A DNA stretch of 60,360 nt from an uncultured Planctomycetales bacterium (GTDB lineage: Bacteria; Planctomycetota; Phycisphaerae; UBA1845; Fen-1342). The notes under the pieces are model-generated. The model was not told where the DNA came from. It worked only from the letters and a program-made list of their open reading frames with translations, and searched no databases. Positions within the stretch are counted from its first letter, which is position 1. Each line of letters starts with the position of its first letter. Positions 1 through 60,360 of the stretch are shown in pieces. The stretch lies in assembly GCA_964394415.1 (NCBI GenBank), contig CAYMXT010000002.1, positions 1-60,360 on the forward strand, in the 5' to 3' direction. The position numbers and the translations under genes were made by a program.

Positions 1-60
1 GTCAATCGCTTCTTCCGCAGATTCTGAGCCTTGACACGGCGTACTGCATGGGAGAGTGCC

Positions 61-2166
61 ATGAGAATGCAACGATTCCTCGACCGTGGCCGAAGGCTGC
101 TGCATCTGGGGTTTGCGCTGGGCGCGGTGCTGGCGTTCGCCGCGCCGGACGCGGACGCACAGCAGGAGAGCCGACGACGTCGGCGCGCGGCGGAGGAAGC
201 CAAGCCCATTGAGCTGACGGCCGAGCAGGTCGCGCAGCTCACAAAGATCGCGAACGAGCGCAAGCTCAACGTGGACGACCTGGTCGCCGCCGCCAAGACC
301 TTCATGCCCAGCGGCCGCCACGACGACTACGTCCTGTTCTCCTCCGGCGGACAAAGCGGACAGATCTTCGCCATCGGCGTGCCGAGCATGCGCCTGCTGC
401 GCTCCATCGCCGTCTTCACGCCCGAGTCGTGGCAGGGCTACGGCTATACGGGCGAAGGCGATCCCGTGATCGAGTCGCTGAAGATCAACGGCAAGCTCGT
501 CGCCTGGGGCGATACGCACCATCCCGCGCTCTCCGAGACGAACGGCGACTACGACGGTCAGTTCCTCTTCATCGGCGACAAGGCGAACGCCCGCATCGGC
601 GTGATTGACCTGCGCGACTGGGAAACCAAGCAAATCGTCAAGAACCCGCTGACGGTCAGCGACCATGGCGCCGCGTTCGTGACGCCGAACACCGACTACA
701 TCATTGAAGGCGGCCAGTACGCCACCGTGCTGGGATACGGCTATGCACCGCCGGCCGATTACCAGAAGTCGTATCGCGGCATGGTCACGATGTGGAAATT
801 CGACCGCGCCAAGGGCCGCATCGACGTCGAGAACTCGTTCGCGCTGGAGCTGCCGCCGTATTTTCAGGACCTGGCGGACGCCGGAAAGGTGGCCAGCGAC
901 GGGTTCTTCTTCGTCAACTCCTTCAACGCCGAGATGGCGACCGGCAGCGTCAACCCGGGCGATCCGCCGTTCGAGGCCGGCGCCAGCAAGCGCGACATGG
1001 ACTATCTGCACATCATCGACTGGAAGAAGGCCGAGGCGGCCTTCAAGGCGGGCAAGGCGACGAAGATCAATGACTTCGCCGTGCTGGCGCTGGATGTCAG
1101 CGTGGCCGAGGGTATCCTGCACCTGGCGCCGGAGCCGAAGAGCCCGCACGGAGTCGACGTGACGCCGAATGGTCAGTACATGGTCGTGGCGGGCAAGCTC
1201 GATCCGCACGTGACGGTGTACTCGATCGACAAGATCAAGGCCGCGATCGCCGAGAAGAAGCACTCGACCAAGGACGAGTTCGGCATCCCGGTCCTCGACT
1301 TCGACGCGGTGATGGAAGCCCAGGTCGAGCTGGGTCTGGGGCCGCTGCACACGCAGTTCGACAACAAGGGCTACGCCTACACCTCGCTGTTCCTCGACTC
1401 CGCGGTCGCGCGCTGGAGTCTCGGCGGCGAGTATGACAAGCTCAACGACGACCAGCCTTGGAAGCTCGTCCAGAAGACACCGGTTCAATACAACATCGGG
1501 CACCTGTGCGCGGCCGAGGGCGACACGGTCAGCCCGGACGGCAACTACCTCATCTCGATGTCGAAGTGGTCGGTGGATCGATTCCTTGTCACGGGTCCGC
1601 TGCTTCCGCAGAATTTCCAGCTCCTGGACATTCTTCAGCCGGGGACCAACATGCCGGTCATCTACGACAGCCCGATCGGCGTCGGCGAGCCGCATTACTG
1701 CCAGATGATCAAGGCCGACAAGCTCCAGAGCTGGAGCGTCTACCCGCAAGTCGGCTGGAACCCGCACACGCAGCAGCTCGACCCGGCGGCGCCCAAGACA
1801 GGCGAGGAAGGCATCAAGCGCGACGGCACCAACGTGCTGGTGAACATGACCGCCCTTCGCAGCCACTACGTGCCCGAGCACGTCGAAGTCAACGAGGGCG
1901 ACACCGTCACCTGGCGCATTACGGCGACGGAGACCGCGCAGGACGCCACGCACGGATTCTGCATCGGCGGATACAATATCAACCTGTCGCTCGAGCCGGG
2001 CGAATTCGCGCAGTGCAAATTCACGGCCGACAAGCCGGGCACTTATCCGTTCTACTGCACGGAGTTCTGCTCGGCGCTGCATCTGGAGATGATGGGATAT
2101 CTGCATGTGAAGCCGAAGGCCGCGGCGGCCGCCGGCGACGCGTCGCCGCCGACGGCGTCGAATTGA
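61..2166 (+). CDS. nosZ: nitrous-oxide reductase NosZ (probably Sec/clade II-type)
   Basis: ORF 31..2166. ATG at 61 follows GGGAGAG. Hydrophobic signal peptide ends ADAQQ. C-terminal CuA site HGFCIGG...FYCTEFCSALHLEMMGY. Followed directly by nosB/D/F/Y/L-like genes. Confidence 0.9.
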   Translation: MRMQRFLDRGRRLLHLGFALGAVLAFAAPDADAQQESRRRRRAAEEAKPIELTAEQVAQLTKIANERKLNVDDLVAAAKTFMPSGRHDDYVLFSSGGQSGQIFAIGVPSMRLLRSIAVFTPESWQGYGYTGEGDPVIESLKINGKLVAWGDTHHPALSETNGDYDGQFLFIGDKANARIGVIDLRDWETKQIVKNPLTVSDHGAAFVTPNTDYIIEGGQYATVLGYGYAPPADYQKSYRGMVTMWKFDRAKGRIDVENSFALELPPYFQDLADAGKVASDGFFFVNSFNAEMATGSVNPGDPPFEAGASKRDMDYLHIIDWKKAEAAFKAGKATKINDFAVLALDVSVAEGILHLAPEPKSPHGVDVTPNGQYMVVAGKLDPHVTVYSIDKIKAAIAEKKHSTKDEFGIPVLDFDAVMEAQVELGLGPLHTQFDNKGYAYTSLFLDSAVARWSLGGEYDKLNDDQPWKLVQKTPVQYNIGHLCAAEGDTVSPDGNYLISMSKWSVDRFLVTGPLLPQNFQLLDILQPGTNMPVIYDSPIGVGEPHYCQMIKADKLQSWSVYPQVGWNPHTQQLDPAAPKTGEEGIKRDGTNVLVNMTALRSHYVPEHVEVNEGDTVTWRITATETAQDATHGFCIGGYNINLSLEPGEFAQCKFTADKPGTYPFYCTEFCSALHLEMMGYLHVKPKAAAAAGDASPPTASN

Positions 2167-2352
2167 GGTTTCGTGTGAGCCCGTCGCGGGCGGCGCCGCG
2201 ACGGGCGTCTCTCCTGGTAGCGGTCGCACCCGCGGCGCGGCACTCCGGCCGCGGGTGGGCCGATCCCGCAGGATGGAGGTTCGATACAGAACCTCGAACC
2301 CGCGGGAGCAGGGCTACGAACAACGCCAAGACCCACTGCATTGGGAGACGTC

Positions 2353-3027
2353 ATGTCCGGCTTCCTGAGCGCGATCGTCGGCCCGCGAGTGCCTAACGAA
2401 GAGCTGCGCGCCCACCGCGTCCGTTATCTCACGCCGACGCTGATCTTCATGGTGGCGCGGGTCGTGTTGCTGGTCTCGATCTTCTTTCCGTACTGGCATA
2501 TGGAACTGCTCGCCCCGCAGTACCCGGACGGCCTCTTCCTGTCCGCGTACGTCAACAACCTGACCGGCGATGTGCGTGAGATCGACGGACTCAACCACTA
2601 CATCGGCATGCGGCCGCTCGGCGAGGCGGCGGCCTTCGAGCGGACCGCCTCGGTGTGGATGATCATCGCCATGTTCCTGCTGGTCGAAAGCGCTGCGTTC
2701 ATCCACAGCAAGTGGGCTGTGCTGCTCGCGCTTCCGGCGATCAGCTTTCCGATCGGCTTCATCGTCGACCTCCACTTCTGGATGAAGACCTTCGGCCTGA
2801 ACCTCGACCCGAGCGCGCCGCTCTCGTCTTCGGTGAAGCCCTTTGTGCCGACCGTCATCGGCGAAGGCGGCATCGGGCAGTTCAAGACGTTCGCCGAATT
2901 CGGCGTCGGCTACTGGCTCGCCATCGCGTGCGCCGCCCTCGTCATCATCGGGTTCTACTTTCACCGCCGAGCGTATCGACCGTTGCACGTAAAGGCCAAG
3001 CAGGCCGCACTCGGAGCCCAGGCGTAA
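2353..3027 (+). CDS. nosB: NosB-like integral membrane protein (nos cluster accessory)
   Basis: ATG 2353 lies after GGGAGA. Several hydrophobic helices (LIFMVARVVLLVSIFF, VWMIIAMFLLV, WAVLLALPAISFPIGFIV, YWLAIACAALVIIGFYF). Sits immediately after nosZ, as in clade II-type nos clusters. Confidence 0.55.
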   Translation: MSGFLSAIVGPRVPNEELRAHRVRYLTPTLIFMVARVVLLVSIFFPYWHMELLAPQYPDGLFLSAYVNNLTGDVREIDGLNHYIGMRPLGEAAAFERTASVWMIIAMFLLVESAAFIHSKWAVLLALPAISFPIGFIVDLHFWMKTFGLNLDPSAPLSSSVKPFVPTVIGEGGIGQFKTFAEFGVGYWLAIACAALVIIGFYFHRRAYRPLHVKAKQAALGAQA

Positions 3028-4460
3028 TGACGGCGCTGTCGCGGATCGGGGTGAGGCTCATCGCAGCCGCGCTCGCGGCCGCGACGTGCAACGCGCAGCG
3101 CGACGGCGAGCTCGCCACTCCGCCGGCGCCTGCCGGCGGCCGACCCGCACTCGGCGAGATCGGCCGGCGCGTCGCCGCCGCGGATTCCGGGACGGCTGTG
3201 ATGATCGACGCCGGCGTCTACCACGAGCGCCTGCGGATCGACAAACCGATTCGTCTGATCGCGCGCGGCGCCGCGGTCCTCGACGGCGGCGGCAGCGGCG
3301 ACATCGTCGAGATCGCCGCGCCGGACGTGACCCTGCACGGCTTCACCCTCCGCAACACCGGCATCGACCTGGATCAGGAAAACTGCGCCGTTCGAGTGCT
3401 TGCGCCGCGGGCGAACATCCTCAACAACACCCTCGACGACATCCTGTTCGGCATCGACCTGCGCGACGCGCCGGACAGCCGCATTGTCGGCAATCGCATC
3501 GGCGGCAAGAAGCTGGAGATCGCGCGCCGCGGCGACGGCCTGCGGCTCTGGCGCTCCGATCGAACGCTGATCGAGGGGAACACGATTCACGACGGGCGCG
3601 ATGCGATTCTGTGGTATTCGTCCGGCGTGATCGTGCGCAACAACTCAGGTTTTGACTGTCGCTACGGACTGCACCTGATGTTCAGCGACAAGGTCACCGT
3701 CTTGGACAACGTGTTCACCCGCAACTCGGTCGGCATCTACCTGATGTACAGCACCGGCGTCGAACTCGCGGGGAACCGGCTGGTCAGGAATCGCGGTCCG
3801 AGCGGTTACGGCATCGGCCTCAAGGAGACCGACCAGTTCAGCGTACGCAGCAACTTGATTGTGGGGAACCGCTCCGGCGTCTACCTCGACGGCTCCCCGT
3901 TCACCCGGACCCGACCGGGCGAGTTCACCGACAACACGTTCGCCTATAACGATGTCGGTCTTACGTTTCTCCCCTCGGCCCGCGGAAATCTGCTTTTCGA
4001 GAATAACTTCATCGACAACATCGACAGCGTGGTCGTCGCAGGACGAGGCTCGCTCGACGCCAACCAGTTCTGGAACGGCGAGCGCGGCAACTTCTGGAGC
4101 GATTACACCGGCTATGACCAGAACGGCGACGGGGTCGGCGATTTCGTGCACGAGTCGTACACCCTCTTCGAGAACCTGCTCGAGCGCGAGCCAATGTTGC
4201 GGCTGTTTCTCTTCAGCCCGGCGCAGCAGGCGATCGAATTCGTCGGCCGGGCGGTCCCGGCCGTGCGGCCGGAGCCGAAGTTCACCGACGAAGTGCCGCT
4301 GATGCGCGCCCGGCCGCTGCCCGCTCAGCTTGTGACCGGTGCCCCCGATCGCGCGGGACTTCTGCTGAGCAGCCTGCTCATGCTGTCGATCGGCGGCGCG
4401 CTGATCTACTCGGCCACCGGCGGATTCGTGCCGCGTTGCGCCAAAGGAGGAGCGGCGTGA
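3027..4460 (+). CDS. nosD: NosD, periplasmic parallel beta-helix copper-assembly protein
   Basis: ATG 3027 overlaps the nosB stop (TAATG). Signal peptide present. Repeated beta-helix units (NNTLDDILFGIDL, GNTIHDGRDAILW, NVFTRNSVGIYLM, SNLIVGNRSGVYL, NTFAYNDVGLTF). C-terminal TM anchor. Confidence 0.85.
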   Translation: MTALSRIGVRLIAAALAAATCNAQRDGELATPPAPAGGRPALGEIGRRVAAADSGTAVMIDAGVYHERLRIDKPIRLIARGAAVLDGGGSGDIVEIAAPDVTLHGFTLRNTGIDLDQENCAVRVLAPRANILNNTLDDILFGIDLRDAPDSRIVGNRIGGKKLEIARRGDGLRLWRSDRTLIEGNTIHDGRDAILWYSSGVIVRNNSGFDCRYGLHLMFSDKVTVLDNVFTRNSVGIYLMYSTGVELAGNRLVRNRGPSGYGIGLKETDQFSVRSNLIVGNRSGVYLDGSPFTRTRPGEFTDNTFAYNDVGLTFLPSARGNLLFENNFIDNIDSVVVAGRGSLDANQFWNGERGNFWSDYTGYDQNGDGVGDFVHESYTLFENLLEREPMLRLFLFSPAQQAIEFVGRAVPAVRPEPKFTDEVPLMRARPLPAQLVTGAPDRAGLLLSSLLMLSIGGALIYSATGGFVPRCAKGGAA

Positions 4461-5362
4461 TCACGGTTGAAAGCGTCACGAAGCGATTCGGACGGGCGAC
4501 CGCGGTCGCCGACGTCTCGCTTGACCTCCAGCCGGGCGACAGCCTCGCGCTCTGGGGGTCGAACGGCGCCGGCAAGACGACGCTGCTCCGCTGCGTGCTG
4601 GGCTTGCTGCCGTTTCGCGGGACGATCCGCGTCGGCGGACGCGACGTCCGCAGGCAGGGAAAGGCCGCGCGTCAACTGATCGGCTACGTCCCCCAGGAGA
4701 TCGGCTTCTACGACGACCTCGGTGTCAGCGAAGCCGTCCACTTCTTCGCACGCCTGAAGGCCGTCGGACGAATCGACGTCGGCGCCACGCTCGAGCGCGT
4801 CGGTCTGGCCGGGCACTCGCGAAAGCTTGTTCGCGCGCTCTCCGGCGGGATGAAACAACGTCTGGCGCTGGCCATCGCGCTGCTTGCCGAGCCGCCGGTG
4901 CTGCTGCTGGATGAGGTGACCGCCAGCCTCGACGCCGTCGGACGCGAAGAATTCGTCGGACTGCTGGAGCGCCTTTCCGGATCGGGCCGAACGCTGCTTT
5001 TTGCATCGCACAGGCTCGAGGAGGTCGCCGCCCTCGCGCAGCGCGTTGCACTGCTCGAAAAAGGCAGGCTGACCGCGGTCTTGCACTGCGCCGACTTCCT
5101 CCGCCAGATGGGACACTGCGCCCAATTGCACATTCTTGTCACAGCGGAAGCTCGCCAAACGGCGATGCGAACGCTGGCGGCGGGGGGATTCGCGCCGCGA
5201 CTCAACGGCGTCGGGCTCATTGTTCCCGTGCTCCCCGCGCAAAAGGCCGAGCCGTTCCGGCTGCTCGCGGAGGCGCGGATTCCGGTGCAGGATTTCGAGC
5301 TGATGATGTCGCCGGCGGCGCGCATCGCGCCTGGCGGAACAACAGGACGGAGCTCGCCATGA
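4457..5362 (+). CDS. nosF: NosF, ABC transporter ATP-binding protein
   Basis: GTG 4457 overlaps the nosD stop (GTGA), with AAAGGAGG upstream. Walker A GSNGAGKTT, signature LSGGMKQRL, Walker B LLLDEV. Confidence 0.85.
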   Translation: MITVESVTKRFGRATAVADVSLDLQPGDSLALWGSNGAGKTTLLRCVLGLLPFRGTIRVGGRDVRRQGKAARQLIGYVPQEIGFYDDLGVSEAVHFFARLKAVGRIDVGATLERVGLAGHSRKLVRALSGGMKQRLALAIALLAEPPVLLLDEVTASLDAVGREEFVGLLERLSGSGRTLLFASHRLEEVAALAQRVALLEKGRLTAVLHCADFLRQMGHCAQLHILVTAEARQTAMRTLAAGGFAPRLNGVGLIVPVLPAQKAEPFRLLAEARIPVQDFELMMSPAARIAPGGTTGRSSP

Positions 5363-6237
5363 CCACCGTCAATGCGGCCGCCGAGCTTGCAGCGCATCGG
5401 CCGCCTGGAGCGATGACGAATATCGTCACCATCGCGCGGCGCGAATTCCGCGAAGCTGTTCGCAGTCGCTGGTTCTTGCTCTATACGCTTGCCTTCGCAA
5501 CGCTCGGATTGGCCGTGTCGTATGTGTCGGCGGCGGGGGCCGGCGGCGCCGGCCTGTCCGGCTACGGCCGCACCAGCGCCGGCCTGATCAACCTCGTCCT
5601 GCTCGTTGCGCCGCTGATGGCGCTGACATCGGGTGCGGCGTCGATCGCGTCAGACCGCGAGCGCGGCATGCTTCCCTATCTGCTCGCCCAGCCGCTGGCC
5701 CGCTTCGAGTTGCTGCTCGGGACCTACCTCGGCCTCGCAGGCGCGCTGCTGGCCTGCCTCACGCTGGGACTCGGCGCTTCGGCGCTCGTGCTGGCGATGA
5801 AAGGCCTGCGCACGGACCCTTCGAGCATGCTGTGGCTGTGCGCCCTGTCGTTCCTGCTGGCGTTGTCGATGCTCAGCGTTGGACTGCTGATCTCCACGCT
5901 TGCCCGCAAGGTGTCCGTGGCCGTGGGAACCTCCATCTTCGTCTGGCTGACCCTGGTCTTCGTCAGCGACCTGGCGCTCATGGCGGGCGCGGTCGCCCTG
6001 CGAATGAAAATCGAGACGCTTTTCGCGTTTTCGCTCGTGAATCCGCTTCAGGTATACAAGATGTGGTCGCTGCACGCGATCGAGGCGAGCCTCGACGTGC
6101 TCGGGCCCGCTGGCCTGTACGCCGCCGAGGAATACGGCGCCTCGTTGCATGCCCTCTTCGCCAGCTGTCTGGTGGTGTGGGTGCTTCTGCCGCTCCTCGC
6201 GGCGGGCGTCGCACTCTCCCGGAGGTCGCCGCTATGA
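5359..6237 (+). CDS. nosY: NosY, ABC-2 type permease
   Basis: ATGA overlap with nosF. Polytopic hydrophobic protein of about 290 aa in the canonical nosDFYL order. Confidence 0.8.
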   Translation: MTTVNAAAELAAHRPPGAMTNIVTIARREFREAVRSRWFLLYTLAFATLGLAVSYVSAAGAGGAGLSGYGRTSAGLINLVLLVAPLMALTSGAASIASDRERGMLPYLLAQPLARFELLLGTYLGLAGALLACLTLGLGASALVLAMKGLRTDPSSMLWLCALSFLLALSMLSVGLLISTLARKVSVAVGTSIFVWLTLVFVSDLALMAGAVALRMKIETLFAFSLVNPLQVYKMWSLHAIEASLDVLGPAGLYAAEEYGASLHALFASCLVVWVLLPLLAAGVALSRRSPL

Positions 6238-6716
6238 CACGCAGGCTGATTCTGGTATCCGTGGCCGTCGGTACGCTGGCGCTGGCTCTGACCGGATGCG
6301 GCCGTGAGTCGTCGAGCGGCCCGCCGACACTCAAACTCGGCCGCGACGAGTGTCGCGAATGCGGAATGATCGTCAGTGAGGACCGGTGCTCGGCCGCGTT
6401 GCTGATCGAGCGCCAGGGGCGGCGCGAGTACGCGCTGTTCGACGACCTGGGGTGCATGCTCGACCTGGAGCACGATGGTCTCGACGGCGCCGCCGTGGTC
6501 GCACGGTTCGTGCACGATCATACGACCCGAAGCTGGGTCGACGCCGCGCAAGCCACGTTTCTGTTTGCTGATCCGGACAAGCTGCGGACTCCGATGGGTT
6601 CGGGAATGATCGCCTTTGCCGTTCGGGGCGATGCCGAGAAAGCCCGCGCTGAAATGGGCGGCACGCTGCTCGATTACCAAGGTCTCGCGGCTGCGCGGGA
6701 AGAATGGCGCGACTAG
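6234..6716 (+). CDS. nosL: NosL, copper-chaperone lipoprotein
   Basis: ATGA overlap with nosY. Lipobox LALTGC. CRECGM motif typical of NosL. Internal start of ORF 5832..6716. Confidence 0.8.
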   Translation: MTRRLILVSVAVGTLALALTGCGRESSSGPPTLKLGRDECRECGMIVSEDRCSAALLIERQGRREYALFDDLGCMLDLEHDGLDGAAVVARFVHDHTTRSWVDAAQATFLFADPDKLRTPMGSGMIAFAVRGDAEKARAEMGGTLLDYQGLAAAREEWRD

Positions 6717-6917
6717 CGCCCGCAAGCCCCCCCGGCGGCTCACGCCGCCATCAGAAGCGTTGACGGAGATCGCCTCTCGCCTTGCCGACGGCTGGCTGCC
6801 ATGCCGGCGGCTTGGCGTCGGCATGCGTCCGCGCGAGCGAATCGTTGACGCAGGCCGGTCAACTGAGCGTTTGGCTGGCACTGTTTCGGCGGCGAGCTCA
6901 GAGTCGGACGCGCCGCG

Positions 6918-7409
6918 TCAATGCGGACGGGGCGCCGGGGGGCTTTCTCGCGTGCGTCGTTTCTTTCCGCGTTTCTCCGGCGCAGGCTGCGAACCGCGCT
7001 TGCCGTAGGCGACGCGAAATTCCTCGAACGTCGTCTCGTGAAGCAGGCGATCAAGTGCCTGCTGGAGTTCGACCAGCTTGTGGTGGAGCGGGCACGGCTT
7101 GCCGACGCCGCAAGTACCTCTCCCCAACGGGCACGCCGTGGTGCTGTCCTCTCGCTCGAAGAGTTTGAAGGCGTCGTACAGTTTGATGTCGCGTGGATGC
7201 CGGGCCAACACGGCGCCGCCGCCGGGTCCGCGCGCCCCGGTCACGAGACCGGCCTGCGAAAGCGTCGACAGGATCTTGGCGACAAACGGGCGCGGCAGGC
7301 CGCGTGCATCCGCAATATCGGCGGCCGAGAGTCGCGTCTTGCCGCCGTCGTAGACCTCAGCCAGCCGGCTCATCGCCGCAATCGCGCACTCGGTCTGTCG
7401 GCCGTACAT
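6918..7409 (-). CDS. Rrf2 family transcriptional regulator (NsrR/IscR-like, Cys-containing)
   Basis: N-terminal wHTH: MYGRQTECAIAAMSRLA...LSAADIADARGLPRPFVAKILSTLSQAGLVTGARGPGGG. Cys cluster CPLGRGTCGVGKPCPLH. Basic C-terminal tail. Confidence 0.85.
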   Translation of the reverse strand: MYGRQTECAIAAMSRLAEVYDGGKTRLSAADIADARGLPRPFVAKILSTLSQAGLVTGARGPGGGAVLARHPRDIKLYDAFKLFEREDSTTACPLGRGTCGVGKPCPLHHKLVELQQALDRLLHETTFEEFRVAYGKRGSQPAPEKRGKKRRTRESPPAPRPH

Positions 7410-7661
7410 ATGGCGAATCCGTTTGCGCGCGATAGCGGTGATCGCCGCCGCGCTTTGCCGCCCGGCGCTGCCAGGGCATCAGCCCGCTGCTCACTTGACC
7501 TGAAGTATATTGCGGATCCAGCCGGTCTTCCAGAGATTCCCATCTGAAATTCCGCGACATTCACGATTAAAAGGTCGTCAGTTCTTGATCTGGGCGGCCG
7601 GCCACGCTAGCGTACGCGCGGCGCTGACAGACTTGGGCGGCCTCGCCGCTGGAAACCGACT

Positions 7662-8930
7662 GTGATCCCGACCGACATTCCGGTCTCTGAACCCTCGGCG
7701 GCGGCCCGCGGCGCGGACCGCCCCGCGCAGCTAGCCCATCACTTTCAGACGCTGCCACAGCAATTCGACGCCAGCAAGCTCGGAATGTGGCTGTTCCTCG
7801 CGACCGAGGTGCTCCTGTTCGCCGGGCTGTTTTGCCTCTACGCCGTCTATCGCAGCAACCATCCGGAGCTCTTCGCCTACGGCCATCGCTACCTGGACAC
7901 GGGCTGGGGCGCGATCAACACGGTCGTGCTGATTCTCAGCAGCTTCACGATGGCGATGGCGGTGTGGTCGGCCCAGAACAACCAGCGGCGCGATCTGGTC
8001 ATGTTCCTCGCGCTCACGCTACTCTGCGGCGTCGATTTCCTGGGAATCAAGCTCATCGAGTACTCGCACAAGTTCCACGACAACCTCACGTGGGGTGCGG
8101 CGTTCTATCGCGACTCACAGCCCGTTCCAGGCGGCGCCCCGGAAACGACGGCACCATCGAGTTCCGCTCCGCCTTCGTTGGAAGTCAAGCCCGGAGATCC
8201 CGCCAAAGGACGCGACCTGTTCCGCAACACCTGTGCGGCTTGCCACGGCTTGCGCGGGGAGGGGATTCCCGGGCAGGGCAAAGACATGCGCGGCAGCGAG
8301 TTCATCGGCAAGCTCGACGACGCAGGCTTGCTCGCCTTCATACAGCGCGGGCGGATGCCCAACGACCCGTCCAACACCACCGGCCGAATGATGCCGCCGC
8401 GCGGCGGAAACTCAGTTCTGACCGACGAGAACCTCCTCGACATCATCGCGTATGTGCGGGAGATCCACCGCCAGGCTGCCGGCGCGCTCGCTGCGGGCGC
8501 ACCTTCCGGCCCGAGCGCATCCACGAAGACGTCGAACGCATCCGCTGCTCGGGCGCCGGCCGCTGAAACGGAGATCCTCATTGAGAAGTCGATACTCCCC
8601 CCTGCCGCGGTCGGCCCGACAGGGCTCAGGCCCGACTGGGATCAACCACCCAAGAAGCCGGCGCACACCGAGCCTCCGCCGAATCCCCGGCGCGATCCGC
8701 AACGTCCGCCGAATCTCCACATCTTCTTCGGGTTGTATTTCTGTATGACCGGACTACACGGCTTGCACGTCGTTGGCGGCCTTGTGGTCATTACATGGCT
8801 GTTGATTCGGTCCCTGCACGGGCATTTCAGCAGCGCGTACTTCACGCCCGTCGACTTAGGCGGGCTCTACTGGCACCTGGTGGACTTGATCTGGATCTTC
8901 CTGTTCCCGCTCTTGTACCTGATTCACTGA
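7662..8930 (+). CDS. heme-copper oxidase subunit III (CoxIII/NorE)-like membrane protein with an inserted monoheme cytochrome c domain
   Basis: CoxIII signatures at both ends: LGMWLFLATEVLLFAGLF and HIFFGLYFCMTGLHGLHVVGG...YWHLVDLIWIFLFPLLYL. A ~190-aa insert between TM3 and TM4 carries CAACH (8232-8246). Confidence 0.75.
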   Translation: MIPTDIPVSEPSAAARGADRPAQLAHHFQTLPQQFDASKLGMWLFLATEVLLFAGLFCLYAVYRSNHPELFAYGHRYLDTGWGAINTVVLILSSFTMAMAVWSAQNNQRRDLVMFLALTLLCGVDFLGIKLIEYSHKFHDNLTWGAAFYRDSQPVPGGAPETTAPSSSAPPSLEVKPGDPAKGRDLFRNTCAACHGLRGEGIPGQGKDMRGSEFIGKLDDAGLLAFIQRGRMPNDPSNTTGRMMPPRGGNSVLTDENLLDIIAYVREIHRQAAGALAAGAPSGPSASTKTSNASAARAPAAETEILIEKSILPPAAVGPTGLRPDWDQPPKKPAHTEPPPNPRRDPQRPPNLHIFFGLYFCMTGLHGLHVVGGLVVITWLLIRSLHGHFSSAYFTPVDLGGLYWHLVDLIWIFLFPLLYLIH

Positions 8931-8999
8931 GGCAGTGGCCATGTATTCAGCCACGAGGACTCCGTTACACCCACACCTCTGGCCACCGGAGACGATCGC

Positions 9000-10811
9000 G
9001 TGAGCACGCAAGCTATCGGCCCCGAATCGCGGCGACAGGCGACGCTGCCGAAGGGGATGCGCCTGGGTGTCCTTGTGGCGGTCTGCGCCGTCAATCTCAT
9101 GATCCTCGCGTACGCCGTTACGCGCGCCGTGCCGCACGAACCAAAATCGGCGGCGCCCCCGATCACGGCTGTTACGCCCGCCCCCCCCACCAGCCAGTTG
9201 CCCGCTGCGCAGGTCGTGGCTTCGCAGCCGAGCGTCCCGGCGGTCGTGAATCCGATCCTTCTCCCGGACGCGGCCGTCATCAAAGGGGCATACGTCCAGC
9301 ATTGCTCCGCCTGTCACGGCGCGAGCGGCCGTGGCGACGGCGCCGCCGCAGCGCAGCTCTACCCGCGGCCGCGCGACTTCGTCGCGAGCCCGTTTCGGTT
9401 CGCGTCAAGCAGCGCCGACCGAGAAGAAGTCATCGCCGGCCTGGAGCGGACGATTTCCGTCGGCGTGCCGCGCAGCGCCATGCCGGGCTATGGGGGCGTA
9501 TTGGATGAATCGATGATCGCCGGTCTGGCGCGTTATGTCCTCGACCAGCGTTCCACCGCCCCTGCGCTGCCCAGCGCGCCGGACGTCGACGTCGGCGCCC
9601 GTCCCCCGACGACGCCTGGGCTGATTGCGCGAGGTGAAGAGTTGTTCGAGTCGCAGGGTTGCGCTACGTGTCACGGGCCTTCAGGGCACGGGGACGGCGA
9701 GCAGGCGGGAAAGCTGGTGGACTCGATCGGCCGCCCGGTGCGGCCAGCCGATCTGGCGTCAGGCGTGTTCAAATCCGGTCAAAGTCCGACGGATCTGTGC
9801 CGCACAATCCTCAAGGGCGTTCCCGGAACGCCCATGATCGCCTACGAGCCCGCGCTGACCCGCGCTAATCCGGATGGGACGCGCGATCTGACAGATGCCT
9901 GGGCGCTGATCGCGTTCATCCAGAGCTTCAGCCCGAAAGAACAGCCCACGGCGCACACTTCGGGCGCGAATCTGGCGGCGATTCCGGCGAGTGACGAGGC
10001 CATGCTGTACGACCCGGCCCACCCGGCCTGGCTGGGCGTGCCGGCCACAAGCATCGAGCTGCGGCCGTTGTGGCAACGCGTGGAGAGCATCACCCACCTC
10101 GACGTGCGCATCGTGCGGTCCGCAACGGAGATCGCGGTTTGCATGGACTGGCACGATGGGACGCTGGACCAGGGACGCGACCACCTCGTGTTTTCGGATG
10201 CGGTGGCCGTCATGTTCGCGATGGGAGACGAGGTCCCCGCGCTGCCGATGGGCGTTCACGTCGAAGGCTTCGAGCCCAAGACGCCTGTGAATCTGTGGCA
10301 CTGGAAAGCGAACCGGCAGTGGGGCGTCGCCGCGGGCGAGGCGGTGGCGCTGGAGCCCATGCAGCCGCAGAAAGGGTGGATCCTGTATGGTCCGCCCCCG
10401 GATACGCCGTCGGCGTCCAACGAAGCTCACGCGCTGCCGCCGGAGTTCCGCACGGCGCGGGACGCCGGCAACGTCCACCAGAGCGAAGCGCTGTCGATCC
10501 GTTCGGCGCTGGAGTCCAACGCCGAGGGGTTCGGCACGCTGGCGCTTCAGCCGCCGGAAAGCCAGAGTGTCGCCGCCACCGCGGTTTGGAGCGGGGGACT
10601 GTGGCGCGTGGTGCTGGTTCGGGCGATCGAGTCCGGCGATGCGCTCGACATTGATCTGACTCTCAGCCACCGCATTCCGATCACGTTCGCCGTCTGGGAT
10701 GGGTCCAAAGGGGACCGCGACGGCATCAAGCTTATCTCCGGCTGGCACTGGCTGGCGCCCCTCGCCGCCGTGAAATCGTCCCCGGCCCACGCGCAAAGGG
10801 GGTTGCCATGA
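9000..10811 (+). CDS. diheme cytochrome c fused to an EB_dh (heme b, type II DMSO-reductase gamma subunit) domain
   Basis: N-terminal anchor helix. Two CxxCH motifs (CSACHG, CATCHG). C-terminal EB_dh-like stretch: VRIVRSATEIAVCMDWHDGT...DAVAVMFAMGD...NLWHWKANRQWG. Its stop overlaps the alpha-subunit start (ATGA at 10808). Confidence 0.75.
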   Translation: MSTQAIGPESRRQATLPKGMRLGVLVAVCAVNLMILAYAVTRAVPHEPKSAAPPITAVTPAPPTSQLPAAQVVASQPSVPAVVNPILLPDAAVIKGAYVQHCSACHGASGRGDGAAAAQLYPRPRDFVASPFRFASSSADREEVIAGLERTISVGVPRSAMPGYGGVLDESMIAGLARYVLDQRSTAPALPSAPDVDVGARPPTTPGLIARGEELFESQGCATCHGPSGHGDGEQAGKLVDSIGRPVRPADLASGVFKSGQSPTDLCRTILKGVPGTPMIAYEPALTRANPDGTRDLTDAWALIAFIQSFSPKEQPTAHTSGANLAAIPASDEAMLYDPAHPAWLGVPATSIELRPLWQRVESITHLDVRIVRSATEIAVCMDWHDGTLDQGRDHLVFSDAVAVMFAMGDEVPALPMGVHVEGFEPKTPVNLWHWKANRQWGVAAGEAVALEPMQPQKGWILYGPPPDTPSASNEAHALPPEFRTARDAGNVHQSEALSIRSALESNAEGFGTLALQPPESQSVAATAVWSGGLWRVVLVRAIESGDALDIDLTLSHRIPITFAVWDGSKGDRDGIKLISGWHWLAPLAAVKSSPAHAQRGLP

Positions 10812-13800
10812 GCGAATTCGATGCGGACGCCGCTTTGCCGATTGCACAAGACCTGAGCACGTCGCGGCGGGAGTTTCTCGCCGCCCTCGCGGCTGGAGGC
10901 GCAGGCCTTTTGTGCTTGCAGCCGGCGTTCGGCTTGCAGACGCTGCCCGGCATCGCGAACCCTCTGAAGCACTACCCGTCGCGCGACTGGGAAAAGGTCT
11001 ATCGCGACCAATACCGCTACGACCGAACGTTCACGTTCGTCTGCGCGCCGAACGACACGCACAATTGCCGGCTGCGAGCGTTCGTGCGCAACGGGATCTT
11101 CGTCCGCGCGGAGCAGAACTACGACAGCGGCCGCGTGGGCGACCTGTACGGCAACACTGCGACCAAAGCGTGGAACCCGCGCGGCTGCGCCAAGGGCTAC
11201 CAGATGCAGAAACGCGTCTACGGCCCCTACCGGCTGAGCGGCCCGTTGATTCGCGCGGGATGGAAGCAGTGGGCGGACGACGGGTTCCCTTCGCTGTCGG
11301 ACCATCCCGAGCTGCGCGACAAATACAAATTCAACACGCGCGGGCTGGATACGTTCGTCAAGGTGGGCTGGGAGGAAGCCTACGCCTATCACGCCAAGGC
11401 CGCCGTCGCGATCGCAAAACCTACAGCGGCGAGGACGGCGCCGCGCGACTGACCCAAGATGGCTATGAACCGGAAATGATCGAGGCCGCCCATCACGCCG
11501 GCACGCGCTGTTTCAAGCTCCGCGGCGGCATGGGCCTGCTGGGCGTCATGGGCAAGTACGGCTTCTACCGCTGGTCGAACATGCTCGCGCTGCTGGACGA
11601 GAAGACGCGCGGCGTGAACCCCAAGGAAGCGCTGGGTGGCCGCTTATGGTCGAACTACACCTGGCACGGTGACCAGGCGCCTGGGCACCCGTTCGTGCAC
11701 GGGCTGCAAGCCGCCGACTGCGATTTCAACGAGCTGCGGCACGCCAAGCTGCATATCCAGTGCGGCAAGAACCTGGTCGAAAGCAAGATGCCGGAGAGCC
11801 ACTGGTTCGCCGAGTTGATGGAACGCGCCGCCAAGATCGTCGTGATCACGCCTGAGTACTCCCCCGCGGGCACCAAGTGCAACTACTGGATTCGGGTGCG
11901 AGCCGGCTGCACCGACACGGCCCTGTTCCTGGCGGTCACCAGGCTGATGATGGACAACGGCTGGTTCGTGGAAGACTTCGTCACGAAGTTCACCGACTTC
12001 CCGCTCCTGATCCGCGCCGACACGCTGAAGCGCATCCGGGCCAGCGAGCTTTTCCCGGAATACAAGGGCGGACTGAGCCAGGATGGGCCGTCGTACAAGC
12101 TTCAGCACATTACCGACGAGCAATACGCCAAGATCGGCGACTTTGTCGTCATCGACGCGAGCAACGGTCAGCCGCGGGCCCTGACGCGCGACCAGGTCGG
12201 CAAGACCCTGTCCGACGCCAACCTGCCGCCCAAGCTCTCGTGGACCGGGAAGCTGAAGCTGACCGACGGCACCGAAGTCGATGCCATGACCATCTGGGAC
12301 GCGTACAAACTCAATCTGAAGGACTATGACCTCGACACCGTGGCCGAAATCACGGGCGCGGACAAGAGCCTGATCGAGCGGATGGCGCGCGACATCTGGG
12401 AAACGGCCAAGGCCGGACACGCCGTCGCGATCCATGTCGGCGAAGGAATCAACCACTGGTTCCACGCCACGCTTTGCAACCGCGCCCAGTATCTGCCGCT
12501 CATGCTGACCGGATCGATCGGCCGGCCGGGCGCCGGCTGCTACACGTGGGCCGGCAACTACAAGGCGGCCCTATTTCAGGGGGCCGACGGCGTCGGGCCG
12601 GGCTTCCTGGGCTGGATCGCCGAGGACCCCTGCGCGCCGAATCTCGACCCGGCCGTCGACGGAAAGGACATCAAAGTCCACAAGACGACCAAGGACGAGG
12701 AGCCGGCGTACTGGAATCACGGTGACCGGCCGCTGATCGTTGATACGCCCAAGTATGGACGCAAGTGCTTCACGGGCGCCACACACATGCCGACGCCGAC
12801 GAAGTTCCTCTGGTTCACGAACGTGAACCTCTTCAACAACGCCAAGCACGCCTACGACATGCTCTTCAACGTCAACCCGTTGATCGACTGCATCATCGCG
12901 CAGGACATCGAGATGACCTCGACCTGCGAATACTCGGACATCGTCTATCCTGCGCTCTCCTGGCCTGAGTTCCAGACGTACGAGATCACCGCCTCCTGTT
13001 CCAATCCGTTTCTCCAGATCTGGAAGGGCGGGATCGACCCGTCCTGCGACGGCCGCGATGACGTCGTCATCCTGGCCGAGACGGCGGAGGCGCTCAGCCG
13101 CGAGACAGGCGACGTGCGCTTCGCCGACTACTGGCGATTCGTGCTGGCGGACAAGAAGGACGGTGTGAAGGTCTACTTGCAGCGGCTCCTGGATGGCAGC
13201 ACGACCACGCGCGGCTACAACGTGGACGACATCCTCACCGGCAAGTACGGCGAGCCCGGGGCGGCGCTGATGCTCTTCCGCACCTACCCGCGCGTGCCCT
13301 TCTGGGAGAATGTGCATGAGGACCTGCCCTTCTGGACCGACACCGGACGCTTGAACGCGTACTGCGATATCCCCGAAGCGATCCTGCACGGGGAGAACTT
13401 CATTGTGCATCGTGAAGGTCCCGAGGCCACACCGTACCTGCCCAACGTAATCGTCTCGTCCAACCCGCTCGTCCGGCCGGACGACTTTGGTCTTCCGCCC
13501 GACGCGATGCACTGGGACGAGCGCACCATCCGCAACGTCAAGCTGCCATGGGCCGAGGTCAAGAAGACCAGCAACCCCTTGTGGGAGCAGGGCTTTCGCT
13601 TTCTGTGCCTGACGCCCAAGACCCGGCACCGCGTGCATTCGTCCTGGTCGACGGTCGACTGGGCGATGATCTGGGACTCCAACTTCGGCGACCCGCAGCG
13701 GCGCGACAAGCGCATGCCGGACGTGGGCGAACATCAGGTGCACCTGAGCCCGGATGATGCCGCGTCGCTCGGGCTGCATGCCGGCGACTACGTCTACGTC

Positions 13801-14388
13801 GATGCGAACCCCGCCGATCGCCCCTTCCGCGGCTGGCAGGACGCGCTGAACGATCCGGATCCGCAGCGCAAACAGCGGGCCGAGTTTCTCGCGAAGGTCT
13901 CGCGCTGCATGCTGCGTGTGACGATCAATCCGGCCTATCCGCGCGGCGTGGTGATGATGAAGCACGGCGCCTTCATCGCCACCGAAAAGTCGGTCCTGGC
14001 CCACGAGACGCGCGCCGACAAGCTGGCTCGTTCGGGCGACACAGGGTACCAGGCGAACTTCCGCTACGGCTCGCACCAGTCCATCACCCGCAACTGGTTG
14101 ATGCCCATGCACCAGACCGACTCTCTGTTCCACAAGGCCAAGGTCAAGATGGCCTTCATGTTCGGTGGCGAGGCCGACAACCATGCCGTGAATACAGTTC
14201 CCAAGGAGTGCCTCGTGCGCATCACCAAGGCGGAAGACGGCGGCCTGGGAGGCGAGGGCATCTGGAAGCCCGCGACCTCCGGCTTTGGACCTACGGGAGA
14301 TTCGGAAGTGAACCAGCGTTACCTTGCCGGGGCCCTGACGACCGTGAAGGGAACCGCGGCGCCCGCACCCGCCGCGACGGCGACCTAG
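10808..14388 (+). CDS. Tat-exported molybdopterin oxidoreductase alpha subunit, NarG/NxrA-like (type II DMSO reductase family), interrupted by a 1-nt frameshift
   Basis: Twin-arginine signal STSRREFLAALAAGGAG. N-terminal Cys/His cluster FVCAPNDTHNC. Long molybdopterin-type body including NYTWHGDQAPG. ORFs 10808..11452 and 10912..14388 join cleanly (..AVAIAK|TYSGEDG..) at the A4 run 11416-11419. Confidence 0.8.
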
Positions 14389-15345
14389 ATGACCCAGCGA
14401 CCACCCGCTCCCGAAGCACCCATGATCGTCGAAGGCGGGGTTGTTGCCGGCGACACGCGGTTCATGCTGCGCTGCATGGTTGAAGAGCTGTTGCGCGGAG
14501 GAATGACGCTTCGAGAAATCGACGCGCTGGCCCGCGACGCCAACTACCAGGCGCTCTTCGCCGCCCGGGAGACGCTTGGGGATGACGCCTTCAGTGCGCT
14601 ACTCGCCAGCGCGGCTGTCTGTGTCGGCGTACATTCCTATCGAATTCGTGAAACGCCGGCGACCACCCTTGAAGCCGCGCTGACCCTTTACAGCGCTGTG
14701 GCAACCGAAAAGGAGCCTGTAATGAGTCCAGCATGCTCATGCCATGCGACCCACAACCCCGACGCGGTTGAGTTTCTCAAGCAGGAGCACCGCGTGATTG
14801 AGACGGTGCTCGACGCGCTGGAATTCGAGCTCGCGCAGCGGGGCGTCACGCCGGCGTTCATGTGGCCCGCCCTGGAGTTCCTGGGCGCCTTTGCCGACGG
14901 CTGTCATCACCACAAGGAGGAGAAGCATCTCTTCCCCAGGCTCGAGGAGTGCGGCGTGCCGCACGAAAACGGGCCGATCGGCCGCATGCTCAGCGAGCAC
15001 GACACCGGCCGGGCCCTGATGAAGCGCATGCGAACCAGTCTCGTGGCGATCGAGGCGGGCGAGTGCAGTGCTGAGGGCGACTTTTCCTCGGCCGCGACGC
15101 AGTACATCGAACACCTTCGCCAGCACATCGCGAAGGAGGACAATGTGCTGTTCGTCATGGCCGAGCGCGTGCTGTCGGGGACGGAACGGGCCCAGATGGC
15201 GGGCCGCTTCTACGATTTCGAGCGCTGCGGCGATCGTCCCGGCACGCACGATCGCTTCGTGGCCCTGGCCAAATCGCTTTACCGCAGAGCCTTTGGCGAG
15301 TCGCGCAACACTGGGGAAAGGTGCAGCCATGCCGGAAGTCTATAA
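14389..15345 (+). CDS. hemerythrin (HHE cation-binding) domain protein with an unknown ~110-aa N-terminal domain
   Basis: ATG abuts the alpha-subunit stop (TAGATG). His/Glu pattern: LKQEHRVIE, GCHHHKEEKHLFP, MLSEHDTG, HIAKEDNVLF. Its 3-prime end overlaps the beta-subunit start by 17 nt. Confidence 0.7.
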   Translation: MTQRPPAPEAPMIVEGGVVAGDTRFMLRCMVEELLRGGMTLREIDALARDANYQALFAARETLGDDAFSALLASAAVCVGVHSYRIRETPATTLEAALTLYSAVATEKEPVMSPACSCHATHNPDAVEFLKQEHRVIETVLDALEFELAQRGVTPAFMWPALEFLGAFADGCHHHKEEKHLFPRLEECGVPHENGPIGRMLSEHDTGRALMKRMRTSLVAIEAGECSAEGDFSSAATQYIEHLRQHIAKEDNVLFVMAERVLSGTERAQMAGRFYDFERCGDRPGTHDRFVALAKSLYRRAFGESRNTGERCSHAGSL

Positions 15346-16621
15346 CTGGCAGCTTGGGCGCAAGATGTCGTATCCATTCTCGGCTGCGCCGCCGAAATGG
15401 CAATTTGCGTTCGTGTTCAACATCAACCGCTGCATCAACTGCCAGACTTGCACCATGGCCTGCCGCAGCACCTGGACCTTCTCGAAGGGCCAGGAGAACA
15501 TCTGGTGGAACAACGTCGAGACCAAACCCTTCGGCGGTTACCCGCAGAACTGGGACTCGAAGCTGCTCGCATTGCTGGAGGAGTACAACCCCGGCGGGCA
15601 GGTGTGGGATGCCGCGAATGGCAAGTCGCATGAGTCCCCCTACGGCCAGTTCGAGGGCAAGACGATCTTCGAGGCCGCCGCCGGCTACGCCGGCACCGAG
15701 GGGCCGAAAGCCGCGCTCGGCTACATCCCCAGCCCGGCCGAGTGGACCTCGCCGAACATCTTTGAGGATCACGCCCGCCCGGAGGCGCGCCTGCCGGCCG
15801 GCGGCGACGGCATGGCGGCCACGCTGCCGGAGCACAAGGTCTGGTTCTTCTACCTCGCGCGGCTGTGCAACCACTGCGCCTACCCGGGGTGCCTGGCCGC
15901 GTGCCCGCGGCAGGCGATCTTCAAGCGGCCGGAAGATGGCGTCGTTCTGATCGACCAGTCGCGCTGTAATGGCTACCAGAAGTGCGTCGAAGCCTGCCCG
16001 TACAAGAAGTCCATCTTCCGCCCCAACACCGGCACGAGCGAGAAGTGCGTCGCGTGCTACCCGCGCCTGGAAGGAAAGGACCCCGAGCTCAGCCCCAACG
16101 GCGAGCCGTGCGAGACGCGTTGCATGGCGGCCTGCGTGGGGAAGATCCGCATGCAGGGCCTCGTTCGAATCGAGGAGGACGGCACCTGGGCCAAGGATCC
16201 GCAGAATCCCCTCTACTACCTGGTGCGCGAGCGGCAGGTCGCGCTGCCCCTCTACCCGCAATTCGGCACAGAACCGAACGGTTTCTACATCCCGCCGCGC
16301 TGGGCGCCGAGGCCGTACCTGGTTCAGATGTTCGGTCCCGGCGTGGAGCATGCCCTCGAGCAGTATTCCTGCCCGGATCGCGAGTTGCTGGCGGTGCTGC
16401 AACTGTTCCGTACGACGCAGCAGATTATTTTCCGGTACGAGATCAAACCGGGTCCCAAGATCGCCGAAATCGAAGTGGCGATGCCGGACGGTTCTTCGCG
16501 CACGCAGGCGATCTTCAACGACACCGTGATCGGATACAACAAGTTCGACCAGGAGGCGGTGCGAATCACGATCGAAGAGCCGACGTTCGAGCGACCGCCG
16601 ATTCACGCGAACAGCATCTAA
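15329..16621 (+). CDS. NarH/NxrB-like iron-sulfur beta subunit
   Basis: ATG 15329 follows GGGGAAAGG. Ferredoxin-type Cys groups: CINCQTCTMAC, CNHCAYPGCLAAC, CNGYQKCVEAC, CVACYPR. Size and order are typical of NarH-like subunits. Confidence 0.9.
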   Translation: MPEVYNWQLGRKMSYPFSAAPPKWQFAFVFNINRCINCQTCTMACRSTWTFSKGQENIWWNNVETKPFGGYPQNWDSKLLALLEEYNPGGQVWDAANGKSHESPYGQFEGKTIFEAAAGYAGTEGPKAALGYIPSPAEWTSPNIFEDHARPEARLPAGGDGMAATLPEHKVWFFYLARLCNHCAYPGCLAACPRQAIFKRPEDGVVLIDQSRCNGYQKCVEACPYKKSIFRPNTGTSEKCVACYPRLEGKDPELSPNGEPCETRCMAACVGKIRMQGLVRIEEDGTWAKDPQNPLYYLVRERQVALPLYPQFGTEPNGFYIPPRWAPRPYLVQMFGPGVEHALEQYSCPDRELLAVLQLFRTTQQIIFRYEIKPGPKIAEIEVAMPDGSSRTQAIFNDTVIGYNKFDQEAVRITIEEPTFERPPIHANSI

Positions 16622-16623
16622 CG

Positions 16624-17475
16624 ATGCTCCGGGAACGCAGGAGCCGCTCCATGCTTGTGAAACCGCCCGATGCGATCGCGGACCTGCGAGCGCGGCAAAT
16701 CGTCGCCGCCTCGCTCGCCGCAGCATTCGCGCAGCCGGCCGGCAAAGCCCAGCAGCCCATTCCGCCCGCGACCCAAGCCGCGCTCGGCAGCGCATGGCGG
16801 CTGGTTGCGCTGCCGCACGCCGCGCTCGCGCAGTCCGAATTGCAGCGTGGCGAGGTGTTGCCCGCCGAGGTTGACTTCCCATCCGTCATTCGCTGGCTGC
16901 GCCTCAGTCCGGATCAGCGGCAGCGCGCCGCGCAGCGCGTATTCAGCCTCGTGATCTCCAAACCCTGCGCGCCGTGCGAAACGGAGCACCTTCGATCCGG
17001 CGACGCATTTTGCCGCGCACAGGTAATGGCCGATATCACGGGCTTCTATCGCGCCTTCGGAGTCGACGTGAGCCGCCGCCCGCCGCAGCGCCCGGACCAC
17101 CTGGTGCTCGAGCTGGAATTCGTGGCACTACTGCTTGGAAAGCTGGTCGATTCATTCGGCGACCCTGCCGCCAGCGAGCGCATGGATGTGTGCCAACGCG
17201 CCTTGGCGTCATTCATGCGGGACCACCTGACCACTTGGCTGGCTGGTTTCGGTCAACTCGTCGCGCGGCGGGCGAAGGACGTCGCGGACGGTATTACCGA
17301 AGCGCGTGAGCGCAAGAACGTCGCGTTGCTGGGAGAAGTCGGTCGCGTCGTTTGCGCGTGGATCGCGGCGGAGCGCCGCTGCGCAGGCCTCGCGCCGACC
17401 CCGGAGATCGAGGCGCGTCGTCTTGCGGTGGCGACCGAACCGGACGAACTCTGTGCGTCCTGCGAGTGCGTCTGA
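16624..17475 (+). CDS. TorD/NarJ/DmsD-family redox enzyme maturation chaperone
   Basis: ATG 16624 lies 3 nt after the beta stop. Motif RPDHLVLELEFVALLLGK is typical of TorD-like chaperones. Occupies the last position of the molybdoenzyme operon. Confidence 0.7.
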   Translation: MLRERRSRSMLVKPPDAIADLRARQIVAASLAAAFAQPAGKAQQPIPPATQAALGSAWRLVALPHAALAQSELQRGEVLPAEVDFPSVIRWLRLSPDQRQRAAQRVFSLVISKPCAPCETEHLRSGDAFCRAQVMADITGFYRAFGVDVSRRPPQRPDHLVLELEFVALLLGKLVDSFGDPAASERMDVCQRALASFMRDHLTTWLAGFGQLVARRAKDVADGITEARERKNVALLGEVGRVVCAWIAAERRCAGLAPTPEIEARRLAVATEPDELCASCECV

Positions 17476-17658
17476 ATCGGGGCCGCGGGTAGTAACGGGT
17501 AATTTACCCGTGAATCTGTCACTGTTTCGATCAGGTCGCGCTTGGATTCGTACACAGAGCCGCATGCTTACGCCGCAGACGGCGAAAGCATGCCACACTC
17601 GAGTCGCCCGGCTCGCCGCCGGTGTAGTCGACCCTCGAGACCCGCGCCGCTGCCGCCC

Positions 17659-18729
17659 TCAACGGGCCTCGAGGACCATGTTCGTCGGCGTCTCGGCCGC
17701 CCGGCGGACGTGTGAGAAGCCGGCCTCCTTGAGCACCGCGGTGAGGCGCTTCTGCCCGGCCTGCGCGCCGAGCGCCAGGCCGACCTCCTGCGCCTTCGAC
17801 GCGGGCGTGCAGACCATGGTGGAAAACGCGTAGTAAATCTGTCCGAGCGGGTGCAGGTTCTCCTCGAGGCTGTCCGCGGCGCGGGGTTCGACCAGCATGA
17901 GTGTGCCGCCGTCGGCGAGCGTCGAGCGAACGTGGGCCGCCGCGCCGACCGGATCGCCCATGTCGTGCAGCGCGTCGAAGATGGTGACGAGATCGTATTT
18001 CTTTCCGGGGTACTCCTTGGCGGTGACGAGCTCGAAGATCGTGTTGCCGGCGACTCCGGCGTCGCGGGACCGCTCGCGGGCGTGTTCGATGGAAGGCTGA
18101 TGGAAGTCGAAGCCGTGGAAGGTAGACTTCGGAAACGCCTTGGCCATCAGGATCGTCGACGAACCGTGCCCGCAGCCGACGTCCGCGACCTTGGCGCCCG
18201 CCTCCAGCTTCGCGCGCACGCCGTCGAGCGCCGGTATCCAATGGTCGATCAGGTTGGCGGCATACATGGGCCGGAAGAATCGCTCGGTGCCGCAGAACAG
18301 GCAGGCGTTGTGGTCGCCCCAAGGCAGGCCCTCGCCGGTGCGGAACACCTCGGTGACCTTCGGCTCGTCGAGATAGGCGGAAACGACGCCCTGGAAGAAT
18401 CCTTGCATGCAGCGGGCGTCACCCTCCTTCGCCAATGTGACCACCTGCTCGGGAGTCATCGAAAAACGTTTCGACGCCGCGTCATACTCGACGTATCCGC
18501 CGGCGGCGTTGGCCGAGAGCCACTCGCGCACGTAGCGCTCGTTCAGGCCGGTGGATTGGGCGAGTTCCGCGCTTGTCGCCGGGCTGATCTCGGCCAGCGC
18601 CGTGTAGAGATCGAGGCGGTCGCCGAGATACGCCAGGATGAGGCAGAGGGCTCCCGACACGTCCGTCAGGACCTTGCCGTGCAGCGCCTCCAGCTTCCTG
18701 TCATCGAGTTTCGCGAGATCGACAGGCAT
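17659..18729 (-). CDS. class I SAM-dependent methyltransferase with an N-terminal winged-helix domain
   Basis: SAM motif I is VADVGCGHGSSTILMAKAFP. N-terminal dimerisation/wHTH-like region: ATSAELAQSTGLNERYVREWL. Confidence 0.85.
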   Translation of the reverse strand: MPVDLAKLDDRKLEALHGKVLTDVSGALCLILAYLGDRLDLYTALAEISPATSAELAQSTGLNERYVREWLSANAAGGYVEYDAASKRFSMTPEQVVTLAKEGDARCMQGFFQGVVSAYLDEPKVTEVFRTGEGLPWGDHNACLFCGTERFFRPMYAANLIDHWIPALDGVRAKLEAGAKVADVGCGHGSSTILMAKAFPKSTFHGFDFHQPSIEHARERSRDAGVAGNTIFELVTAKEYPGKKYDLVTIFDALHDMGDPVGAAAHVRSTLADGGTLMLVEPRAADSLEENLHPLGQIYYAFSTMVCTPASKAQEVGLALGAQAGQKRLTAVLKEAGFSHVRRAAETPTNMVLEAR

Positions 18730-19116
18730 TCATGGTCTCCCGGTTTTCGTTTGGTGCTCGTCGCTTGTACAATGAAAACGGGTGCAGAAATCTGGCCGTG
18801 GGGCCGATTCCCGCGCGGTGCCGACAGGTCGTGGGGCCCGGTCGGATCGCAGGTCCAGGGCGGACAGGCTCGCGCATGTCCCTACTACTCCATACTACTC
18901 GCACTTGCGACGTTACGCCAGTCCATATCCTGAAAGCAGGTGCGCGGGGATCCGGCTGGGAGCGCTTGCGCGGGACACCCCACGACGGCACGACGAGCCC
19001 CGCCCTGACGGCGACGGCGCTGCGCCTGGCGGTCGCGGTCTCTCCGTTCGCCGTCTCAGTCCATCGCTGCATCGAACAAGACGTGATCGCGGCGCTGTTC
19101 GAGCGCTATGACCGCG

Positions 19117-19299
19117 CGACGACGACGACTGAACAACGCCCACTTCCTCGCGACGCCCCGTGGCGGCGAGACCGCCGCCATCCTCAGCACCCTGACCAGC
19201 ACGACCTGCCGGCGCCACGCGATCGACCCGCAAGCCTACCTCACGCAGTGGCCGGCCATCCGGCCCGACACGCCAGTCCGCCAACTCGACCCGTGGAAG
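19117..19299 (+). pseudogene. degenerate C-terminal remnant of an IS66-family transposase
   Basis: RLNNAHFLATPRGGETAAILSTLTSTTCRRHAIDPQAYLTQWPAIRPDTPVRQLDPWK follows the IS66 C-terminal pattern (RKNWLF..GGE.AA..YSL..TC...G..P..YL..VL.R......ELLPW). No intact upstream transposase body. Confidence 0.4.
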
Positions 19300-19423
19300 G
19301 CCGCCCGAACCACCCCGTCCGCGCCGTCGCCGGATTCATCGCCCCCGTCCGAGGCCGGCCGAGCGGAACGTGGTTCATTCAACGGACACCCAAAACCCAG
19401 CGGTAAGAACTGCAACGCGTAAA

Positions 19424-20524
19424 TCAAATGAATGCCTTTGCGAGACGGAGCGCGCCTTGTTTCCAGGGTACGCGGTGCGTCACGCCACTGGCATTTTCGA
19501 ACTTGGACTGGTTCGCAAGGTACCATTCATAGTTTCGCACGAGCGCGTCGCGGTTGCTGTACTTGGGTCGAAAACCGAGCACTTGCTCGGCCTTGTCGAT
19601 CGAGACGAAAGAGTCAGTGGCGGCGGTCTCGTAAATCCACTTGTACAGGGGGCTCAAGCGGAGCACTTCGAGGAAACGCAGCGTCCAGATCAGCGGCGTC
19701 GCCGGGAGCGCCGTGAGCCGCTTGCCGAAGCCGGCGCGGTCGAGCACGGCCTGGAAATCTTCACGCATCGTGCTGAAGTCCTTGGCGCCGATGTTGAACA
19801 CGTCATTGACGCGCTCCGGCTTGAGCGTGCAGCACAGGTAAATGGCGTCGCACAGGTCGTCGACGTCGAGGAGCTGGTAGCGGTTTCGCCCGTCGCCGAT
19901 TATCGGGAAGCCATGTCCATCCTTAGCCCATTCGTAAAACATGGCAAAGACGCCGAGTCGCTCCGGTCCGACGAAGCTCTTCGGGCGAACGATTGGGATG
20001 CACATGCCGTACCTGCCGCGCAGCTCGACGCAGACCGCCTCGGCGTCCACCTTGGCTTGTCCGTAAGGACCCACGCCGTGCAGACGATCGTCCTCGCCCA
20101 ATGGATGATGATCAGGAATGCCGTAGACCGCGGTGGACGACACGTGCACGGTCCGTTCGCAGCCGGCTTCGTGCGCCGCCGCAAGGACGTTGCGCGTGCC
20201 ATCCAGGTCGGTTGAACGAATGTCCTTTGGCGAATACAGCGGCAGCGCCGCGGCGCAATGCACGACGATTTGCGCTGCCCTGATCGCCTCGCGCACCGTG
20301 GCCAGGTCGCGGATGTCGCCGCGCATTTCGCGGATGCGACTGCGGCAATCCTCGTAGTCGAAGGGGGCGAGGTCGAGCGACGTGACGGTGTGACCGCGGG
20401 CCAGGAGGTAACGCACGAGGTTGATCCCGAGGAAGCCCGCGCCGCCAGTGATCAGGTAGCGCTTGGGCGACTCGTCCGCCGGCAGCTTGAGCGACGAAAT
20501 CGTTGAAACGGCGGATCCGGGCAT
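19424..20524 (-). CDS. NAD-dependent epimerase/dehydratase (extended SDR)
   Basis: Rossmann motif [23 protein letters not shown]. Catalytic YGQAK. Length about 366 aa. Confidence 0.85.
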
Positions 20525-20556
20525 GCGAGCCTCGTTTTGACGTTATCCGCGCCTTC

Positions 20557-21927
20557 TCAGGATTCCCGGCGCACCGTTGGCGGTTCAGCAGAATCGTCCG
20601 TCAACCGCCGTTGCTCGTCCTGAAGCGTGCGGAGTGGAGTGAGGTCCTGCGCGACCTCAAGCGTTCCGAGGTACGTGCCGGTCCGGTCGCGTACGGCGAA
20701 ATACCGGACGTAAACGAACTGACCACGACGATTGAACCAGAACTCCGCCACGTCGCGCCGGCCCTCGCGGAAGTCGGACAAGATGCGGTTCACGAGCCGA
20801 ATGCTGGAAGGCGGGTGGCAGTTCTGCACGTTGCGGCCGAGCACCGAGAGGTTGCGCGGAAAGATCCGGTGCGCGCTTTCGGTGAAGAACTGCACCGCAT
20901 CCTTCTCATCGACAAACGTCAGGTCGAACGGCAGCGCCGTGAAGATGCCGCGCAGTTGCTCGTGCGACAACTCGCCGGCGCGAAAGCGGACACGCCCAGC
21001 CGTTTCCGTTACGTGCTCCTCGGCCACGTCCTGGCTTGGATCGGTTGGCGCATATTCGTGGCCCGGTTCGACCAGGCACGCGCCGCACGAGAGCGAATCG
21101 CGCCACACGTCGGCCCACTCCCGCTCGGTCAGCAACCGCAGGAGCAGCGGGGCGACAACCTGCTCTTCACGAGCCATGCTCAGATGCAGACTCTTGATCA
21201 GTGCCGGCACGATGGGTTCGAGCGCTGTCCGCAATGCAGGGTCCGGCGGCGCGCGATCGAGCAGGGCCTGGAGCGCCGCCAAGCGGCTGCGCACGCCGCC
21301 ATAGTAGGCCCACAGTCTGCGTGTGAGCCCTTTGAGACCGCGGCGTTCGAGGTATGGGAGCATTACATTCTGCACACGGTCCTGATGCTTCCGCGTTTCG
21401 GAAAGCGCCTGGGCCAAACGCCTCAGGTGCTCCCGCAGCGTGGTGCTCCGGCTGTCACCCGCCGAAGGTAGGTCTGTCGCCCCGGACAGTTCGGCGGCGA
21501 GACGGCGGATGGCGTCATTCTCACGGAAGAGGGTGTCGATCGGGTGCCCCTGCGGCAAATCGAGGATGGAGCCCAGCTCGGCGACGACCTGCGGGTGCCC
21601 GCTGGACTCCCCACGCTGCCGCGCGAGGGCGCGCACCACCGACCGGTCGACGCCGTTCGCCGCCAATTCATCTTCCGCAGCGGCCCATGCCACGTCGTCC
21701 AGTTCGCCGAGCCGTGGGCGAAGCTGGGCGACGACGCGGCCGGGTTCGCAGCCGGCGCTGTGCAACAACGCCGCCGCCTGCGCCAGCGAGACGATCTCCT
21801 CCACGGCGTTGTGAAGCGGAGATGTCGGCATGCGCGTCCTTTCCGGGGCGTCGTCGCGGCTGAGCCGTGCCGCCACGGCGTCCGCGTAAACCTGGACCTC
21901 CAGGTTGACATTGCTAGCGTAGCCCAT
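20557..21927 (-). CDS. DUF438/hemerythrin-like plus PAS domain protein
   Basis: The C-terminal region FTALPFDLTFVDEKDAVQFFTES...VLGRNVQNCHPPSSIRLVNRILSDFREGRRDVAEFW...VYVRYFAVRD matches the DUF438-PAS family pattern. Helical His/Glu-rich N-terminal part. Confidence 0.7.
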   Translation of the reverse strand: MGYASNVNLEVQVYADAVAARLSRDDAPERTRMPTSPLHNAVEEIVSLAQAAALLHSAGCEPGRVVAQLRPRLGELDDVAWAAAEDELAANGVDRSVVRALARQRGESSGHPQVVAELGSILDLPQGHPIDTLFRENDAIRRLAAELSGATDLPSAGDSRSTTLREHLRRLAQALSETRKHQDRVQNVMLPYLERRGLKGLTRRLWAYYGGVRSRLAALQALLDRAPPDPALRTALEPIVPALIKSLHLSMAREEQVVAPLLLRLLTEREWADVWRDSLSCGACLVEPGHEYAPTDPSQDVAEEHVTETAGRVRFRAGELSHEQLRGIFTALPFDLTFVDEKDAVQFFTESAHRIFPRNLSVLGRNVQNCHPPSSIRLVNRILSDFREGRRDVAEFWFNRRGQFVYVRYFAVRDRTGTYLGTLEVAQDLTPLRTLQDEQRRLTDDSAEPPTVRRES

Positions 21928-22002
21928 ATAATCCGGATGTCAACATCCAGGTTAGCGGGCCGCGTGGTCCCGCTCGACCGTGGCCGCAGAGAGTGAACCG
22001 CC

Positions 22003-22527
22003 GTGACCGTATCCCAAAGCGCTGAATACGCCCTGCGGGCGGTCGTCTGGCTTGCGGCCGATCCGGATCAGACGCTCAGCACGCTGGCCATTGCCAAGGG
22101 CACGCGCGTGCCCGCGGGCTACCTCTCGAAGGTGCTTCAGGGGCTCGCGCGGGCCGGGCTCGTGCGGTCGTCGCCTGGCAGGGTCGGGGGCTTCACGCTC
22201 ACGCACCCGCCCGCTGACATCAGCGTGTTCGACGTAGTGAACGCGGTGGAGCCGCTTCAGCGCATTCGATTCTGTCCGCTGGGGATCGAATCGCACGGGT
22301 CGAGGCTCTGTCCGCTTCATCGGAGCCTGGACCAGGTCGCCGAGGCGACCGAGCGCGCCTTCCGCCGGACGACCATCGCGCAATTGCTGAGCGCAGACGA
22401 CGCGTGTCCCCCGCTTTGCGACGCCGGAACTCGCCGCGTGAAACTCGGCTCGCTTCGGTCCGGCGGGCCGGTTGCGCGCCGAAACATTCCGCGTGGACGC
22501 CGAGCCACAGGGAGCGCCCAGGCATGA
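22003..22527 (+). CDS. Rrf2 family transcriptional regulator (NsrR-like)
   Basis: MTVSQSAEYALRAVVWLA...LSTLAIAKGTRVPAGYLSKVLQGLARAGLVRSSPGRVGGF. Cys residues in CPLGIESHGSRLCPLH. ATGA overlap with the downstream NnrS gene. Confidence 0.85.
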   Translation: MTVSQSAEYALRAVVWLAADPDQTLSTLAIAKGTRVPAGYLSKVLQGLARAGLVRSSPGRVGGFTLTHPPADISVFDVVNAVEPLQRIRFCPLGIESHGSRLCPLHRSLDQVAEATERAFRRTTIAQLLSADDACPPLCDAGTRRVKLGSLRSGGPVARRNIPRGRRATGSAQA

Positions 22528-24431
22528 CGAACACCGTCGGTTCGCAAACCGCCATTCACCCGGAGGCGATGCTGCCGGACGTGCTTCGCGCGTACCCGCA
22601 TGTGCGCCCGGTGTTTGATCGATACGGCCTGCGGGGCTGCGGCGGACCGCTGGGGCCGGCCGAGTCGATCCGTTTCTTCGCGCGTGCGCATGGAGTCGAC
22701 GAGGCCACGCTCCTGCAAGAACTGAACGGAGCGCTTCGGAATCCGGTTCCGCCGCCCGGGAACGCAGTCGATGCGCCGCGCAATCCCCTGGACGAGCTGG
22801 CGGACACGATCTACCGCCGCTTCTTCAAGGCCGGCATTGTCGTGATCCTGACGGCCGGTGCGGTCTGGGGCGCCTACCTGCTGCTCCAGATCGCGTTTCG
22901 CAGCTCGTTCACAGCCGTCTCGATTCACGACGTCAACGCCCACGGCCACGCCCAGATCTTCGGCTGGATGGGTCTGTTCGTCATGGGCTTTGCCTATCAG
23001 GCCTTCCCGCGCATGAAGCACACGAGCCTGTGGCGGCCGGACCTGGCGAACTTCGCGTTCTACCTGCTGGTGTTCGGCGTCTTCCTGCGTGCGATCACCG
23101 AGCCGCTTCACGCAGCGCCGTTGATGCGCGAGCTGGCGGTGACGGCCAGCGTGGCCGAGTTGGCCGCGATCGGCCTGTGCCTGACGATCGTCGGCAACAC
23201 GCTGCGCCGCGGCGGCAAGCCGCTCGAGACCCACGACTATTACATTGCGGCGGCACTGGGGTTCTTCGCATTACAAGGACTCGGCGACGCGGCGCTCACC
23301 TACGCCACGATCAGCGCCGGGAGCCGCGAAGCGCTGCTGGCGATCGTGGGAACCTACCAGGCGGCGCTGCGGAACGTCCAGATTCACGGTTTCGGGCTGC
23401 TGATCATCCTGGGAGTCGGGCTGCGCATGTTCCCGGTGCTGTTCGGCATGCATCGACCGAGCGCGCGGTCGCAGCGCATCGCGCTCCCTCTGCTCGTGGT
23501 CGCTGTGCTCGGCGAGTCGCTCTCTGTGATGCTGATGCAGCTCACGGCCAACCGCGCCTGGGCGGCGCCGCTCTTCGCATCCACGATCGTGCTGGCGGCG
23601 ACGAGCGTCGCGCTGACGTTCCGCTGGGGTGTGCTGGCCCGCCCGACGGAGCAGGACCGCAGCAGCAAATTCGTGCGGGCGGCGGTGTGCTGGCTGCAAA
23701 CATCGATGGTTCTGCTCGTGCTCGCGCCGCTGCACATGCTGGTCGTGCTGCCCGGCGCCGCGATGCTCTCGGAGTCCGGCCGCCACGCCGCGGAGATCGG
23801 CTTCTCGCACGCGTACTATGGCGCCGCGCGGCACGCGATCACGGTCGGGTTCATCTCCATGATGATCCTTGGCATGGCCGCCAAGGTCGTGCCGACGCTG
23901 AACGGGGTGGACATCCGGCGCTTGCGGGGGTTGTGGCTGCCCTTCTTCCTTGTGAACGCGGGATGCGCGCTGCGCGTCGCGCTTCAGATCGGCACCGACT
24001 TCACAGCGTTCGCCTTTCCGGTCGTCGGGTTCAGCGGCGTGCTGGAAGTGAGCGGCATCGCCTTTTGGGGCGTGCACCTGTGGCGAATCATGGCGGGTTG
24101 GCGACCGGAGGAGGAAACCGTCGCCGAGCGGCCGGTGAGGATCACCGCGGACCACAAGGTGGGGCACATCATCGCATGGTTCCCAGCCACGCTGGAGGTG
24201 CTGTTGGCCAAGGGCTTCACGCCGCTGGCCAATCCGCTGCTGCGCAGCACGATGGCGCGGGCCGTTTCGCTGCGGACCGCGGCGGCGCGGCAGAACCTGG
24301 ACCTGGGACAACTGCTTGCGGAACTGAACGAAGTAGCGTTTGGTGCTAAGGAACGATGCGGTCCGGCGGCGGAGGCCAGGCCCACGGGGCAAGGTGCAGC
24401 GCGAGCCCTGCCGGTATTGAGCAATACCTAG
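22524..24431 (+). CDS. NnrS-family polytopic membrane protein flanked by DUF1858-like domains at both termini
   Basis: N-terminal region: MLPDVLRAYPHVRPVFDRYGLRGCGGP. About 12 TM helices in the NnrS-like core. C-terminal region: VGHIIAWFPATLEVLLAKGFTPLANPLLRSTMARAVSLRTAA. Internal start of ORF 22404..24431. Confidence 0.75.
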   Translation: MTNTVGSQTAIHPEAMLPDVLRAYPHVRPVFDRYGLRGCGGPLGPAESIRFFARAHGVDEATLLQELNGALRNPVPPPGNAVDAPRNPLDELADTIYRRFFKAGIVVILTAGAVWGAYLLLQIAFRSSFTAVSIHDVNAHGHAQIFGWMGLFVMGFAYQAFPRMKHTSLWRPDLANFAFYLLVFGVFLRAITEPLHAAPLMRELAVTASVAELAAIGLCLTIVGNTLRRGGKPLETHDYYIAAALGFFALQGLGDAALTYATISAGSREALLAIVGTYQAALRNVQIHGFGLLIILGVGLRMFPVLFGMHRPSARSQRIALPLLVVAVLGESLSVMLMQLTANRAWAAPLFASTIVLAATSVALTFRWGVLARPTEQDRSSKFVRAAVCWLQTSMVLLVLAPLHMLVVLPGAAMLSESGRHAAEIGFSHAYYGAARHAITVGFISMMILGMAAKVVPTLNGVDIRRLRGLWLPFFLVNAGCALRVALQIGTDFTAFAFPVVGFSGVLEVSGIAFWGVHLWRIMAGWRPEEETVAERPVRITADHKVGHIIAWFPATLEVLLAKGFTPLANPLLRSTMARAVSLRTAAARQNLDLGQLLAELNEVAFGAKERCGPAAEARPTGQGAARALPVLSNT

Positions 24432-24499
24432 CGCTGCGCGCATCAAGAATGTGGCGTCGGTACGGATGGAAGGCGGGGCCCGACTACGGAGCCTGAGGA

Positions 24500-25930
24500 A
24501 TGGCAGAGAGTCGATCTTGGGCGGAACCCTGGAAGGTCAAGATGGTGGAGCACCTTCGCATGACCACGCGCGAGGAGCGCGAACAGGCGATCGCGGACGC
24601 CGGGTTCAATACGTTTCTTCTGCCCAGCCGGCTGGTCTACATCGACCTGCTCACCGACTCCGGCACGTCGGCGATGAGCGATGTGCAGTGGGCCGGTCTG
24701 ATGCGCGGAGACGAAGCCTACGCCGGCTCCGAAAGCTTCTTTTCGCTCGAGCGCGCGGTGCAACGGTTCTACGGCTACCGGCACGTCATCCCGACGCACC
24801 AGGGACGCGGCGCGGAGCACATTCTCAGCCGCATCTGCATCCGGGAAGGCGACGTTGTCCCCGGTAACATGTACTTCACCACCACCAAGGCGCATCAGGA
24901 GTTGGCCGGCGGCCGCTTCGCGGACGTGATTATCGACGAAGCCCACGATCCCGACAGCGAGCACCCCTTCAAGGGCAACGTGGACCTGAGCAAGCTTCAG
25001 AAACTCATCGATCAGGTCGGTCCGAAGCGCATCCCCTATCTGTCCCTGGAAACCAACGTCAACATGGCCGGCGGCCAGCCTTGCAGCTTGCAGAACGTGC
25101 GCGACGTCTCCGAACTCTGCCGCCGCCACGGGATACGCGTGTTTCTCGACGCCACAAGAGCCGTGGAGAACAGCTATTTCATCAAGCAGCGCGAGCCAGG
25201 ATGCGCGCACAAGTCCCTGGCCGAGATCCTGCGCGAGATCTGCGAATGCGCGGACGGCTGCACCATGTCCGCCAAGAAGGACTCGCTGGTGAACATCGGG
25301 GGGTTTCTGGCGCTCAACGACGATTCGCTCGCCGAGCAGGCGCGAAATCTTGTCGTGCTGTATGAAGGCCTGCACACGTACGGCGGCATGGCCGGCCGCG
25401 ACATGGAGGCCCTCGCCACCGGCATCGAGGAGTCCGTGCAGTGGGACCACATGCACGCCCGCGTCGGGCAGGTGCAGTATCTCGGCCGCAAGCTGATCGA
25501 AGCCGGCGTTCCGCTCGTAAGACCGATCGGCGGACACGGCGTATTCCTGAACGCGGCACGGTTTCTCCCGCATATTCCGCGTGAGCAGTTCCCCGCCCAG
25601 GCCCTCGCGGCGGCGCTGTACGTCGATTCCGGCGTACGCGCCATGGAGCGCGGCGCGGTCTCCGCCGGACGCGACGCCCAAACCGGAAAGAACCTATTTC
25701 CGAACCTGGAGCTGGTGCGGCTGACGATTCCGCGGCGCGTCTACACGCAAGCTCACATGGACGTGACGGCGGAATCGGTGGTCGCGCTGCGAGAAAGTCA
25801 CCGGCGGATCGTTGGGTTAGAGCTTACGTACGAGCCAAAGGTACTGCGGTTCTTTCAGGCGCGCTTCAAGCCGGTGCAAGGGACACGGATACTCCGCGAG
25901 GCATTCAGCGAATCCACGTATCGCGGCTAG
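24500..25930 (+). CDS. tryptophanase / tyrosine phenol-lyase family beta-eliminating lyase (PLP)
   Basis: Collinear with TnaA by eye: FIDLLTDSGTSAMS, MRGDEAYAGS, IPTHQGRGAEHIL, PLP-Lys SAKKDSLVNIGG, LRLTIPRRVYTQAHMD, TYEPKVLRFF. Confidence 0.85.
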   Translation: MAESRSWAEPWKVKMVEHLRMTTREEREQAIADAGFNTFLLPSRLVYIDLLTDSGTSAMSDVQWAGLMRGDEAYAGSESFFSLERAVQRFYGYRHVIPTHQGRGAEHILSRICIREGDVVPGNMYFTTTKAHQELAGGRFADVIIDEAHDPDSEHPFKGNVDLSKLQKLIDQVGPKRIPYLSLETNVNMAGGQPCSLQNVRDVSELCRRHGIRVFLDATRAVENSYFIKQREPGCAHKSLAEILREICECADGCTMSAKKDSLVNIGGFLALNDDSLAEQARNLVVLYEGLHTYGGMAGRDMEALATGIEESVQWDHMHARVGQVQYLGRKLIEAGVPLVRPIGGHGVFLNAARFLPHIPREQFPAQALAAALYVDSGVRAMERGAVSAGRDAQTGKNLFPNLELVRLTIPRRVYTQAHMDVTAESVVALRESHRRIVGLELTYEPKVLRFFQARFKPVQGTRILREAFSESTYRG

Positions 25931-26114
25931 TCCGTCGACGCGCCGGACTTGGTTCCGGCAGATCAGGACAACGTATGCATAGCCCTTCGGAGCCCTTTCG
26001 GAATGTTGACGTGGCCGTCGTTGGCGGAGGCCCGGCCGGGGCGGCGCTGGAACAGATGACCCCGCCCCCACCGCCGCTCGTCGATACTGAAGGTCACTGA
26101 CAAACAGGGAGCAC

Positions 26115-26831
26115 ATGATGAAGACGTTTGAACTGGAGAATACGGTCGGTGAAATCGTGACGCACTGCCCGGCGCTGTCGCGCATCTTTGAGGCAGAGGG
26201 AATCGACTACTGCTGCGGCGGCAAGAAGACCATCGCTGAGGTCTGCCGGACGAAAGGGCGCGACCCCGAGGTCTTGTTGACCAAGTTGAGGGAGTCCGCC
26301 GCTGCAATGGCCCATGAACCCACAGTTGACGCCGCGGCGATGTCCCTGACGGAGCTGGCCGACCACGTCGAGCAGACGCACCACGCCTATCTGCGCCGGG
26401 AACTGCCGCGCCTGGACGCGATGACGCGGAAGGTCGCCTCAGTTCACGGCGACAAGGACGCTCGTCTTGCTCAGCTTCGGGATACGTTTCTCGGATTCGC
26501 GGCCGGAATGAACAGCCACATGATGAAGGAGGAGCAGATTCTCTTCCCCATGATTCGGCACCTTGCTGCCAGCGCGACGGCTCCGAACTTCCATTGTGGA
26601 TCGCTCGCCAATCCCATCCGCCAGATGGAACGGGAGCACGATGAGGCGGGGTTCGCCCTGGCGCGCCATCGCGAACTGACGGATCAGTACACCCCACCTG
26701 ACTGGGCCTGCAACACGTACCGCGCCATGGTGGACGGCCTGGCCAGTCTGGAGCGCGACATGCACCAACATGTGCACAAGGAGAACAACATCCTGTTTCC
26801 CCGAGCGATTCAACGCGAGGCACAACAATAG
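26115..26831 (+). CDS. ric: iron-sulfur cluster repair di-iron protein (RIC/YtfE/ScdA)
   Basis: N-terminal ScdA_N motif: VGEIVTHCPALSRIFEAEGIDYCCGG. Hemerythrin-like His/Glu motifs: HHAYLRRELP, HMMKEEQILFP, REHDEAG, HVHKENNILFP. Confidence 0.85.
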   Translation: MMKTFELENTVGEIVTHCPALSRIFEAEGIDYCCGGKKTIAEVCRTKGRDPEVLLTKLRESAAAMAHEPTVDAAAMSLTELADHVEQTHHAYLRRELPRLDAMTRKVASVHGDKDARLAQLRDTFLGFAAGMNSHMMKEEQILFPMIRHLAASATAPNFHCGSLANPIRQMEREHDEAGFALARHRELTDQYTPPDWACNTYRAMVDGLASLERDMHQHVHKENNILFPRAIQREAQQ

Positions 26832-27060
26832 CATGGCAATCGCGAAGGGCACGCGCGTTCCGGCGCGATTCGTACCGTCGTGTCCGCGGAAGCCCGGTGG
26901 ATTCGTCGCAGTGCGCCGGCCCCCGGACCTGCCCGCGCCGGACGTCGCCAAGGCCGTGGACCCGGCCTGGGCGGATTCGCAGGCGCCTGATTGGCGTCCG
27001 CATACCCGGCTCGTCGCGCGGCCACGCGTGCGATGACGTGGTAGAACAAAAGGAGCAGCG

Positions 27061-28539
27061 TTGCGAGCGCTAATCATTTCCCCGTTATTCCCGGACACGT
27101 TCTGGTCGTTCCGCCACGCCCTGCGTTTCGTCCGCAAGCAGGCGGCCTTCCCACCCCTGGGGCTGTTGACGGTTGCGGCACTCTTGCCGAAAGAGTGGGA
27201 GCTGCGACTCATCGACCTGAATGCGGGGCGCCTCACGGATGCGGACCTGGACTGGGCCGATTCCGCGTGGATTGGCGGGATGACGATTCAGGCCCCCTCC
27301 GGCGAGTCGGTTCTCGATCGCTGTCGTGCTGCGGGATTGCTGACGGTGGTCGGCGGTCCGATGGCAACCTGCGAGCCGGAGCGATTCGACCGGGCCGATC
27401 ACCTCGTGCTCAACGAAGCGGAGGTCACACTGCCGGAATTCCTGGAGGACTTCGCGCACGGCGCCGCCAGGCACATCTACACGAGCCCGGTCAAGCCGAA
27501 TCTTGCGCTCACGCCCGCGCCGCGGTGGGACCTGCTGAACCTCAACCGGTACTACTCCATGTGTGTGCAGTTCAGCAGGGGTTGCCCTTTCGACTGCGAG
27601 TTCTGCAACGTTACCTCGTTATTCGGGCGCTCGCCGCGCACTAAGACCGCCGAGCAGTGCATTGCCGAGCTGGACGGCTTGTACACCCGAGGATGGCGCG
27701 GTCCGCTGTTCTTTGTCGACGACAATCTGACGGCGAACAAGAAAGCGGTGCGCGAGTTGCTCCTCGCCCTGGTGGAGTGGCGTAAAGGCAAGTCGCACAT
27801 CCCGCTTCAGACCCAGGCATCGATCAATCTGGCCGACAGCCCGGACTTGCCCAGGTTGATGACGGACGCGGGCTTCGACACCGTGTTCGTCGGAATCGAG
27901 ACGCCCGACGAGGATGCCCTTCGCGAATGCGCCAAGAGGCAGAACCTCAAACGCGATCTGGTCGCCGACGTCCGCAAGCTGCATCGGGCCGGCCTTGAGG
28001 TTCAGGCGGGGTTCATCCTGGGCTTCGACGCGGACACCGGTTCGATCTTCAAGCGGCAGATCGACTTTATTCAAAAATGCGGCATCGTCACCGCGATGGT
28101 CGGACTACTGCAGGCTCCGGTGGGCACGAGACTGCACCAGCGCTTGAGCCGGGAGGGTCGACTGCTCGGTCAGATCACCGGCGATAACGTCGATGGGTCG
28201 ACCAATGTGATGACCCGCATGCCCTCCAGCGAACTCAAGGCCGGCTTCCTCCAGGTCATGAAGCATTTGTATTCCCCTGAGCCGTACCTGCAGCGCGTCA
28301 AGGCCTTCCTGCGCGATTACCGGGCGCCTCGGTCCGGCCAGCCGGTCAGTTGGCTGCGGCTCAGGGCGTTTGCAGCGTCGCTATGGAGCCTGGGCGTCCG
28401 CCGCCAAGGGCGCTGGCAATATTGGAAACTGCTGACGTGGACCCTCCTGCGCCGGCCGGGGCACTTTGCGCGAGCCGTAAGCCTGTGGATCCACGGCCAT
28501 CACTTTCGCGAAGTCTGCCGCCTGCGGCTGACGACGTAA
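27061..28539 (+). CDS. B12-binding-domain radical SAM protein (DUF4070-type C-terminus)
   Basis: TTG start. N-terminal B12-binding-like region: PLGLLTVAALLP. Radical SAM motif: SRGCPFDCEFCNV. Confidence 0.8.
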   Translation: MRALIISPLFPDTFWSFRHALRFVRKQAAFPPLGLLTVAALLPKEWELRLIDLNAGRLTDADLDWADSAWIGGMTIQAPSGESVLDRCRAAGLLTVVGGPMATCEPERFDRADHLVLNEAEVTLPEFLEDFAHGAARHIYTSPVKPNLALTPAPRWDLLNLNRYYSMCVQFSRGCPFDCEFCNVTSLFGRSPRTKTAEQCIAELDGLYTRGWRGPLFFVDDNLTANKKAVRELLLALVEWRKGKSHIPLQTQASINLADSPDLPRLMTDAGFDTVFVGIETPDEDALRECAKRQNLKRDLVADVRKLHRAGLEVQAGFILGFDADTGSIFKRQIDFIQKCGIVTAMVGLLQAPVGTRLHQRLSREGRLLGQITGDNVDGSTNVMTRMPSSELKAGFLQVMKHLYSPEPYLQRVKAFLRDYRAPRSGQPVSWLRLRAFAASLWSLGVRRQGRWQYWKLLTWTLLRRPGHFARAVSLWIHGHHFREVCRLRLTT

Positions 28540-28598
28540 GCGTAAAGGCGATGCGGCGTCGCGCTCGTTCGTGAATGGGTCCGTTTTGGAGGTTGGCG

Positions 28599-29174
28599 AT
28601 GCCCGTGACTCTCGGCGGCAAGCCGGACCATGACTTTGACGAGCCGCTCGGTCTGCTGATGGATTGCCACCGTCGAATTGAGCGGTTTCTGAATCTGCTG
28701 GCAACGGTCGCGGGGCGGCGCCGCGGCGCTGCACTGAGCGACGAGGAACGTCAGGGCCTGCGGCAATCGCTCGAATACTTCCGCAGCGCAGCGCCGCGAC
28801 ACACGCAGGACGAGGAGGATTCCCTCTTCCCGCGCCTGCGCGAGATCGTCGATTCGCGCATCGAGGCGATGTTGCGGGACGTAGCGCTGCTGGAACTGGA
28901 GCATCGGGCCGCCGGCGTCCTGCACGACCGCGTCGATGACCTCGTGGAGCGCTGGCTGGAACGCGGGCAGTTGGACAAGCGCTACGCAGACGAACTGGAC
29001 CATCTGCTCGCGCGGCTGAGGGAAATATACCGTCGTCACATCGCCTTCGAAGACGAACACGTGTTTCCATTGTCGGCCGCGGTGCTCACGACCGAGCAGC
29101 TCGCGTGCCTCGGGAACGAAATGGCATTGCGACGTGGAATCGCGCGACCGGCGCTCGCCAGGGGCAGTGACTGA
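28599..29174 (+). CDS. hemerythrin domain-containing protein
   Basis: ATG 28599 lies 6 nt after TGGAGG (ORF begins 28575). Motifs: MDCHRRIERF, PRHTQDEEDSLFP, LEHRAAG, HIAFEDEHVFP. Confidence 0.75.
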   Translation: MPVTLGGKPDHDFDEPLGLLMDCHRRIERFLNLLATVAGRRRGAALSDEERQGLRQSLEYFRSAAPRHTQDEEDSLFPRLREIVDSRIEAMLRDVALLELEHRAAGVLHDRVDDLVERWLERGQLDKRYADELDHLLARLREIYRRHIAFEDEHVFPLSAAVLTTEQLACLGNEMALRRGIARPALARGSD

Positions 29175-29192
29175 CTCATCGATGGAGGCATT

Positions 29193-29498
29193 GTGAGACA
29201 CGAACACGGAACGGTCGGGGGCGCGGAGTATGAATGCGGGCGAAGCGGCTCGGGCGCTGCCTGCAAATGGGTTCCCGTAATTGACCCGGATACCTGTACT
29301 GGCTGCAATCTGTGCATCGAGGCCTGCGGCCCGAAGTGCCTGGAGCCGGTCGACGAAATCGCTGTACTCACGGCGCCCGGCGCCTGCGGCAGCGAGGAGC
29401 ACTGCATCCCGATGTGCGCATTCGACGCCATCCGCATGGAGTGGGTTGCGATGGACGGCGACCGCAGCCGTGGGAAGTGGCGAGATGCTCCGCCGTAG
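29193..29498 (+). CDS. 4Fe-4S dicluster ferredoxin-like protein
   Basis: GTG start after GATGGAGG. Cys motifs: CTGCNLCIEACGPKC and CGSEEHCIPMC. Confidence 0.7.
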   Translation: MRHEHGTVGGAEYECGRSGSGAACKWVPVIDPDTCTGCNLCIEACGPKCLEPVDEIAVLTAPGACGSEEHCIPMCAFDAIRMEWVAMDGDRSRGKWRDAPP

Positions 29499-29510
29499 CT
29501 GGACGGGGAA

Positions 29511-29957
29511 ATGGGCATGGCCACGAAGAACCTCGACATCCGCATCAAACGAATCTACGAGCCGCCGGACACATGCGACGGCCGTCGATTCCTGGTCGAT
29601 CGCCTCTGGCCGCGCGGTCTGCGGCGTGAAGACCTTCAGTTGGATGGATGGCTGAAGGACGTTGCGCCCAGCGATACGTTGCGCGCCTGGTTCGGGCATG
29701 ATCAGGATCGCTGGCAGGAGTTCCGCGAGCGCTACTTCGCCGAGCTCGACCGACATCCGGCGACTTGGGCCTCTCTGGCCGACATTGTTGCCACGGAAAC
29801 AGTGACGCTGCTCTTTGCCGCTCGCGACGAGCGGCACAACAACGCCGTGGCGCTGCGCGAGTACCTGCTCCGGAATTCGCAACGTCCACAACCGCAGACC
29901 GGCCGGCGGCGCAGCTTGGCCGGGTCATCCGACAAGTCTCAAGCGCGAGCGAGGTAA
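29511..29957 (+). CDS. DUF488 domain protein
   Basis: IKRIYEPPDTCDGRRFLVDRLWPRGLRREDLQLDGWLKDVAPSDTLRAWFGHD...TLLFAARDERHNNAVAL follows the DUF488 family pattern. Confidence 0.75.
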   Translation: MGMATKNLDIRIKRIYEPPDTCDGRRFLVDRLWPRGLRREDLQLDGWLKDVAPSDTLRAWFGHDQDRWQEFRERYFAELDRHPATWASLADIVATETVTLLFAARDERHNNAVALREYLLRNSQRPQPQTGRRRSLAGSSDKSQARAR

Positions 29958-29960
29958 CCG

Positions 29961-30356
29961 GTGCAGATCAATCAGAACGTCATCGCTGCATTCGCGGAAG
30001 CGCCCTTGTGGTACCTCGCCACGTGTGGAGAAGGAGGGCCGAACGTCGTCCCGGTCGGTTTCAAGTGGGTCGAGTACGACTGCCTACTCATCGCCGATCG
30101 CTTCTTCGGGAGGACCCGAGACGACCTTGGCCGCCGACGGCGAGTCGCCGTTTCAGTCGGGCTGCTCAATCCCAAGCGTGGGTTCCAAGTAAGAGCGACC
30201 GCGGAGGTGCATCGGCATGGACCTGTCCTCGAGCGCGTGTGCCAACTCTTGCGCTCCGGGGGTGTCGACGCAACGCCGTACGCCGCGTTGGAGATCCCGT
30301 TCGAGGAAACCTATGACCTGACCCCCGGTCCTGACGCTGGAAAACGCATCGCGTAG
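29961..30356 (+). CDS. pyridoxamine 5-prime-phosphate oxidase-like FMN-binding protein
   Basis: GTG start after GAGG. N-terminal pattern WYLATCGEGGPNVVPVGFKWVEYDCLLIAD is typical of the split-barrel PNPOx family. Last gene before the accessory block. Confidence 0.65.
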   Translation: MQINQNVIAAFAEAPLWYLATCGEGGPNVVPVGFKWVEYDCLLIADRFFGRTRDDLGRRRRVAVSVGLLNPKRGFQVRATAEVHRHGPVLERVCQLLRSGGVDATPYAALEIPFEETYDLTPGPDAGKRIA

Positions 30357-30470
30357 AGCAGAGGCGCGCCGGTCGCGACAGCAGGGCTGCACGAACGCGC
30401 GCGGCGCGGTCCGGCCGAAGCCACGGCCAGTCACCGACAGCCCGTGAACCCTTTGGGGGACTTGCGATAG

Positions 30471-30512
30471 AACGCGAAACGCCGAGGTGTCTCCGCCTAG
30501 GCGTTTCGCGTT
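30471..30512. repeat. perfect 13-bp inverted repeat (stem-loop) at the core/accessory junction
   Basis: AACGCGAAACGCC (30471-30483) and GGCGTTTCGCGTT (30500-30512) are separated by a 16-nt loop. No U/T tract on either side. Confidence 0.6.
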
Positions 30513-30767
30513 AACCCGTGGGTCGGCCGATTTCGATACGCTCCATGACCAAGTACGGCACGCCCTAGAGGGATCGAAACCGTCCTCGAACAGGAGTCGC
30601 GCGACAAAACAGAGACGCTGTTCGCGTTTGACTCGCCCCCTTGAATTCAACTCCCTTGGTTAGGCTCGCTCGCGCGAACCTGATCCCCTTGGTTTAGATG
30701 CCTCGGGCGGACTGAACCTCGCATTTCGGTCCCAGTGCGCCGGCTGAATTGCGAACGCTCGGTCCGG

Positions 30768-33700
30768 TCAGAAGAATGCCGTCCACACCACTACGGCAAC
30801 GCCGAAGGCGTGCGCAGCAATTGCCAGAATGTTCTTCGGTTTGCGTACGAAGCTAACGAGTTCGCGCTTGGCGCCATTCCTCGTCGCCCAACTTGCCAAT
30901 AGTTGCCCGGGTATCCCGCCAGCGGCGGCGAGCCGGTTGTTCAGTCGGATTGAGCCTACTCCGCTACGGATGAGAGCGATCTCGTAGTCCAGTAGCTCGT
31001 ACAGAAAACCAAATACCGAAACCGCCACGTAGTACCGCAGGCAAGCTCCCGCGAGACTGGTGATCGCCGGAAGCAGGCTGAGAAATGCGAGCGTCGTCAG
31101 CGTTCCCCACAGGAACCATCGGCGGCGTGCCTCCAGGTGATCGTGCGCGTGCGGCGCGAATACGACGCCGAGCCGGCGGCACAAACCAGTCAGTATTGCC
31201 GCCCCTCCGATGTCCAGCGCGCGAGAGAGCATCGCCGACGGAAGCATCAATCTCCTGGATTGACTGCGTGCGGCTGCTTGCAGCAGTATCGCGACCATCG
31301 CAGAGCCGGAAACCGCAGGTACGAGCAGGACTGCGCTAAACAGAACCGACAGAAACACCAGCTCTCGCGCAACAAAGGTGAAGCCGGCAAATAGCGACCA
31401 GTCCACCAGCTTGGTCGCGAATCGGGCAAACTGCGCTAGCGGCCAAAGCGGCACCCATCCTAGAAGAACAAGCAGCAGCGCGAATCTCGCTTGTGTAAGC
31501 ACCTTGACGATGGGCTCAGCGCACGAGCTCCACGCGCCCGGGAGGACCGCTGGCCGGGGCGCACATTCTGGAATGGTCAGAAGCGGAGACCAAATCCGCT
31601 CCGTTCGAAGCCGGACCTCGAATACGAGTCGCCAAAACGCGGCGAAGCCCACAGTCCACAGTAGCGTCGGCCCCAGCAACGGCACCCGGAACAAGAGCAC
31701 GGACGCCGCAAGAAGTCCCAGCAGCATCACGTCACCACGCCGCAGCTTCCAGATTCGCCTGACCCTGGTGTGCGTTACGGTGGGCGCTGGCTCTTCCCTC
31801 GACACTGCCTGGAGCCGTTCCGTTGCCGTCTTCAGCGCCTCCAGCGCCCGGGTCTCCGTTGGCGAACCGGAAGCGCCCGTCGTAGCCCATTCCGCGGGCA
31901 GATCGGGCGGCGCAGAGAACGCATCGAGCGACACGACACGGATCGGCGGCTCTGGCTGAGTGCGCAGAAGGCTCTCGGCCAGCGGGTCCTGCGTCGAGAC
32001 GCCGAGCCGGCCCAGAATCGCCAAGCGGCCGTTCACCACGTCCTGCGACAGACTCGGATCGAACGAGGATGGGTTCGTCGCCGCCACAGGCGGCAGTTCC
32101 AGCCAGGACGCTTGAAATACTCGAGGGCTTTTCAGGCGGTTGGCAAGCTCGCCCAACGCGCCAAAGAGGGCATCCGTGCTTCGTGCCTCGACGCAAACGA
32201 TTGCCTGACGGGGGGATTGGGTCGCGGCATCCGACGCGGGCGAATTGACCGAGAATCTCACGCGATCGCTCGACAGCGAGGACAGATCGTACTGCGGACC
32301 CGTGTCAAAATCGCAGGCAATGGACAGCCTACCGACGACACCCTCCGGCGCAAGCATCTGGAGGATCCGCTGCCTCAGCGATTCGACATCTTTTCTTGTC
32401 GTTGCAAAGAGCGACACACATCCGCTGCGGTCCTCGATGTCGTGAGATCCGCGGCAATCGCGGCTGAGCGCCTTGAGCCGCGCCTTCTGGTTCTGCCGAA
32501 ACTCGAATGGGGCGGAGCCGACGAGATCCTGAAAGGCATTCGGATCGCCGACGGGGACGACGTGAGCGACGAAGTGTGCATTGACGTCAACGGCTCGGCG
32601 TGTGTAATAGCCTTCAACGGTATCGCCATCTCGAAGACGCCGTCCCCCGGCCCACACGGGCAGGTCGGCTCCAGACACGGTCATTGCGGGAGCGCCTTTG
32701 GGAAAGTGGATTCGCCCCTTTACCACCGCTCCCGGGCGCAGATGCCCGACGTCGGGGGCGTTCGCGGGCACCTGACTCAGGACTAGCTGATCCGGCTTCT
32801 CCGCATCGGTGCCCAACACCTCCAGCGTCAGCCCCGTGTCTCGCTCCACGCGATTGAGATTGGAACGGCGCCGCGCGGGCAGGATCGCGACGCGATACGG
32901 CGGGAACGGCGATTCGCAGAGAACGTTGCCACTGCGGGGGAGCACCCTGATGACGCGCACCGCAACGCGCTGTCCCCGCATCGGCAGCGGCGCACAATCG
33001 AGCTGTTCACCGCGCTGAAGCAGCGCGAGCACGCGCGACTTTGTCGCCGGCTCCAGCGGCAGGTCGCGAATCGCCTCCCGCTGGGACTCGGACAATGCTT
33101 GCAGGAGCCGGAGCCTCGACGTCTCCGCGTCCCACCCGACTCCGTGCGAAGCGAGCGACTCCAGGTCGGCCGCCGAAGGCTCGTGCCGCAGGGTCTCAAA
33201 GGGGAGCGGTGTCCTGCGGCTAATGCGAAGCGCGACTGGCTCGGCGATCTTCAGGAGCGCGGCATCGAATCCGCCCATATTGATCCGCGCCAGCACGATG
33301 CAGCCGGCGCGCGGATCGCTGCCGCTGAGCAACACGGAGCATCCATCGGGACGCGTGCTGACCACGCGCCCCGCGGACGTTGCCGGGCCGTTCCGCAGCG
33401 CTTCGTGGACTACGCGATCCGCCAGGTGCCGAAGCGTGAGTTGGACTCGCGCTCCGGTGGTGTCGATCCTCGCGACGCGCGCGCGCAGGTCGGCGCCGAT
33501 CGGCACGAGCCGACACGCACCGCGCGCCTCGCCGACCGTGACGTCGTTGTCGCCGAGCACAACCCGGAGTCCCGTGCCCCGATGCACGACGTGCAGCTCG
33601 TCGTCTCCCTCGGGCGAGACCTCGTGTGAGGCCACGACGACGGCCACGTCCTCACCGGGGCGGTGCTGGCGCGCGAACGCGGCGAACGCTTCGCGCGAGC

Positions 33701-36700
33701 GGGCACACGTCAGGCGGACGGCGCCGGCGCGGTCATGGGCGAAGACCTCGGCCTGCACCTCGCCGCGAGCGCCCTCCGGCGCATCGACGATGACACCGAT
33801 CGCGACGACGCGTGAAAGCCGGCGCGCCGCGGTACGGCGCGGCCCTTCTGCGTTTGCCTCCGTAAGCTCCTCTGTAGTCTCGGTTTCGAGTTCGGGTTCG
33901 ACGTCCTTAATCGCTGGAAGCTCCGGCGCAAACAAAGGCTCGTCCTCGGGTTCCGCGACCTCGACGTCGTCACCGTCGGCTCGGGACGTGCCGTTTGAGT
34001 CGCGGGCTAACTCGCACATCGACTGCGCGGGCGTCCGCAGCCGAGCGCCAAGCTCTACGTGGCAGGCCCGGTCGCGCGCGTGCGAGATGACGCGGCACCA
34101 CACCACCGCTCCCACGGGATAGCGCGTTCGAGTCGCGATGGCGGCCTCCCGATCGACGAGGGCCCTATCGTCCACCGCGGCGGCGGAAAGCTCGGCGACC
34201 AGGCGTGACAGCTTTGCGCTGCTGAGGTCAGGCAATGCCCTTGCAAGGTTTGTGGGCACGACAACCGCGAAGTTCGTCTCGACCACGCGCAGCGCGGCGC
34301 CGCCACGCGTTCGCTCGCTGACACGGCGTGCGACGCTGACAAAAAGGTCGCACGGCCGCAGCGCGCACACAGACCCGCGCAATCGTCCGACGGTCGGCGC
34401 GCGATCCCGCGGCCGGACCGGAACGAACGGGGCCAGCGGATCGAGGTCCGGCCCGGAGGCGCGCTGGAAGACGTGACCGCGATTCGCCCACGCCGTCAGG
34501 ACGCGGATGCGGTCCACGTACGGCTGGTGAATCCGCCGATCCTCGCCTCCCTTGAGGTTCTTCGAGAGCGGCTTGAGCAGCTCGGTGCGGATCGACGCGA
34601 TCTCCTTGTCAAACGCATCCAGATTGACCCCGACGGAGTCCGCCCAGGCCGGCAATACGGCTCGGACGAACGCGCGGCGGCAGTCGCCGAGCCAGAGTTC
34701 CAGATCACGCATCGCACGCCGAGGGATTGGTACCTTGGTGGTGAGTTCATCCAAGTCCGCCACGCAGCGCGCCTGCCCCGCGGCAGCGCGAACGGCATCG
34801 GCCTGCCCGTCCAGCTTGTCGATGATCGCGTCGGCCATCGGTGGCAGCGCGGCCGCGTCCCAGGTGCGCGACCAGATTGCCTCATCGCCGTCGAACTCGT
34901 CGCGGTCGCCGACCTGCTCGTAGGCCGACCACAAGCCGATCGCGAACGCGACGTCGTCCTCAGCAGTTGCCAAGAGAGCATCGCGCAACGGGGACGAGCG
35001 CGGGTCGGCCGTCTCGGTTTCGGGCTCGAAGACTTTCGAACTTCGAACGTTTCGGGCGAGCCACGCGACGGTTGCCGCCATCTCGATCGCGCAGCAGTGC
35101 CGGTCGGCGAGAGACATGAGCAGCGCCACTTCCTGCGGCGGCAGGTTGCCGATGCTGCTGTAGGATTCGACGAAAGCCGCCTGCGGCGTAGGATCCCCGT
35201 CGTCGTCGATCAACCCCGACTCTTTCAAGCGATGGTGCGCGCGCAGCAGTTCCCGATCCAGTTCTTCGCGCTGGCTGTCGTCGGCCATCCAGGGGAAGTA
35301 GCGCGTCTCAACGCGTTCGACGCCGGCCTGGGCTGCCTTAAGCACTGCGGGCGTCATCTCCTCGAGGAGGATCTTGGGTTCCGAGTACGCCTCGAAGAGA
35401 GTCTCGTGCTGCTGCTCGCTGTAGAGCATCCAGGCGACACCGTTGGAGACACGGCCGACGCGGCCCCAGCGCTGCTTGCAGCCGGCTCGACTGTGGAGCC
35501 GCGGCGGCACTCCCGCCTGTTCTTTGCTTGTGTCCCAAATCTTCTGGCAGATGAGCCCCGTATCGATGGAGTGCTTGAGGTTTGGGAACGTCAAAGAAGT
35601 CTCAGCGTAATTGGTGGCAATGATGACGCGAAGCTTGCCTCCGTTTGAGCGGTTCTCCGTCGCGCCCTTCTGCTCGTTCGCGGGTGTGTCTCTGTGCAGG
35701 CCGATGAGATCGAGACTTGCGCGAAGTTCCGGGTGCTGCGCAAGCAGCTCCTCGATCCGTTCGATGCAGGCGGCGACGGACTTTTTGCTGTGCAGGAAGG
35801 CCAGCACGTCGCCGCGCATCTCAGGTGTCGCGAGATCAAGCGAATCCGTGACGGGGCCCAGCGGTGGAAGCGCGTGCATGCGCAGCACGATGTCGGCGAC
35901 CTTGGCGGCCAAGGGCTCGTGAATCGAATCGGCGAGCCGCTTGACGGCCTGCGGGTCGGTTTGATTCGCCACGTATGGCAGCAGGAATTCGCGTGGGTCC
36001 CGATAGACTTTCTGATACTCGTGTTCCTTGAAGTAGCTGAACTCCTTGATCGCGGTTCGCTGGCCCTGTGGGAGGAAGCGATCGAAGTACGCCCGGAACG
36101 CCTCCGGATCGATCGTGGCGCTGGCGATGAGTATCTTTACGTGTGGATTGCGTGCCAGTGCCCGCACAAGCAGGGCCATGATGAAATCGATATTCAAGCT
36201 GCGTTCGTGCGCCTCGTCGATCACGACGAGTCCCATGCGGTGCAGTAGTTCCTGGGTCAGCCACGAGACGACGGTCCCGTCGGTTACGTAGCGCAGACTG
36301 GTCTCCCAGTCCGAATACGGGTTATCCTTAAAGCGATACCCATAGAACTGCCGCGCACCGACGGCGCACCCCACCAGCTCGCCAGCGACGAAGAACGGCG
36401 TGTCACGCGTTGACTTCACGCGCGGCTGCGTGATAAGGATCTGGCCATCGGGGTTGTACATCGCGCCGGAATCGCCGCCACCAGGCGGGAGCATGATGCG
36501 CATCGGGATGTAGGTTGACTTTCCCGCGCCGGTCTTTGCGATCGCCAGCGCAACGCGGACCGACGGATCGCTCAGCAGTTCGTGGAACTCGAGTAGCTCG
36601 GAGTCCTTGACCGCGAATCTGCCCTCAGGAATCGGACGGCCGCACCGGCGGGACATGTACTCGACCGTCGCATGCGGCAGGAATCCCAGCGCCGAGTGCG

Positions 36701-36899
36701 ACGCGGCCGCTTTGCCGTCGGTGCTCTCGAGCAGCGTGGCCTCGAACGGCAGGTAGCGAAGTGGTCGTCGCGCGGAGGCTTCGCAGCCTGGGCACAGTTC
36801 CGGTAGCCCACGCATTCCCGCGCGCCGAGCGGCGACAACGTGCTGCGAGAACGTCTGGGGCTCCCGGCACCCAGCGCAGTGGAACGTCCACTCAAGCAT
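30768..36899 (-). CDS. giant DEAH/RHA (HrpA-like) helicase with an N-terminal Zn-ribbon, a long beta-rich middle region and a C-terminal multi-TM domain
   Basis: Motifs in order: AKTGAGKST, TQPRV, TDGTVV, DEAHERSLNIDF, SAT, ATNYAETSLTFP, QRWGRVGR. Two CxxC pairs at the N-terminus. The last ~320 aa hold 8-9 hydrophobic helices. ATG 36899 overlaps the upstream stop (ATGCTTGA). Confidence 0.85.
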   Translation of the reverse strand: MLEWTFHCAGCREPQTFSQHVVAARRAGMRGLPELCPGCEASARRPLRYLPFEATLLESTDGKAAASHSALGFLPHATVEYMSRRCGRPIPEGRFAVKDSELLEFHELLSDPSVRVALAIAKTGAGKSTYIPMRIMLPPGGGDSGAMYNPDGQILITQPRVKSTRDTPFFVAGELVGCAVGARQFYGYRFKDNPYSDWETSLRYVTDGTVVSWLTQELLHRMGLVVIDEAHERSLNIDFIMALLVRALARNPHVKILIASATIDPEAFRAYFDRFLPQGQRTAIKEFSYFKEHEYQKVYRDPREFLLPYVANQTDPQAVKRLADSIHEPLAAKVADIVLRMHALPPLGPVTDSLDLATPEMRGDVLAFLHSKKSVAACIERIEELLAQHPELRASLDLIGLHRDTPANEQKGATENRSNGGKLRVIIATNYAETSLTFPNLKHSIDTGLICQKIWDTSKEQAGVPPRLHSRAGCKQRWGRVGRVSNGVAWMLYSEQQHETLFEAYSEPKILLEEMTPAVLKAAQAGVERVETRYFPWMADDSQREELDRELLRAHHRLKESGLIDDDGDPTPQAAFVESYSSIGNLPPQEVALLMSLADRHCCAIEMAATVAWLARNVRSSKVFEPETETADPRSSPLRDALLATAEDDVAFAIGLWSAYEQVGDRDEFDGDEAIWSRTWDAAALPPMADAIIDKLDGQADAVRAAAGQARCVADLDELTTKVPIPRRAMRDLELWLGDCRRAFVRAVLPAWADSVGVNLDAFDKEIASIRTELLKPLSKNLKGGEDRRIHQPYVDRIRVLTAWANRGHVFQRASGPDLDPLAPFVPVRPRDRAPTVGRLRGSVCALRPCDLFVSVARRVSERTRGGAALRVVETNFAVVVPTNLARALPDLSSAKLSRLVAELSAAAVDDRALVDREAAIATRTRYPVGAVVWCRVISHARDRACHVELGARLRTPAQSMCELARDSNGTSRADGDDVEVAEPEDEPLFAPELPAIKDVEPELETETTEELTEANAEGPRRTAARRLSRVVAIGVIVDAPEGARGEVQAEVFAHDRAGAVRLTCARSREAFAAFARQHRPGEDVAVVVASHEVSPEGDDELHVVHRGTGLRVVLGDNDVTVGEARGACRLVPIGADLRARVARIDTTGARVQLTLRHLADRVVHEALRNGPATSAGRVVSTRPDGCSVLLSGSDPRAGCIVLARINMGGFDAALLKIAEPVALRISRRTPLPFETLRHEPSAADLESLASHGVGWDAETSRLRLLQALSESQREAIRDLPLEPATKSRVLALLQRGEQLDCAPLPMRGQRVAVRVIRVLPRSGNVLCESPFPPYRVAILPARRRSNLNRVERDTGLTLEVLGTDAEKPDQLVLSQVPANAPDVGHLRPGAVVKGRIHFPKGAPAMTVSGADLPVWAGGRRLRDGDTVEGYYTRRAVDVNAHFVAHVVPVGDPNAFQDLVGSAPFEFRQNQKARLKALSRDCRGSHDIEDRSGCVSLFATTRKDVESLRQRILQMLAPEGVVGRLSIACDFDTGPQYDLSSLSSDRVRFSVNSPASDAATQSPRQAIVCVEARSTDALFGALGELANRLKSPRVFQASWLELPPVAATNPSSFDPSLSQDVVNGRLAILGRLGVSTQDPLAESLLRTQPEPPIRVVSLDAFSAPPDLPAEWATTGASGSPTETRALEALKTATERLQAVSREEPAPTVTHTRVRRIWKLRRGDVMLLGLLAASVLLFRVPLLGPTLLWTVGFAAFWRLVFEVRLRTERIWSPLLTIPECAPRPAVLPGAWSSCAEPIVKVLTQARFALLLVLLGWVPLWPLAQFARFATKLVDWSLFAGFTFVARELVFLSVLFSAVLLVPAVSGSAMVAILLQAAARSQSRRLMLPSAMLSRALDIGGAAILTGLCRRLGVVFAPHAHDHLEARRRWFLWGTLTTLAFLSLLPAITSLAGACLRYYVAVSVFGFLYELLDYEIALIRSGVGSIRLNNRLAAAGGIPGQLLASWATRNGAKRELVSFVRKPKNILAIAAHAFGVAVVVWTAFF

Positions 36900-38250
36900 G
36901 CTCGTCTCCTGTCGCCGCCGACGCCGGCCAGACCGGTCCATGGGTCGCCGGCCCGTTTTCCTGCTCGTACACCGGGGTAACGCGCAGCCACGGCCCCGGG
37001 TGGTCCGTAAAGCTGATTCGGCGCTCGAACCAGCGCGCCAACCGCGCCAGGTGTGGCCAGCGAACCGAGACCCGCTCCCACCACACGCGCAACAGCGACA
37101 CGGGCCGCTGCGACTCGAGGATTGTGTGGATCGCAGCGCGGTAGAAGCCGACCACAGCGGCTTCGAGTCCAGTGTGGTGCAGATAGACCATGACCCGCCG
37201 ACCGCCGTACGTCACCCGCAACTCGCGCAGCAGCGTCAAGCCACGCTCGAAACAAATGCGGTCCTGTGCATCCATGGGCAGGTTGCCGGTCGCCTCGGCG
37301 TTCGTCAGGTAGGCGCGCTCCACATTGACGTCCATATGAACGTGTCGCATGCTGATCAGCGCCACATGTAGCTCGTGGTCCGCCTTCCACGCGGCCGGTG
37401 CCCGTTCGGCACACCTCAGCGGAAATCCCGGAGCCGGTGCCCCGCAGCCATACACCACCGGCACGTCCACCCGCAGTTCTCCGCGCGGCCGTAGGATTTC
37501 CTCCGCAAGCACGTCCGTGAGCGTCGGATGGTCCTGGCGCAGTGCATCGATCACACCGCCATGCTCGATCGCCGCCCGTACACGCCGCCGGCAGAGCTCC
37601 TTTTTCCGCTGGAAGCCCGCCTCGCGACTCGCCCGGGTGCCGGCGGCGCGCTCGCGCGCCTCGATCTCGAGCATGTGAAGAGCGGTCTCCCACTCGGACT
37701 CGATCGCGACGTGATCGGCCTGGTCGGGCGCAGGGCGCGCCGGTGCGGCCCCGTCACGCTGGTCGGTGAGAGCGGGTAGTTCGAGCAGGCCGCACCCGCT
37801 CGGCTGCGCCACCGACTCGATGAACTGCAACATCGCCTGAATGTCCCGGTCTCCGGTCCGCTCGGCATCGAGCGCGGCCAGCGATAACTCGTCGACCATA
37901 TCTGCCACCTGTCCTGGCTCCGTCAGGCAGCGCCCCAGCCAGCGCGGGCGGTTGGCCGCGTTACGCGCCGCAAGGTGGCCGAGCAGGTCGAGATACCCTC
38001 TACCGATGCAGACCGATTGCCCCAGGCGGGCATCGTATCGGCTCGACGCGGGGACGATGTCATCGAGTCGCTGAAGAAGCCCGTGGATGCGCCGGCGGTC
38101 ATTCAGCGGATTCACGTGTTTGCCGAGATGACGGACGGCGACCCGCAGCTCCGACAGCGTGCGGTGGAGCTCGTCGGAACCGGTCTCAGCCGGTTCAAAC
38201 AGCACCGCCGGCAGCGCGAACAGCCGCAGCTGAGGCGCGCGCGGTTTCAT
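36892..38250 (-). CDS. hypothetical protein, translationally coupled to the helicase gene
   Basis: 452-aa ORF. Its ATG overlaps the upstream stop (ATGA, 38247-38250) and its stop overlaps the helicase ATG. Composition is non-repetitive. No motif recognised. Confidence 0.7.
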   Translation of the reverse strand: MKPRAPQLRLFALPAVLFEPAETGSDELHRTLSELRVAVRHLGKHVNPLNDRRRIHGLLQRLDDIVPASSRYDARLGQSVCIGRGYLDLLGHLAARNAANRPRWLGRCLTEPGQVADMVDELSLAALDAERTGDRDIQAMLQFIESVAQPSGCGLLELPALTDQRDGAAPARPAPDQADHVAIESEWETALHMLEIEARERAAGTRASREAGFQRKKELCRRRVRAAIEHGGVIDALRQDHPTLTDVLAEEILRPRGELRVDVPVVYGCGAPAPGFPLRCAERAPAAWKADHELHVALISMRHVHMDVNVERAYLTNAEATGNLPMDAQDRICFERGLTLLRELRVTYGGRRVMVYLHHTGLEAAVVGFYRAAIHTILESQRPVSLLRVWWERVSVRWPHLARLARWFERRISFTDHPGPWLRVTPVYEQENGPATHGPVWPASAATGDEHA

Positions 38251-39482
38251 GGGCGAACACTCTGCATGCGTGTGAACTTGTCGAGCACGCGACCGCTCAG
38301 TTCGGCCACCGACACGGGGGCGACGATGAGGCCGGCACCAGCGGCTCTCACGTCCGCGAGAACCGCGCTTCGCCGTGCCAGCGGAACTTGCCGAAAGTCA
38401 TTGGTCACCACCACGACGCGTGTCGGCTGCGCAGCGCCCCCGGCGGGGCATTCGTCGAGAAGCGCGCCGGCACCCGCATCCGCGCCGAACTGGGCGGCCG
38501 ATCGCGCGACGAAGGACGTGCGAATCGTGGCACCGGCAGCGAGCATCTCCGATGGTGCGCAGATCGTTTCTTCCGGCCAACGCATGGCGGTCAGCAGGTG
38601 ATACTCGCGCACGAACGGTGGTGCGCTGGTTGTGACGCGGAAGGAGGGTTCATCCGGCGTTCGAAACGCGGAGGCCAGGGCCTCCGGTGTCGTCGGTACG
38701 GCCGGCGCGCGGAGCAGAGCGTCGAACACGCTGGCCAGCGCGATCGGTCGTGCATACTGAACGCGCGTTCGATCGAATAGCGGCGCGGCATCCGGGCAGG
38801 ACGCCAGCAGCCAGGCCGGGGCCGGGCACCAGGAGATCGCCGCATCGAGTTCCGCGGCGCTCCAAACTCCTGCGTGCATCAGGAAAGCGAGCCTTCCGAG
38901 CGAGCAACGACCCCGCAGGATCCCATTCTCGGCGGCCTGACGAAGCGCGGGTGCTGCCTCGGCGAGACGCCACAGCAGTTGCTCGCCCTCGACCGGTCCG
39001 ATCGCGCGGCGACGCAGGTTCGGAAGCTCGACGCCCAACTCACCCGCGAGCGTGACGATCGGCTGCGGAATCTCGTCGTTGAAGCTCGCAGCGATCATGG
39101 TGCATCGCTTGCACGCCTCGGCAAGCGTGAAGGTGAGGACCGCCCGCCACGCGGCTCGCCGCGGCAAGCTCGGTCCGTCGACCGCGTGGAGGGCATCTAC
39201 CTCCAGGCACCCGAGCTCCTTGCGGTTGCGCAAGGCAACGAAACCGATGAGGGCCCCGTCCGAGGTCAGCCGAAACGGTCGCCAGTTGCTATGGCGCGGC
39301 GCCTTGCTGTCTGGATCATCATGTTCAAACCTGAACTGGCTGGGATCAGAGATGCGCCGCTCGATCCGCTTCAGCGCCGAAGCCAGTGCATCCCCGCCAG
39401 CCGTGGTCGAGGACGTGTTGGGTGTCAGGCGCAGCAGGTCTTTCTTCGTGAAGAAGGTCCAGCGACTGATAATGCTTTGCAT
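38247..39482 (-). CDS. hypothetical protein, first gene of the helicase operon
   Basis: ATG 39482 lies ~8 nt after GGAGGG (the ORF extends to GTG 39563, which has no usable spacing). Only a weak GNAT-like stretch: LIGFVALRNRKELGCLEVDALHAV. No firm motif. Confidence 0.65.
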   Translation of the reverse strand: MQSIISRWTFFTKKDLLRLTPNTSSTTAGGDALASALKRIERRISDPSQFRFEHDDPDSKAPRHSNWRPFRLTSDGALIGFVALRNRKELGCLEVDALHAVDGPSLPRRAAWRAVLTFTLAEACKRCTMIAASFNDEIPQPIVTLAGELGVELPNLRRRAIGPVEGEQLLWRLAEAAPALRQAAENGILRGRCSLGRLAFLMHAGVWSAAELDAAISWCPAPAWLLASCPDAAPLFDRTRVQYARPIALASVFDALLRAPAVPTTPEALASAFRTPDEPSFRVTTSAPPFVREYHLLTAMRWPEETICAPSEMLAAGATIRTSFVARSAAQFGADAGAGALLDECPAGGAAQPTRVVVVTNDFRQVPLARRSAVLADVRAAGAGLIVAPVSVAELSGRVLDKFTRMQSVRP

Positions 39483-39719
39483 CTCGCATCCCTCCGCCAC
39501 GTCCGGTGCGGCGACCTTCCCGACCGACGCTGCGGCAGGGTCCGTCAACCGTGATCCGACCACTCCTTAGATACCGCCGCCGCGAACCACCCATCCGGCC
39601 GTTTCGGACGATCGGGCCGATTCCAGTGCTCGCGCCGGCAGCGCGCAAGTCAGCAGAAGCTCATCCATTGGGCCCCTATTCTCGCCCGGTTGCTCCGCAT
39701 CGGTCAAGCCATCTGTCGA

Positions 39720-40124
39720 TCAACGAGGCGCCGGGCGGGCGGGACCGACGCGCCGCACCACCTCGCACTGCGCGGCTACACTCAGGCGCTCGAACGGGAC
39801 GTGCCAGCAGCGAACGCCGCACAACGACACCAGCACGAACGGTTCGCCGTGAGGCATGGCCTGCCAACTGACGGAGACTTCGAGGTCGGAACGCTCTAAC
39901 GCCATGCTGACCAGGTCGTGCTTATGCGAAAAAAGCCGGCGGCGCTGAGCCGGGTCGGTCTCGGCGTGAGCCGCCGCGTTGATCGCCAACAGCGCCCGGA
40001 TAAGCAGCTCCGCGATGCCCGCGCCAAGTCCCGCAGCCGGGTCAGCCGGTCGGCGGCGCCTACGCGCGTCTCTCGCGTGGTGGGCGCCGCTTCGGCGATC
40101 ACGTTGCTTGGAGGTGATCAACAT
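39720..40124 (-). CDS. hypothetical small protein (134 aa)
   Basis: Its ATG shares a base with the upstream stop (TGATG at 40122-40126). Arg-rich N-terminus, then a helical segment and a beta-like segment: LEVSVSWQAMPHGEPFVLVSLCGVRCWHVPFERL. Confidence 0.5.
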   Translation of the reverse strand: MLITSKQRDRRSGAHHARDARRRRRPADPAAGLGAGIAELLIRALLAINAAAHAETDPAQRRRLFSHKHDLVSMALERSDLEVSVSWQAMPHGEPFVLVSLCGVRCWHVPFERLSVAAQCEVVRRVGPARPAPR

Positions 40125-40477
40125 CAGTTGAAATCCCCTGGACGGAGTGCGAAGTACTCCGCCTCGGCGAGCGCTACGGCCGTGCGCCTAAGGGCCAGCG
40201 GCTCGCGCGGATCTGTCCAGCGCACCTGGCGAACGCGGCCGAGGCGGGAATCGAAGGCGGACACCGCTCTGGGAATCGGCGGGTGGGCGCTGGGATCGGC
40301 CAGGACACCATCGAGGTGCCGGAGCAGCCGGCGCTCGTGCGGGTCGAATCCTCCGGCGGTGGCGGTGCGCCTTGGCCCGAAAGGTCCGGCCGGCGGCCGC
40401 GAGCGATGTGCCACCGTTCTTGTGCGCGCACGTGTCCTAGATTGAACTCGGGCCGGCGCGTTACTCTGGAGGGTCAT
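40124..40477 (-). CDS. hypothetical small protein (117 aa)
   Basis: ATG 40477 lies 7 nt after AAGGAG (the ORF extends to 40519). Basic, disordered-looking N-terminus. No motif recognised. Confidence 0.5.
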   Translation of the reverse strand: MTLQSNAPARVQSRTRARTRTVAHRSRPPAGPFGPRRTATAGGFDPHERRLLRHLDGVLADPSAHPPIPRAVSAFDSRLGRVRQVRWTDPREPLALRRTAVALAEAEYFALRPGDFN

Positions 40478-40660
40478 CGAAGGCTCCTTGCTCTGCATGT
40501 GCATACCGGGGTGGCCCACCCGATTTCCGGCCTGCTGTCAGCGTGTCCTCGGAGCTGAAATGAAAAGGGCCTCAGCCGGCGCTTCGGCACTTGGCTGTGT
40601 GTTTTCGCCCGGAACGCGAGCCGGTAGAATTGATGGGCCTACTGAACAAGCGAGCGGCTG

Positions 40661-41032
40661 ATGACGAGACTGGGTGACATTCTCTCGACCGCCTTGGCAA
40701 ACAGTGCGCAGGTGGGCCAGGTCCACTGGGTTTCGAACTGCTTCTGGCCCGACCTCTTCGAGCGGGCGAAGTCACGGTCACATCCCGGCTTGGTTTGCAG
40801 CGCAAGATCGGAAGTGGCCCCGGGTACGAGCAAGCAGTGCTCGAATCGACCGAGGAAGTGGCGAGAGTTCACGTTGCAGCACTCGCTCGACGGGGTGCGC
40901 GGTACGACGTTCTTCCTCGGCCTTCGCAGGTACGTCGCGGCGTCGGAGCTCGGAAGGATCATGGGTTGGCTGCACGCCCACGATCGCGCGCGACTGGACC
41001 AAATCCTGAGTTCGGAGCGTTCGAATTCGTGA
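40661..41032 (+). CDS. hypothetical protein, weakly PemK/MazF-like
   Basis: GQVHWVSN...KSRSHPGLVCS and the C-terminal LGRIMGWLHAHDRARLDQIL follow the MazF/PemK barrel-plus-helix pattern when compared by eye with the bona fide MazF at 53945-54277. First gene of the plus-strand operon. Confidence 0.5.
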   Translation: MTRLGDILSTALANSAQVGQVHWVSNCFWPDLFERAKSRSHPGLVCSARSEVAPGTSKQCSNRPRKWREFTLQHSLDGVRGTTFFLGLRRYVAASELGRIMGWLHAHDRARLDQILSSERSNS

Positions 41033-41976
41033 TTGCGTCTGTGGACGAAATCGCGGCGTGTGTGTCACGGCTTTCGAGCTCGTCGGTCTTCCACGAGTCA
41101 GATTGGCCCACGCTTTTCGCGCTCGTGCGGCAAACGGTCGCGAGTCTGCCTGCCGCTCTTTACGGACCCGACTCCCAGATCACGAGGCACTGCTCGTGGA
41201 CCGGCAACGATGTGACCATCGCTACCCAGGACTGGATCATGGAGTTCCTGGGTTGTCAGGCAGTCGATGAGAGATTCTCACCCAGCGCCATCGTCCGCCT
41301 AGCTCGGTTTTCGATCCGCTGGTTTGTGATCGACTCCTATGGCCGTCCGACTCCGCGGAGAGATTGCTACGGAGCTCTGACGGAGGCGCTCCGGGACTTT
41401 CCCGGTCTTATCGGCGGCCACCGCGAAGTCAGCTTCGAGCCGCAGGCACCGTTCCCATTCGATCCGGACGGCAACCGTTCGGCCAGAAGCCGTTGGGTCA
41501 CGACGGCGGAAGTACGGCGCGCCCTGGCCATGATCGCCGAGCAACAACCGACCGGCTGGACGAAGGGCCAGCTTGCGGACGTGCTCTGTCGGTGGGCCGG
41601 TGTTCCTGGCGATCCGATCTCGCTGGCATCGAGCGCGGTCCCTCTCCCGTCTCATTGCCCTGCTGACGAGCTGGATTCCACCGAAGCCGCTCGCGCGCAC
41701 GCGAACGCCGTGGGCGCGCAACTGGACGAAGCGGAGCGCGAGATTCTGCCATATCTGATCCCTGTCCAGGACGGAAAGATGACGTTGGCCGATGCCTCGA
41801 AGAAATGGAAGATCCCGGTTTCGACCTTGCACGATCGGGCGCAACGGCTTCGAGGTAAGATTCGTGCCCTCTCTGCGGGAACTAAAATCGGGGGGCCCGC
41901 GGCCGCCAGAGCGTTTCTGGAAGCGCTTTTGGAGCATAGCGCCGGAATCTTGCCCTCCGAAGAGGATATGAAGTAG
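41029..41976 (+). CDS. hypothetical protein with a C-terminal sigma-70 region 4 / LuxR-like HTH
   Basis: GTG 41029 overlaps the upstream stop (GTGA). C-terminus: LDEAEREILPYLIPVQDGKMTLADASKKWKIPVSTLHDRAQRLRGKIRAL. Confidence 0.6.
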   Translation: MIASVDEIAACVSRLSSSSVFHESDWPTLFALVRQTVASLPAALYGPDSQITRHCSWTGNDVTIATQDWIMEFLGCQAVDERFSPSAIVRLARFSIRWFVIDSYGRPTPRRDCYGALTEALRDFPGLIGGHREVSFEPQAPFPFDPDGNRSARSRWVTTAEVRRALAMIAEQQPTGWTKGQLADVLCRWAGVPGDPISLASSAVPLPSHCPADELDSTEAARAHANAVGAQLDEAEREILPYLIPVQDGKMTLADASKKWKIPVSTLHDRAQRLRGKIRALSAGTKIGGPAAARAFLEALLEHSAGILPSEEDMK

Positions 41977-41993
41977 AAAGCGGAGTGTGCGCA

Positions 41994-44525
41994 ATGGAAC
42001 CCATCCCGCCCTGCCCGGAGTCGCTCTTGGGGCTGCGCAGGCCGCTCGCGACGCGACTCCCGACCGTCAATCTGGGCGTGCGGCCGGGCACGATCTGGGA
42101 GGCGCGCGCGCCGGACGGCGGATTGTTTGAGTTCCTGCTGCCCGCTTGCCCAGAGAACGAAGATGAAAACCCGAGGGATTTCGTTCGAGCGATTCCGCTC
42201 ACGGGCGCGCTCCGGCTGATGGACCGCGGGGACGCAGCGATCTCGAACGAGGCCGCACAACGACCGTGCGTTGCTCATAGCTGGCTTGAGGGGCCGATCC
42301 TCGTTTCGGCGCTCGAGCGCTGTATTGGCCACATTTCAGAGACGAGTGCCGGCGAAGTGGCGCGGGCGCGGGAGGTTTCCGACATTGAGGCAAGCGATGG
42401 GGCCGTGGCCGAGTTCCGGCGGGCGCTCGCCGAGCAGATCGATCCCTACTATGACGCTTGTTGGGGCGAGATCCTCGGCGATGCGGGCAGGACCGGGCAG
42501 CCGGAGGAGGCAGCGCGCGTCATAACGCTGGAGCGGCTCAGGCGGGAACTGCCGCGAACCGGGATCCGCCTCGCGGCCGCACCGGCGACGGAGGATACCG
42601 CCCCCTCGCAGGAGGAGCTGTTGCACTGGATGCGCTGGATCAGCTTCGCCGGAACCGCCCGAGCCGCGACCGACCTGCTCGCACAGCTTCCGCAGGACGT
42701 CCCGGTTGCGGAGCGTCAACTACTCGAACGCGCTGCGCAGGGAAACCCGCCGATGCGTCGGGTGCACGTTTGCTGGCTGCTGCTGGTGCTTCGCGGCGCG
42801 GACGCGGAGATTCTCCGGCCGGCGGTCGCGGTGGCCGCGCGTCTACAGCCGTTCGCGCCGCACGAGCCAACGCCGAGCATCGGAGGGCTGAGCGCGGACG
42901 AGCGCTTTCGTGCTGCGGTCCAGGAGGCCCTTCAACTCGGCGGCGAACTCGACCTGGACGGCAAGCGGCGGTGGGCGCTCGACGGGCTGGGCGTAGTACC
43001 GCAAGGAGGTTCCATCGCGACGCTCGAAGGAGGGTCCGCTGGTCTGGCAGTATACGCCAACCTCTGCTGGGCGCGCCGTGGTGTTCGGCCGGAAGCGCAG
43101 GTTGCGCTCACCGGCGTCCTTGAGGGCGGACGGTTTCTGGCCGTAAACGACATACACCGAAAGCTCGATGCGGCGCGCCGGGCCGGGGTCGAATGGGTAG
43201 TGGCCGTCGACCAGCGCGCCGCCGTAGCAAGCAACGAGCGCGATCGGCTCATTCTCCTGCCCGACCGGCTGCCCGCTATGGACGCGCTCGGGCTTGTTGA
43301 GGCGGAGCTCGCGCGCGCCGGCGTGCGGATGGTTCCCGACGCCGAGCGCTGGGATGAGTGGATTGGCTACGCGCGCAAGGTGGCGAGTCAGCACGGCGAT
43401 TTGCCGGGCAGTCGAATCCTGCCGCTAGCGCGGCTCTGGAAGAGCACCCCGGCCGGCCCGAACGAGATCGAACATCGGAAACGGGATACGACCATCGCAA
43501 TCCTCAAGGCTCGTGCAGTCTACGCACAGGGTTTCACGCTCAAGGCGCTTGGAGATTTCGACGTCGCGCGAGCACGTCTCGCCGACAGTTGGGGGCTCAT
43601 CGATCCGGAGTTGCGGTGGATGTTCTTCGCCTCGTACTTCCACTGCACCGGCCAATGGGGAGACACGCTGCCGGCGGAACTTCAGGCCATCGCCGATCGA
43701 ATGGTGCAGGAGGACGAAGACATCGACGATGAGTCGGCGGTCCATCGGTATGGCGGATATGCCGACTGGTCGCGGTACTCCGCGGCACAGTGTGAAAACC
43801 CAGACGAACGCGCGGCGCGCTTCCGCCGAATCGAGGAGATTTACCTGACGCGCGTGCGTCCGCGGCAGGAACGGCTTGATCAGATCAAGGGCAGGTCCGG
43901 CGGGCTGAATCGGACGGACACGCAACTCGCGTCGCTGTATCTGGTGTGGGGCAGACTCGACCAGGCTGAGCAGCGGCTAGCGCCGCTGCTCGACTTGGAG
44001 CGAACGCTGGCCGCGCGACAGCTCGAGCGGCCGGACACATGGAGATTCGCGGCGGGGCATGCGCATGTCTGGCTTTCGCTGCGGAAGTTATCCGGCCTGC
44101 CGATCGACGAGGGCTGGCTCGATTGGCGGCAGCAGACGCGGGCCGTGCTGGAGGCGGCCGCAAGCCCGCGCAGCTACCACGCGTTATTCGCAGCGATCGA
44201 GCGATCGGCGCTGATCCTGGACCCGGGAGACTCGATTGCCCGCGCGGAGCGCGCTATGGCGCAGCTCGCCGATGCGTCAAAGGAAAATCCGGGGCGCGCG
44301 CAACTGGCCGCTTGGAGTTATGCGGTAGCAGCGACGGCGCACTTCCGAATTCAAGGACTGGACTGGCGTCCGTGGGCGGACCGCGTGGAGGAACATGTCG
44401 CCCAATTGGCACCCTGGTATCGACAGATGGATCGTGTCCGCCGACTGAGCAGCGAATTGACGGACGACCCACCGCCGTCGACCCAGTCAGTCTTCTCAAA
44501 GGCAATGACGTTTACGCTCTTTTGA
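41994..44525 (+). CDS. Lon (S16) protease-domain protein with an unknown N-terminal region and a C-terminal helical/TPR-like repeat region
   Basis: EGGSAGLAVYANL...VALTGVLEGGRFLAVNDIHRKLDAARRAGVEWVV aligns by eye to the E. coli Lon segment DGPSAGIAM...[31 protein letters not shown]. The Ser codon is 43035-43037 and the Lys codon 43161-43163. ATG 41994 follows GAAAGCGGAG. Confidence 0.75.
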   Translation: MEPIPPCPESLLGLRRPLATRLPTVNLGVRPGTIWEARAPDGGLFEFLLPACPENEDENPRDFVRAIPLTGALRLMDRGDAAISNEAAQRPCVAHSWLEGPILVSALERCIGHISETSAGEVARAREVSDIEASDGAVAEFRRALAEQIDPYYDACWGEILGDAGRTGQPEEAARVITLERLRRELPRTGIRLAAAPATEDTAPSQEELLHWMRWISFAGTARAATDLLAQLPQDVPVAERQLLERAAQGNPPMRRVHVCWLLLVLRGADAEILRPAVAVAARLQPFAPHEPTPSIGGLSADERFRAAVQEALQLGGELDLDGKRRWALDGLGVVPQGGSIATLEGGSAGLAVYANLCWARRGVRPEAQVALTGVLEGGRFLAVNDIHRKLDAARRAGVEWVVAVDQRAAVASNERDRLILLPDRLPAMDALGLVEAELARAGVRMVPDAERWDEWIGYARKVASQHGDLPGSRILPLARLWKSTPAGPNEIEHRKRDTTIAILKARAVYAQGFTLKALGDFDVARARLADSWGLIDPELRWMFFASYFHCTGQWGDTLPAELQAIADRMVQEDEDIDDESAVHRYGGYADWSRYSAAQCENPDERAARFRRIEEIYLTRVRPRQERLDQIKGRSGGLNRTDTQLASLYLVWGRLDQAEQRLAPLLDLERTLAARQLERPDTWRFAAGHAHVWLSLRKLSGLPIDEGWLDWRQQTRAVLEAAASPRSYHALFAAIERSALILDPGDSIARAERAMAQLADASKENPGRAQLAAWSYAVAATAHFRIQGLDWRPWADRVEEHVAQLAPWYRQMDRVRRLSSELTDDPPPSTQSVFSKAMTFTLF

Positions 44526-45001
44526 GCACCCACGGAGTCTCGCGCATTCTCATACAGGTCGATGCCTGCTTCATAGAAGACGGCCGGTACGTGTGGTCGC
44601 CGGAGCAGCGCGACCGCGCATGGGCCGACTGCTTCGCACGCCTTGAAGCCGCACTAGAGTCCGGCCGCTACTCGCTGGCGGCGCTAACGGTCGGAGTCCC
44701 CGCGTCCGGCAAGTCGACGTACGCCGCCGCGAACAACCACGAAGACATCGTGATCTTCGATGCTGTCTTCTCGACGCGACAGTTTCGCGAACGCGCTATC
44801 AATATCGCGCGGCGATTCGCTGTCCCGATCGAGGCTTGGTGGATGGATACGCCGCTAGAGGAGTGCCTGCGGCGCAACAAGCAGCGAGATGTCGATCGAC
44901 GCATACCAGAGGATGCGCTGCGACAATTCCACAACAACTTGTCGCGCGAACCCCCTAACGAGGCCGAGGGGTTCGTTCTGGTGCGCAAAGTGCAGCAGTA
45001 G
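44522..45001 (+). CDS. small P-loop kinase (AAA_33 / polynucleotide-kinase / zeta-like)
   Basis: Walker A is GVPASGKST. DAVF acts as a Walker B-like segment, and a lid-like RRNKQRDVDRRIPEDAL follows. A TTG start at 44522 overlaps the upstream stop (TTGA); the start is uncertain. Confidence 0.6.
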   Translation: MSTHGVSRILIQVDACFIEDGRYVWSPEQRDRAWADCFARLEAALESGRYSLAALTVGVPASGKSTYAAANNHEDIVIFDAVFSTRQFRERAINIARRFAVPIEAWWMDTPLEECLRRNKQRDVDRRIPEDALRQFHNNLSREPPNEAEGFVLVRKVQQ

Positions 45002-45083
45002 GTCGGTGCCATGATGTGTGGCCTGAAATACTTATTGATAACAGCCTTCCGTTCTTTCGTTGACGCGTTCGCAGGGCATGTCA

Positions 45084-45488
45084 CTAGCCGCAGCCTTTGC
45101 AGCCAGGCTTTGATGGTGCCGTGCGAGGCGATGGCGCACTGCCAGCTCTGTTCAATAGAGGCACCGCGGTTCCCGAGTATGCCGCCGCCGTCAGCAAACA
45201 TGCAGCCGGGTCGGACAGACCGCGCGTGAGTACGAACACCGCTAACGCGGTCCAGAAGGTCTGGCACGCGAAGCAGCCCATGAAGTAGGTGAAGGCTCGC
45301 CAGCCAAGAGAGGTGCGGGCAAGCTGCTGGAGCTCTCGGCGCTTCGTCTCGATCTCGGCGTCCGTGAGCGGCTGCCTGGCCGCGTGGGGGGAGCGGCGGG
45401 CAACGTCCTCGTCCCACCTGGCGCGGTTGTTGATCTCCCAGTTCAGCCGGTTCATCCGCTGCCGACGCGGAGCGTCGCGCAGCGACAA
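45084..45488 (-). CDS. hypothetical membrane protein (DUF1360-like CxxC helix)
   Basis: Contains WRAFTYFMGCFACQTFWTALAVFVLT plus a second hydrophobic helix. Ends in CKGCG. Convergent with the kinase gene. Confidence 0.45.
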   Translation of the reverse strand: MSLRDAPRRQRMNRLNWEINNRARWDEDVARRSPHAARQPLTDAEIETKRRELQQLARTSLGWRAFTYFMGCFACQTFWTALAVFVLTRGLSDPAACLLTAAAYSGTAVPLLNRAGSAPSPRTAPSKPGCKGCG

Positions 45489-45699
45489 CGCCCGAGTCCG
45501 TCTGGCTGCACCGGAGCCTCGCGGAGGGATACGTGGATCGCACGCCTTTCCGTGACTCTCCCACGCAATCCGTCCGTCTGAAAAGCCCGGAGCACCAGCG
45601 ACTTGCGTACGGCGGCGTACGGGCTAATTGCTGGATGATTGCGGGTCGGGCGACTCGGCCCCGCAATCGGAAGGGCGGGAATTGGGATCCGGATTGGGG

Positions 45700-45965
45700 T
45701 CGGGATTGGGTTTTGGATCGACTCCTCGACCCAAATCGGCGTGCCGTAACTCCTTGAAGGGACAGCATTTCGGATGCAAGCTTGAGCCGGATTCGGGTCA
45801 GGATTTGGGTTTTGGACCGATTCCCTGAGCCAAAGCGCCTCGGCACAAGCCCTTGAAAAGGACAGCAATTCGGGTGTGGGACTCCGGCCGGCTTTGGCTC
45901 AGAAATTGGGTCTTGGCCCGATTCCCTGAGCCAATCGGCAATCGCTCCAGGGGCCGCCCACAAGG
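45700..45965. repeat. degenerate tandem repeat, about three units of 99-101 nt
   Basis: Unit starts TTGGGTTTTGGA at 45706 and 45805, and TTGGGTCTTGGC at 45906. Shared cores are CGATTCCCTGAGCCAA and CCTTGAA(G/A)GGACAGCA(T/A)TTCGG. An internal 12-bp inverted repeat pairs 45825-45836 with 45891-45902. Confidence 0.7.
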
Positions 45966-46023
45966 CGAGCGCCGGGTCAGGAGCCTGGCGCGCCCAGAAA
46001 GACCGTAGTCAGGACTGCCTGCG

Positions 46024-46443
46024 TCAGTCGCCGACCTGGTACTTGGCGCCGCGAACACTGAAAGCCCAGCGCGTTCCTTCCAGCACATCAGTGACAAACT
46101 GCGTCATGGCCGGATTCTCCAAGGCACCGCTGACGTAGGCGATTGCGTTGCCGTCGGTCTTGTCCATGCTGGCGTGAATGACCTGATCTGCATCGCACAC
46201 GACGGCCAGATTCGGGTTGTGGGTGACGATGAACACTTGCCGGCGGCGGCGGGCCTCTTTGATGCACTCCACGAGTACCTTCGCGACCGTGTGGTTGTCG
46301 AGGTTTCCCTCGGGCTGGTCGATGACGAGGGGCATGACCGACTCAGCGCGACGGAGCTTGTGAACGAGCGCGAGCTGCGCAGCCGGGGCGAGGCGCTGGC
46401 GCGCAGCGAGGCTTTGAGAGAACCGGCACAGCCTCTGCATGAA
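46024..46443 (-). pseudogene. C-terminal fragment of an SMC/ABC-type (AAA_15/23-like) ATPase
   Basis: Only the Walker B/D-loop/H-loop end is present: PLVIDQPEGNLDNHTV...RRQVFIVTHNPNLAVVCDADQVIH. There is no Walker A or N-terminal body upstream. The fragment ends where the plus-strand gene at 46457 begins. Confidence 0.6.
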
Positions 46444-46456
46444 CGGGTGGTTGAAT

Positions 46457-46879
46457 ATGAGCGCTAACGCTAACTCGATTCTGCAACGGTATGGTCTGCG
46501 GGACAACGACACGGTTGCCAACGGTGCGGGAAGGAGTGAAGCCGACGTTACGGAAGATCTCGGCGCCTTCGGCTGGCTGCGCGGCATTCGCGACCGGGCG
46601 ACGAGTCTGGAGCTTCGCAGGAAGGACGGCCACATCCTGGCTGTCGGCTACGGCTACATGGACAAGGCGGAGTTCGACCCGTCGGAGGGGATTACGCTCT
46701 CCGTCGCCGGGCAGAAGATCCGCATCAAGGGCCGCAATCTCAACGCCGAAGTCCGGCCGACGGTGCGGCTCTTCGAGGGCATCGCTCGTAACCGCGTGCC
46801 GTGGATTCAGGAGGCGGACCGGGCCGCCGGTATACAAGCCGGCGACCGGGAGACGGTCGTTGATGCCATCGAATGGTGA
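46457..46879 (+). CDS. hypothetical protein (looks mobile-element associated)
   Basis: ATG 46457 follows GGTGG. Non-repetitive sequence: DLGAFGWLRGIRDRATSLELRRKDGHILAVGYGYM...RLFEGIARNRVPWIQEAD. Family not identified. Confidence 0.5.
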   Translation: MSANANSILQRYGLRDNDTVANGAGRSEADVTEDLGAFGWLRGIRDRATSLELRRKDGHILAVGYGYMDKAEFDPSEGITLSVAGQKIRIKGRNLNAEVRPTVRLFEGIARNRVPWIQEADRAAGIQAGDRETVVDAIEW

Positions 46880-46909
46880 CAGGTGCGAAGGCGCTGCACA
46901 GCTTCGCGC

Positions 46910-47194
46910 CTACCACTCACAGGCGTACAGCTCAACCTCGCACATGCACTCGTTCTGTTTGTGGTGTCCAAAACGCGCATCGCAATTATCCGGGCTAACC
47001 AGAGCGAAGCGAAAGCACATTCCTTCCGGGCGCCCAATCACCTTTTGTACACATTTCCTGCACGGCTCGGGTTGCCATTGATCCAAAGCATCATCGAAGT
47101 AGCACGCAAACGCGGCATGGCTTGCGGTGGGCCATGCCACACACATAGCGGCGGCAATCCCCGCGACAGCCGAACAGATACTCTTGATATGCAT
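46910..47194 (-). CDS. small secreted cysteine-rich protein
   Basis: Internal ATG 47194 gives a signal peptide MHIKSICSAVAGIAAAMCVAWPTASHA with a predicted cleavage site before AFAC. The mature ~67 aa contain 8 Cys. Lies in a visibly lower-GC patch. Confidence 0.5.
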   Translation of the reverse strand: MHIKSICSAVAGIAAAMCVAWPTASHAAFACYFDDALDQWQPEPCRKCVQKVIGRPEGMCFRFALVSPDNCDARFGHHKQNECMCEVELYACEW

Positions 47195-47710
47195 AACTAT
47201 CCTCTGCTGGTAGTTGTGAGGTTCATCGTTGATGCAGTATCTCCACTGCATGTCACCCATTATCGCACGCCCGTGTGACATCTGTGTGGCGCTTCTGTGA
47301 ACCTTTTGTGACAGCGCATGTGCTAGCCGCCGCGCGTATGCTTCTAACCCACTGGCACCGACCATATTAATACAATCTCGTCGTCGCCACTATGCACCAT
47401 CGCTATCACCAATGTTTCACTGTTCCATGGGCTCTCCTCATGGCAGTATCGGTCACCCAGCGACAATCATGCTATGGAGCGAAGAGATGACCAGCGAACC
47501 ACAGCGCCGCGGCCGCGAAAGCCAGCCCGGCTCAGGGAGGTCACGCCCCTGCATCGTGCAATCGAGTCGGGGACGCCATCGACTGTCTTGGAATGGTGAA
47601 GCGCGCGGTCGCGTTGAACGCCGCTCTGCGCGGCCTTGAGCCGTTTGTTTACCACTTTTTAACTACTCGGATGGTAGCCTATATAAACACGCCCGTGGAG
47701 GGGCGAACGC

Positions 47711-48739
47711 ATGAGTCGTAGCCGCACTGGGTTCACGCTGCTCGAACTGAGCATCGTGCTTGTCATCATCGCCGTCGTCATGGCCGGCGGGGCGATCACC
47801 TTTTCCAGCATGTTTCAGCAGCGCCAGTTCGATGAAACCAATGCCAAGCTGGCCATCCTGCAGAAAGCCCTGCTCGACTATCGCCGCACCTTCAAGCGCC
47901 TGCCGTGCCCGGCGGAAATCGACGACTACAACATGGACGAGCGCTATTTCGGCATTGAAGCGCAGAATGCAACCGGCTGCAACGGCACACCGGCGGCCAC
48001 CTTCACCTATAACATCACCACCGGCACGTCCACAGCCTGCACCGCGGCGCAGCACTGCATCTATGGCGGCATGATACCGACCCGCACGCTCAAGCTTGCC
48101 GACGAAATGGCCATTGACGGCTGGGGCCGGCGCATCTTCTACGCAGTGGACAGCGATTTCGCCAAAACCGATGCCTTCACCACCCAGATGGACATCACGG
48201 CGGATGCAACAAGCGGGACGACCCGCATCGTTGTGAAGAGCATCAGCGGCGACGATAAGACCATATCCGCCGCCTATGCGCTGGTGAGCTTCGGCCCGGA
48301 CGGACACGGCGCCTACCCGCGCTACGTCAGTGAGGTGTCGCTCACTACGGCGTCCCGCATTAATCAGGTGGGGACTTACCAGATAGCCAGCAACGAAACG
48401 CCCATATACCACTTTCCCGGCGCGACCGCTTCGGACTGGAACGTCAGCGCCGTAAGTGTGCCGATGTACGTGATGGCGGCCGGCGGTGATCCGGGGATTG
48501 GCGTGGGAGGCGGCGGTTCGGAAACCTCAACTACCATCACCTTCACGGCGCGCCTCAGCTCCGGTTCGGGTAGCGTGTATACGCTTGAGAACTGCGATTG
48601 CGCCTCAACCGGGCAGAATGCGACGTTCGATAACGTGTTCTACCAGGCCCGGCTTATCCGCAACGATGACCCTGCCGACACGTTCGACGACCTGCTCGCA
48701 TTCGCAACGCGGGGATCGCTCCGGTCCGCAACCGAGTAG
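47711..48739 (+). CDS. prepilin-type N-terminal cleavage/methylation domain protein (pilin/pseudopilin-like)
   Basis: MSRSRTG|FTLLELSIVLVIIAVVMAGG is a class III signal. GGAGGGG sits upstream of the ATG. Confidence 0.8.
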   Translation: MSRSRTGFTLLELSIVLVIIAVVMAGGAITFSSMFQQRQFDETNAKLAILQKALLDYRRTFKRLPCPAEIDDYNMDERYFGIEAQNATGCNGTPAATFTYNITTGTSTACTAAQHCIYGGMIPTRTLKLADEMAIDGWGRRIFYAVDSDFAKTDAFTTQMDITADATSGTTRIVVKSISGDDKTISAAYALVSFGPDGHGAYPRYVSEVSLTTASRINQVGTYQIASNETPIYHFPGATASDWNVSAVSVPMYVMAAGGDPGIGVGGGGSETSTTITFTARLSSGSGSVYTLENCDCASTGQNATFDNVFYQARLIRNDDPADTFDDLLAFATRGSLRSATE

Positions 48740-48742
48740 CCC

Positions 48743-49570
48743 ATGCAAGCGCGGCGCTCGGAGCACAGAGCGAAGAAGCCGCAGAAACGCGATACAAAGA
48801 GACGAGCGTCACCGCTGAAGGAGCGCACTGGCGGTGGATGTACCGGCTTCACGCTGCTCGAATTGTCCATCGTGATGATGATCATCGGCTTCGTCATGGC
48901 CGCGATTCTCGTGGGAAGGGAACTGATTCACAGCGCCGAGCTGCGCGGCGTGGTCAGGCAACTTGAGGAGTACGACGCTGCGGCGACCACCTTTAAGGCC
49001 AAATACGGGTGCCTGCCGGGAGATTGCCCGTCGGCAACCGAAGTAGGGCTGGGCGAACCGGGGTGTCCTCCTGGGTTCTATGACGTGTACGGCGTGAATC
49101 AAGGCGACATCCAGTATGCCGGCTGCAACGGGAACGGCGATGGGCGATTCGAAGTAACTGCGTACATCCATCCCGAGCATCTCAACTACTGGTACCACAT
49201 GCAGCAAGCCGGGCTGATTACGGGGCCGCTCGACGGTAAGAGCATTACGACGCCTGCCTTTCCGGCGTTCGGGCGATCGATGCCTCTCACAAAGCTGAGG
49301 GATGTCGGAATTGCAACCAAAGGTGGCCAGCACATGACTATCGGGCATCCACATGTTCTCGGCGACAAATTTGGCCTCTTGGTCGGTGAGGCGCAGTACA
49401 TAGACTGCAAGATGGATGATTGCGCTTGGTCCGAAGGGCGCATGTCGGGTTTTTTTTGGTCATCGCCGTGCTGGCCGTCATCACCGACGGAATACGACAC
49501 GGCGGGCAAGGAGGATTGTAGAAGCGAGCTCTTCGTCAAGCTGCCGCTCGGAATGACTGTGACATGGTGA
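48743..49570 (+). CDS. prepilin-type N-terminal domain protein with an unusually long basic leader
   Basis: G|FTLLELSIVMMIIGFVMAAILVG is preceded by ~35 basic residues. The post-helix motif FKAKYGCLPGDC is shared with the next two genes. The start is uncertain. Confidence 0.7.
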   Translation: MQARRSEHRAKKPQKRDTKRRASPLKERTGGGCTGFTLLELSIVMMIIGFVMAAILVGRELIHSAELRGVVRQLEEYDAAATTFKAKYGCLPGDCPSATEVGLGEPGCPPGFYDVYGVNQGDIQYAGCNGNGDGRFEVTAYIHPEHLNYWYHMQQAGLITGPLDGKSITTPAFPAFGRSMPLTKLRDVGIATKGGQHMTIGHPHVLGDKFGLLVGEAQYIDCKMDDCAWSEGRMSGFFWSSPCWPSSPTEYDTAGKEDCRSELFVKLPLGMTVTW

Positions 49571-50508
49571 CGCGGTCCGGCTTTACGCTCATCGAGCTTT
49601 CGATAGTCCTGGTCATCATCGCGCTGCTGGTGGGTGGAATCCTCGTGGGCCGCGACCTTATCAAGGCCGCGGAAATCCGCCAGATTGTCTCCGATGTCGA
49701 GAAGTTCAGCAGCGCCGCCAACACGTTCCGAGAGAAGTATGGCTGCCTGCCCGGCGACTGCACGAAAGCTGCGGAGTTAGGATTCGATGCGTTTACGGGT
49801 AGCGCCGCCAACGGCGACAGCGTCATCGGTTACAGCGGCCATCCGGCCTGCGCCGTCTTTCCGAACACGGGCTGCCCCGTCGAGCACGCGGCCTTTTGGT
49901 ATCAATTGAGCGCCGCTAGCCTCATCTCCGGCTCCTATCCGTGGCCGGCCAGCGGGTCGGACGGGACGACCTGCGCCTCGGGGCCGAGTGACTGCCTGAC
50001 CGGCAATACCTTCCTGTGCCGATCCGGCGTGGCCTCGCCGCCCGCCAGAATCGTCGCGACGGCGTTCTTTACGACGTGCGGCGCTCCCGGCGGCTGGAGC
50101 GTCGTCGGCTCGGCCGTGTTTCCCACGAATTCATCTGGCTCGGGAACGACAACGAACTACCCACCGGGCATGCCGACCATCGCGGGTCACGCCCTGGCCA
50201 TCGGGCATTCCGGGACGTTTCCGGGCACGTTCTCGGTGGGGTACTCGCCGGGCGACCTGCACGCCATCGACACGAAAATCGACGACGGCCTGCCATTCTC
50301 GGGCGCGGCTGTCGCTATGCGGTCGGCCACACGGGTCAATGGGATGTGGGAGTACAGCGCAAACGGCGTCGCCAGCACGACACCAAACGCGCCGGGAAAC
50401 CCCGCCTGCATCGGGCTTGATACGACCCCCGCGCGGTACAACCTGCAATATCAAGACAGCGGGCCGTCCTTCGGGCGTTGCGGCCTGATCATCAAGGCAG
50501 GGTTCTGA
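49564..50508 (+). CDS. prepilin-type N-terminal domain protein
   Basis: Class III signal MVTRSG|FTLIELSIVLVIIALLVGGILVG. Motif FREKYGCLPGDC. Overlaps the upstream stop. Confidence 0.8.
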   Translation: MVTRSGFTLIELSIVLVIIALLVGGILVGRDLIKAAEIRQIVSDVEKFSSAANTFREKYGCLPGDCTKAAELGFDAFTGSAANGDSVIGYSGHPACAVFPNTGCPVEHAAFWYQLSAASLISGSYPWPASGSDGTTCASGPSDCLTGNTFLCRSGVASPPARIVATAFFTTCGAPGGWSVVGSAVFPTNSSGSGTTTNYPPGMPTIAGHALAIGHSGTFPGTFSVGYSPGDLHAIDTKIDDGLPFSGAAVAMRSATRVNGMWEYSANGVASTTPNAPGNPACIGLDTTPARYNLQYQDSGPSFGRCGLIIKAGF

Positions 50509-51086
50509 TGCGAGGCGGATTCACGCTCCTCGAACTGACGGTCGTCCTGGTCATCATCGGGCTGATTATCGGCGGGGTCCTTGTCGGGCGAGACTTGGTT
50601 AAGACGGCGGAGCTACGTTCGGTCATCTCCCAGGTCGAGCAATACAACGCGGCGGTAATGACATTCAAAGCGAAATATGACGGCCTGCCCGGCGATTTCA
50701 TCGGAGCTGAAGCGGCCGGCCTGGCGGACGCGGGCTGTCCCGATGTCTATGGTGACGGCGGTGACAACATCTGTCGCACCAGCCCTCAGAATCTTGTCAA
50801 TGGTGGATGCAGCGGCAACGGCAACGCCCGTCTCGGCGATGTGACTCCCACAATAGCAACTCGTTACTGCCCGGAGACTATCGGTTTTTGGCATCACCTG
50901 GGAAAGGCGGGATTGATTGCCGGATCATTCGATGGAAAAAGCGTCGTAGTCACCTGCGCGGCCTCGCAGACCACTCCGGTATACGCCGTATCTGCGCCCC
51001 TGACTCGTCTGAACGGGGTCGGCATCATGGTTGTCGAAACGTATTACTTGATCGGCTCCAAATGCCAGGGCTACCGTCTTCCGTGA
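50508..51086 (+). CDS. prepilin-type N-terminal domain protein
   Basis: ATG 50508 overlaps the upstream stop (TGATG). Class III signal MRGG|FTLLELTVVLVIIGLIIGGVLVG. Motif FKAKYDGLPGDF. Confidence 0.8.
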   Translation: MRGGFTLLELTVVLVIIGLIIGGVLVGRDLVKTAELRSVISQVEQYNAAVMTFKAKYDGLPGDFIGAEAAGLADAGCPDVYGDGGDNICRTSPQNLVNGGCSGNGNARLGDVTPTIATRYCPETIGFWHHLGKAGLIAGSFDGKSVVVTCAASQTTPVYAVSAPLTRLNGVGIMVVETYYLIGSKCQGYRLP

Positions 51087-51104
51087 GCCCGAAGCGATAG
51101 CGAA

Positions 51105-51410
51105 TCACCTCTCCCTGCCTGGCCGGCAGGCGGGCTTGGCCGATTGCTCGGACAGGGCGCGGAGAATGTCCTCCAGCGCGAACCGGGCGTTTTTCCTGTC
51201 GATCTCGCCCTTCCCGGGGGCTTCGTCGGGAACGGCGTTGAGAGCGGCAAACGCGCCCCGGCCGAAGGCGGCTTCGTTGAGAAGCACCGCGCCACGGACC
51301 TTGTGGGCGTGCTTTCCGTTTTCGGTGTATTCCGCGACAAAGCGGTCCCACAGCGGGGCCAGTTCGGCCGGCCCGGAGAAGGTCACGGTATGCGGCGCGC
51401 CGGCGGTCAT
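51105..51410 (-). CDS. hypothetical protein (101 aa)
   Basis: An internal ATG 51410 of ORF 51105..51518 gives MTAGAPHTVTFSGPAELAPLWDRFVAEYTENGKH... No motif recognised. Confidence 0.35.
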   Translation of the reverse strand: MTAGAPHTVTFSGPAELAPLWDRFVAEYTENGKHAHKVRGAVLLNEAAFGRGAFAALNAVPDEAPGKGEIDRKNARFALEDILRALSEQSAKPACRPGRER

Positions 51411-51607
51411 CGCGCCTCCACTTCGGCGGGTTGTTGGTTGCGCGCCGTGGGCGCAGACCGCTTGCAGTCTCGCATGTCTCCTCGCGTATCTGTGGCAATG
51501 AACACCCCAGTCTACCACGATTATGTTGCATGAGTATGACGATTGCGTGACATTACGGCGTCAGTCAGAGAGCATTCTGCGACCGCTGCCTCGTCAACTC
51601 ATTGATT

Positions 51608-51724
51608 TCAAATCGAAATCCGCTCGCCGACGTTCCGCGTCACCTTGCGGTCGCGGCGATCGTAGAGCCGCGTCGTGCGCGGGTCGGCGTGGCCAAACAG
51701 CTCCCGCACGTCCTCCAGCGGCAC
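51608..51724 (-). pseudogene. 3-prime remnant (last 38 codons) of a tyrosine recombinase gene
   Basis: Translates to VPLEDVRELFGHADPRTTRLYDRRDRKVTRNVGERISI*. The intact integrase C-terminus at 52036-52152 reads VPLEDVQELLGHADPRTTRLYDRRDRTVTRNVVERISI*. Both share the flank ATTTCAAATCGAAATCC. Confidence 0.75.
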
Positions 51725-52035
51725 GGAATGTCTGAGCGGATTCGCGCGTCAGCGAGCCCGGCCGCGATGATGGGCATCCCGGCTGTGACGGCCGTTCAAC
51801 TCACGCAGCAGCGGTTGCAGGACTTGCATCACCGAAGCAGCGGCCATCACACCCATGCACACCATCGCGCACTTGTTAAATACGACTGCGTCCTCCTTCG
51901 GCGCGTAGCGGGCCATTTGCTGGGCAGTATTGGCCAAATGAAGAGGGTTCGGTGCGGTCATAGAGGTCCTCGCAGTGTCGATGTGCGAGGGAACGTATCA
52001 CAGTTCTGTGACGGTTTCATGACAATAGTGGTATT

Positions 52036-53052
52036 TCAAATCGAAATCCTCTCCACCACATTCCTCGTGACGGTCCGGTCCCTTCGGTCATAGAGCCGGG
52101 TCGTTCGCGGGTCGGCATGGCCGAGCAGCTCCTGCACGTCTTCCAGCGGCACTCCCTGTTCCAGAAGGTCGGTCGCCGTCGTAGCCCGGAAGGAATGGCA
52201 GGTGAGGATAAGTGGAAGTCCTGCGGCTTTCAGGCGCCGCTTGACCATGCGGTGGATGTCCTTGGCCTGGAGCGGTCGCTCGCAGAGTTGCAGCGTCCGG
52301 CCGAGCGCGGCGCGGAAGAGCGGCGCGTCAGGGCCGCAGGGAGCGGCCGCGATGTACTCCTCGATGTAGGCTTGCAGGTCGTGTCGGCACGGAATCTGGC
52401 GATCCGCGCCGCCTTTCTCGTCGAATCGCAGATAAGACTGACGGCCGTCGGTATAGAAGTCGCGAAGCCGGAGCTTCGCGACCGCACCGACTCGGCAGGC
52501 CGTGTACATCAAGGTGGCGAGAATCGCCCGGTCGCGCAGTCCGATTGCACCGGACGTATCGATGGAATGGAGCAAGGCGCGGGCCTGGGCAGAGTCGGTC
52601 GCCGGTGTCTTGCCGGTGACGCTTCGCACGACGGGGCCGCGAACGGATGCTGCCGGGTTCAATGCGACGGCGTGCCGCTGCACGAGAGTGTCGAAGAATC
52701 TGCGGATAGCGGCCAAGTGGAGCTTCTGCGTCGGCTTCGACGCCGGCTTACCGTCGCTCGTCGTCAGAGAGCGGATGTAGTGGCCGACGCCGCCGGGCGG
52801 AATGCGGGCAAGCTCCAGCCCCTCGGACTCGCACCATCGCAGGAACCGGTGAACGGCATGACGATATACAGTGCGGGTATGGTCGCTCGCGATCTGGTCG
52901 CCGAAGAACTCGGCGTAGGCGAAGCGGGCGTTGGGTCCGGCCTCGGTGACGATGGCCGGTATGTCATTCGAGTCGAATGCGGTCAACTCGTGGTTTGGTA
53001 CCAAAACGACGGCTGTATCACTCACGCGACCTCCATGCATCGACGTTGACAA
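52036..53052 (-). CDS. tyrosine-type site-specific recombinase/integrase
   Basis: C-terminal catalytic region: HSFRATTATDLLEQGVPLEDVQELLGHADPRTTRLYDRR. N-terminal SAM-like core-binding region: TRTVYRHAVHRFLRWCESEGL. Confidence 0.9.
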   Translation of the reverse strand: MSTSMHGGRVSDTAVVLVPNHELTAFDSNDIPAIVTEAGPNARFAYAEFFGDQIASDHTRTVYRHAVHRFLRWCESEGLELARIPPGGVGHYIRSLTTSDGKPASKPTQKLHLAAIRRFFDTLVQRHAVALNPAASVRGPVVRSVTGKTPATDSAQARALLHSIDTSGAIGLRDRAILATLMYTACRVGAVAKLRLRDFYTDGRQSYLRFDEKGGADRQIPCRHDLQAYIEEYIAAAPCGPDAPLFRAALGRTLQLCERPLQAKDIHRMVKRRLKAAGLPLILTCHSFRATTATDLLEQGVPLEDVQELLGHADPRTTRLYDRRDRTVTRNVVERISI

Positions 53053-53247
53053 TCCGTTAATCGCCCGCCTAAGCGTTAACTACAGGTGTATAACGTCCTT
53101 TGTCTACCACAACTCTCATCGATGCGCAAGTCGTACAGTTACACAAGCTGAGTACGAGAACTGTCAGTGGTATCTCGATTGGGTCTTGCGCCCATTCCTC
53201 CGTTGTGGCATTCTCGAATGAGGCAATCACAATCGGAAGGAACCGAC

Positions 53248-53490
53248 ATGGGGGATGTTCGTGTACGCAATCTCGACGACAATGTCGTCGCTGAATTCAA
53301 GGACCGCGCCAAGCGGAATGGCCGCAGCCTGGAGGCGGAGCTTCGAGACGTGCTGACGACGGAAGCGTACCGTCTTCGCCGCGAGCTTGGAGATAGGGCG
53401 CAGCAGTTCCGCGAGGAACTTCGCACCAAGTACGGCGAGTTTCCCGACTCGACGCCCGACATCTGCGAAGAGCGGGATCGGGTGGGATGA
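53248..53490 (+). CDS. vapB: VapB-type (FitA/Arc-like RHH) antitoxin
   Basis: Sequence begins MGDVRVRNLDDNVVAEFKDRAKRNGRSLEAELRDVLT. GGAAGG sits upstream of ATG 53248. The stop overlaps the vapC start (ATGA). Confidence 0.75.
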   Translation: MGDVRVRNLDDNVVAEFKDRAKRNGRSLEAELRDVLTTEAYRLRRELGDRAQQFREELRTKYGEFPDSTPDICEERDRVG

Positions 53491-53912
53491 TCGTCGTAGA
53501 TGCAAGCGTCGCCGCCAAGTGGCTGCTGCCGGAGGCGGGCGAGCAGGAAGCGCAGGCGCTCTTGGTCAGCCAGGAACGGCTGGCCGCACCGGAGTCGATC
53601 CGTATCGAAGTGGCAGGCGCGGTCATCAAGCGGTATCGCACGGGCAAACTGGATGAAGCGGACGCTCGTTCCCGCTGCGAATTCTGGCGGACCCTCATCG
53701 ACAACCGGCTGCAACTGCTGCCTGTCGAGTCGCTGTTTGAAAAGGCAATGTCCGTGGCAATTCAACTCAAGCTCGGCTTGCCGGACTGCATGTATCTGGC
53801 CGCGGCCGGGGAAATCGGCGCGGGCCTCGTCACCGCCGACCGGGCGCTTTTTGAGCGCGGGAAGGCGGTTCACGATCGCATCAAGCTGCTCGCCGGCATC
53901 GACCCGCAGTGA
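53487..53912 (+). CDS. vapC: PIN-domain toxin VapC
   Basis: MIVVDASVAAKWLLPE carries the first acidic residue. Further PIN pattern: ...DCMYLAAAGEIGAGLVTADRAL. Length 141 aa. Confidence 0.85.
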   Translation: MIVVDASVAAKWLLPEAGEQEAQALLVSQERLAAPESIRIEVAGAVIKRYRTGKLDEADARSRCEFWRTLIDNRLQLLPVESLFEKAMSVAIQLKLGLPDCMYLAAAGEIGAGLVTADRALFERGKAVHDRIKLLAGIDPQ

Positions 53913-53944
53913 GTGATTCGGAGCAGGTGCGCGGGTCGTGATTC

Positions 53945-54277
53945 CTAGTCGAGCAAGGTGAGTAACCGGGCGATCACTTCGTCCATCACGACCTCGGGGA
54001 CACGCTCAATGAAGCTGGCGCAGCGTGTCTCAAGGTCCAGAACACGGGGTTGATTGCACAGCACGACACCCTGGGTGCGCGTGCCGAGTCCAGAAAGGGA
54101 CACGGCGAAGCCGTGATCTCGCGCGAAGTTACCGCCTTGCGTGACGGGACACACGAGGGGTGTCCCAAGTCGGTTGAATTCGCGGCGAGAGACAATGAGA
54201 ACAAACCGCTTGCCCGCCTGCTCGCGGCCTTGGATTGGATCGAGGGTGACATGGTAGATGTCGCCCCGCTCCATCAA
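53945..54277 (-). CDS. mazF: MazF/PemK-family endoribonuclease toxin
   Basis: Contains ERGDIYHVTLDPIQGREQAGKRFVLIVSRREFN...LVCPVTQ. Length 110 aa. ATGA overlap with the upstream antitoxin. Confidence 0.9.
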   Translation of the reverse strand: MMERGDIYHVTLDPIQGREQAGKRFVLIVSRREFNRLGTPLVCPVTQGGNFARDHGFAVSLSGLGTRTQGVVLCNQPRVLDLETRCASFIERVPEVVMDEVIARLLTLLD

Positions 54278-54525
54278 AGCGCCTCGCGGCCGACCGGCTT
54301 GGACTCAAGCCAACTCTCGTCGGTCCGTGATGCCGAAACATCGCATTGCGCGAGCAGCTCAGCAAGCGTGTAGCGCGGCCGGGGTCTCGGCTCGACAATG
54401 AGACGACCGTCGGCGATTGAAAGTCCCACTTGCGTATTCGGATGCAGACCAAGGCTTTCAAGAATCGGCTTTGGGATGGCAAACATCACGGAGCCGCCGA
54501 CGGTGCGAAGCGTAGAACGAAGCAT
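54274..54525 (-). CDS. mazE: MazE-type AbrB/SpoVT-domain antitoxin
   Basis: Internal ATG 54525 of ORF 54274..54969 gives MLRSTLRTVGGSVMFAIPKPILESLGLHPNTQVGLSIADGRLIVEP. Length 83 aa. Confidence 0.8.
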   Translation of the reverse strand: MLRSTLRTVGGSVMFAIPKPILESLGLHPNTQVGLSIADGRLIVEPRPRPRYTLAELLAQCDVSASRTDESWLESKPVGREAL

Positions 54526-54540
54526 GTACCCTACCAGTAT

Positions 54541-54560
54541 TGTTATATCTATATATAACA
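54541..54560 (-). promoter_or_regulatory. AT-rich palindrome upstream of mazE (candidate promoter/operator)
   Basis: TGTTATAT-ctat-ATATAACA lies 16-35 nt upstream of the mazE ATG, in an otherwise GC-rich context. Confidence 0.45.
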
Positions 54561-54732
54561 CATTGCCGGCATCGCCGGCAACAAGAATCGCAGGTATAGC
54601 GCGCCGCCTGTTGTCCAGTGTGGCTAAGTGCCTGAACAGGCGACAATCTTGCACGTCGTATGAGAGTGCGCCAGGTGACGCGGTTGCACCAGAATCAGGG
54701 AGAAGGGGCATAACCGAGATACGCGGCGGAGT

Positions 54733-54952
54733 GTGGATGAGGGGATAGGCGCGATTCTGCGGGCACGGTCTGAGCGCGAACTGCGCAGCCTGGATAGCAT
54801 GGTACGTGAGTTGCTGACGGAGACCATGCCGCCGCCGCCGGGGATATCGGGGGGTGGGCCCATCACTGCCGACCGGGCGCTTTTTGAACGCGGGAAGACG
54901 GTTCACGATCGCATCAAGCTGCTGGCCGGCATCGACCCGCACTGAGCGATTC
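54733..54952 (+). pseudogene. internally deleted vapBC remnant
   Basis: An RHH-like piece (ILRARSERELRSLDSMVRELLTE) is fused to the last 27 codons of a vapC copy (ITADRALFERGKTVHDRIKLLAGIDPH*). Nucleotides 54864-54952 differ from 53831-53919 at 6 of 89 positions. Confidence 0.7.
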
Positions 54953-55072
54953 ACAGCGCGGCCATTCACATCTGCTGAGCGACTACCTGTACGTGGCGGC
55001 GGCGATTCGGCTTGCGCGGCTTGCGCGGGTCGGGCAGAATATCAGGAAGGCGAACATACATGGCGAGGGGAA

Positions 55073-55558
55073 GTGGGCGGCGACGCAAGTGAAGAGGACC
55101 AGACCGACTGGCGTGATCGGCTTCGGCGGACCCTTCGCGCCGCACCGAGCGATTACGCGGGAAGACGAGCGGCGTTGTTGGACGCAAGCCATTTTGTGCG
55201 CGCCGAAATCGCGGCCGCGCTCGAACCGGCACTCAATGCCCACCTTCGGACCCTGCCTCACGATGCCTACGAGGAGAAGCGTGCCTTGGCGACCTGGGTC
55301 AATCGGGAACTCCACGAAATCGGCTTGACGATCCGCTGTCCCAAGACGGGTAGGCCGTCGATACTCGTCGCCGACGTGAGGGCCGGAGGTGACGACGAGA
55401 AAGGCCGCTTCCGAATCGAGGCACGTGACGAGAACGGGAAAACGGCACGGACGTTCTGTTCGACACGTCTTCCCGATCTCGAATTGATGGAGGAGCCGCC
55501 GCGTCGCGAGAATTTCGCCTCAAGGGCCGTCGCGCGGCCGGAAGCGAGAGGCCGGTAA
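55073..55558 (+). CDS. hypothetical protein, short paralogue of 55866..56807
   Basis: GTG 55073 follows GAGGGG. Shares YEEKRALATWVNRELHEIGLTIRCPKTGRPSILVAD...GRFRIEA with the next gene. Start uncertain. Confidence 0.5.
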   Translation: MGGDASEEDQTDWRDRLRRTLRAAPSDYAGRRAALLDASHFVRAEIAAALEPALNAHLRTLPHDAYEEKRALATWVNRELHEIGLTIRCPKTGRPSILVADVRAGGDDEKGRFRIEARDENGKTARTFCSTRLPDLELMEEPPRRENFASRAVARPEARGR

Positions 55559-55865
55559 AGCGGAACCTGCTGCGGGGCGCGGCCCAGCTGCAGTGCAGCC
55601 GCTCGGAGGTGGACGAAGTCGGCGCAATCGTGCATGATCATTTGCGGCAGCGGCTCTCCGCCAGGAAACGGATCGGATACACGGATCGGATTCGGAGGGT
55701 TCTGCGTCCGAGGACGCCCGCTGCCGCACTGGATCGAGCCACCCCGTTTACCCGGGGGTGGGAGACCTGAGCAGGCCGAGCCGTGGGTCGAATCGCCCAT
55801 CGCTCAGCTCAAGGACTTCGCTTATCTTATGAACTGCCAGGATACGACGTGTTGACCGCCTGGTA

Positions 55866-56807
55866 TTGACGGATCGCAGCGAACGGAGCGACCAGTTGGC
55901 GAAGCCGACAAAAGCGAAAGAGCAAGAAAGAGCAGCGCCAACTAGCCTGGTCCGCTCCGGCCTTAAGCAAACGGACTCTTGGCGTGTTTGGGGGCCGTTT
56001 CCGAGTGTCATAAGACGAGGTGGTCCAGAACACGCCAGCGCAGCCGCGCAACGCGTGCTGGACGTGTTCTATTCGCTATTCGAAGAAAAGGAACTCAAGA
56101 AGCAAGTCCCTCCCGAAAATGAAGGGTTCGAACTCCGGTTCGAGGTGATCCAATACGGCGCACCCATCGACGAGTCGTACCGCCCGGACGAAGCGGTCAG
56201 GACCGAAATGCGGCGACTACTGTTGGCTGCACTCACTACGGAGCGCGGGCAGCTCGTGACGGGCATTCTACCCACGCTGCCGGACAGATTCCACGCTGGA
56301 CAGCTCATTGCTGAAGTGCTAGTCAAGATACCGCAACGTCGCACGGTCCAGCAGGTGTCGGGAGAAATCCAGGAAGTATTCCAACGGGAAATCGCGAGCA
56401 GACTGAAAGGCATGGCGGACCTTTCGTATGACGAAGCGAGGGCCGTCCTGCTCGACTTTGAGTCAAGCGCCCGAGAGGCAATCGCGCGAGCGCTCAGCCC
56501 ACACTTCGTTTATCACGTCACGTTCATGCCACAGGAGACATACGACGAGAAACGCGAGCTTGCCAAGTGGGTGAATGGTGAACTTCGACGATTCGGTGTT
56601 GCGATCCGGTGCCCCAAGACGGATCTTCCTGCCTTCCTGGTGGCGGATCCCGGTGGCCGGCCGGGCTTCGGGCGATTCCAGCTTGAGGTGACGCTCGATG
56701 GAAAGCCCCATCGCTCGGTTAGTAGCGGAACCCTGATGCACCTCTCGCTGATGGCCGCGCCGGTTAAGCGAGACGCGGATTCACCGGACCGTGGTCGTTC
56801 GCCATAA
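55866..56807 (+). CDS. hypothetical protein, long paralogue of 55073..55558
   Basis: The C-terminal half YDEKRELAKWVNGELRRFGVAIRCPKTDLPAFLVAD...GRFQLEV parallels the upstream gene. TTG start, uncertain. Confidence 0.5.
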   Translation: MTDRSERSDQLAKPTKAKEQERAAPTSLVRSGLKQTDSWRVWGPFPSVIRRGGPEHASAAAQRVLDVFYSLFEEKELKKQVPPENEGFELRFEVIQYGAPIDESYRPDEAVRTEMRRLLLAALTTERGQLVTGILPTLPDRFHAGQLIAEVLVKIPQRRTVQQVSGEIQEVFQREIASRLKGMADLSYDEARAVLLDFESSAREAIARALSPHFVYHVTFMPQETYDEKRELAKWVNGELRRFGVAIRCPKTDLPAFLVADPGGRPGFGRFQLEVTLDGKPHRSVSSGTLMHLSLMAAPVKRDADSPDRGRSP

Positions 56808-56883
56808 AGAACTCCTGCTTCCCTCCCCCGTGAAACCGTGAAAATCTCTGAAATTACGGGGCTGAGCTTGACCGCGAGCGTGT

Positions 56884-56901
56884 GTGTAAGTAGACTTACA
56901 C
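56884..56901 (+). promoter_or_regulatory. perfect palindrome abutting the start codon of the SprT-like gene
   Basis: GTGTAAGT-ag-ACTTACAC ends one base before ATG 56902. No obvious Shine-Dalgarno sequence is present. Confidence 0.35.
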
Positions 56902-57561
56902 ATGCAAACGGGCAGCGTAAACCCTCGGGCGGACGTATACGGCGCGTTGGCTCAGCATCAGCTCAACGAGGCTTGGCACGGCCGCAACTTGATCGGCACG
57001 CTCCAGGAATGGGTGAGCCGGTTCATCGCCGAGTTTAAACTCGATCTCCCCGAAGTCGCTCTGTGCGTGGATCGAATGCCCATCACGACCTTCGGGCACT
57101 TCCGGGGTGGCCACAACGGGTTCGGGTTGAAAGGCGAAATCGCCCTGAACGCCCGACACCTGACGGGCCAGACCCCGCTATGGGAGGTGCTCGGCACGCT
57201 GCTGAAGCACCTGCTCAACGCCTGGCAGCAAGCCCACGGGACGCCGGGCAAGCACGGGAATCACAACCGCGAGTTCCGGGAGAAGGCCGCGTCCCTCGGT
57301 CTCCTCGTTGATGAGAAGGGGCTACTTGGCTTTGCAGCCGACAGCCCGTTCAAGGAACTGCTGCGGCAACACGGCGTTGAAGCGCCTTTAACCGAGAGAC
57401 CGATCCCCGCCCGCCGCCCAAAGGGTGATTCCAAGCAAAAGAAGTGGTCGTGCCAGTGCGGTACCAGCGTCAGGTGCGCCACTGAACTTTACGCCCAGTG
57501 CCTTAAGTGTGGGCAGGTGTTCCGCAAGGCGGATGCACCGGCCGCGGAGCGAGAGTCATGA
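56902..57561 (+). CDS. SprT-like domain protein with degenerate HExxH and a C-terminal zinc ribbon
   Basis: GEIALNARHL...LLKHLLNAWQQAHGTPGKHGNHNREFREKAASLGL follows the SprT pattern, but KHLLN replaces HExxH. The C-terminus has CQCG...CLKCG. Confidence 0.5.
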   Translation: MQTGSVNPRADVYGALAQHQLNEAWHGRNLIGTLQEWVSRFIAEFKLDLPEVALCVDRMPITTFGHFRGGHNGFGLKGEIALNARHLTGQTPLWEVLGTLLKHLLNAWQQAHGTPGKHGNHNREFREKAASLGLLVDEKGLLGFAADSPFKELLRQHGVEAPLTERPIPARRPKGDSKQKKWSCQCGTSVRCATELYAQCLKCGQVFRKADAPAAERES

Positions 57562-58391
57562 AAGCGCAGACAATCACGCAGGTTCCACTCGATCTCATCG
57601 ACGAAGCGCCGCAGGTCCGGGAGCACGCCGATCCCGGGATGCTCCTGGCGCTTGCGGCGACGATCCGGGCACACGGCATCCAGCAGGCGGTGACCCTGCG
57701 CCGCGTCGGCGAACGGTATGTGGTGGTGATGGGCGGCAGGCGTTGTCGCGCCGCCAGAATGGCAGGCGAAACCCACGTCCCCGGGCGCGTCATGGAGGGA
57801 GACCTCAGCGAAGCGGAGCTTCTGGAACTCCAACTTCTGGAGAACACTGCCCGCGAGGACTTGAACCCGGTTGACCGAGCACGAGCCTTCACGAAGTGGA
57901 TATCGCTTACGGGTCGCACTGCAGGTGAACTGGCTCGCATCACGGGCGTATCCGCCCCGGTGCTTTCCAAACTCTCCGCCATGCTCGTCCTCGCGCCCGA
58001 TGTCCTCGCGCTCGTGGAGAGCCGGAAGCTGCCCTACAGCGCCGCCGCGGAAATCGCCAAATTCTCCGACCCGGCGGAGCAGCGCCGGCTTGCAGATCAG
58101 GTGGTCAACGGCGGACTCTCGCGGGACAAGCTGGTGGCTCAATCAAAGGAAATCCGGGCAGCGCGCGGCAAGCCTCCGCCCCGCAAGTCGCGGCAGGCAC
58201 GGCGTCCCGCTGCGCGGTTGGCTGTGCCACTTGACGACGGCGGCACGGTGTCGGTGGCGATGCGGGAAGCGGTCACGTTCGACCGGTTCATCGCGTGGAT
58301 TGAACAAGTGCTCAACAGTGCGAAAGAACTGCATGCAAAGGGACTCGGCCTGCCCGAAGCTGTGAAGGCCATCGCGTCGCAGTCCAAGTAG
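57558..58391 (+). CDS. parB: ParB/Spo0J-family protein
   Basis: ATGA overlap with the upstream gene. ParB N-terminal box: VVVMGGRRCRAARMAG. HTH segment: TAGELARITGVSAPVLSKL. Also LENTAREDLNPVDRA. Confidence 0.85.
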   Translation: MKAQTITQVPLDLIDEAPQVREHADPGMLLALAATIRAHGIQQAVTLRRVGERYVVVMGGRRCRAARMAGETHVPGRVMEGDLSEAELLELQLLENTAREDLNPVDRARAFTKWISLTGRTAGELARITGVSAPVLSKLSAMLVLAPDVLALVESRKLPYSAAAEIAKFSDPAEQRRLADQVVNGGLSRDKLVAQSKEIRAARGKPPPRKSRQARRPAARLAVPLDDGGTVSVAMREAVTFDRFIAWIEQVLNSAKELHAKGLGLPEAVKAIASQSK

Positions 58392-58401
58392 GAGGTGTGT
58401 C

Positions 58402-58488
58402 ATGGAGTTGATTCCGACATTTGTATTGTTCGCGATTGTCCTGTTCTGGAAAGGAGCGAAGGACGCCGATCGGAAGATGGGACGGTAG
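58402..58488 (+). CDS. candidate 28-aa single-TM micro-protein
   Basis: AGGAGG lies 7 nt upstream of ATG 58402. Translation: MELIPTFVLFAIVLFWKGAKDADRKMGR*. Below the 60-aa cut-off of the ORF track. Confidence 0.35.
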   Translation: MELIPTFVLFAIVLFWKGAKDADRKMGR

Positions 58489-58528
58489 GCGCTCGCGGGT
58501 ACGCGCGGGCGCGCTGGAAGGCAGAGTC

Positions 58529-59953
58529 ATGGAATTCATCGTCGCAACTAGCTTGGTAGTCGGCCTTCTGCTCTGCGGGCGATCGCTGCGCAAGCGGAGA
58601 GGAGCGCGGAAGCTCATGAACACGGAGCTGCTCTCCTGGCCGCTTCTGCACTGGTCGCGCGATGACGTGTGGAGGATTCGTGACGCCTGTGAAGGAACGG
58701 TCGTGCTCGGACCGACAGGGACGGGCAAGTCGAGCGGAAGCGGAAGGGCGCTGGCGCTGTCGATGCTCAATGCTGGATTCGGTGGGCTCGTACTTACCGT
58801 CAAGCCTGACGAGCGAGCCGTATGGGAGGAATACTGCCGCGCTGCCAACAGACTTGACGACCTCGTGCGATTCGGACCGGACGCCGAGTACAGATTCAAC
58901 TTCCTCGATGATGAAATGACGCGCAAGGGCAGCGGAGCCGGGCTCACGGAGAACATCGTCAATCTGCTTTCGACGGTGCTTGAAGTGGCGGAACGGAATT
59001 CGACAGGCGGTGGCGGCCGGGAGGACGAGGGCTATTGGAAGCGCGCCAATCGTCAATTGTGCCGCAACGTCGTGGACCTGCTCGCGCTGGCGAAGGGGCG
59101 GATTACGATCCCCGAGCTCTATCGTGTCGTCGTTTCGGCTCCGACTTCCCTGCCGATCTCGGCTGAATTCAAGGAGCGCTCGTTCTGCATGCAGTGCCTC
59201 GTTGAGGCTGACAAGCGACCGAAGACGCAGCGGCAGCTCGGTGACTTTGAGATTGTTGCGGACTATTTCATGCTGGAGTTTCCGGGGCTTAGCGATAAGA
59301 CGCGGAGCGTCATCGTGTCCACCTTCACGTCCATGGTGGACGTGCTGAACCGCGGCATTTTAGCCGAGCTATACAGCGGCAAGACGAACATCACGCCGCA
59401 GGCGGCGCAGGACGGAAAGATCATCCTCATTGATCTGCCTGTGAAAGAGTACGGGGAGGTCGGGCAGTTCGCGCAGGTGCTGTGGAAGTACGCTTTTCAG
59501 CGATCGATTGAGCGGCGCAATGTTGACGAGAATGGACGGCCAGTGTTCCTGTGGGCCGACGAAGCGCAGTACTTTCTCACGAGTTACGACCATAGCTTTC
59601 AGCAGACTTGTCGGGCCGCGAGAGTGGCCACTGTGGCACTGTCCCAATCGTACAGCAACTTCGTGGCCGTGCTGGGCGGCGGCGAGAAGGGTCGGGCAGA
59701 AGCCGATTCTCTGCTGGGTAACCTGTGTACGAAGATCGTCCATGCGGTCGGAGGTGACCCTGTCACGCGGGAACGGGCCGACCGCTGGGCATCCGGCGCT
59801 ACCGCGCGATGGACGTCGCCATCGTGCCGCTGGCCGAGTGGCGGCGGCTCGTGCGGCTGGAAGCCGAGTTGGCGATGGCCGAAGAGACACCCCAGCCAGG
59901 CGGCCAGGGTGCGTGAGGAAGTGCGAGATGTTGATGAACGCGCTACCCGTTGA
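58529..59953 (+). CDS. type IV secretion coupling protein (TraD/TraG/VirD4-like), 3-prime end probably disrupted
   Basis: N-terminal TM helix MEFIVATSLVVGLLLCG. Walker A is GPTGTGKSSGSG and Walker B is PVFLWADEAQYF. After ~59760 the translation becomes W/R-rich nonsense. Confidence 0.7.
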   Translation: MEFIVATSLVVGLLLCGRSLRKRRGARKLMNTELLSWPLLHWSRDDVWRIRDACEGTVVLGPTGTGKSSGSGRALALSMLNAGFGGLVLTVKPDERAVWEEYCRAANRLDDLVRFGPDAEYRFNFLDDEMTRKGSGAGLTENIVNLLSTVLEVAERNSTGGGGREDEGYWKRANRQLCRNVVDLLALAKGRITIPELYRVVVSAPTSLPISAEFKERSFCMQCLVEADKRPKTQRQLGDFEIVADYFMLEFPGLSDKTRSVIVSTFTSMVDVLNRGILAELYSGKTNITPQAAQDGKIILIDLPVKEYGEVGQFAQVLWKYAFQRSIERRNVDENGRPVFLWADEAQYFLTSYDHSFQQTCRAARVATVALSQSYSNFVAVLGGGEKGRAEADSLLGNLCTKIVHAVGGDPVTRERADRWASGATARWTSPSCRWPSGGGSCGWKPSWRWPKRHPSQAARVREEVRDVDERATR

Positions 59954-60266
59954 ACGCGAACAGCCCGCGATCCGTCTTGCGGAACCGGGCGGCGCTCTTC
60001 TTCGCGGTGATCTCGCGGAGCATCGCGGCGTAGATCGTCGCCCAGGGCGTCTTGCCGCCGCTCTTCCAGAGGCCGCGCTCGATCATCGTGTTCACGAGCT
60101 CGCGCGCCCGCATCGGCTGGCCCGCGTCGGCCAGAACCTTGGCGGCCGCGTCGAGTCCGCTGAGCGGCTTGCCGTCGGCGGGCGTCGCCGCCTTGGTCGC
60201 CTTGCGCGTCGCGGCCTTCGGGGTCTTGGCAGCCTTCGCCGCCTTCTTCGTGGTCTTCTTGCTCAT
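59943..60266 (-). CDS. HARE-HTH (HB1/ASXL-type) DNA-binding protein with a Lys/Ala-rich histone H1-like N-terminus
   Basis: N-terminus: MSKKTTKKAAKAAKTPKAATRKATKAA. HARE-HTH region: LSGLDAAAKVLADAGQPMRARELVNTMIERGLWKSGGKTPWATIYAAMLREI...RFRKTDRGLFAF. Confidence 0.6.
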   Translation of the reverse strand: MSKKTTKKAAKAAKTPKAATRKATKAATPADGKPLSGLDAAAKVLADAGQPMRARELVNTMIERGLWKSGGKTPWATIYAAMLREITAKKSAARFRKTDRGLFAFNG

Positions 60267-60360
60267 CGCTGTTCTCCAACATGCGTTTCCGCGTTCGCCC
60301 AGGCACGCGCCCGGGCGGCTCGCCATGCGAGCGGGGCAGTCAGTTACCTCGACGGGCGGG

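Follow-up and report, generated by a model that had tools for sequence, protein, structure and literature searches.

The DEAH/RHA helicases are recognised by a set of ordered motifs (I GxGKT/S, Ia TQPRR/V, Ib TDG, II DEAH, III SAT, V TNIAETS and VI QRxGRAGR), and their C-terminal winged-helix (WH), ratchet (HA2) and OB domains form an RNA tunnel. The fusion of transmembrane (TM) helices to sensor domains is a known effector design, as in CBASS, in Pycsar and in accessory proteins of type III CRISPR. The effectors of CBASS and Pycsar, Cam1 and Csx23, and also RNase E and RNase Y, have one to four TM helices of recognisable families, usually at the N-terminus.

The window analysed here is the whole stretch of 60,360 nucleotides from an uncultured Planctomycetales bacterium (contig CAYMXT010000002.1). 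It contains an ORF which, judged by its sequence, encodes a giant DEAH/RHA helicase whose ATPase core is intact. Residue numbers below follow the 2057-codon ORF.

The helicase gene and its motor core

30768..36941, minus strand: helicase open frame, 2057 codons, uninterrupted
36762..36899, minus strand: helicase start and predicted N-terminal C4 zinc ribbon (CxxC...CxxC), with ATG, AGGAG and conserved cysteines
35262..36584, minus strand: DEAH/RHA helicase core, from motifs and Pfam, NCBIfam and PDB matches
34026..35264, minus strand: WH/HA2-like helical region, then OB-like beta module, residues ~560-972, conserved family-wide
33774..34025, minus strand: acidic linker, predicted disordered, residues 973-1056, 26% D+E, AF2 pLDDT <40
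32976..33773, minus strand: tandem S1/OB-fold array, predicted RNA-binding, residues ~1057-1322, from AF2 and Foldseek
31740..32975, minus strand: lineage-specific soluble region, residues ~1323-1734, mixed beta and alpha/beta elements
30768..31739, minus strand: orphan polytopic membrane domain and stop codon, residues 1735-2057, ~8-9 hydrophobic helices

The helicase starts at M15 of the 2057-codon ORF, with the ATG at 36899, which gives a 2,043-residue protein. An AGGAG ribosome-binding site lies 7 nt 5' of this ATG, the start overlaps the stop codon of the preceding gene (geneB) by 8 nt (ATGCTTGAG), and homologue alignments begin at residue 3 of the 2043-aa form. The cysteines of the putative zinc ribbon are in HCAGC (21-25) and CPGC (50-53). 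All four are kept in most N-termini of the family (consensus EW..CKDCG..F.YSD...SRPERCP.CRK), and the predicted C4 ribbon is a signature of this helicase family.

Between residues 135 and 497 the sequence has the whole motif series (I, Ia, Ib, II, III, V and VI), intact and in order: AKTGAGKST (135-143), TQPRV (171-175), TDGTVV (220-225), DEAHERSLNIDF (242-253), SAT (274-276), ATNYAETSLTFP (442-453) and QRWGRVGR (490-497). The core is laid out as RecA1 (~120-300) and RecA2 (~370-560) with an insertion of ~70 aa between them. It is matched by Pfam DEAD and Helicase_C and by PDB structures of HrpA, Prp43 and DHX helicases (E = 1e-38 to 1e-17). The NCBIfam models for HrpA (TIGR01967) and HrpB (TIGR01970) give 155.4 bits against a cut-off of 722.75 and 130.9 bits against a cut-off of 546.15, respectively, and only the RecA domains align. 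Since the scores are far under both curated cut-offs, an HrpA/HrpB equivalog identity is ruled out. The initial annotation of this DNA had described one unbroken 6.1-kb ORF with two CxxC pairs at its N-terminus and a complete, ordered DEAH/RHA motif set, distinct from HrpA and HrpB, and it was correct on each of these points.

The middle region

The region after RecA2 is like the WH/HA2 helical part followed by an OB-like module, as far as the models suggest. The alignment to the HrpB profile runs as far as position 445 of 813, which takes in the WH and the first part of the ratchet. The AF2 model has a confident helical block and then a beta module, with pLDDT 75-92 over residues 649-790. The Foldseek matches of the WH/HA2/OB-like region to DHX37 and Prp43 are weak (E = 0.03-0.24), and no Pfam HA2, OB_NTP_bind or DUF3418 domain is found in the helicase.

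Beyond the acidic linker, residues ~1057-1322 are predicted to have the S1 fold in a bS1-like tandem array. The AF2 pLDDT over 1059-1320 is mostly 70-92, and Foldseek matches the array to multi-domain structures of bS1 (9gut_B, E = 1.9e-9; 7a05, E = 6e-7; another, 2.7e-5). The helicase's own sequence gives no Pfam S1 match and is too divergent for that model. Homologues of the helicase match the Pfam S1, S1_RRP5 and KH domains, and one (L034) is annotated as an "S1 RNA-binding domain-containing protein". The beta-rich middle with OB/S1 segments that had been proposed is supported by AF2 and by the Foldseek matches to bS1. The four strings originally picked out as S1/OB-like fared unevenly: the first (941-965) lies in a modelled beta-hairpin of the OB-like module and the second (1147-1170) is in the confident S1 array, but the third (1321-1343) and fourth (1401-1424) sit in low-confidence AF2 regions.

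A conserved three-gene cassette

38247..39563, minus strand: geneA, cassette gene 1, 438-aa ORF, likely true start M28 at ~39482
36892..38250, minus strand: geneB, cassette gene 2, 452 aa
39678..39707, minus strand: promoter-like site TTGACC-18-GAGAAT, within the 155 nt that precede geneA

In the conserved trio geneA-geneB-helicase the helicase always comes third, and the trio is predicted to be translationally coupled since the start and stop codons overlap. The stop of geneA and the start of geneB share 4 nt, and the window copy has the full trio on one strand, with geneA and geneB upstream and the ZnR-DEAH helicase downstream. Neither geneA nor geneB has a Pfam, PADLOC, NCBIfam or PDB match. 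The N-terminal half of the geneB protein is helical, and its C-terminal alpha/beta domain is conserved. The invariant residues of geneB are S300, R302, H303, D307, N317, G361, A365, F369 and Y370; its AF2 model is of low confidence (pLDDT 38.7). The invariant residues of both families are all kept in the window copies. Three geneA homologues (L007, L021 and L022) carry an N-terminal SUKH/SMI1-KNR4 domain. The TTGACC-18-GAGAAT site is a possible, weak candidate for the cassette promoter; its position alone is suggestive, as one such site is found upstream of geneA and 0.9 are expected by chance.

With geneB as the cassette marker, a search of 185,579 species-representative genomes found 28 loci, scattered over different phyla, with a further 79 on metagenome contigs and one on a plasmid. 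The trio is seen in ~30 loci (species-representative genomes, assemblies and plasmids) from at least six phyla. In 26 of 27 clustered loci geneB is immediately preceded by a geneA homologue, and geneB is followed by the helicase in all 61 testable metagenome loci. Long helicase variants and one conjugative plasmid also carry the full trio. The only genes common to the 26-27 loci are geneA, geneB and the helicase. The two small ORFs upstream (131 and 134 aa, 39720-40519) are outside the cassette. The initial annotation had mentioned two upstream genes as something to be tested for conservation; the functional unit would be the three-gene cassette. The partners match no known family, no characterised member of the cassette or of the helicase family was found in the literature, and the trio is probably an undescribed gene system.

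Genomic context

The cassette is accessory and horizontally mobile, and it is carried on integrative elements or plasmids. The flanking genes are not conserved between loci, many of them derive from integrative or conjugative elements, and homologues are non-syntenic. Neighbours elsewhere include an integrase and/or an HTH_17 (excisionase-type) gene, IS21 and a relaxase, and some copies are on plasmids. Some flanks consist of housekeeping, ordinary metabolic or chaperone genes. No cassette copy was found in phages. The flank in the window has an AAA_21 fragment, a MazE-like ORF and a T4CP-like gene. The initial annotation had placed the gene in accessory DNA near TA modules, an integrase and a truncated ATPase. 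The accessory setting holds, with a mobile-type flank here and patchy, non-syntenic, mobile homologues elsewhere, not syntenic core housekeeping genes. No integrase was found among the window ORFs scanned.

A defence or abortive-infection role for the cassette is plausible, and the SUKH domains on some geneA proteins were counted as a hint of a conflict system. In PADLOC-DB v2.0.0 the helicase, geneA, geneB and the two small upstream ORFs have no match at E <= 0.1, and the adjacent 393-, 846- and 431-aa ORFs have none at E <= 0.001, in line with the earlier remark that no described defence family is known with this motor joined to a polytopic membrane domain. The raw count of recognisable defence genes among 135 proteins flanking 26 cassettes is ~3-4; those recognised are a C5-methylase, a CARF-HEPN protein and Csm3. 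An enrichment of homologues in defence islands, for which a test had been proposed, is not evident from this raw count, whereas features of mobile elements are frequent around the cassettes.

The C-terminal extension and membrane domain

Members of the helicase family vary at the C-terminus. The last ~735 aa of the present protein are lineage-specific, and family homology stops near residue 1400. Residues ~1323-1734 have no tblastn match in about 110 cassette loci, no PDB match and low AF2 confidence. Residues 1735-2057 are those of a polytopic membrane protein: the Kyte-Doolittle profile has six hydrophobic blocks with K/R-rich loops, and since three of the blocks are of double length (40-42 aa), ~8-9 helices are counted, as in the original reading of the last ~320 aa. 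Codon-position GC and codon-usage likelihood favour the ORF frame in this region, more weakly than upstream, and in six-frame codon-usage scoring this frame is the best through residues 1501-2000.

The last 357 aa have no homologue among 1.84 billion representative proteins, where the only match is the protein itself, and the membrane domain has no match in any of the about 110 cassette loci. The fusion is a singleton and is not shared by homologues; its conservation had been put forward for testing. A single C-terminal TM helix is present in a few relatives (P0025, P0074, P0075/L004 and L077) and three to four are present in another (L030). More than 90% of the helicase family members have no TM segment and have RNA-binding S1/KH modules in its place. 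TM tails arose independently several times in the family. Since most members are without a TM domain, it is more likely to be a localisation anchor than a universal effector.

Possible function

On balance, the ORF probably encodes the subunit for motor activity and RNA binding in an undescribed mobile geneA-geneB-ZnR-DEAH-S1 helicase cassette that works as follows. By likeness to the DEAH/RHA enzymes, the helicase would load on single-stranded RNA captured by the S1 array and would then translocate 3'-to-5' with ATP, unwinding or stripping RNA or RNPs. It would work in a complex with the geneA and geneB proteins. The geneA protein is probably a non-enzymatic adaptor or sensor, sometimes fused to SUKH, and the geneB protein may be an enzyme in view of its invariant S/R/H/D/N residues. 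In the present genome the TM domain would hold the complex at the cytoplasmic membrane. From the domain content alone, we infer RNA rather than DNA as the substrate.

The most likely role of such a cassette, at a likelihood somewhat short of even, is an RNA-directed conflict function on integrative elements and plasmids. It would protect against phages or other mobile elements, possibly in an abortive manner. A more tentative proposal, and a rather doubtful one, is that the trio is an unrecognised, widely dispersed RNA-sensing immune system that travels on ICEs and plasmids. Foreign RNA would be scanned or captured by the helicase, the geneB protein would act as an effector enzyme of a new fold, and the geneA protein would serve as a sensor or adaptor, in some cases with a SUKH fusion. 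If this is true, a second output, for instance membrane-coupled abortive infection, would come from the lineage-specific helicase C-termini (here a de novo domain with 8-9 TM helices).

It is unlikely that the protein is itself an abortive-infection effector, in which foreign nucleic acid is recognised by the helicase and, on activation, the membrane is opened or disrupted by the covalently joined polytopic TM domain. Such an effector would follow the design of CBASS, Pycsar and the type III CRISPR accessory proteins, and it would suit a family that diversifies at its C-terminus, has several independent TM tails and is found in an accessory, mobile setting. However, the >90% of the family without a TM segment have S1/KH modules instead, so the conserved mechanism cannot depend on a membrane effector; since the present fusion is a singleton, the family as a whole cannot work through a membrane effector. 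The single tail-anchor variants resemble localisation signals, and the TM domain is unlike any known effector or other protein. The initial proposal of a motor coupled to a membrane effector is right in its giant helicase with a polytopic C-terminus, but does not hold as a family-wide mechanism.

A role in accessory RNA metabolism that is not directed at parasites is improbable as well. The protein would be used for membrane-tethered RNA remodelling, decay or ribosome rescue and mobile elements would carry it for the expression of their own genes or for host adaptation; HrpA on stalled ribosomes and the membrane-bound degradosomes of RNase E and RNase Y are the cases for comparison. The distribution is very patchy for such a role (28 of 185,579 species representatives), the flanks are non-syntenic, the cassettes are on plasmids or integrative elements, some geneA proteins have SUKH fusions, and two fast-evolving partners with no recognised fold are atypical of housekeeping. 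It is favoured by the closest characterised relatives, which are the HrpA, Prp43 and DHX RNA helicases, by the bS1-like array, by the ordinary metabolic or chaperone genes in several flanks, by the lack of a defence-model match and by the absence of the cassette from the phages searched.

A non-native TM tail, produced by chimeric assembly or by a recent stop-loss or frameshift that runs on into a once separate or non-coding sequence, with the functional helicase ending near 1400-1730, would fit the orphan last 357 aa, the drop in GC3 from ~0.80 to 0.65-0.73, the low codon-usage score (0.02-0.15) and the protein cluster of one member from one contig, but is very unlikely given that the ORF frame scores best, codon position 2 remains GC-poor in phase, a run of ~320 codons without a stop would arise by chance at the given GC content with a probability of ~1e-4 (our own calculation), the regular hydrophobic blocks of 20-40 residues with K/R-rich loops are membrane-protein-like, there is no strong internal ribosome-binding site at the junction and no repeat or palindrome at the putative join, the preceding ~400 aa are just as lineage-specific, and relatives tolerate TM tails.

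Comparison with known systems

As the motor of a mobile cassette, the helicase can be compared with four groups of proteins. It is like the TM effectors of CBASS and Pycsar, Cam1/Csx23, RNase E and RNase Y in that a cytoplasmic nucleic-acid or nucleotide module is covalently joined to TM helices; on background knowledge of these proteins, it differs in its 8-9 C-terminal helices without a homologue. Hachiman (HamB), Mokosh (MkoA), Druantia (DruE), DISARM (DrmA) and Zorya (ZorD) likewise have a large SF1/SF2 helicase with small partners; they too lie in mobile or accessory DNA and are patchily distributed. The trio has no PADLOC match at E <= 0.1 to any of these, and the present subfamily is DEAH/RHA with S1/KH modules and no recognisable nuclease, PLD or methylase partner.

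The predicted tandem S1 OB-folds are shared with bS1, PNPase, RNase E/R, Tex and Rrp5. In contrast to bS1 and the other multi-S1 proteins, the array here is a helicase appendage outside a ribosomal or nuclease context. HrpA/HrpB, Prp43/DHX15, DHX36 and DHX37 have the same SF2 core with motifs I-VI in order and, as far as the models go, a similar WH/HA2-like region after RecA2, and by analogy the same 3'-to-5' translocation on single-stranded RNA would be expected. Beyond these shared parts, the present helicase has an N-terminal C4 zinc ribbon, an array of S1 folds and a lineage-specific tail with TM helices. Its gene always follows two partner genes and is rare and mobile, not core.

Helicase gene and domain architecture

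The helicase gene is one uninterrupted reading frame, as the initial annotation had proposed. On the minus strand the frame stays open between 36941 and 30768 (2057 codons, which supply the residue numbers used here). Its functional start codon is the ATG at position 36899, codon 15 of this frame, which overlaps the stop codon of geneB and has AGGAG 7 nt upstream. Family alignments begin at residue 3 of the resulting 2043-aa form. The zinc-ribbon and DEAH/RHA motifs read from the sequence are all in place, with HCAGC at residues 21-25, CPGC at 50-53 and motifs I, Ia, Ib, II, III, V and VI within 135-497. Pfam matches in the protein are limited to DEAD and Helicase_C. Against NCBIfam, the two RecA domains align to HrpA with 155 bits (cut-off 723) and to HrpB with 131 bits (cut-off 546); the closest solved structures are HrpA, Prp43/DHX15, DHX8, DHX36 and DHX37.

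An AF2 model of residues 640-1730, built on a 20-sequence family alignment, has two confident stretches. The first, residues 649-970, is a helical block with a beta module after it; the second, residues 1059-1320, is a row of small beta-barrels. The top Foldseek match against the PDB is ribosomal protein bS1 (9gut_B, E = 1.9e-9, 501 aligned columns), and further matches include multi-domain bS1 (7a05, E = 6e-7; 9tvu; 9gux; 8wi7), then single S1 domains and eIF2-alpha. DHX37 and Prp43 match weakly (E = 0.03-0.24). Four short strings had been described as S1- or OB-like; the first two lie in modelled beta elements, and the last two fall in low-confidence regions. The model and the structural matches therefore give the full layout of the protein.

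Domain layout of the window helicase (residues)
15-60: C4 zinc ribbon
~120-300: RecA1
~300-370: insertion between the RecA domains
~370-560: RecA2
~560-972: WH/HA2-like helices and OB-like module
973-1056: acidic linker, predicted disordered, 26% D/E
~1057-1322: S1 array
~1323-1734: soluble region without assignment
1735-2057: TM domain

Among 5.8 billion proteins searched, those related to the window helicase, at 26-37% identity, make up a family of 1,400-3,000-residue proteins. In the protein collection the window helicase is the sole member of its own cluster. The family keeps the N-terminal CxxC...CxxC ribbon throughout, and homology to the window protein ends near residue 1400. S1 and/or KH Pfam domains are recorded in about half of the 76 closest relatives. 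Where sources name these relatives, they do so in general terms: 'S1 RNA-binding domain-containing', 'KH domain-containing' or 'HrpA-like RNA helicase/predicted RNA-binding protein with RPS1 domain'.

One cassette locus, L035 (GCA_036704275.1 contig, 1-25147), encodes a 3,048-aa helicase variant with geneA and geneB. Upstream of these genes lie two genes for Ser/Thr protein kinases, and downstream lies one for a PP2C phosphatase. The JGI name of a related protein of 3,022 aa is 'HrpA-like RNA helicase/serine/threonine protein kinase'. These observations hint at phospho-regulation in the L035 subclade.

The three-gene cassette

The helicase has two partners. In the first three contigs examined, it is preceded by two same-strand genes of ~350-490 aa without a Pfam match, and these are homologous to the two genes upstream of the window helicase, geneA and geneB.

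Cassette in the window, in order
38247-39563, minus strand: geneA
36892-38250, minus strand: geneB
30768-36899, minus strand: helicase

Neighbouring window genes overlap at stop and start, geneA and geneB by 4 nt, geneB and the helicase by 8 nt; geneA itself is preceded by a gap of 155 nt that holds one promoter-like site. The conserved geneB motifs served as the probe for the cassette, which has 28 loci among 185,579 species-representative genomes and 79 in metagenomes. The species-representative loci include Streptomyces, Nocardia, Micromonospora, Mycolicibacterium, Lentzea and Amycolatopsis, as well as Chloroflexota, Planctomycetota, Gemmatimonadota, Acidobacteriota, Proteobacteria and Eiseniibacteriota. 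The cassette also occurs on one conjugative plasmid, pB of Paenarthrobacter ureafaciens, where the trio adjoins MobC and a relaxase. The helicase follows geneB on the same strand in all 61 of the testable metagenome loci, namely those with both ends on the contig. All-against-all clustering of the genome loci left only geneA, geneB and the helicase in common; a universal fourth gene was sought across the cassette loci and only subclade-specific neighbours were found. The long helicase variants, of 2,075 and 3,048 residues, are not fusions of either protein to the helicase, and they retain separate geneA and geneB. We are highly confident of this description of structure and cassette.

Upstream of the cassette, a pair of overlapping ORFs rich in Arg, Pro and Ala (134 and 131 aa; 39720-40519, minus strand) had been counted as part of the unit and are now dropped from it, as they recur in no other cassette locus. 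They have no family matches, and instead of a TA pair they may be spurious ORFs of high-GC DNA. At the other end, ~260 nt downstream of the helicase stop, a 17-bp near-perfect hairpin (30471-30512; AACGCGAAACGCCGAGG / CCTAGGCGTTTCGCGTT, 8-nt loop) sits within a doubtful 165-aa ORF. The hairpin could be an operon terminator or a regulatory site. Scans for tRNA, Rfam families, repeats and terminators around the locus returned nothing informative.

Partner proteins

Neither geneA nor geneB has a Pfam, NCBIfam or PADLOC match, singly or across 20-26 homologues, other than a SUKH domain on some geneA proteins. Their profiles found nothing below E = 0.09 among PDB sequences. Two homologue sets collected in the analysis, A3 and A4, are unrelated by hhalign. 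Protein searches with geneB, as a single sequence or as a 26-sequence alignment, returned just 4 proteins, and its AF2 model (4-sequence MSA) is unusable with a pLDDT of 38.7.

The N-terminal half of geneB is helical and poorly conserved, and its C-terminal domain of ~190 aa is well conserved, with the consensus VVYxDGSE...PFPLR...LRVALMSMRHxEMD...W[FL]RN...ETD...LYQTGLEPAVVGFYRA. Across 26 sequences, residues S300, R302, H303, D307, N317, G361, A365, F369 and Y370 do not vary, a pattern which suggests an active or ligand-binding site. The window geneB has a ~36-aa insertion, QRPVSLLRVWWERVSVRWPHLARLARWFERRISFTD (37003-37110, residues 381-416), directly before the last conserved strand and absent from all homologues compared. 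It partly resembles the strand after it (SLLRVWW vs PWLRVTPVY) and may be a partial duplication.

The geneA protein has few invariant polar residues. It has gained an N-terminal SUKH/SMI1-KNR4 domain in at least three lineages (loci L007, L021 and L022; N-terminal ~30-170 aa, E = 1e-9 to 1e-13), and the window copy is without it. SUKH/SMI1-KNR4 is a protein-binding module typical of toxin-immunity and other conflict systems. The two proteins represent families worth structural study. Judged by Pfam 2025, NCBIfam 2026, PADLOC 2023, the PDB and a literature search that found no relevant paper, the cassette and both partner families appear to be undescribed.

Genomic context

In its first part (1-29 kb), upstream of the locus, the window carries genes for proteins of respiration and metabolism, including a molybdopterin oxidoreductase, an EB_dh/cytochrome c protein, NnrS, hemerythrins and radical SAM enzymes. 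The downstream part (40-60 kb) holds orphan ORFs and genes of mobile-element or defence type, and GC falls from ~0.66 to ~0.61 in the accessory flank (44039-60360).

Features downstream of the cassette
40795-41976, plus strand: 393-aa orphan, divergent from the cassette and adjoining it
41985-44525, plus strand: 846-aa protein, weak Lon_C protease match at residues 347-407
44039-45001: AAA_33 kinase-like C-terminus
46024-46635: AAA_21/AbiEii-type ATPase, C-terminal fragment
47711-50508: two N-methyl (pilin-like) proteins
54274-54969: MazE-like domain
58421-59953: T4SS coupling-protein-like (T4CP-like) ORF, also matching PADLOC mad8

The 393- and 846-aa neighbours have no PADLOC match, recur in no other cassette locus and may be a separate two-gene module.

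Elsewhere the cassette adjoins an integrase and/or an HTH_17 (excisionase-type) gene in three loci (L001, L003, L036) and IS21 in another (L005), is plasmid-borne in two (L032, L034), and in other copies adjoins ordinary genes. These varied contexts indicate that it is accessory and horizontally mobile. The earlier placement of the gene in accessory DNA is upheld, and the alternative of a syntenic housekeeping locus is refuted. Recognisable defence genes account for only 3-4 of 135 flanking proteins. The cassette was found neither in 50,697 phage records nor in IMG/VR.

The membrane domain

The polytopic C-terminus described from the sequence is confirmed by hydropathy, with six hydrophobic blocks between residues 1735 and 2057 separated by K/R-rich loops. 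Since three of the blocks are 40-42 residues long, the domain has ~8-9 TM helices. An exhaustive HMMER scan of 1.84 billion cluster representatives with the last 357 residues found only the protein itself, and tblastn of the TM domain against ~110 cassette loci gave no match. The ~330 residues before the domain are equally without a match. Conservation of the fusion, a point raised by the initial annotation, is thus not borne out. The fusion is a singleton and cannot be a conserved output of the family. It is unlikely that the TM domain is the effector to which the motor had been proposed to be coupled.

Other members of the family have membrane segments of their own. A single strongly hydrophobic C-terminal helix is present in the relatives P0025, P0074, P0075/L004 and L077. 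The L030 helicase (10237-15420, Dehalococcoidia MAG) ends in a repeated module with three to four TM helices, in which a W-rich amphipathic segment and a TM helix are repeated twice. The module has no relation to the membrane domain of the window protein and represents a separate invention of membrane anchoring. Unrelated sequences have thus brought membrane attachment to the family on several occasions, which suggests that such a fusion is tolerated and perhaps useful, and favours an anchor over a universal effector. Origin of the TM domain from a fused downstream gene was rejected; an 8-TM protein encoded beside the helicase on the same strand occurs only in L008 (Chloroflexaceae MAG), and its sequence is unrelated. 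This 380-aa protein (L008:16248-17387), for which the PDB offers no relative, is encoded 60 nt downstream of the helicase gene.

The tail could also be an artefact of a chimera, a frameshift or stop-loss read-through. Codon-position GC stays in the phase of the ORF up to the stop, although GC3 falls from ~0.80 to 0.65-0.73, and a codon-usage likelihood trained on the confident genes of the window put the ORF frame ahead of the other frames in each 100-codon block of 1501-2000. These frame tests argue otherwise, as do the long open frame, a hydropathy pattern like that of a protein and the lack of any join signature found. An artefact is thereby the less likely reading and, in our judgement, an improbable one. 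The fusion is unique and intriguing, and is known from one contig. The window copy is a natural experiment in domain accretion, in which an orphan polytopic membrane domain has joined a cytoplasmic RNA motor. If real, the fusion bears on the origin of new membrane domains and on how RNA remodelling is controlled in space.

Possible function and relation to known helicases

The helicase unit consists of three coupled genes, and its motor protein has an intact DEAH/RHA motif set, an S1 array and a variable C-terminus, which in the window is a hydrophobic polytopic tail. From the established behaviour of S1 domains and DEAH/RHA enzymes, the S1 array would capture single-stranded RNA, and ATP would then drive 3'-to-5' translocation, unwinding or stripping RNA or RNPs. 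The coupling of the genes suggests that the helicase acts with the geneA and geneB proteins, and the hydropathy of the tail suggests that in the window organism the complex may be tethered at the cytoplasmic membrane. A conflict or defence role for the cassette is plausible, and we propose it tentatively. The same complex might instead serve RNA metabolism outside conflict, which we consider doubtful.

As a candidate for a new RNA-directed system, the cassette is concrete and testable. Its helicase family is strictly tied to geneA and geneB, and plasmids as well as integrative elements carry it. The kind of helicase is itself already known, namely DEAH/RHA. To our knowledge, bacterial DEAH/RHA helicases are known almost solely from HrpA and HrpB; the family of the window protein is separate from both, and is rare yet dispersed across phyla.

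Follow-up and report, generated by a model that had tools for sequence, protein, structure and literature searches.

Organization of the locus

The window analysed here is a 60,360-nucleotide stretch of DNA from an uncultured Planctomycetales bacterium. Its minus strand carries, in this order, ORF1 (38247–39482), ORF2 (36892–38250) and a giant helicase gene (30768–36899). ORF1 encodes 411 amino acids (aa) from its ATG, or 438 aa from an alternative GTG at 39563. Stop and start codons of ORF1 and ORF2 overlap in the sequence ATGA (38247–38250), and ORF2 overlaps the helicase gene in ATGCTTGA (36892–36899), with the ORF2 stop at 36894–36892 and the helicase ATG at 36899. A second in-frame ATG is present at 36941, but the start at 36899 is favoured by the family consensus N-terminus MMxxEWxxxCKDC and by a gene call of 2043 aa in the protein collection. 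Reading the minus strand also reveals a Shine-Dalgarno-like GGAGGG (39490–39495), 7 nt ahead of the ORF1 ATG at 39482. The coordinates, both overlaps and this GGAGGG, first reported in a sequence-only reading of the same DNA, all match the sequence. Further upstream of ORF1 on the same strand, a low-confidence promoter-like pattern (TTGACC-18 nt-GAGAAT, 39678–39707) is the single match across 30–41 kb, with 1.0 expected by chance, and is suggestive by position only.

GC content at codon positions 1/2/3 is 0.69/0.56/0.76 in ORF1 (438-aa form from the GTG at 39563), 0.75/0.49/0.79 in ORF2 and 0.70/0.50/0.77 in the helicase gene (2057-aa form). All three genes thus follow the usual coding pattern at the 65% GC of the window, and the normal composition ascribed earlier to ORF1 and ORF2 is borne out. 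The right flank of the window, where GC is lower, contains genes for an integrase, ParB and an AbiEii-like ATPase.

The giant helicase

The 2043-aa helicase was characterized by Pfam and NCBIfam matches, motifs and family alignment, and shares 29% identity with the helicase of one related locus (L001). It begins with a Zn-ribbon-like CxxC...CxxC (C8, C11, C36 and C39; 36765–36899, minus strand), in which C8, C11 and C36 are invariant across 27 family helicases. The DEAH/RHA core follows at aa 92–662 (34914–36626, minus strand), defined by Pfam DEAD and Helicase_C matches and containing Walker A GAGKS, DEAH, SAT and QRWGRVGR, whose motif residues are family-invariant. Among the family helicases, DEAD is recognized in 27/27, S1 in 14/27 and KH in 13/27; neither S1 nor KH can be recognized in the window helicase. 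By hydropathy, the latter is predicted to terminate in a multi-pass membrane domain, a hydrophobic block at aa 1722–2043 (30771–31736, minus strand) with approximately 5–8 predicted membrane segments. This block has no homologue in any fetched locus and is unique to the window locus.

HrpA, studied in E. coli, and HrpB are bacterial DEAH/RHA RNA helicases (PMC8325345). The window helicase shares their core motifs GxGKS/T, DEAH, SAT and QRxGRxGR, and the corresponding NCBIfam models match it in alignments that span RecA1 and RecA2 and extend into the region behind them. However, the scores of 155 and 131 bits are far below the family cut-offs of 723 and 546 bits. In addition, module helicases possess the Zn-ribbon, a middle region that is both long and unique, and S1/KH arrays (in the window, the predicted membrane domain), and their genes are obligatorily accompanied by two partners. 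To our knowledge, neither HrpA nor HrpB has obligate partner genes of this kind. Among eukaryotic DEAH helicases, Prp22/DHX8 contains an S1 domain, and others are cofactor-dependent and activated by G-patch proteins. The resemblance lies in a core joined to OB or KH modules binding single-stranded RNA, and in an activity expected to be set by partners; nevertheless, the two partner proteins showed no homology to G-patch proteins and are encoded in a bacterial operon found partly on mobile elements.

ORF2 and family B

We refer to the families of ORF1 and ORF2 as families A and B, respectively; the profiles used to test membership were built without the window sequences. ORF2 (452 aa) is a full-length member of family B (leave-one-out profile, E=4.4e-61), which comprises 497 clusters at 50% identity (E≤1e-3). 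Family conservation defines a C-terminal domain at aa 241–442 (36925–37530, minus strand), with Y267, R302, H303, D307, N317, D330, G361, A365, Y370, P426 and W441 invariant. Within it lies the family signature motif HHTGLEAAVVGFYRA (aa 358–372; 37135–37179, minus strand), to which the C-terminal stretch RVMVYLHHTGLEAAVVGFYRA singled out by the sequence-only reading corresponds. The N-terminal half had been called helical, and the AF2 model (pLDDT 85.7) does contain long helices there, but in a mixed alpha/beta structure that is not purely helical.

Foldseek comparison of this model with the PDB returned almost exclusively SAVED/CARF proteins as top matches, aligned over 200–280 columns. These sensors of CBASS and type III CRISPR systems included Cap4 (6wam/6vm6), Cap5 (8fm1), SAVED-CHAT (8tl0) and Cam1 (8t65). 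The matches are non-significant (E 0.015–1, TM 0.2–0.25, RMSD 9–12 Å; none at E≤0.001), so the modelled fold resembles SAVED/CARF sensors only weakly. ORF2 differs from them by the absence of sequence similarity and of a fused effector, and no nucleotide cyclase is encoded in the module. No internal duplication is detectable between the two halves of the family B protein.

ORF1 and family A

ORF1 is a divergent member of family A, recovered by the leave-one-out profile with E=3.8e-40 over positions 135–512 of 513. The N-terminus of 11 of 48 family A relatives is matched by SUKH Pfam families (best 3e-15), and the family profile gives a weak match to YobK; ORF1 has no such domain according to Pfam. 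SUKH (SMI1/KNR4) proteins confer immunity in polymorphic toxin systems (PMC3113570), but no secreted polymorphic toxin gene belongs to the module. The remaining ~380 aa of family A match nothing, and the AF2 model of ORF1 (pLDDT 39) is unusable. A GNAT-like stretch had been suspected in ORF1; it has no Pfam match and is instead the conserved core of family A.

Searches of Pfam, NCBIfam and PADLOC with ORF1 and ORF2 found no match, in line with the earlier statement that neither protein shows an assignable motif, and PDB sequences yielded no naming match, housekeeping families included, for families A and B. Likewise, the searched literature and RefSeq product names hold no name for either family, RefSeq listing the proteins as hypothetical.

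Gene 0 and the window variant

In most relatives, a small gene that we call gene 0 lies upstream. Its product starts with M-(G/A)-C in more than 45 loci, spanning unrelated families. Two of these families show, on motif inspection, conserved E, D and (D/E)xK in a pattern similar to that of PD-(D/E)xK restriction endonucleases; gene 0 proteins found nothing among Pfam and PDB profiles. Gene 0 is absent from the window. As judged from sequence, the window copy is a reduced module variant, devoid of gene 0 and SUKH domain and encoding a helicase with a predicted membrane domain.

Such losses raise the question of a decaying, non-functional remnant. Consistent with decay, many family A consensus positions differ in ORF1, the SUKH part, gene 0 and recognisable S1/KH domains are all missing, and clearly decayed copies of the module exist elsewhere (L012, L032, L058 and L066). 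Against it, the three reading frames are long and intact with normal codon-position GC, the overlaps and ribosome-binding site are preserved, and no invariant residue of family A or B, nor any helicase motif, has been lost. Furthermore, L011, the locus with the B protein nearest to ORF2, likewise has neither gene 0 nor the SUKH part, which suggests a genuine sub-type. We regard a remnant as very improbable.

Distribution, synteny and selection

The family B signature motif was used as a pattern to scan one genome per species across 185,579 species, and identified 61 genome loci in Actinomycetota, Chloroflexota, Planctomycetota, Thermodesulfobacteriota, Alphaproteobacteria, Patescibacteria, Gemmatimonadota, Acidobacteriota, Bacteroidota and one archaeon. 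Related loci total 71 and come from at least 10 phyla, with two plasmids and one archaeon among them. They keep the order A-B-helicase essentially without variation: the A gene lies directly upstream of B in 66–69 loci, the helicase gene is downstream of B in practically all, and the loci that seem to break the order stop at a contig end, contain a masked stretch or are decayed. Of 61 unique related loci, 50 share the 4-nt A/B overlap, and the B/helicase junction is overlapping or shorter than 25 nt in nearly all. The same order in 71 other loci, together with the repeated 4-nt overlap, indicates that the ORF1-ORF2-helicase arrangement reflects more than chance.

Both families are under purifying selection, with dN/dS of 0.09–0.20 between close relatives; as no close relatives of the window copy were found, these values were measured on other family members. 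ORF1 and ORF2 are real genes, from two unnamed families whose genes nearly always directly precede that of a giant RNA helicase. The sequence-only reading had proposed that partners of unknown type coupled to an unusual motor constitute an undescribed multi-gene system. This proposal stands: coding sequence is conserved, homologues practically always adjoin the helicase gene and no housekeeping family is matched. Beyond what that reading could see, the families are large and span phyla, the fourth gene and the SUKH domain found in relatives are missing at the window locus, and the window helicase is predicted to terminate in a membrane domain. The module is widespread, so far unnamed, patchy across phyla and also found on plasmids.

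Genomic context and competing explanations

A housekeeping or stress role can be envisaged, in which the DEAH helicase and two cofactors would remodel RNA during ribosomal RNA metabolism, mRNA decay or RNA quality control, similarly to G-patch-driven DEAH helicases or degradosome-type assemblies. General RNA metabolism typically involves S1, KH and Jag_N domains, the core is HrpA/HrpB-like, most flanking genes are ordinary, many of them metabolic, and small Patescibacteria genomes carry the module in a conserved local context. PADLOC models also match neither the helicase nor A and B. Conversely, 61 loci among 185,579 species is a very sparse spread, the flanks beyond the operon are otherwise non-conserved, terminal domains and gene 0 are exchanged between lineages, and some A relatives carry a domain best known from immunity proteins. 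Plasmid carriage, decayed copies and the two copies within one MAG (L040 and L059) also speak against a housekeeping machine, which we consider possible but unlikely.

Alternatively, the module could serve the mobile elements that carry it, in plasmid establishment, in countering host defences or in nucleic-acid processing during transfer. On the conjugative plasmid pB of Paenarthrobacter, it directly follows MobC, a relaxase and one more gene of hypothetical product, with the type IV coupling protein encoded nearby, and another copy resides on a 560-kb linear plasmid of Streptomyces. Some flanks contain genes for an integrase, a transposase or an ArdC-type protein, and the right flank of the window has integrase and ParB genes. 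Yet only 2 of 72,556 plasmid records contain the module, the majority of loci lie on large contigs of chromosomal origin without transfer genes in the neighbourhood, and family B was found on no phage or viral contig, an absence that fits a host system and is otherwise neutral. Service to mobile elements thus appears improbable.

A defence role is drawn from genomic context, which is mixed. GmrSD, DruA-domain genes and transposases adjoin the module in metagenome loci, and 148 flanking ORFs include integrases and about 15 PADLOC matches, as raw counts. Hachiman HamAB, Druantia DruE, Mokosh MkoA and DISARM DrmA similarly combine a very large SF2 helicase with unknown-fold partners in compact operons of patchy spread, sometimes beside defence genes or on mobile elements. 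In contrast to these anti-phage systems, whose PADLOC models miss all three module proteins, the module helicase is an RNA-type enzyme of the DEAH/RHA class and carries S1/KH arrays, and its defence role is putative.

Proposed function

Sequence comparisons lead us to favour, with some reserve, A-B-helicase as a new helicase-centred module acting as a conflict system, whether anti-phage, anti-plasmid or in RNA surveillance, and one that is probably RNA-sensing. ORF1 and ORF2 would be its A and B subunits and the giant RNA helicase its third, invariant member, the three genes being presumably read as one translationally coupled unit. The proteins may form a complex in which the helicase would engage single-stranded RNA. 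B could act as a sensor of a small ligand or RNA end, or as a regulator, given its two alpha/beta lobes, weakly SAVED/CARF-like fold and invariant polar cluster (R302, H303, D307, N317 and D330). A would be a non-catalytic adaptor, to which SUKH adds a protein-binding domain in those relatives that have it. In most lineages, the small gene 0 protein would provide the output; since gene 0 is missing from the window, any effector step there is conjecture, and the predicted membrane domain of the helicase may either localise the complex or serve as effector.

Three overlapping genes in the window

Three consecutive genes lie on the minus strand of the window: ORF1 (38247-39482), of 411 aa from its ATG or 438 aa from an alternative GTG at 39563; ORF2 (36892-38250), of 452 aa; and a helicase gene within the ORF at 30768-36941, whose product has 2043 aa if the ATG at 36899 is the start. 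As read from the sequence, the stop of ORF1 and the start of ORF2 overlap in ATGA (38250-38247, minus), ORF2 and the helicase gene overlap in ATGCTTGA (36899-36892, minus), and a GGAGGG motif stands on the same strand 7 nt before the ORF1 ATG at 39482. The sequence-only reading had given the same coordinates and junctions, and that observation is borne out. The helicase start at 36899 is favoured because the N-terminus of the helicase family (consensus MMxxEWxxxCKDC, with C8, C11 and C36 invariant) is conserved from this Met, and because the gene is publicly called in its 2043-aa version. GC contents at codon positions 1, 2 and 3 of the three genes follow the normal coding pattern for a sequence of 65% GC, and no Rfam family was found in the window between 29 and 42 kb. 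Neither ORF1 nor ORF2 has a match in Pfam, PADLOC or NCBIfam, in agreement with the earlier remark that no motif could be assigned to either protein.

Two protein families invariably associated with a giant helicase

A word-indexed search of 5.8 billion proteins with ORF1 returned the query alone. With ORF2 the same search retrieved three remote proteins that share 41% identity with it in the C-terminal third. The contigs encoding them have one layout in common, with overlapping gene ends: a gene of ~220 aa, a gene of ~497 aa, the ORF2 homologue (350 aa) and a helicase gene (~2,050-2,100 aa) whose product has DEAD, Helicase_C, S1 and Jag_N domains. Between the 497-aa protein and ORF1, BLASTP detects a weak similarity (E=1e-6; 21% identity over 212 aa). 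The family of ORF1, here called family A (typical length ~490 aa), was thus reached through synteny with the distant homologues of ORF2 after the direct search had given nothing but the query, and a profile built from ORF1 and three proteins of the 497-aa type recovered six further clusters. For the family of ORF2, here called family B (340-460 aa), the ORF2 alignment was used in an exhaustive HMMER search, which yielded 497 clusters at 50% identity (E<=1e-3), 385 of them at E<=1e-10. A scan for the family B motif in one genome per GTDB species gave 61 loci, distributed over Actinomycetota, Chloroflexota, Planctomycetota (anammox), Thermodesulfobacteriota, Alphaproteobacteria, Patescibacteria, Gemmatimonadota, Acidobacteriota and Bacteroidota, and including one archaeon of the Methanomicrobiales.

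Against profiles built without the window sequences, ORF1 matches family A at E=3.8e-40 (profile positions 135-512 of 513) and ORF2 matches family B over its full length at E=4.4e-61 (profile positions 5-380); no other ORF of the window matches either profile. Among close relatives, dN/dS is 0.09-0.14 for family A and 0.20 for family B. Both ORFs are real genes, and selection acts on the families to which they belong.

The arrangement seen in the window is also that of its relatives (loci fetched from other genomes and plasmids, designated by L-numbers). A helicase of 1,200-2,150 aa, belonging to the same sub-family, directly follows the family B gene in ~65 of the 71 fetched loci according to a first search, the others being contig ends, masked stretches, frameshifted or decayed copies, or deletion variants. 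Directly upstream of B, 66-69 fetched loci have a family A gene. The stop of A and the start of B overlap by 4 nt in 50 of the 61 unique loci, as they do in the window, and B and the helicase gene overlap or are separated by less than 25 nt in nearly all. The two families are invariant partners of a distinctive giant DEAH helicase with a Zn-ribbon at its N-terminus, and we refer to the A-B-helicase set, in this order, as the module.

The sequence-only reading had taken two unknown partners of an unusual motor as the mark of an undescribed multi-gene system, a view that would have suffered had the ORFs not been conserved as coding sequence, had their homologues never occurred with the helicase, or had a housekeeping family been recognized. 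All three tests turned out in its favour: the leave-out profile matches and low dN/dS speak for coding conservation, co-occurrence is nearly constant, with exceptions confined to incomplete or decayed loci, and Pfam, NCBIfam, PADLOC and PDB profiles revealed no housekeeping family for A or B. One candidate sign of physical interaction, a B-helicase fusion (P0034), was set aside; its RecA1 domain is missing, so that it is probably a deletion or a chimera.

Several copies of the module are degraded. The locus of Ca. Loosdrechtia aerotolerans (L012:11420-13774) is a deletion variant, in which the N-terminal Zn-ribbon of the helicase (137 aa) is fused straight to a member of the ~740-aa family described below and the body of the helicase is absent. 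Two loci of Ktedonobacterales (L032:3418-7404 and L058:6183-10051), with a truncated B (~209 aa) and a helicase lacking the first ~550 profile positions, and one of Solirubrobacterales (L066), with a helicase split into several frames, are reduced or decayed copies.

The helicase

DEAH/RHA helicases of superfamily 2 are recognized by a Walker A motif GxGK(S/T), a DEAH box, SAT and QRxGRxGR within two RecA-like domains. The window protein has all of them (GAGKST, VIDEAHERS, ASAT and QRWGRVGR) and matches Pfam DEAD and Helicase_C, and the motif residues are invariant in 27 helicases of the family. Nevertheless, its whole-protein scores stay far below the NCBIfam equivalog cut-offs for HrpA (TIGR01967; 155.4 bits against 722.75) and HrpB (TIGR01970; 130.9 bits against 546.15), whose models match the core alone. 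S1 arrays are present in 14 of the 27 helicases and KH domains in 13; Jag_N or additional Zn-ribbons occur in some. The window helicase shares its core and middle region (aa 700-1250) with Chloroflexota-type members. Neither S1 nor KH can be recognised in it, and an S1 profile made from the family gave marginal, fragmentary traces (E=0.007).

Its C-terminus consists of ~320 aa with 5-8 predicted hydrophobic segments, a block found in no other fetched helicase. A family helicase from Dehalococcoidia (L065:10237-15420) ends in 3-4 hydrophobic segments whose sequence is unrelated to the window block, so membrane anchoring of these helicases may have arisen more than once.

Family B, a possible sensor

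An AlphaFold2 model of ORF2 (50-sequence alignment; pLDDT 85.7) shows two alpha/beta lobes joined by long helices. The invariant residues of family B, all of them retained in ORF2, lie in the C-terminal lobe: Y267, R302, H303, D307, N317, D330, G361, A365, Y370, P426 and W441. When the model was compared with the PDB using Foldseek, nothing was found at E<=0.001, but the top of the list was occupied almost entirely by SAVED and CARF proteins (Cap4, Cap5, SAVED-CHAT, Cam1 and a ring nuclease), in weak matches with E from 0.015 upward and TM of 0.2-0.25. A resemblance of B to these sensors is a lead that, on the predicted structure, we hold to be somewhat less probable than its opposite. SAVED and CARF sensors go with a partner enzyme of the same system, a CD-NTase or Cas10, that makes their cyclic nucleotide signal; no such domain was found in the module or among its recurrent neighbours. 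An internal duplication of B, as in SAVED, was also considered as support and rejected, the two lobes being not detectably related (hhalign probability 0.1%). A sequence-profile search of family B against the PDB gave no match, and comparison of the ORF2 model with the viral structure library BFVD gave no meaningful one.

Family A, a possible adaptor

Pfam models of SUKH (SMI1/KNR4) match the N-terminus of 11 of 48 family A relatives, and against the PDB the family A profile gives a single weak match, to the SUKH protein YobK, in an N-terminal part that is absent from the window protein. Indeed, the alignment of ORF1 starts at profile position 135 and ORF1 has no SUKH match in Pfam. It departs from the family at many consensus positions and keeps the invariant ones; its predicted structure, from a 7-sequence alignment, is unusable (pLDDT 39). 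A weak GNAT-like stretch pointed out earlier in ORF1 has been dropped as a clue to function, as no acetyltransferase match exists in Pfam or NCBIfam for ORF1 or for any of the 48 relatives. Conserved positions of the A core are mostly hydrophobic residues, Pro and Arg. Because they include no obvious catalytic set, A may act as an adaptor. A link between loss of the SUKH part and loss of the small upstream gene described below was rejected, since the Patescibacteria and loci L016, L020 and L025 are devoid of SUKH and yet keep that gene.

Small upstream genes with an N-terminal cysteine motif

Almost all related loci possess a small gene on the same strand abutting A, termed gene 0. Its products make up at least three families, between which no similarity is detectable: one of ~135-220 aa in Actinomycetota, one of ~290-380 aa in many phyla and one of ~155-170 aa in Patescibacteria; Chloroflexota have additional types. 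A common origin of the three families was sought with hhalign and none was found. Despite this diversity, nearly all gene 0 products start with M-(G/A)-C or a close variant, e.g. MGCGNN, MACGNN, MACGKPP, MGCT, MACSN, MGCSNF, MGCFL, MSQCCGK and MPxGCNL, and a gene 0 with this start is present in more than 45 related loci. Among loci L001-L071 and L074, examples are located at L001:5085-5759, L014:7559-8335, L060:8035-8499 and L074:~10068-10526. Such a motif on unrelated proteins could be a signal for modification, docking or membrane anchoring. Furthermore, motif inspection reveals in two of the families an invariant E...D...(D/E)xK pattern reminiscent of restriction endonucleases, a motif-level lead to which Pfam and PDB profile searches added no confirmation.

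Annotation pipelines probably overlook gene 0 systematically. On plasmid pB of Paenarthrobacter ureafaciens (NZ_CP094491.1), RefSeq places a 73-aa ORF on the opposite strand (L074:10209-10430) over a gene 0 that starts MACGNNH. In the window itself, no M-(G/A)-C gene lies upstream of ORF1 or elsewhere adjoining the module, and gene 0 is likewise absent from L011, which has the B protein nearest to ORF2.

Additionally, a ~740-aa family is encoded directly downstream of the helicase in seven anammox, Thermodesulfobacteriota and related loci, among them L014:16093-18336, L015:12402-14624, L043:13008-15215, L019, L021 and L017. Its match to DUF3800 is weak (E=7e-5), TPR-like traces are present, and the protein could be a fifth, optional part of the module.

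Mobility and possible role of the module

Flanks beyond the module components are not conserved between lineages. The 148 flanking ORFs sampled are heterogeneous and include three tyrosine integrases, one transposase, ArdC-type genes and ~15 PADLOC matches, such as ShosA, IetS, a type II restriction enzyme, MADS components and PsyrA; single loci adjoin GmrSD-type genes, a HATPase and DruA-domain pair, or transposases. The module is carried next to a relaxase on a conjugative 68-kb Paenarthrobacter plasmid and also by a 560-kb linear plasmid of Streptomyces. RefSeq labels A and B on these two plasmids 'hypothetical protein' and the helicase 'S1 RNA-binding domain-containing protein' or 'helicase-related protein'. 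No family B member was found in phage genomes or viral contigs. The module moves between distant lineages.

We suggest that A, B and the helicase would form a complex acting on single-stranded RNA, with B as a sensor or regulator, A as an adaptor and gene 0 proteins usually providing the output. For the window copy, the predicted membrane domain at the end of the helicase would replace the missing effector or anchor the complex. A role in conflict, either defence or surveillance, is favoured because of the sparse spread across phyla, the carriage by plasmids, the duplicated and decayed copies, the modular exchange of terminal domains and gene 0, the SUKH domain and a neighbourhood that in part resembles a defence island. 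A housekeeping role in RNA remodelling is a serious rival to this conflict role, and even then two large families would pass from 'hypothetical' to 'helicase cofactor'. In its complete form, the conflict reading describes a new class of prokaryotic systems made of A, B, a DEAH helicase and gene 0, in which RNA is sensed through a helicase with S1/KH arrays, which has spread horizontally over bacteria, one archaeon and plasmids, in which the conserved N-terminal Cys of gene 0 proteins marks a modification or docking step so far undescribed in bacteria, and of which the window represents a sub-type with a fused membrane domain instead of a separate effector. We consider this whole proposal tentative, its chances falling a little short of even.

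Of the components of the module, the helicase core alone falls in a known superfamily; A, B and the gene 0 families match nothing. The A, B and helicase components of the window and of L007 match none of the system models of PADLOC-DB v2.0.0, and no description of the module was found in the literature searched or in Pfam, NCBIfam, PADLOC or RefSeq names. If the reading is correct, three or four families without a name in these four resources would constitute one compact module in hundreds of lineages. In eukaryotes, DEAH helicases act under the control of cofactors and serve in antiviral sensing of RNA. To our knowledge, no bacterial DEAH/RHA RNA helicase with dedicated, translationally coupled partner proteins has previously been described, and the module would provide a tractable bacterial counterpart, small enough at 7-10 kb for transfer to a model host and with conserved residues that are obvious targets for mutation.

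Surroundings of the module in the window

Neither a tRNA nor direct repeats bounding an island were found around the window module, and the whole window is devoid of tRNA genes. To the left of the module is a nitric-oxide/iron stress cluster, to its right an island-like stretch of lower GC. The left flank (20557-30356) is a stress and cofactor cluster encoding PAS-hemerythrin, NnrS with DUF1858, a tryptophanase-like lyase, ScdA/hemerythrin, a B12 radical SAM protein with DUF4070, hemerythrin, DUF488 and a PNPOx-like protein. Divergent from ORF1, two plus-strand genes encode a 393-aa protein (40795-41976), weakly matching an HTH at its C-terminus and PADLOC CARF3 (E=0.003), and an 846-aa protein (41985-44525), whose match to the Lon_C protease family is likewise weak (E=9e-5). 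Beside the module in other loci, homologues of these genes were not found, so they may be a separate pair. The stretch at 46000-60360 looks like a genomic island (GC 0.60-0.62 versus 0.66) and contains an AAA_21/AbiEii-like ATPase fragment (46024-46635), several paralogous prepilin-type N_methyl proteins whose genes have common 82-nt 5' ends (47705, 48821 and 50493), a tyrosine integrase (52036-53052) and ParB (57507-58391). The abundance of N_methyl paralogues may point to Planctomycetota. Between the divergent pair and this stretch, a minus-strand ORF (44668-45963) encodes 431 aa without a family match and includes, at 45687-45934, a 48-nt unit that is present three times, with a spacing of ~100 nt and 67-100% identity.
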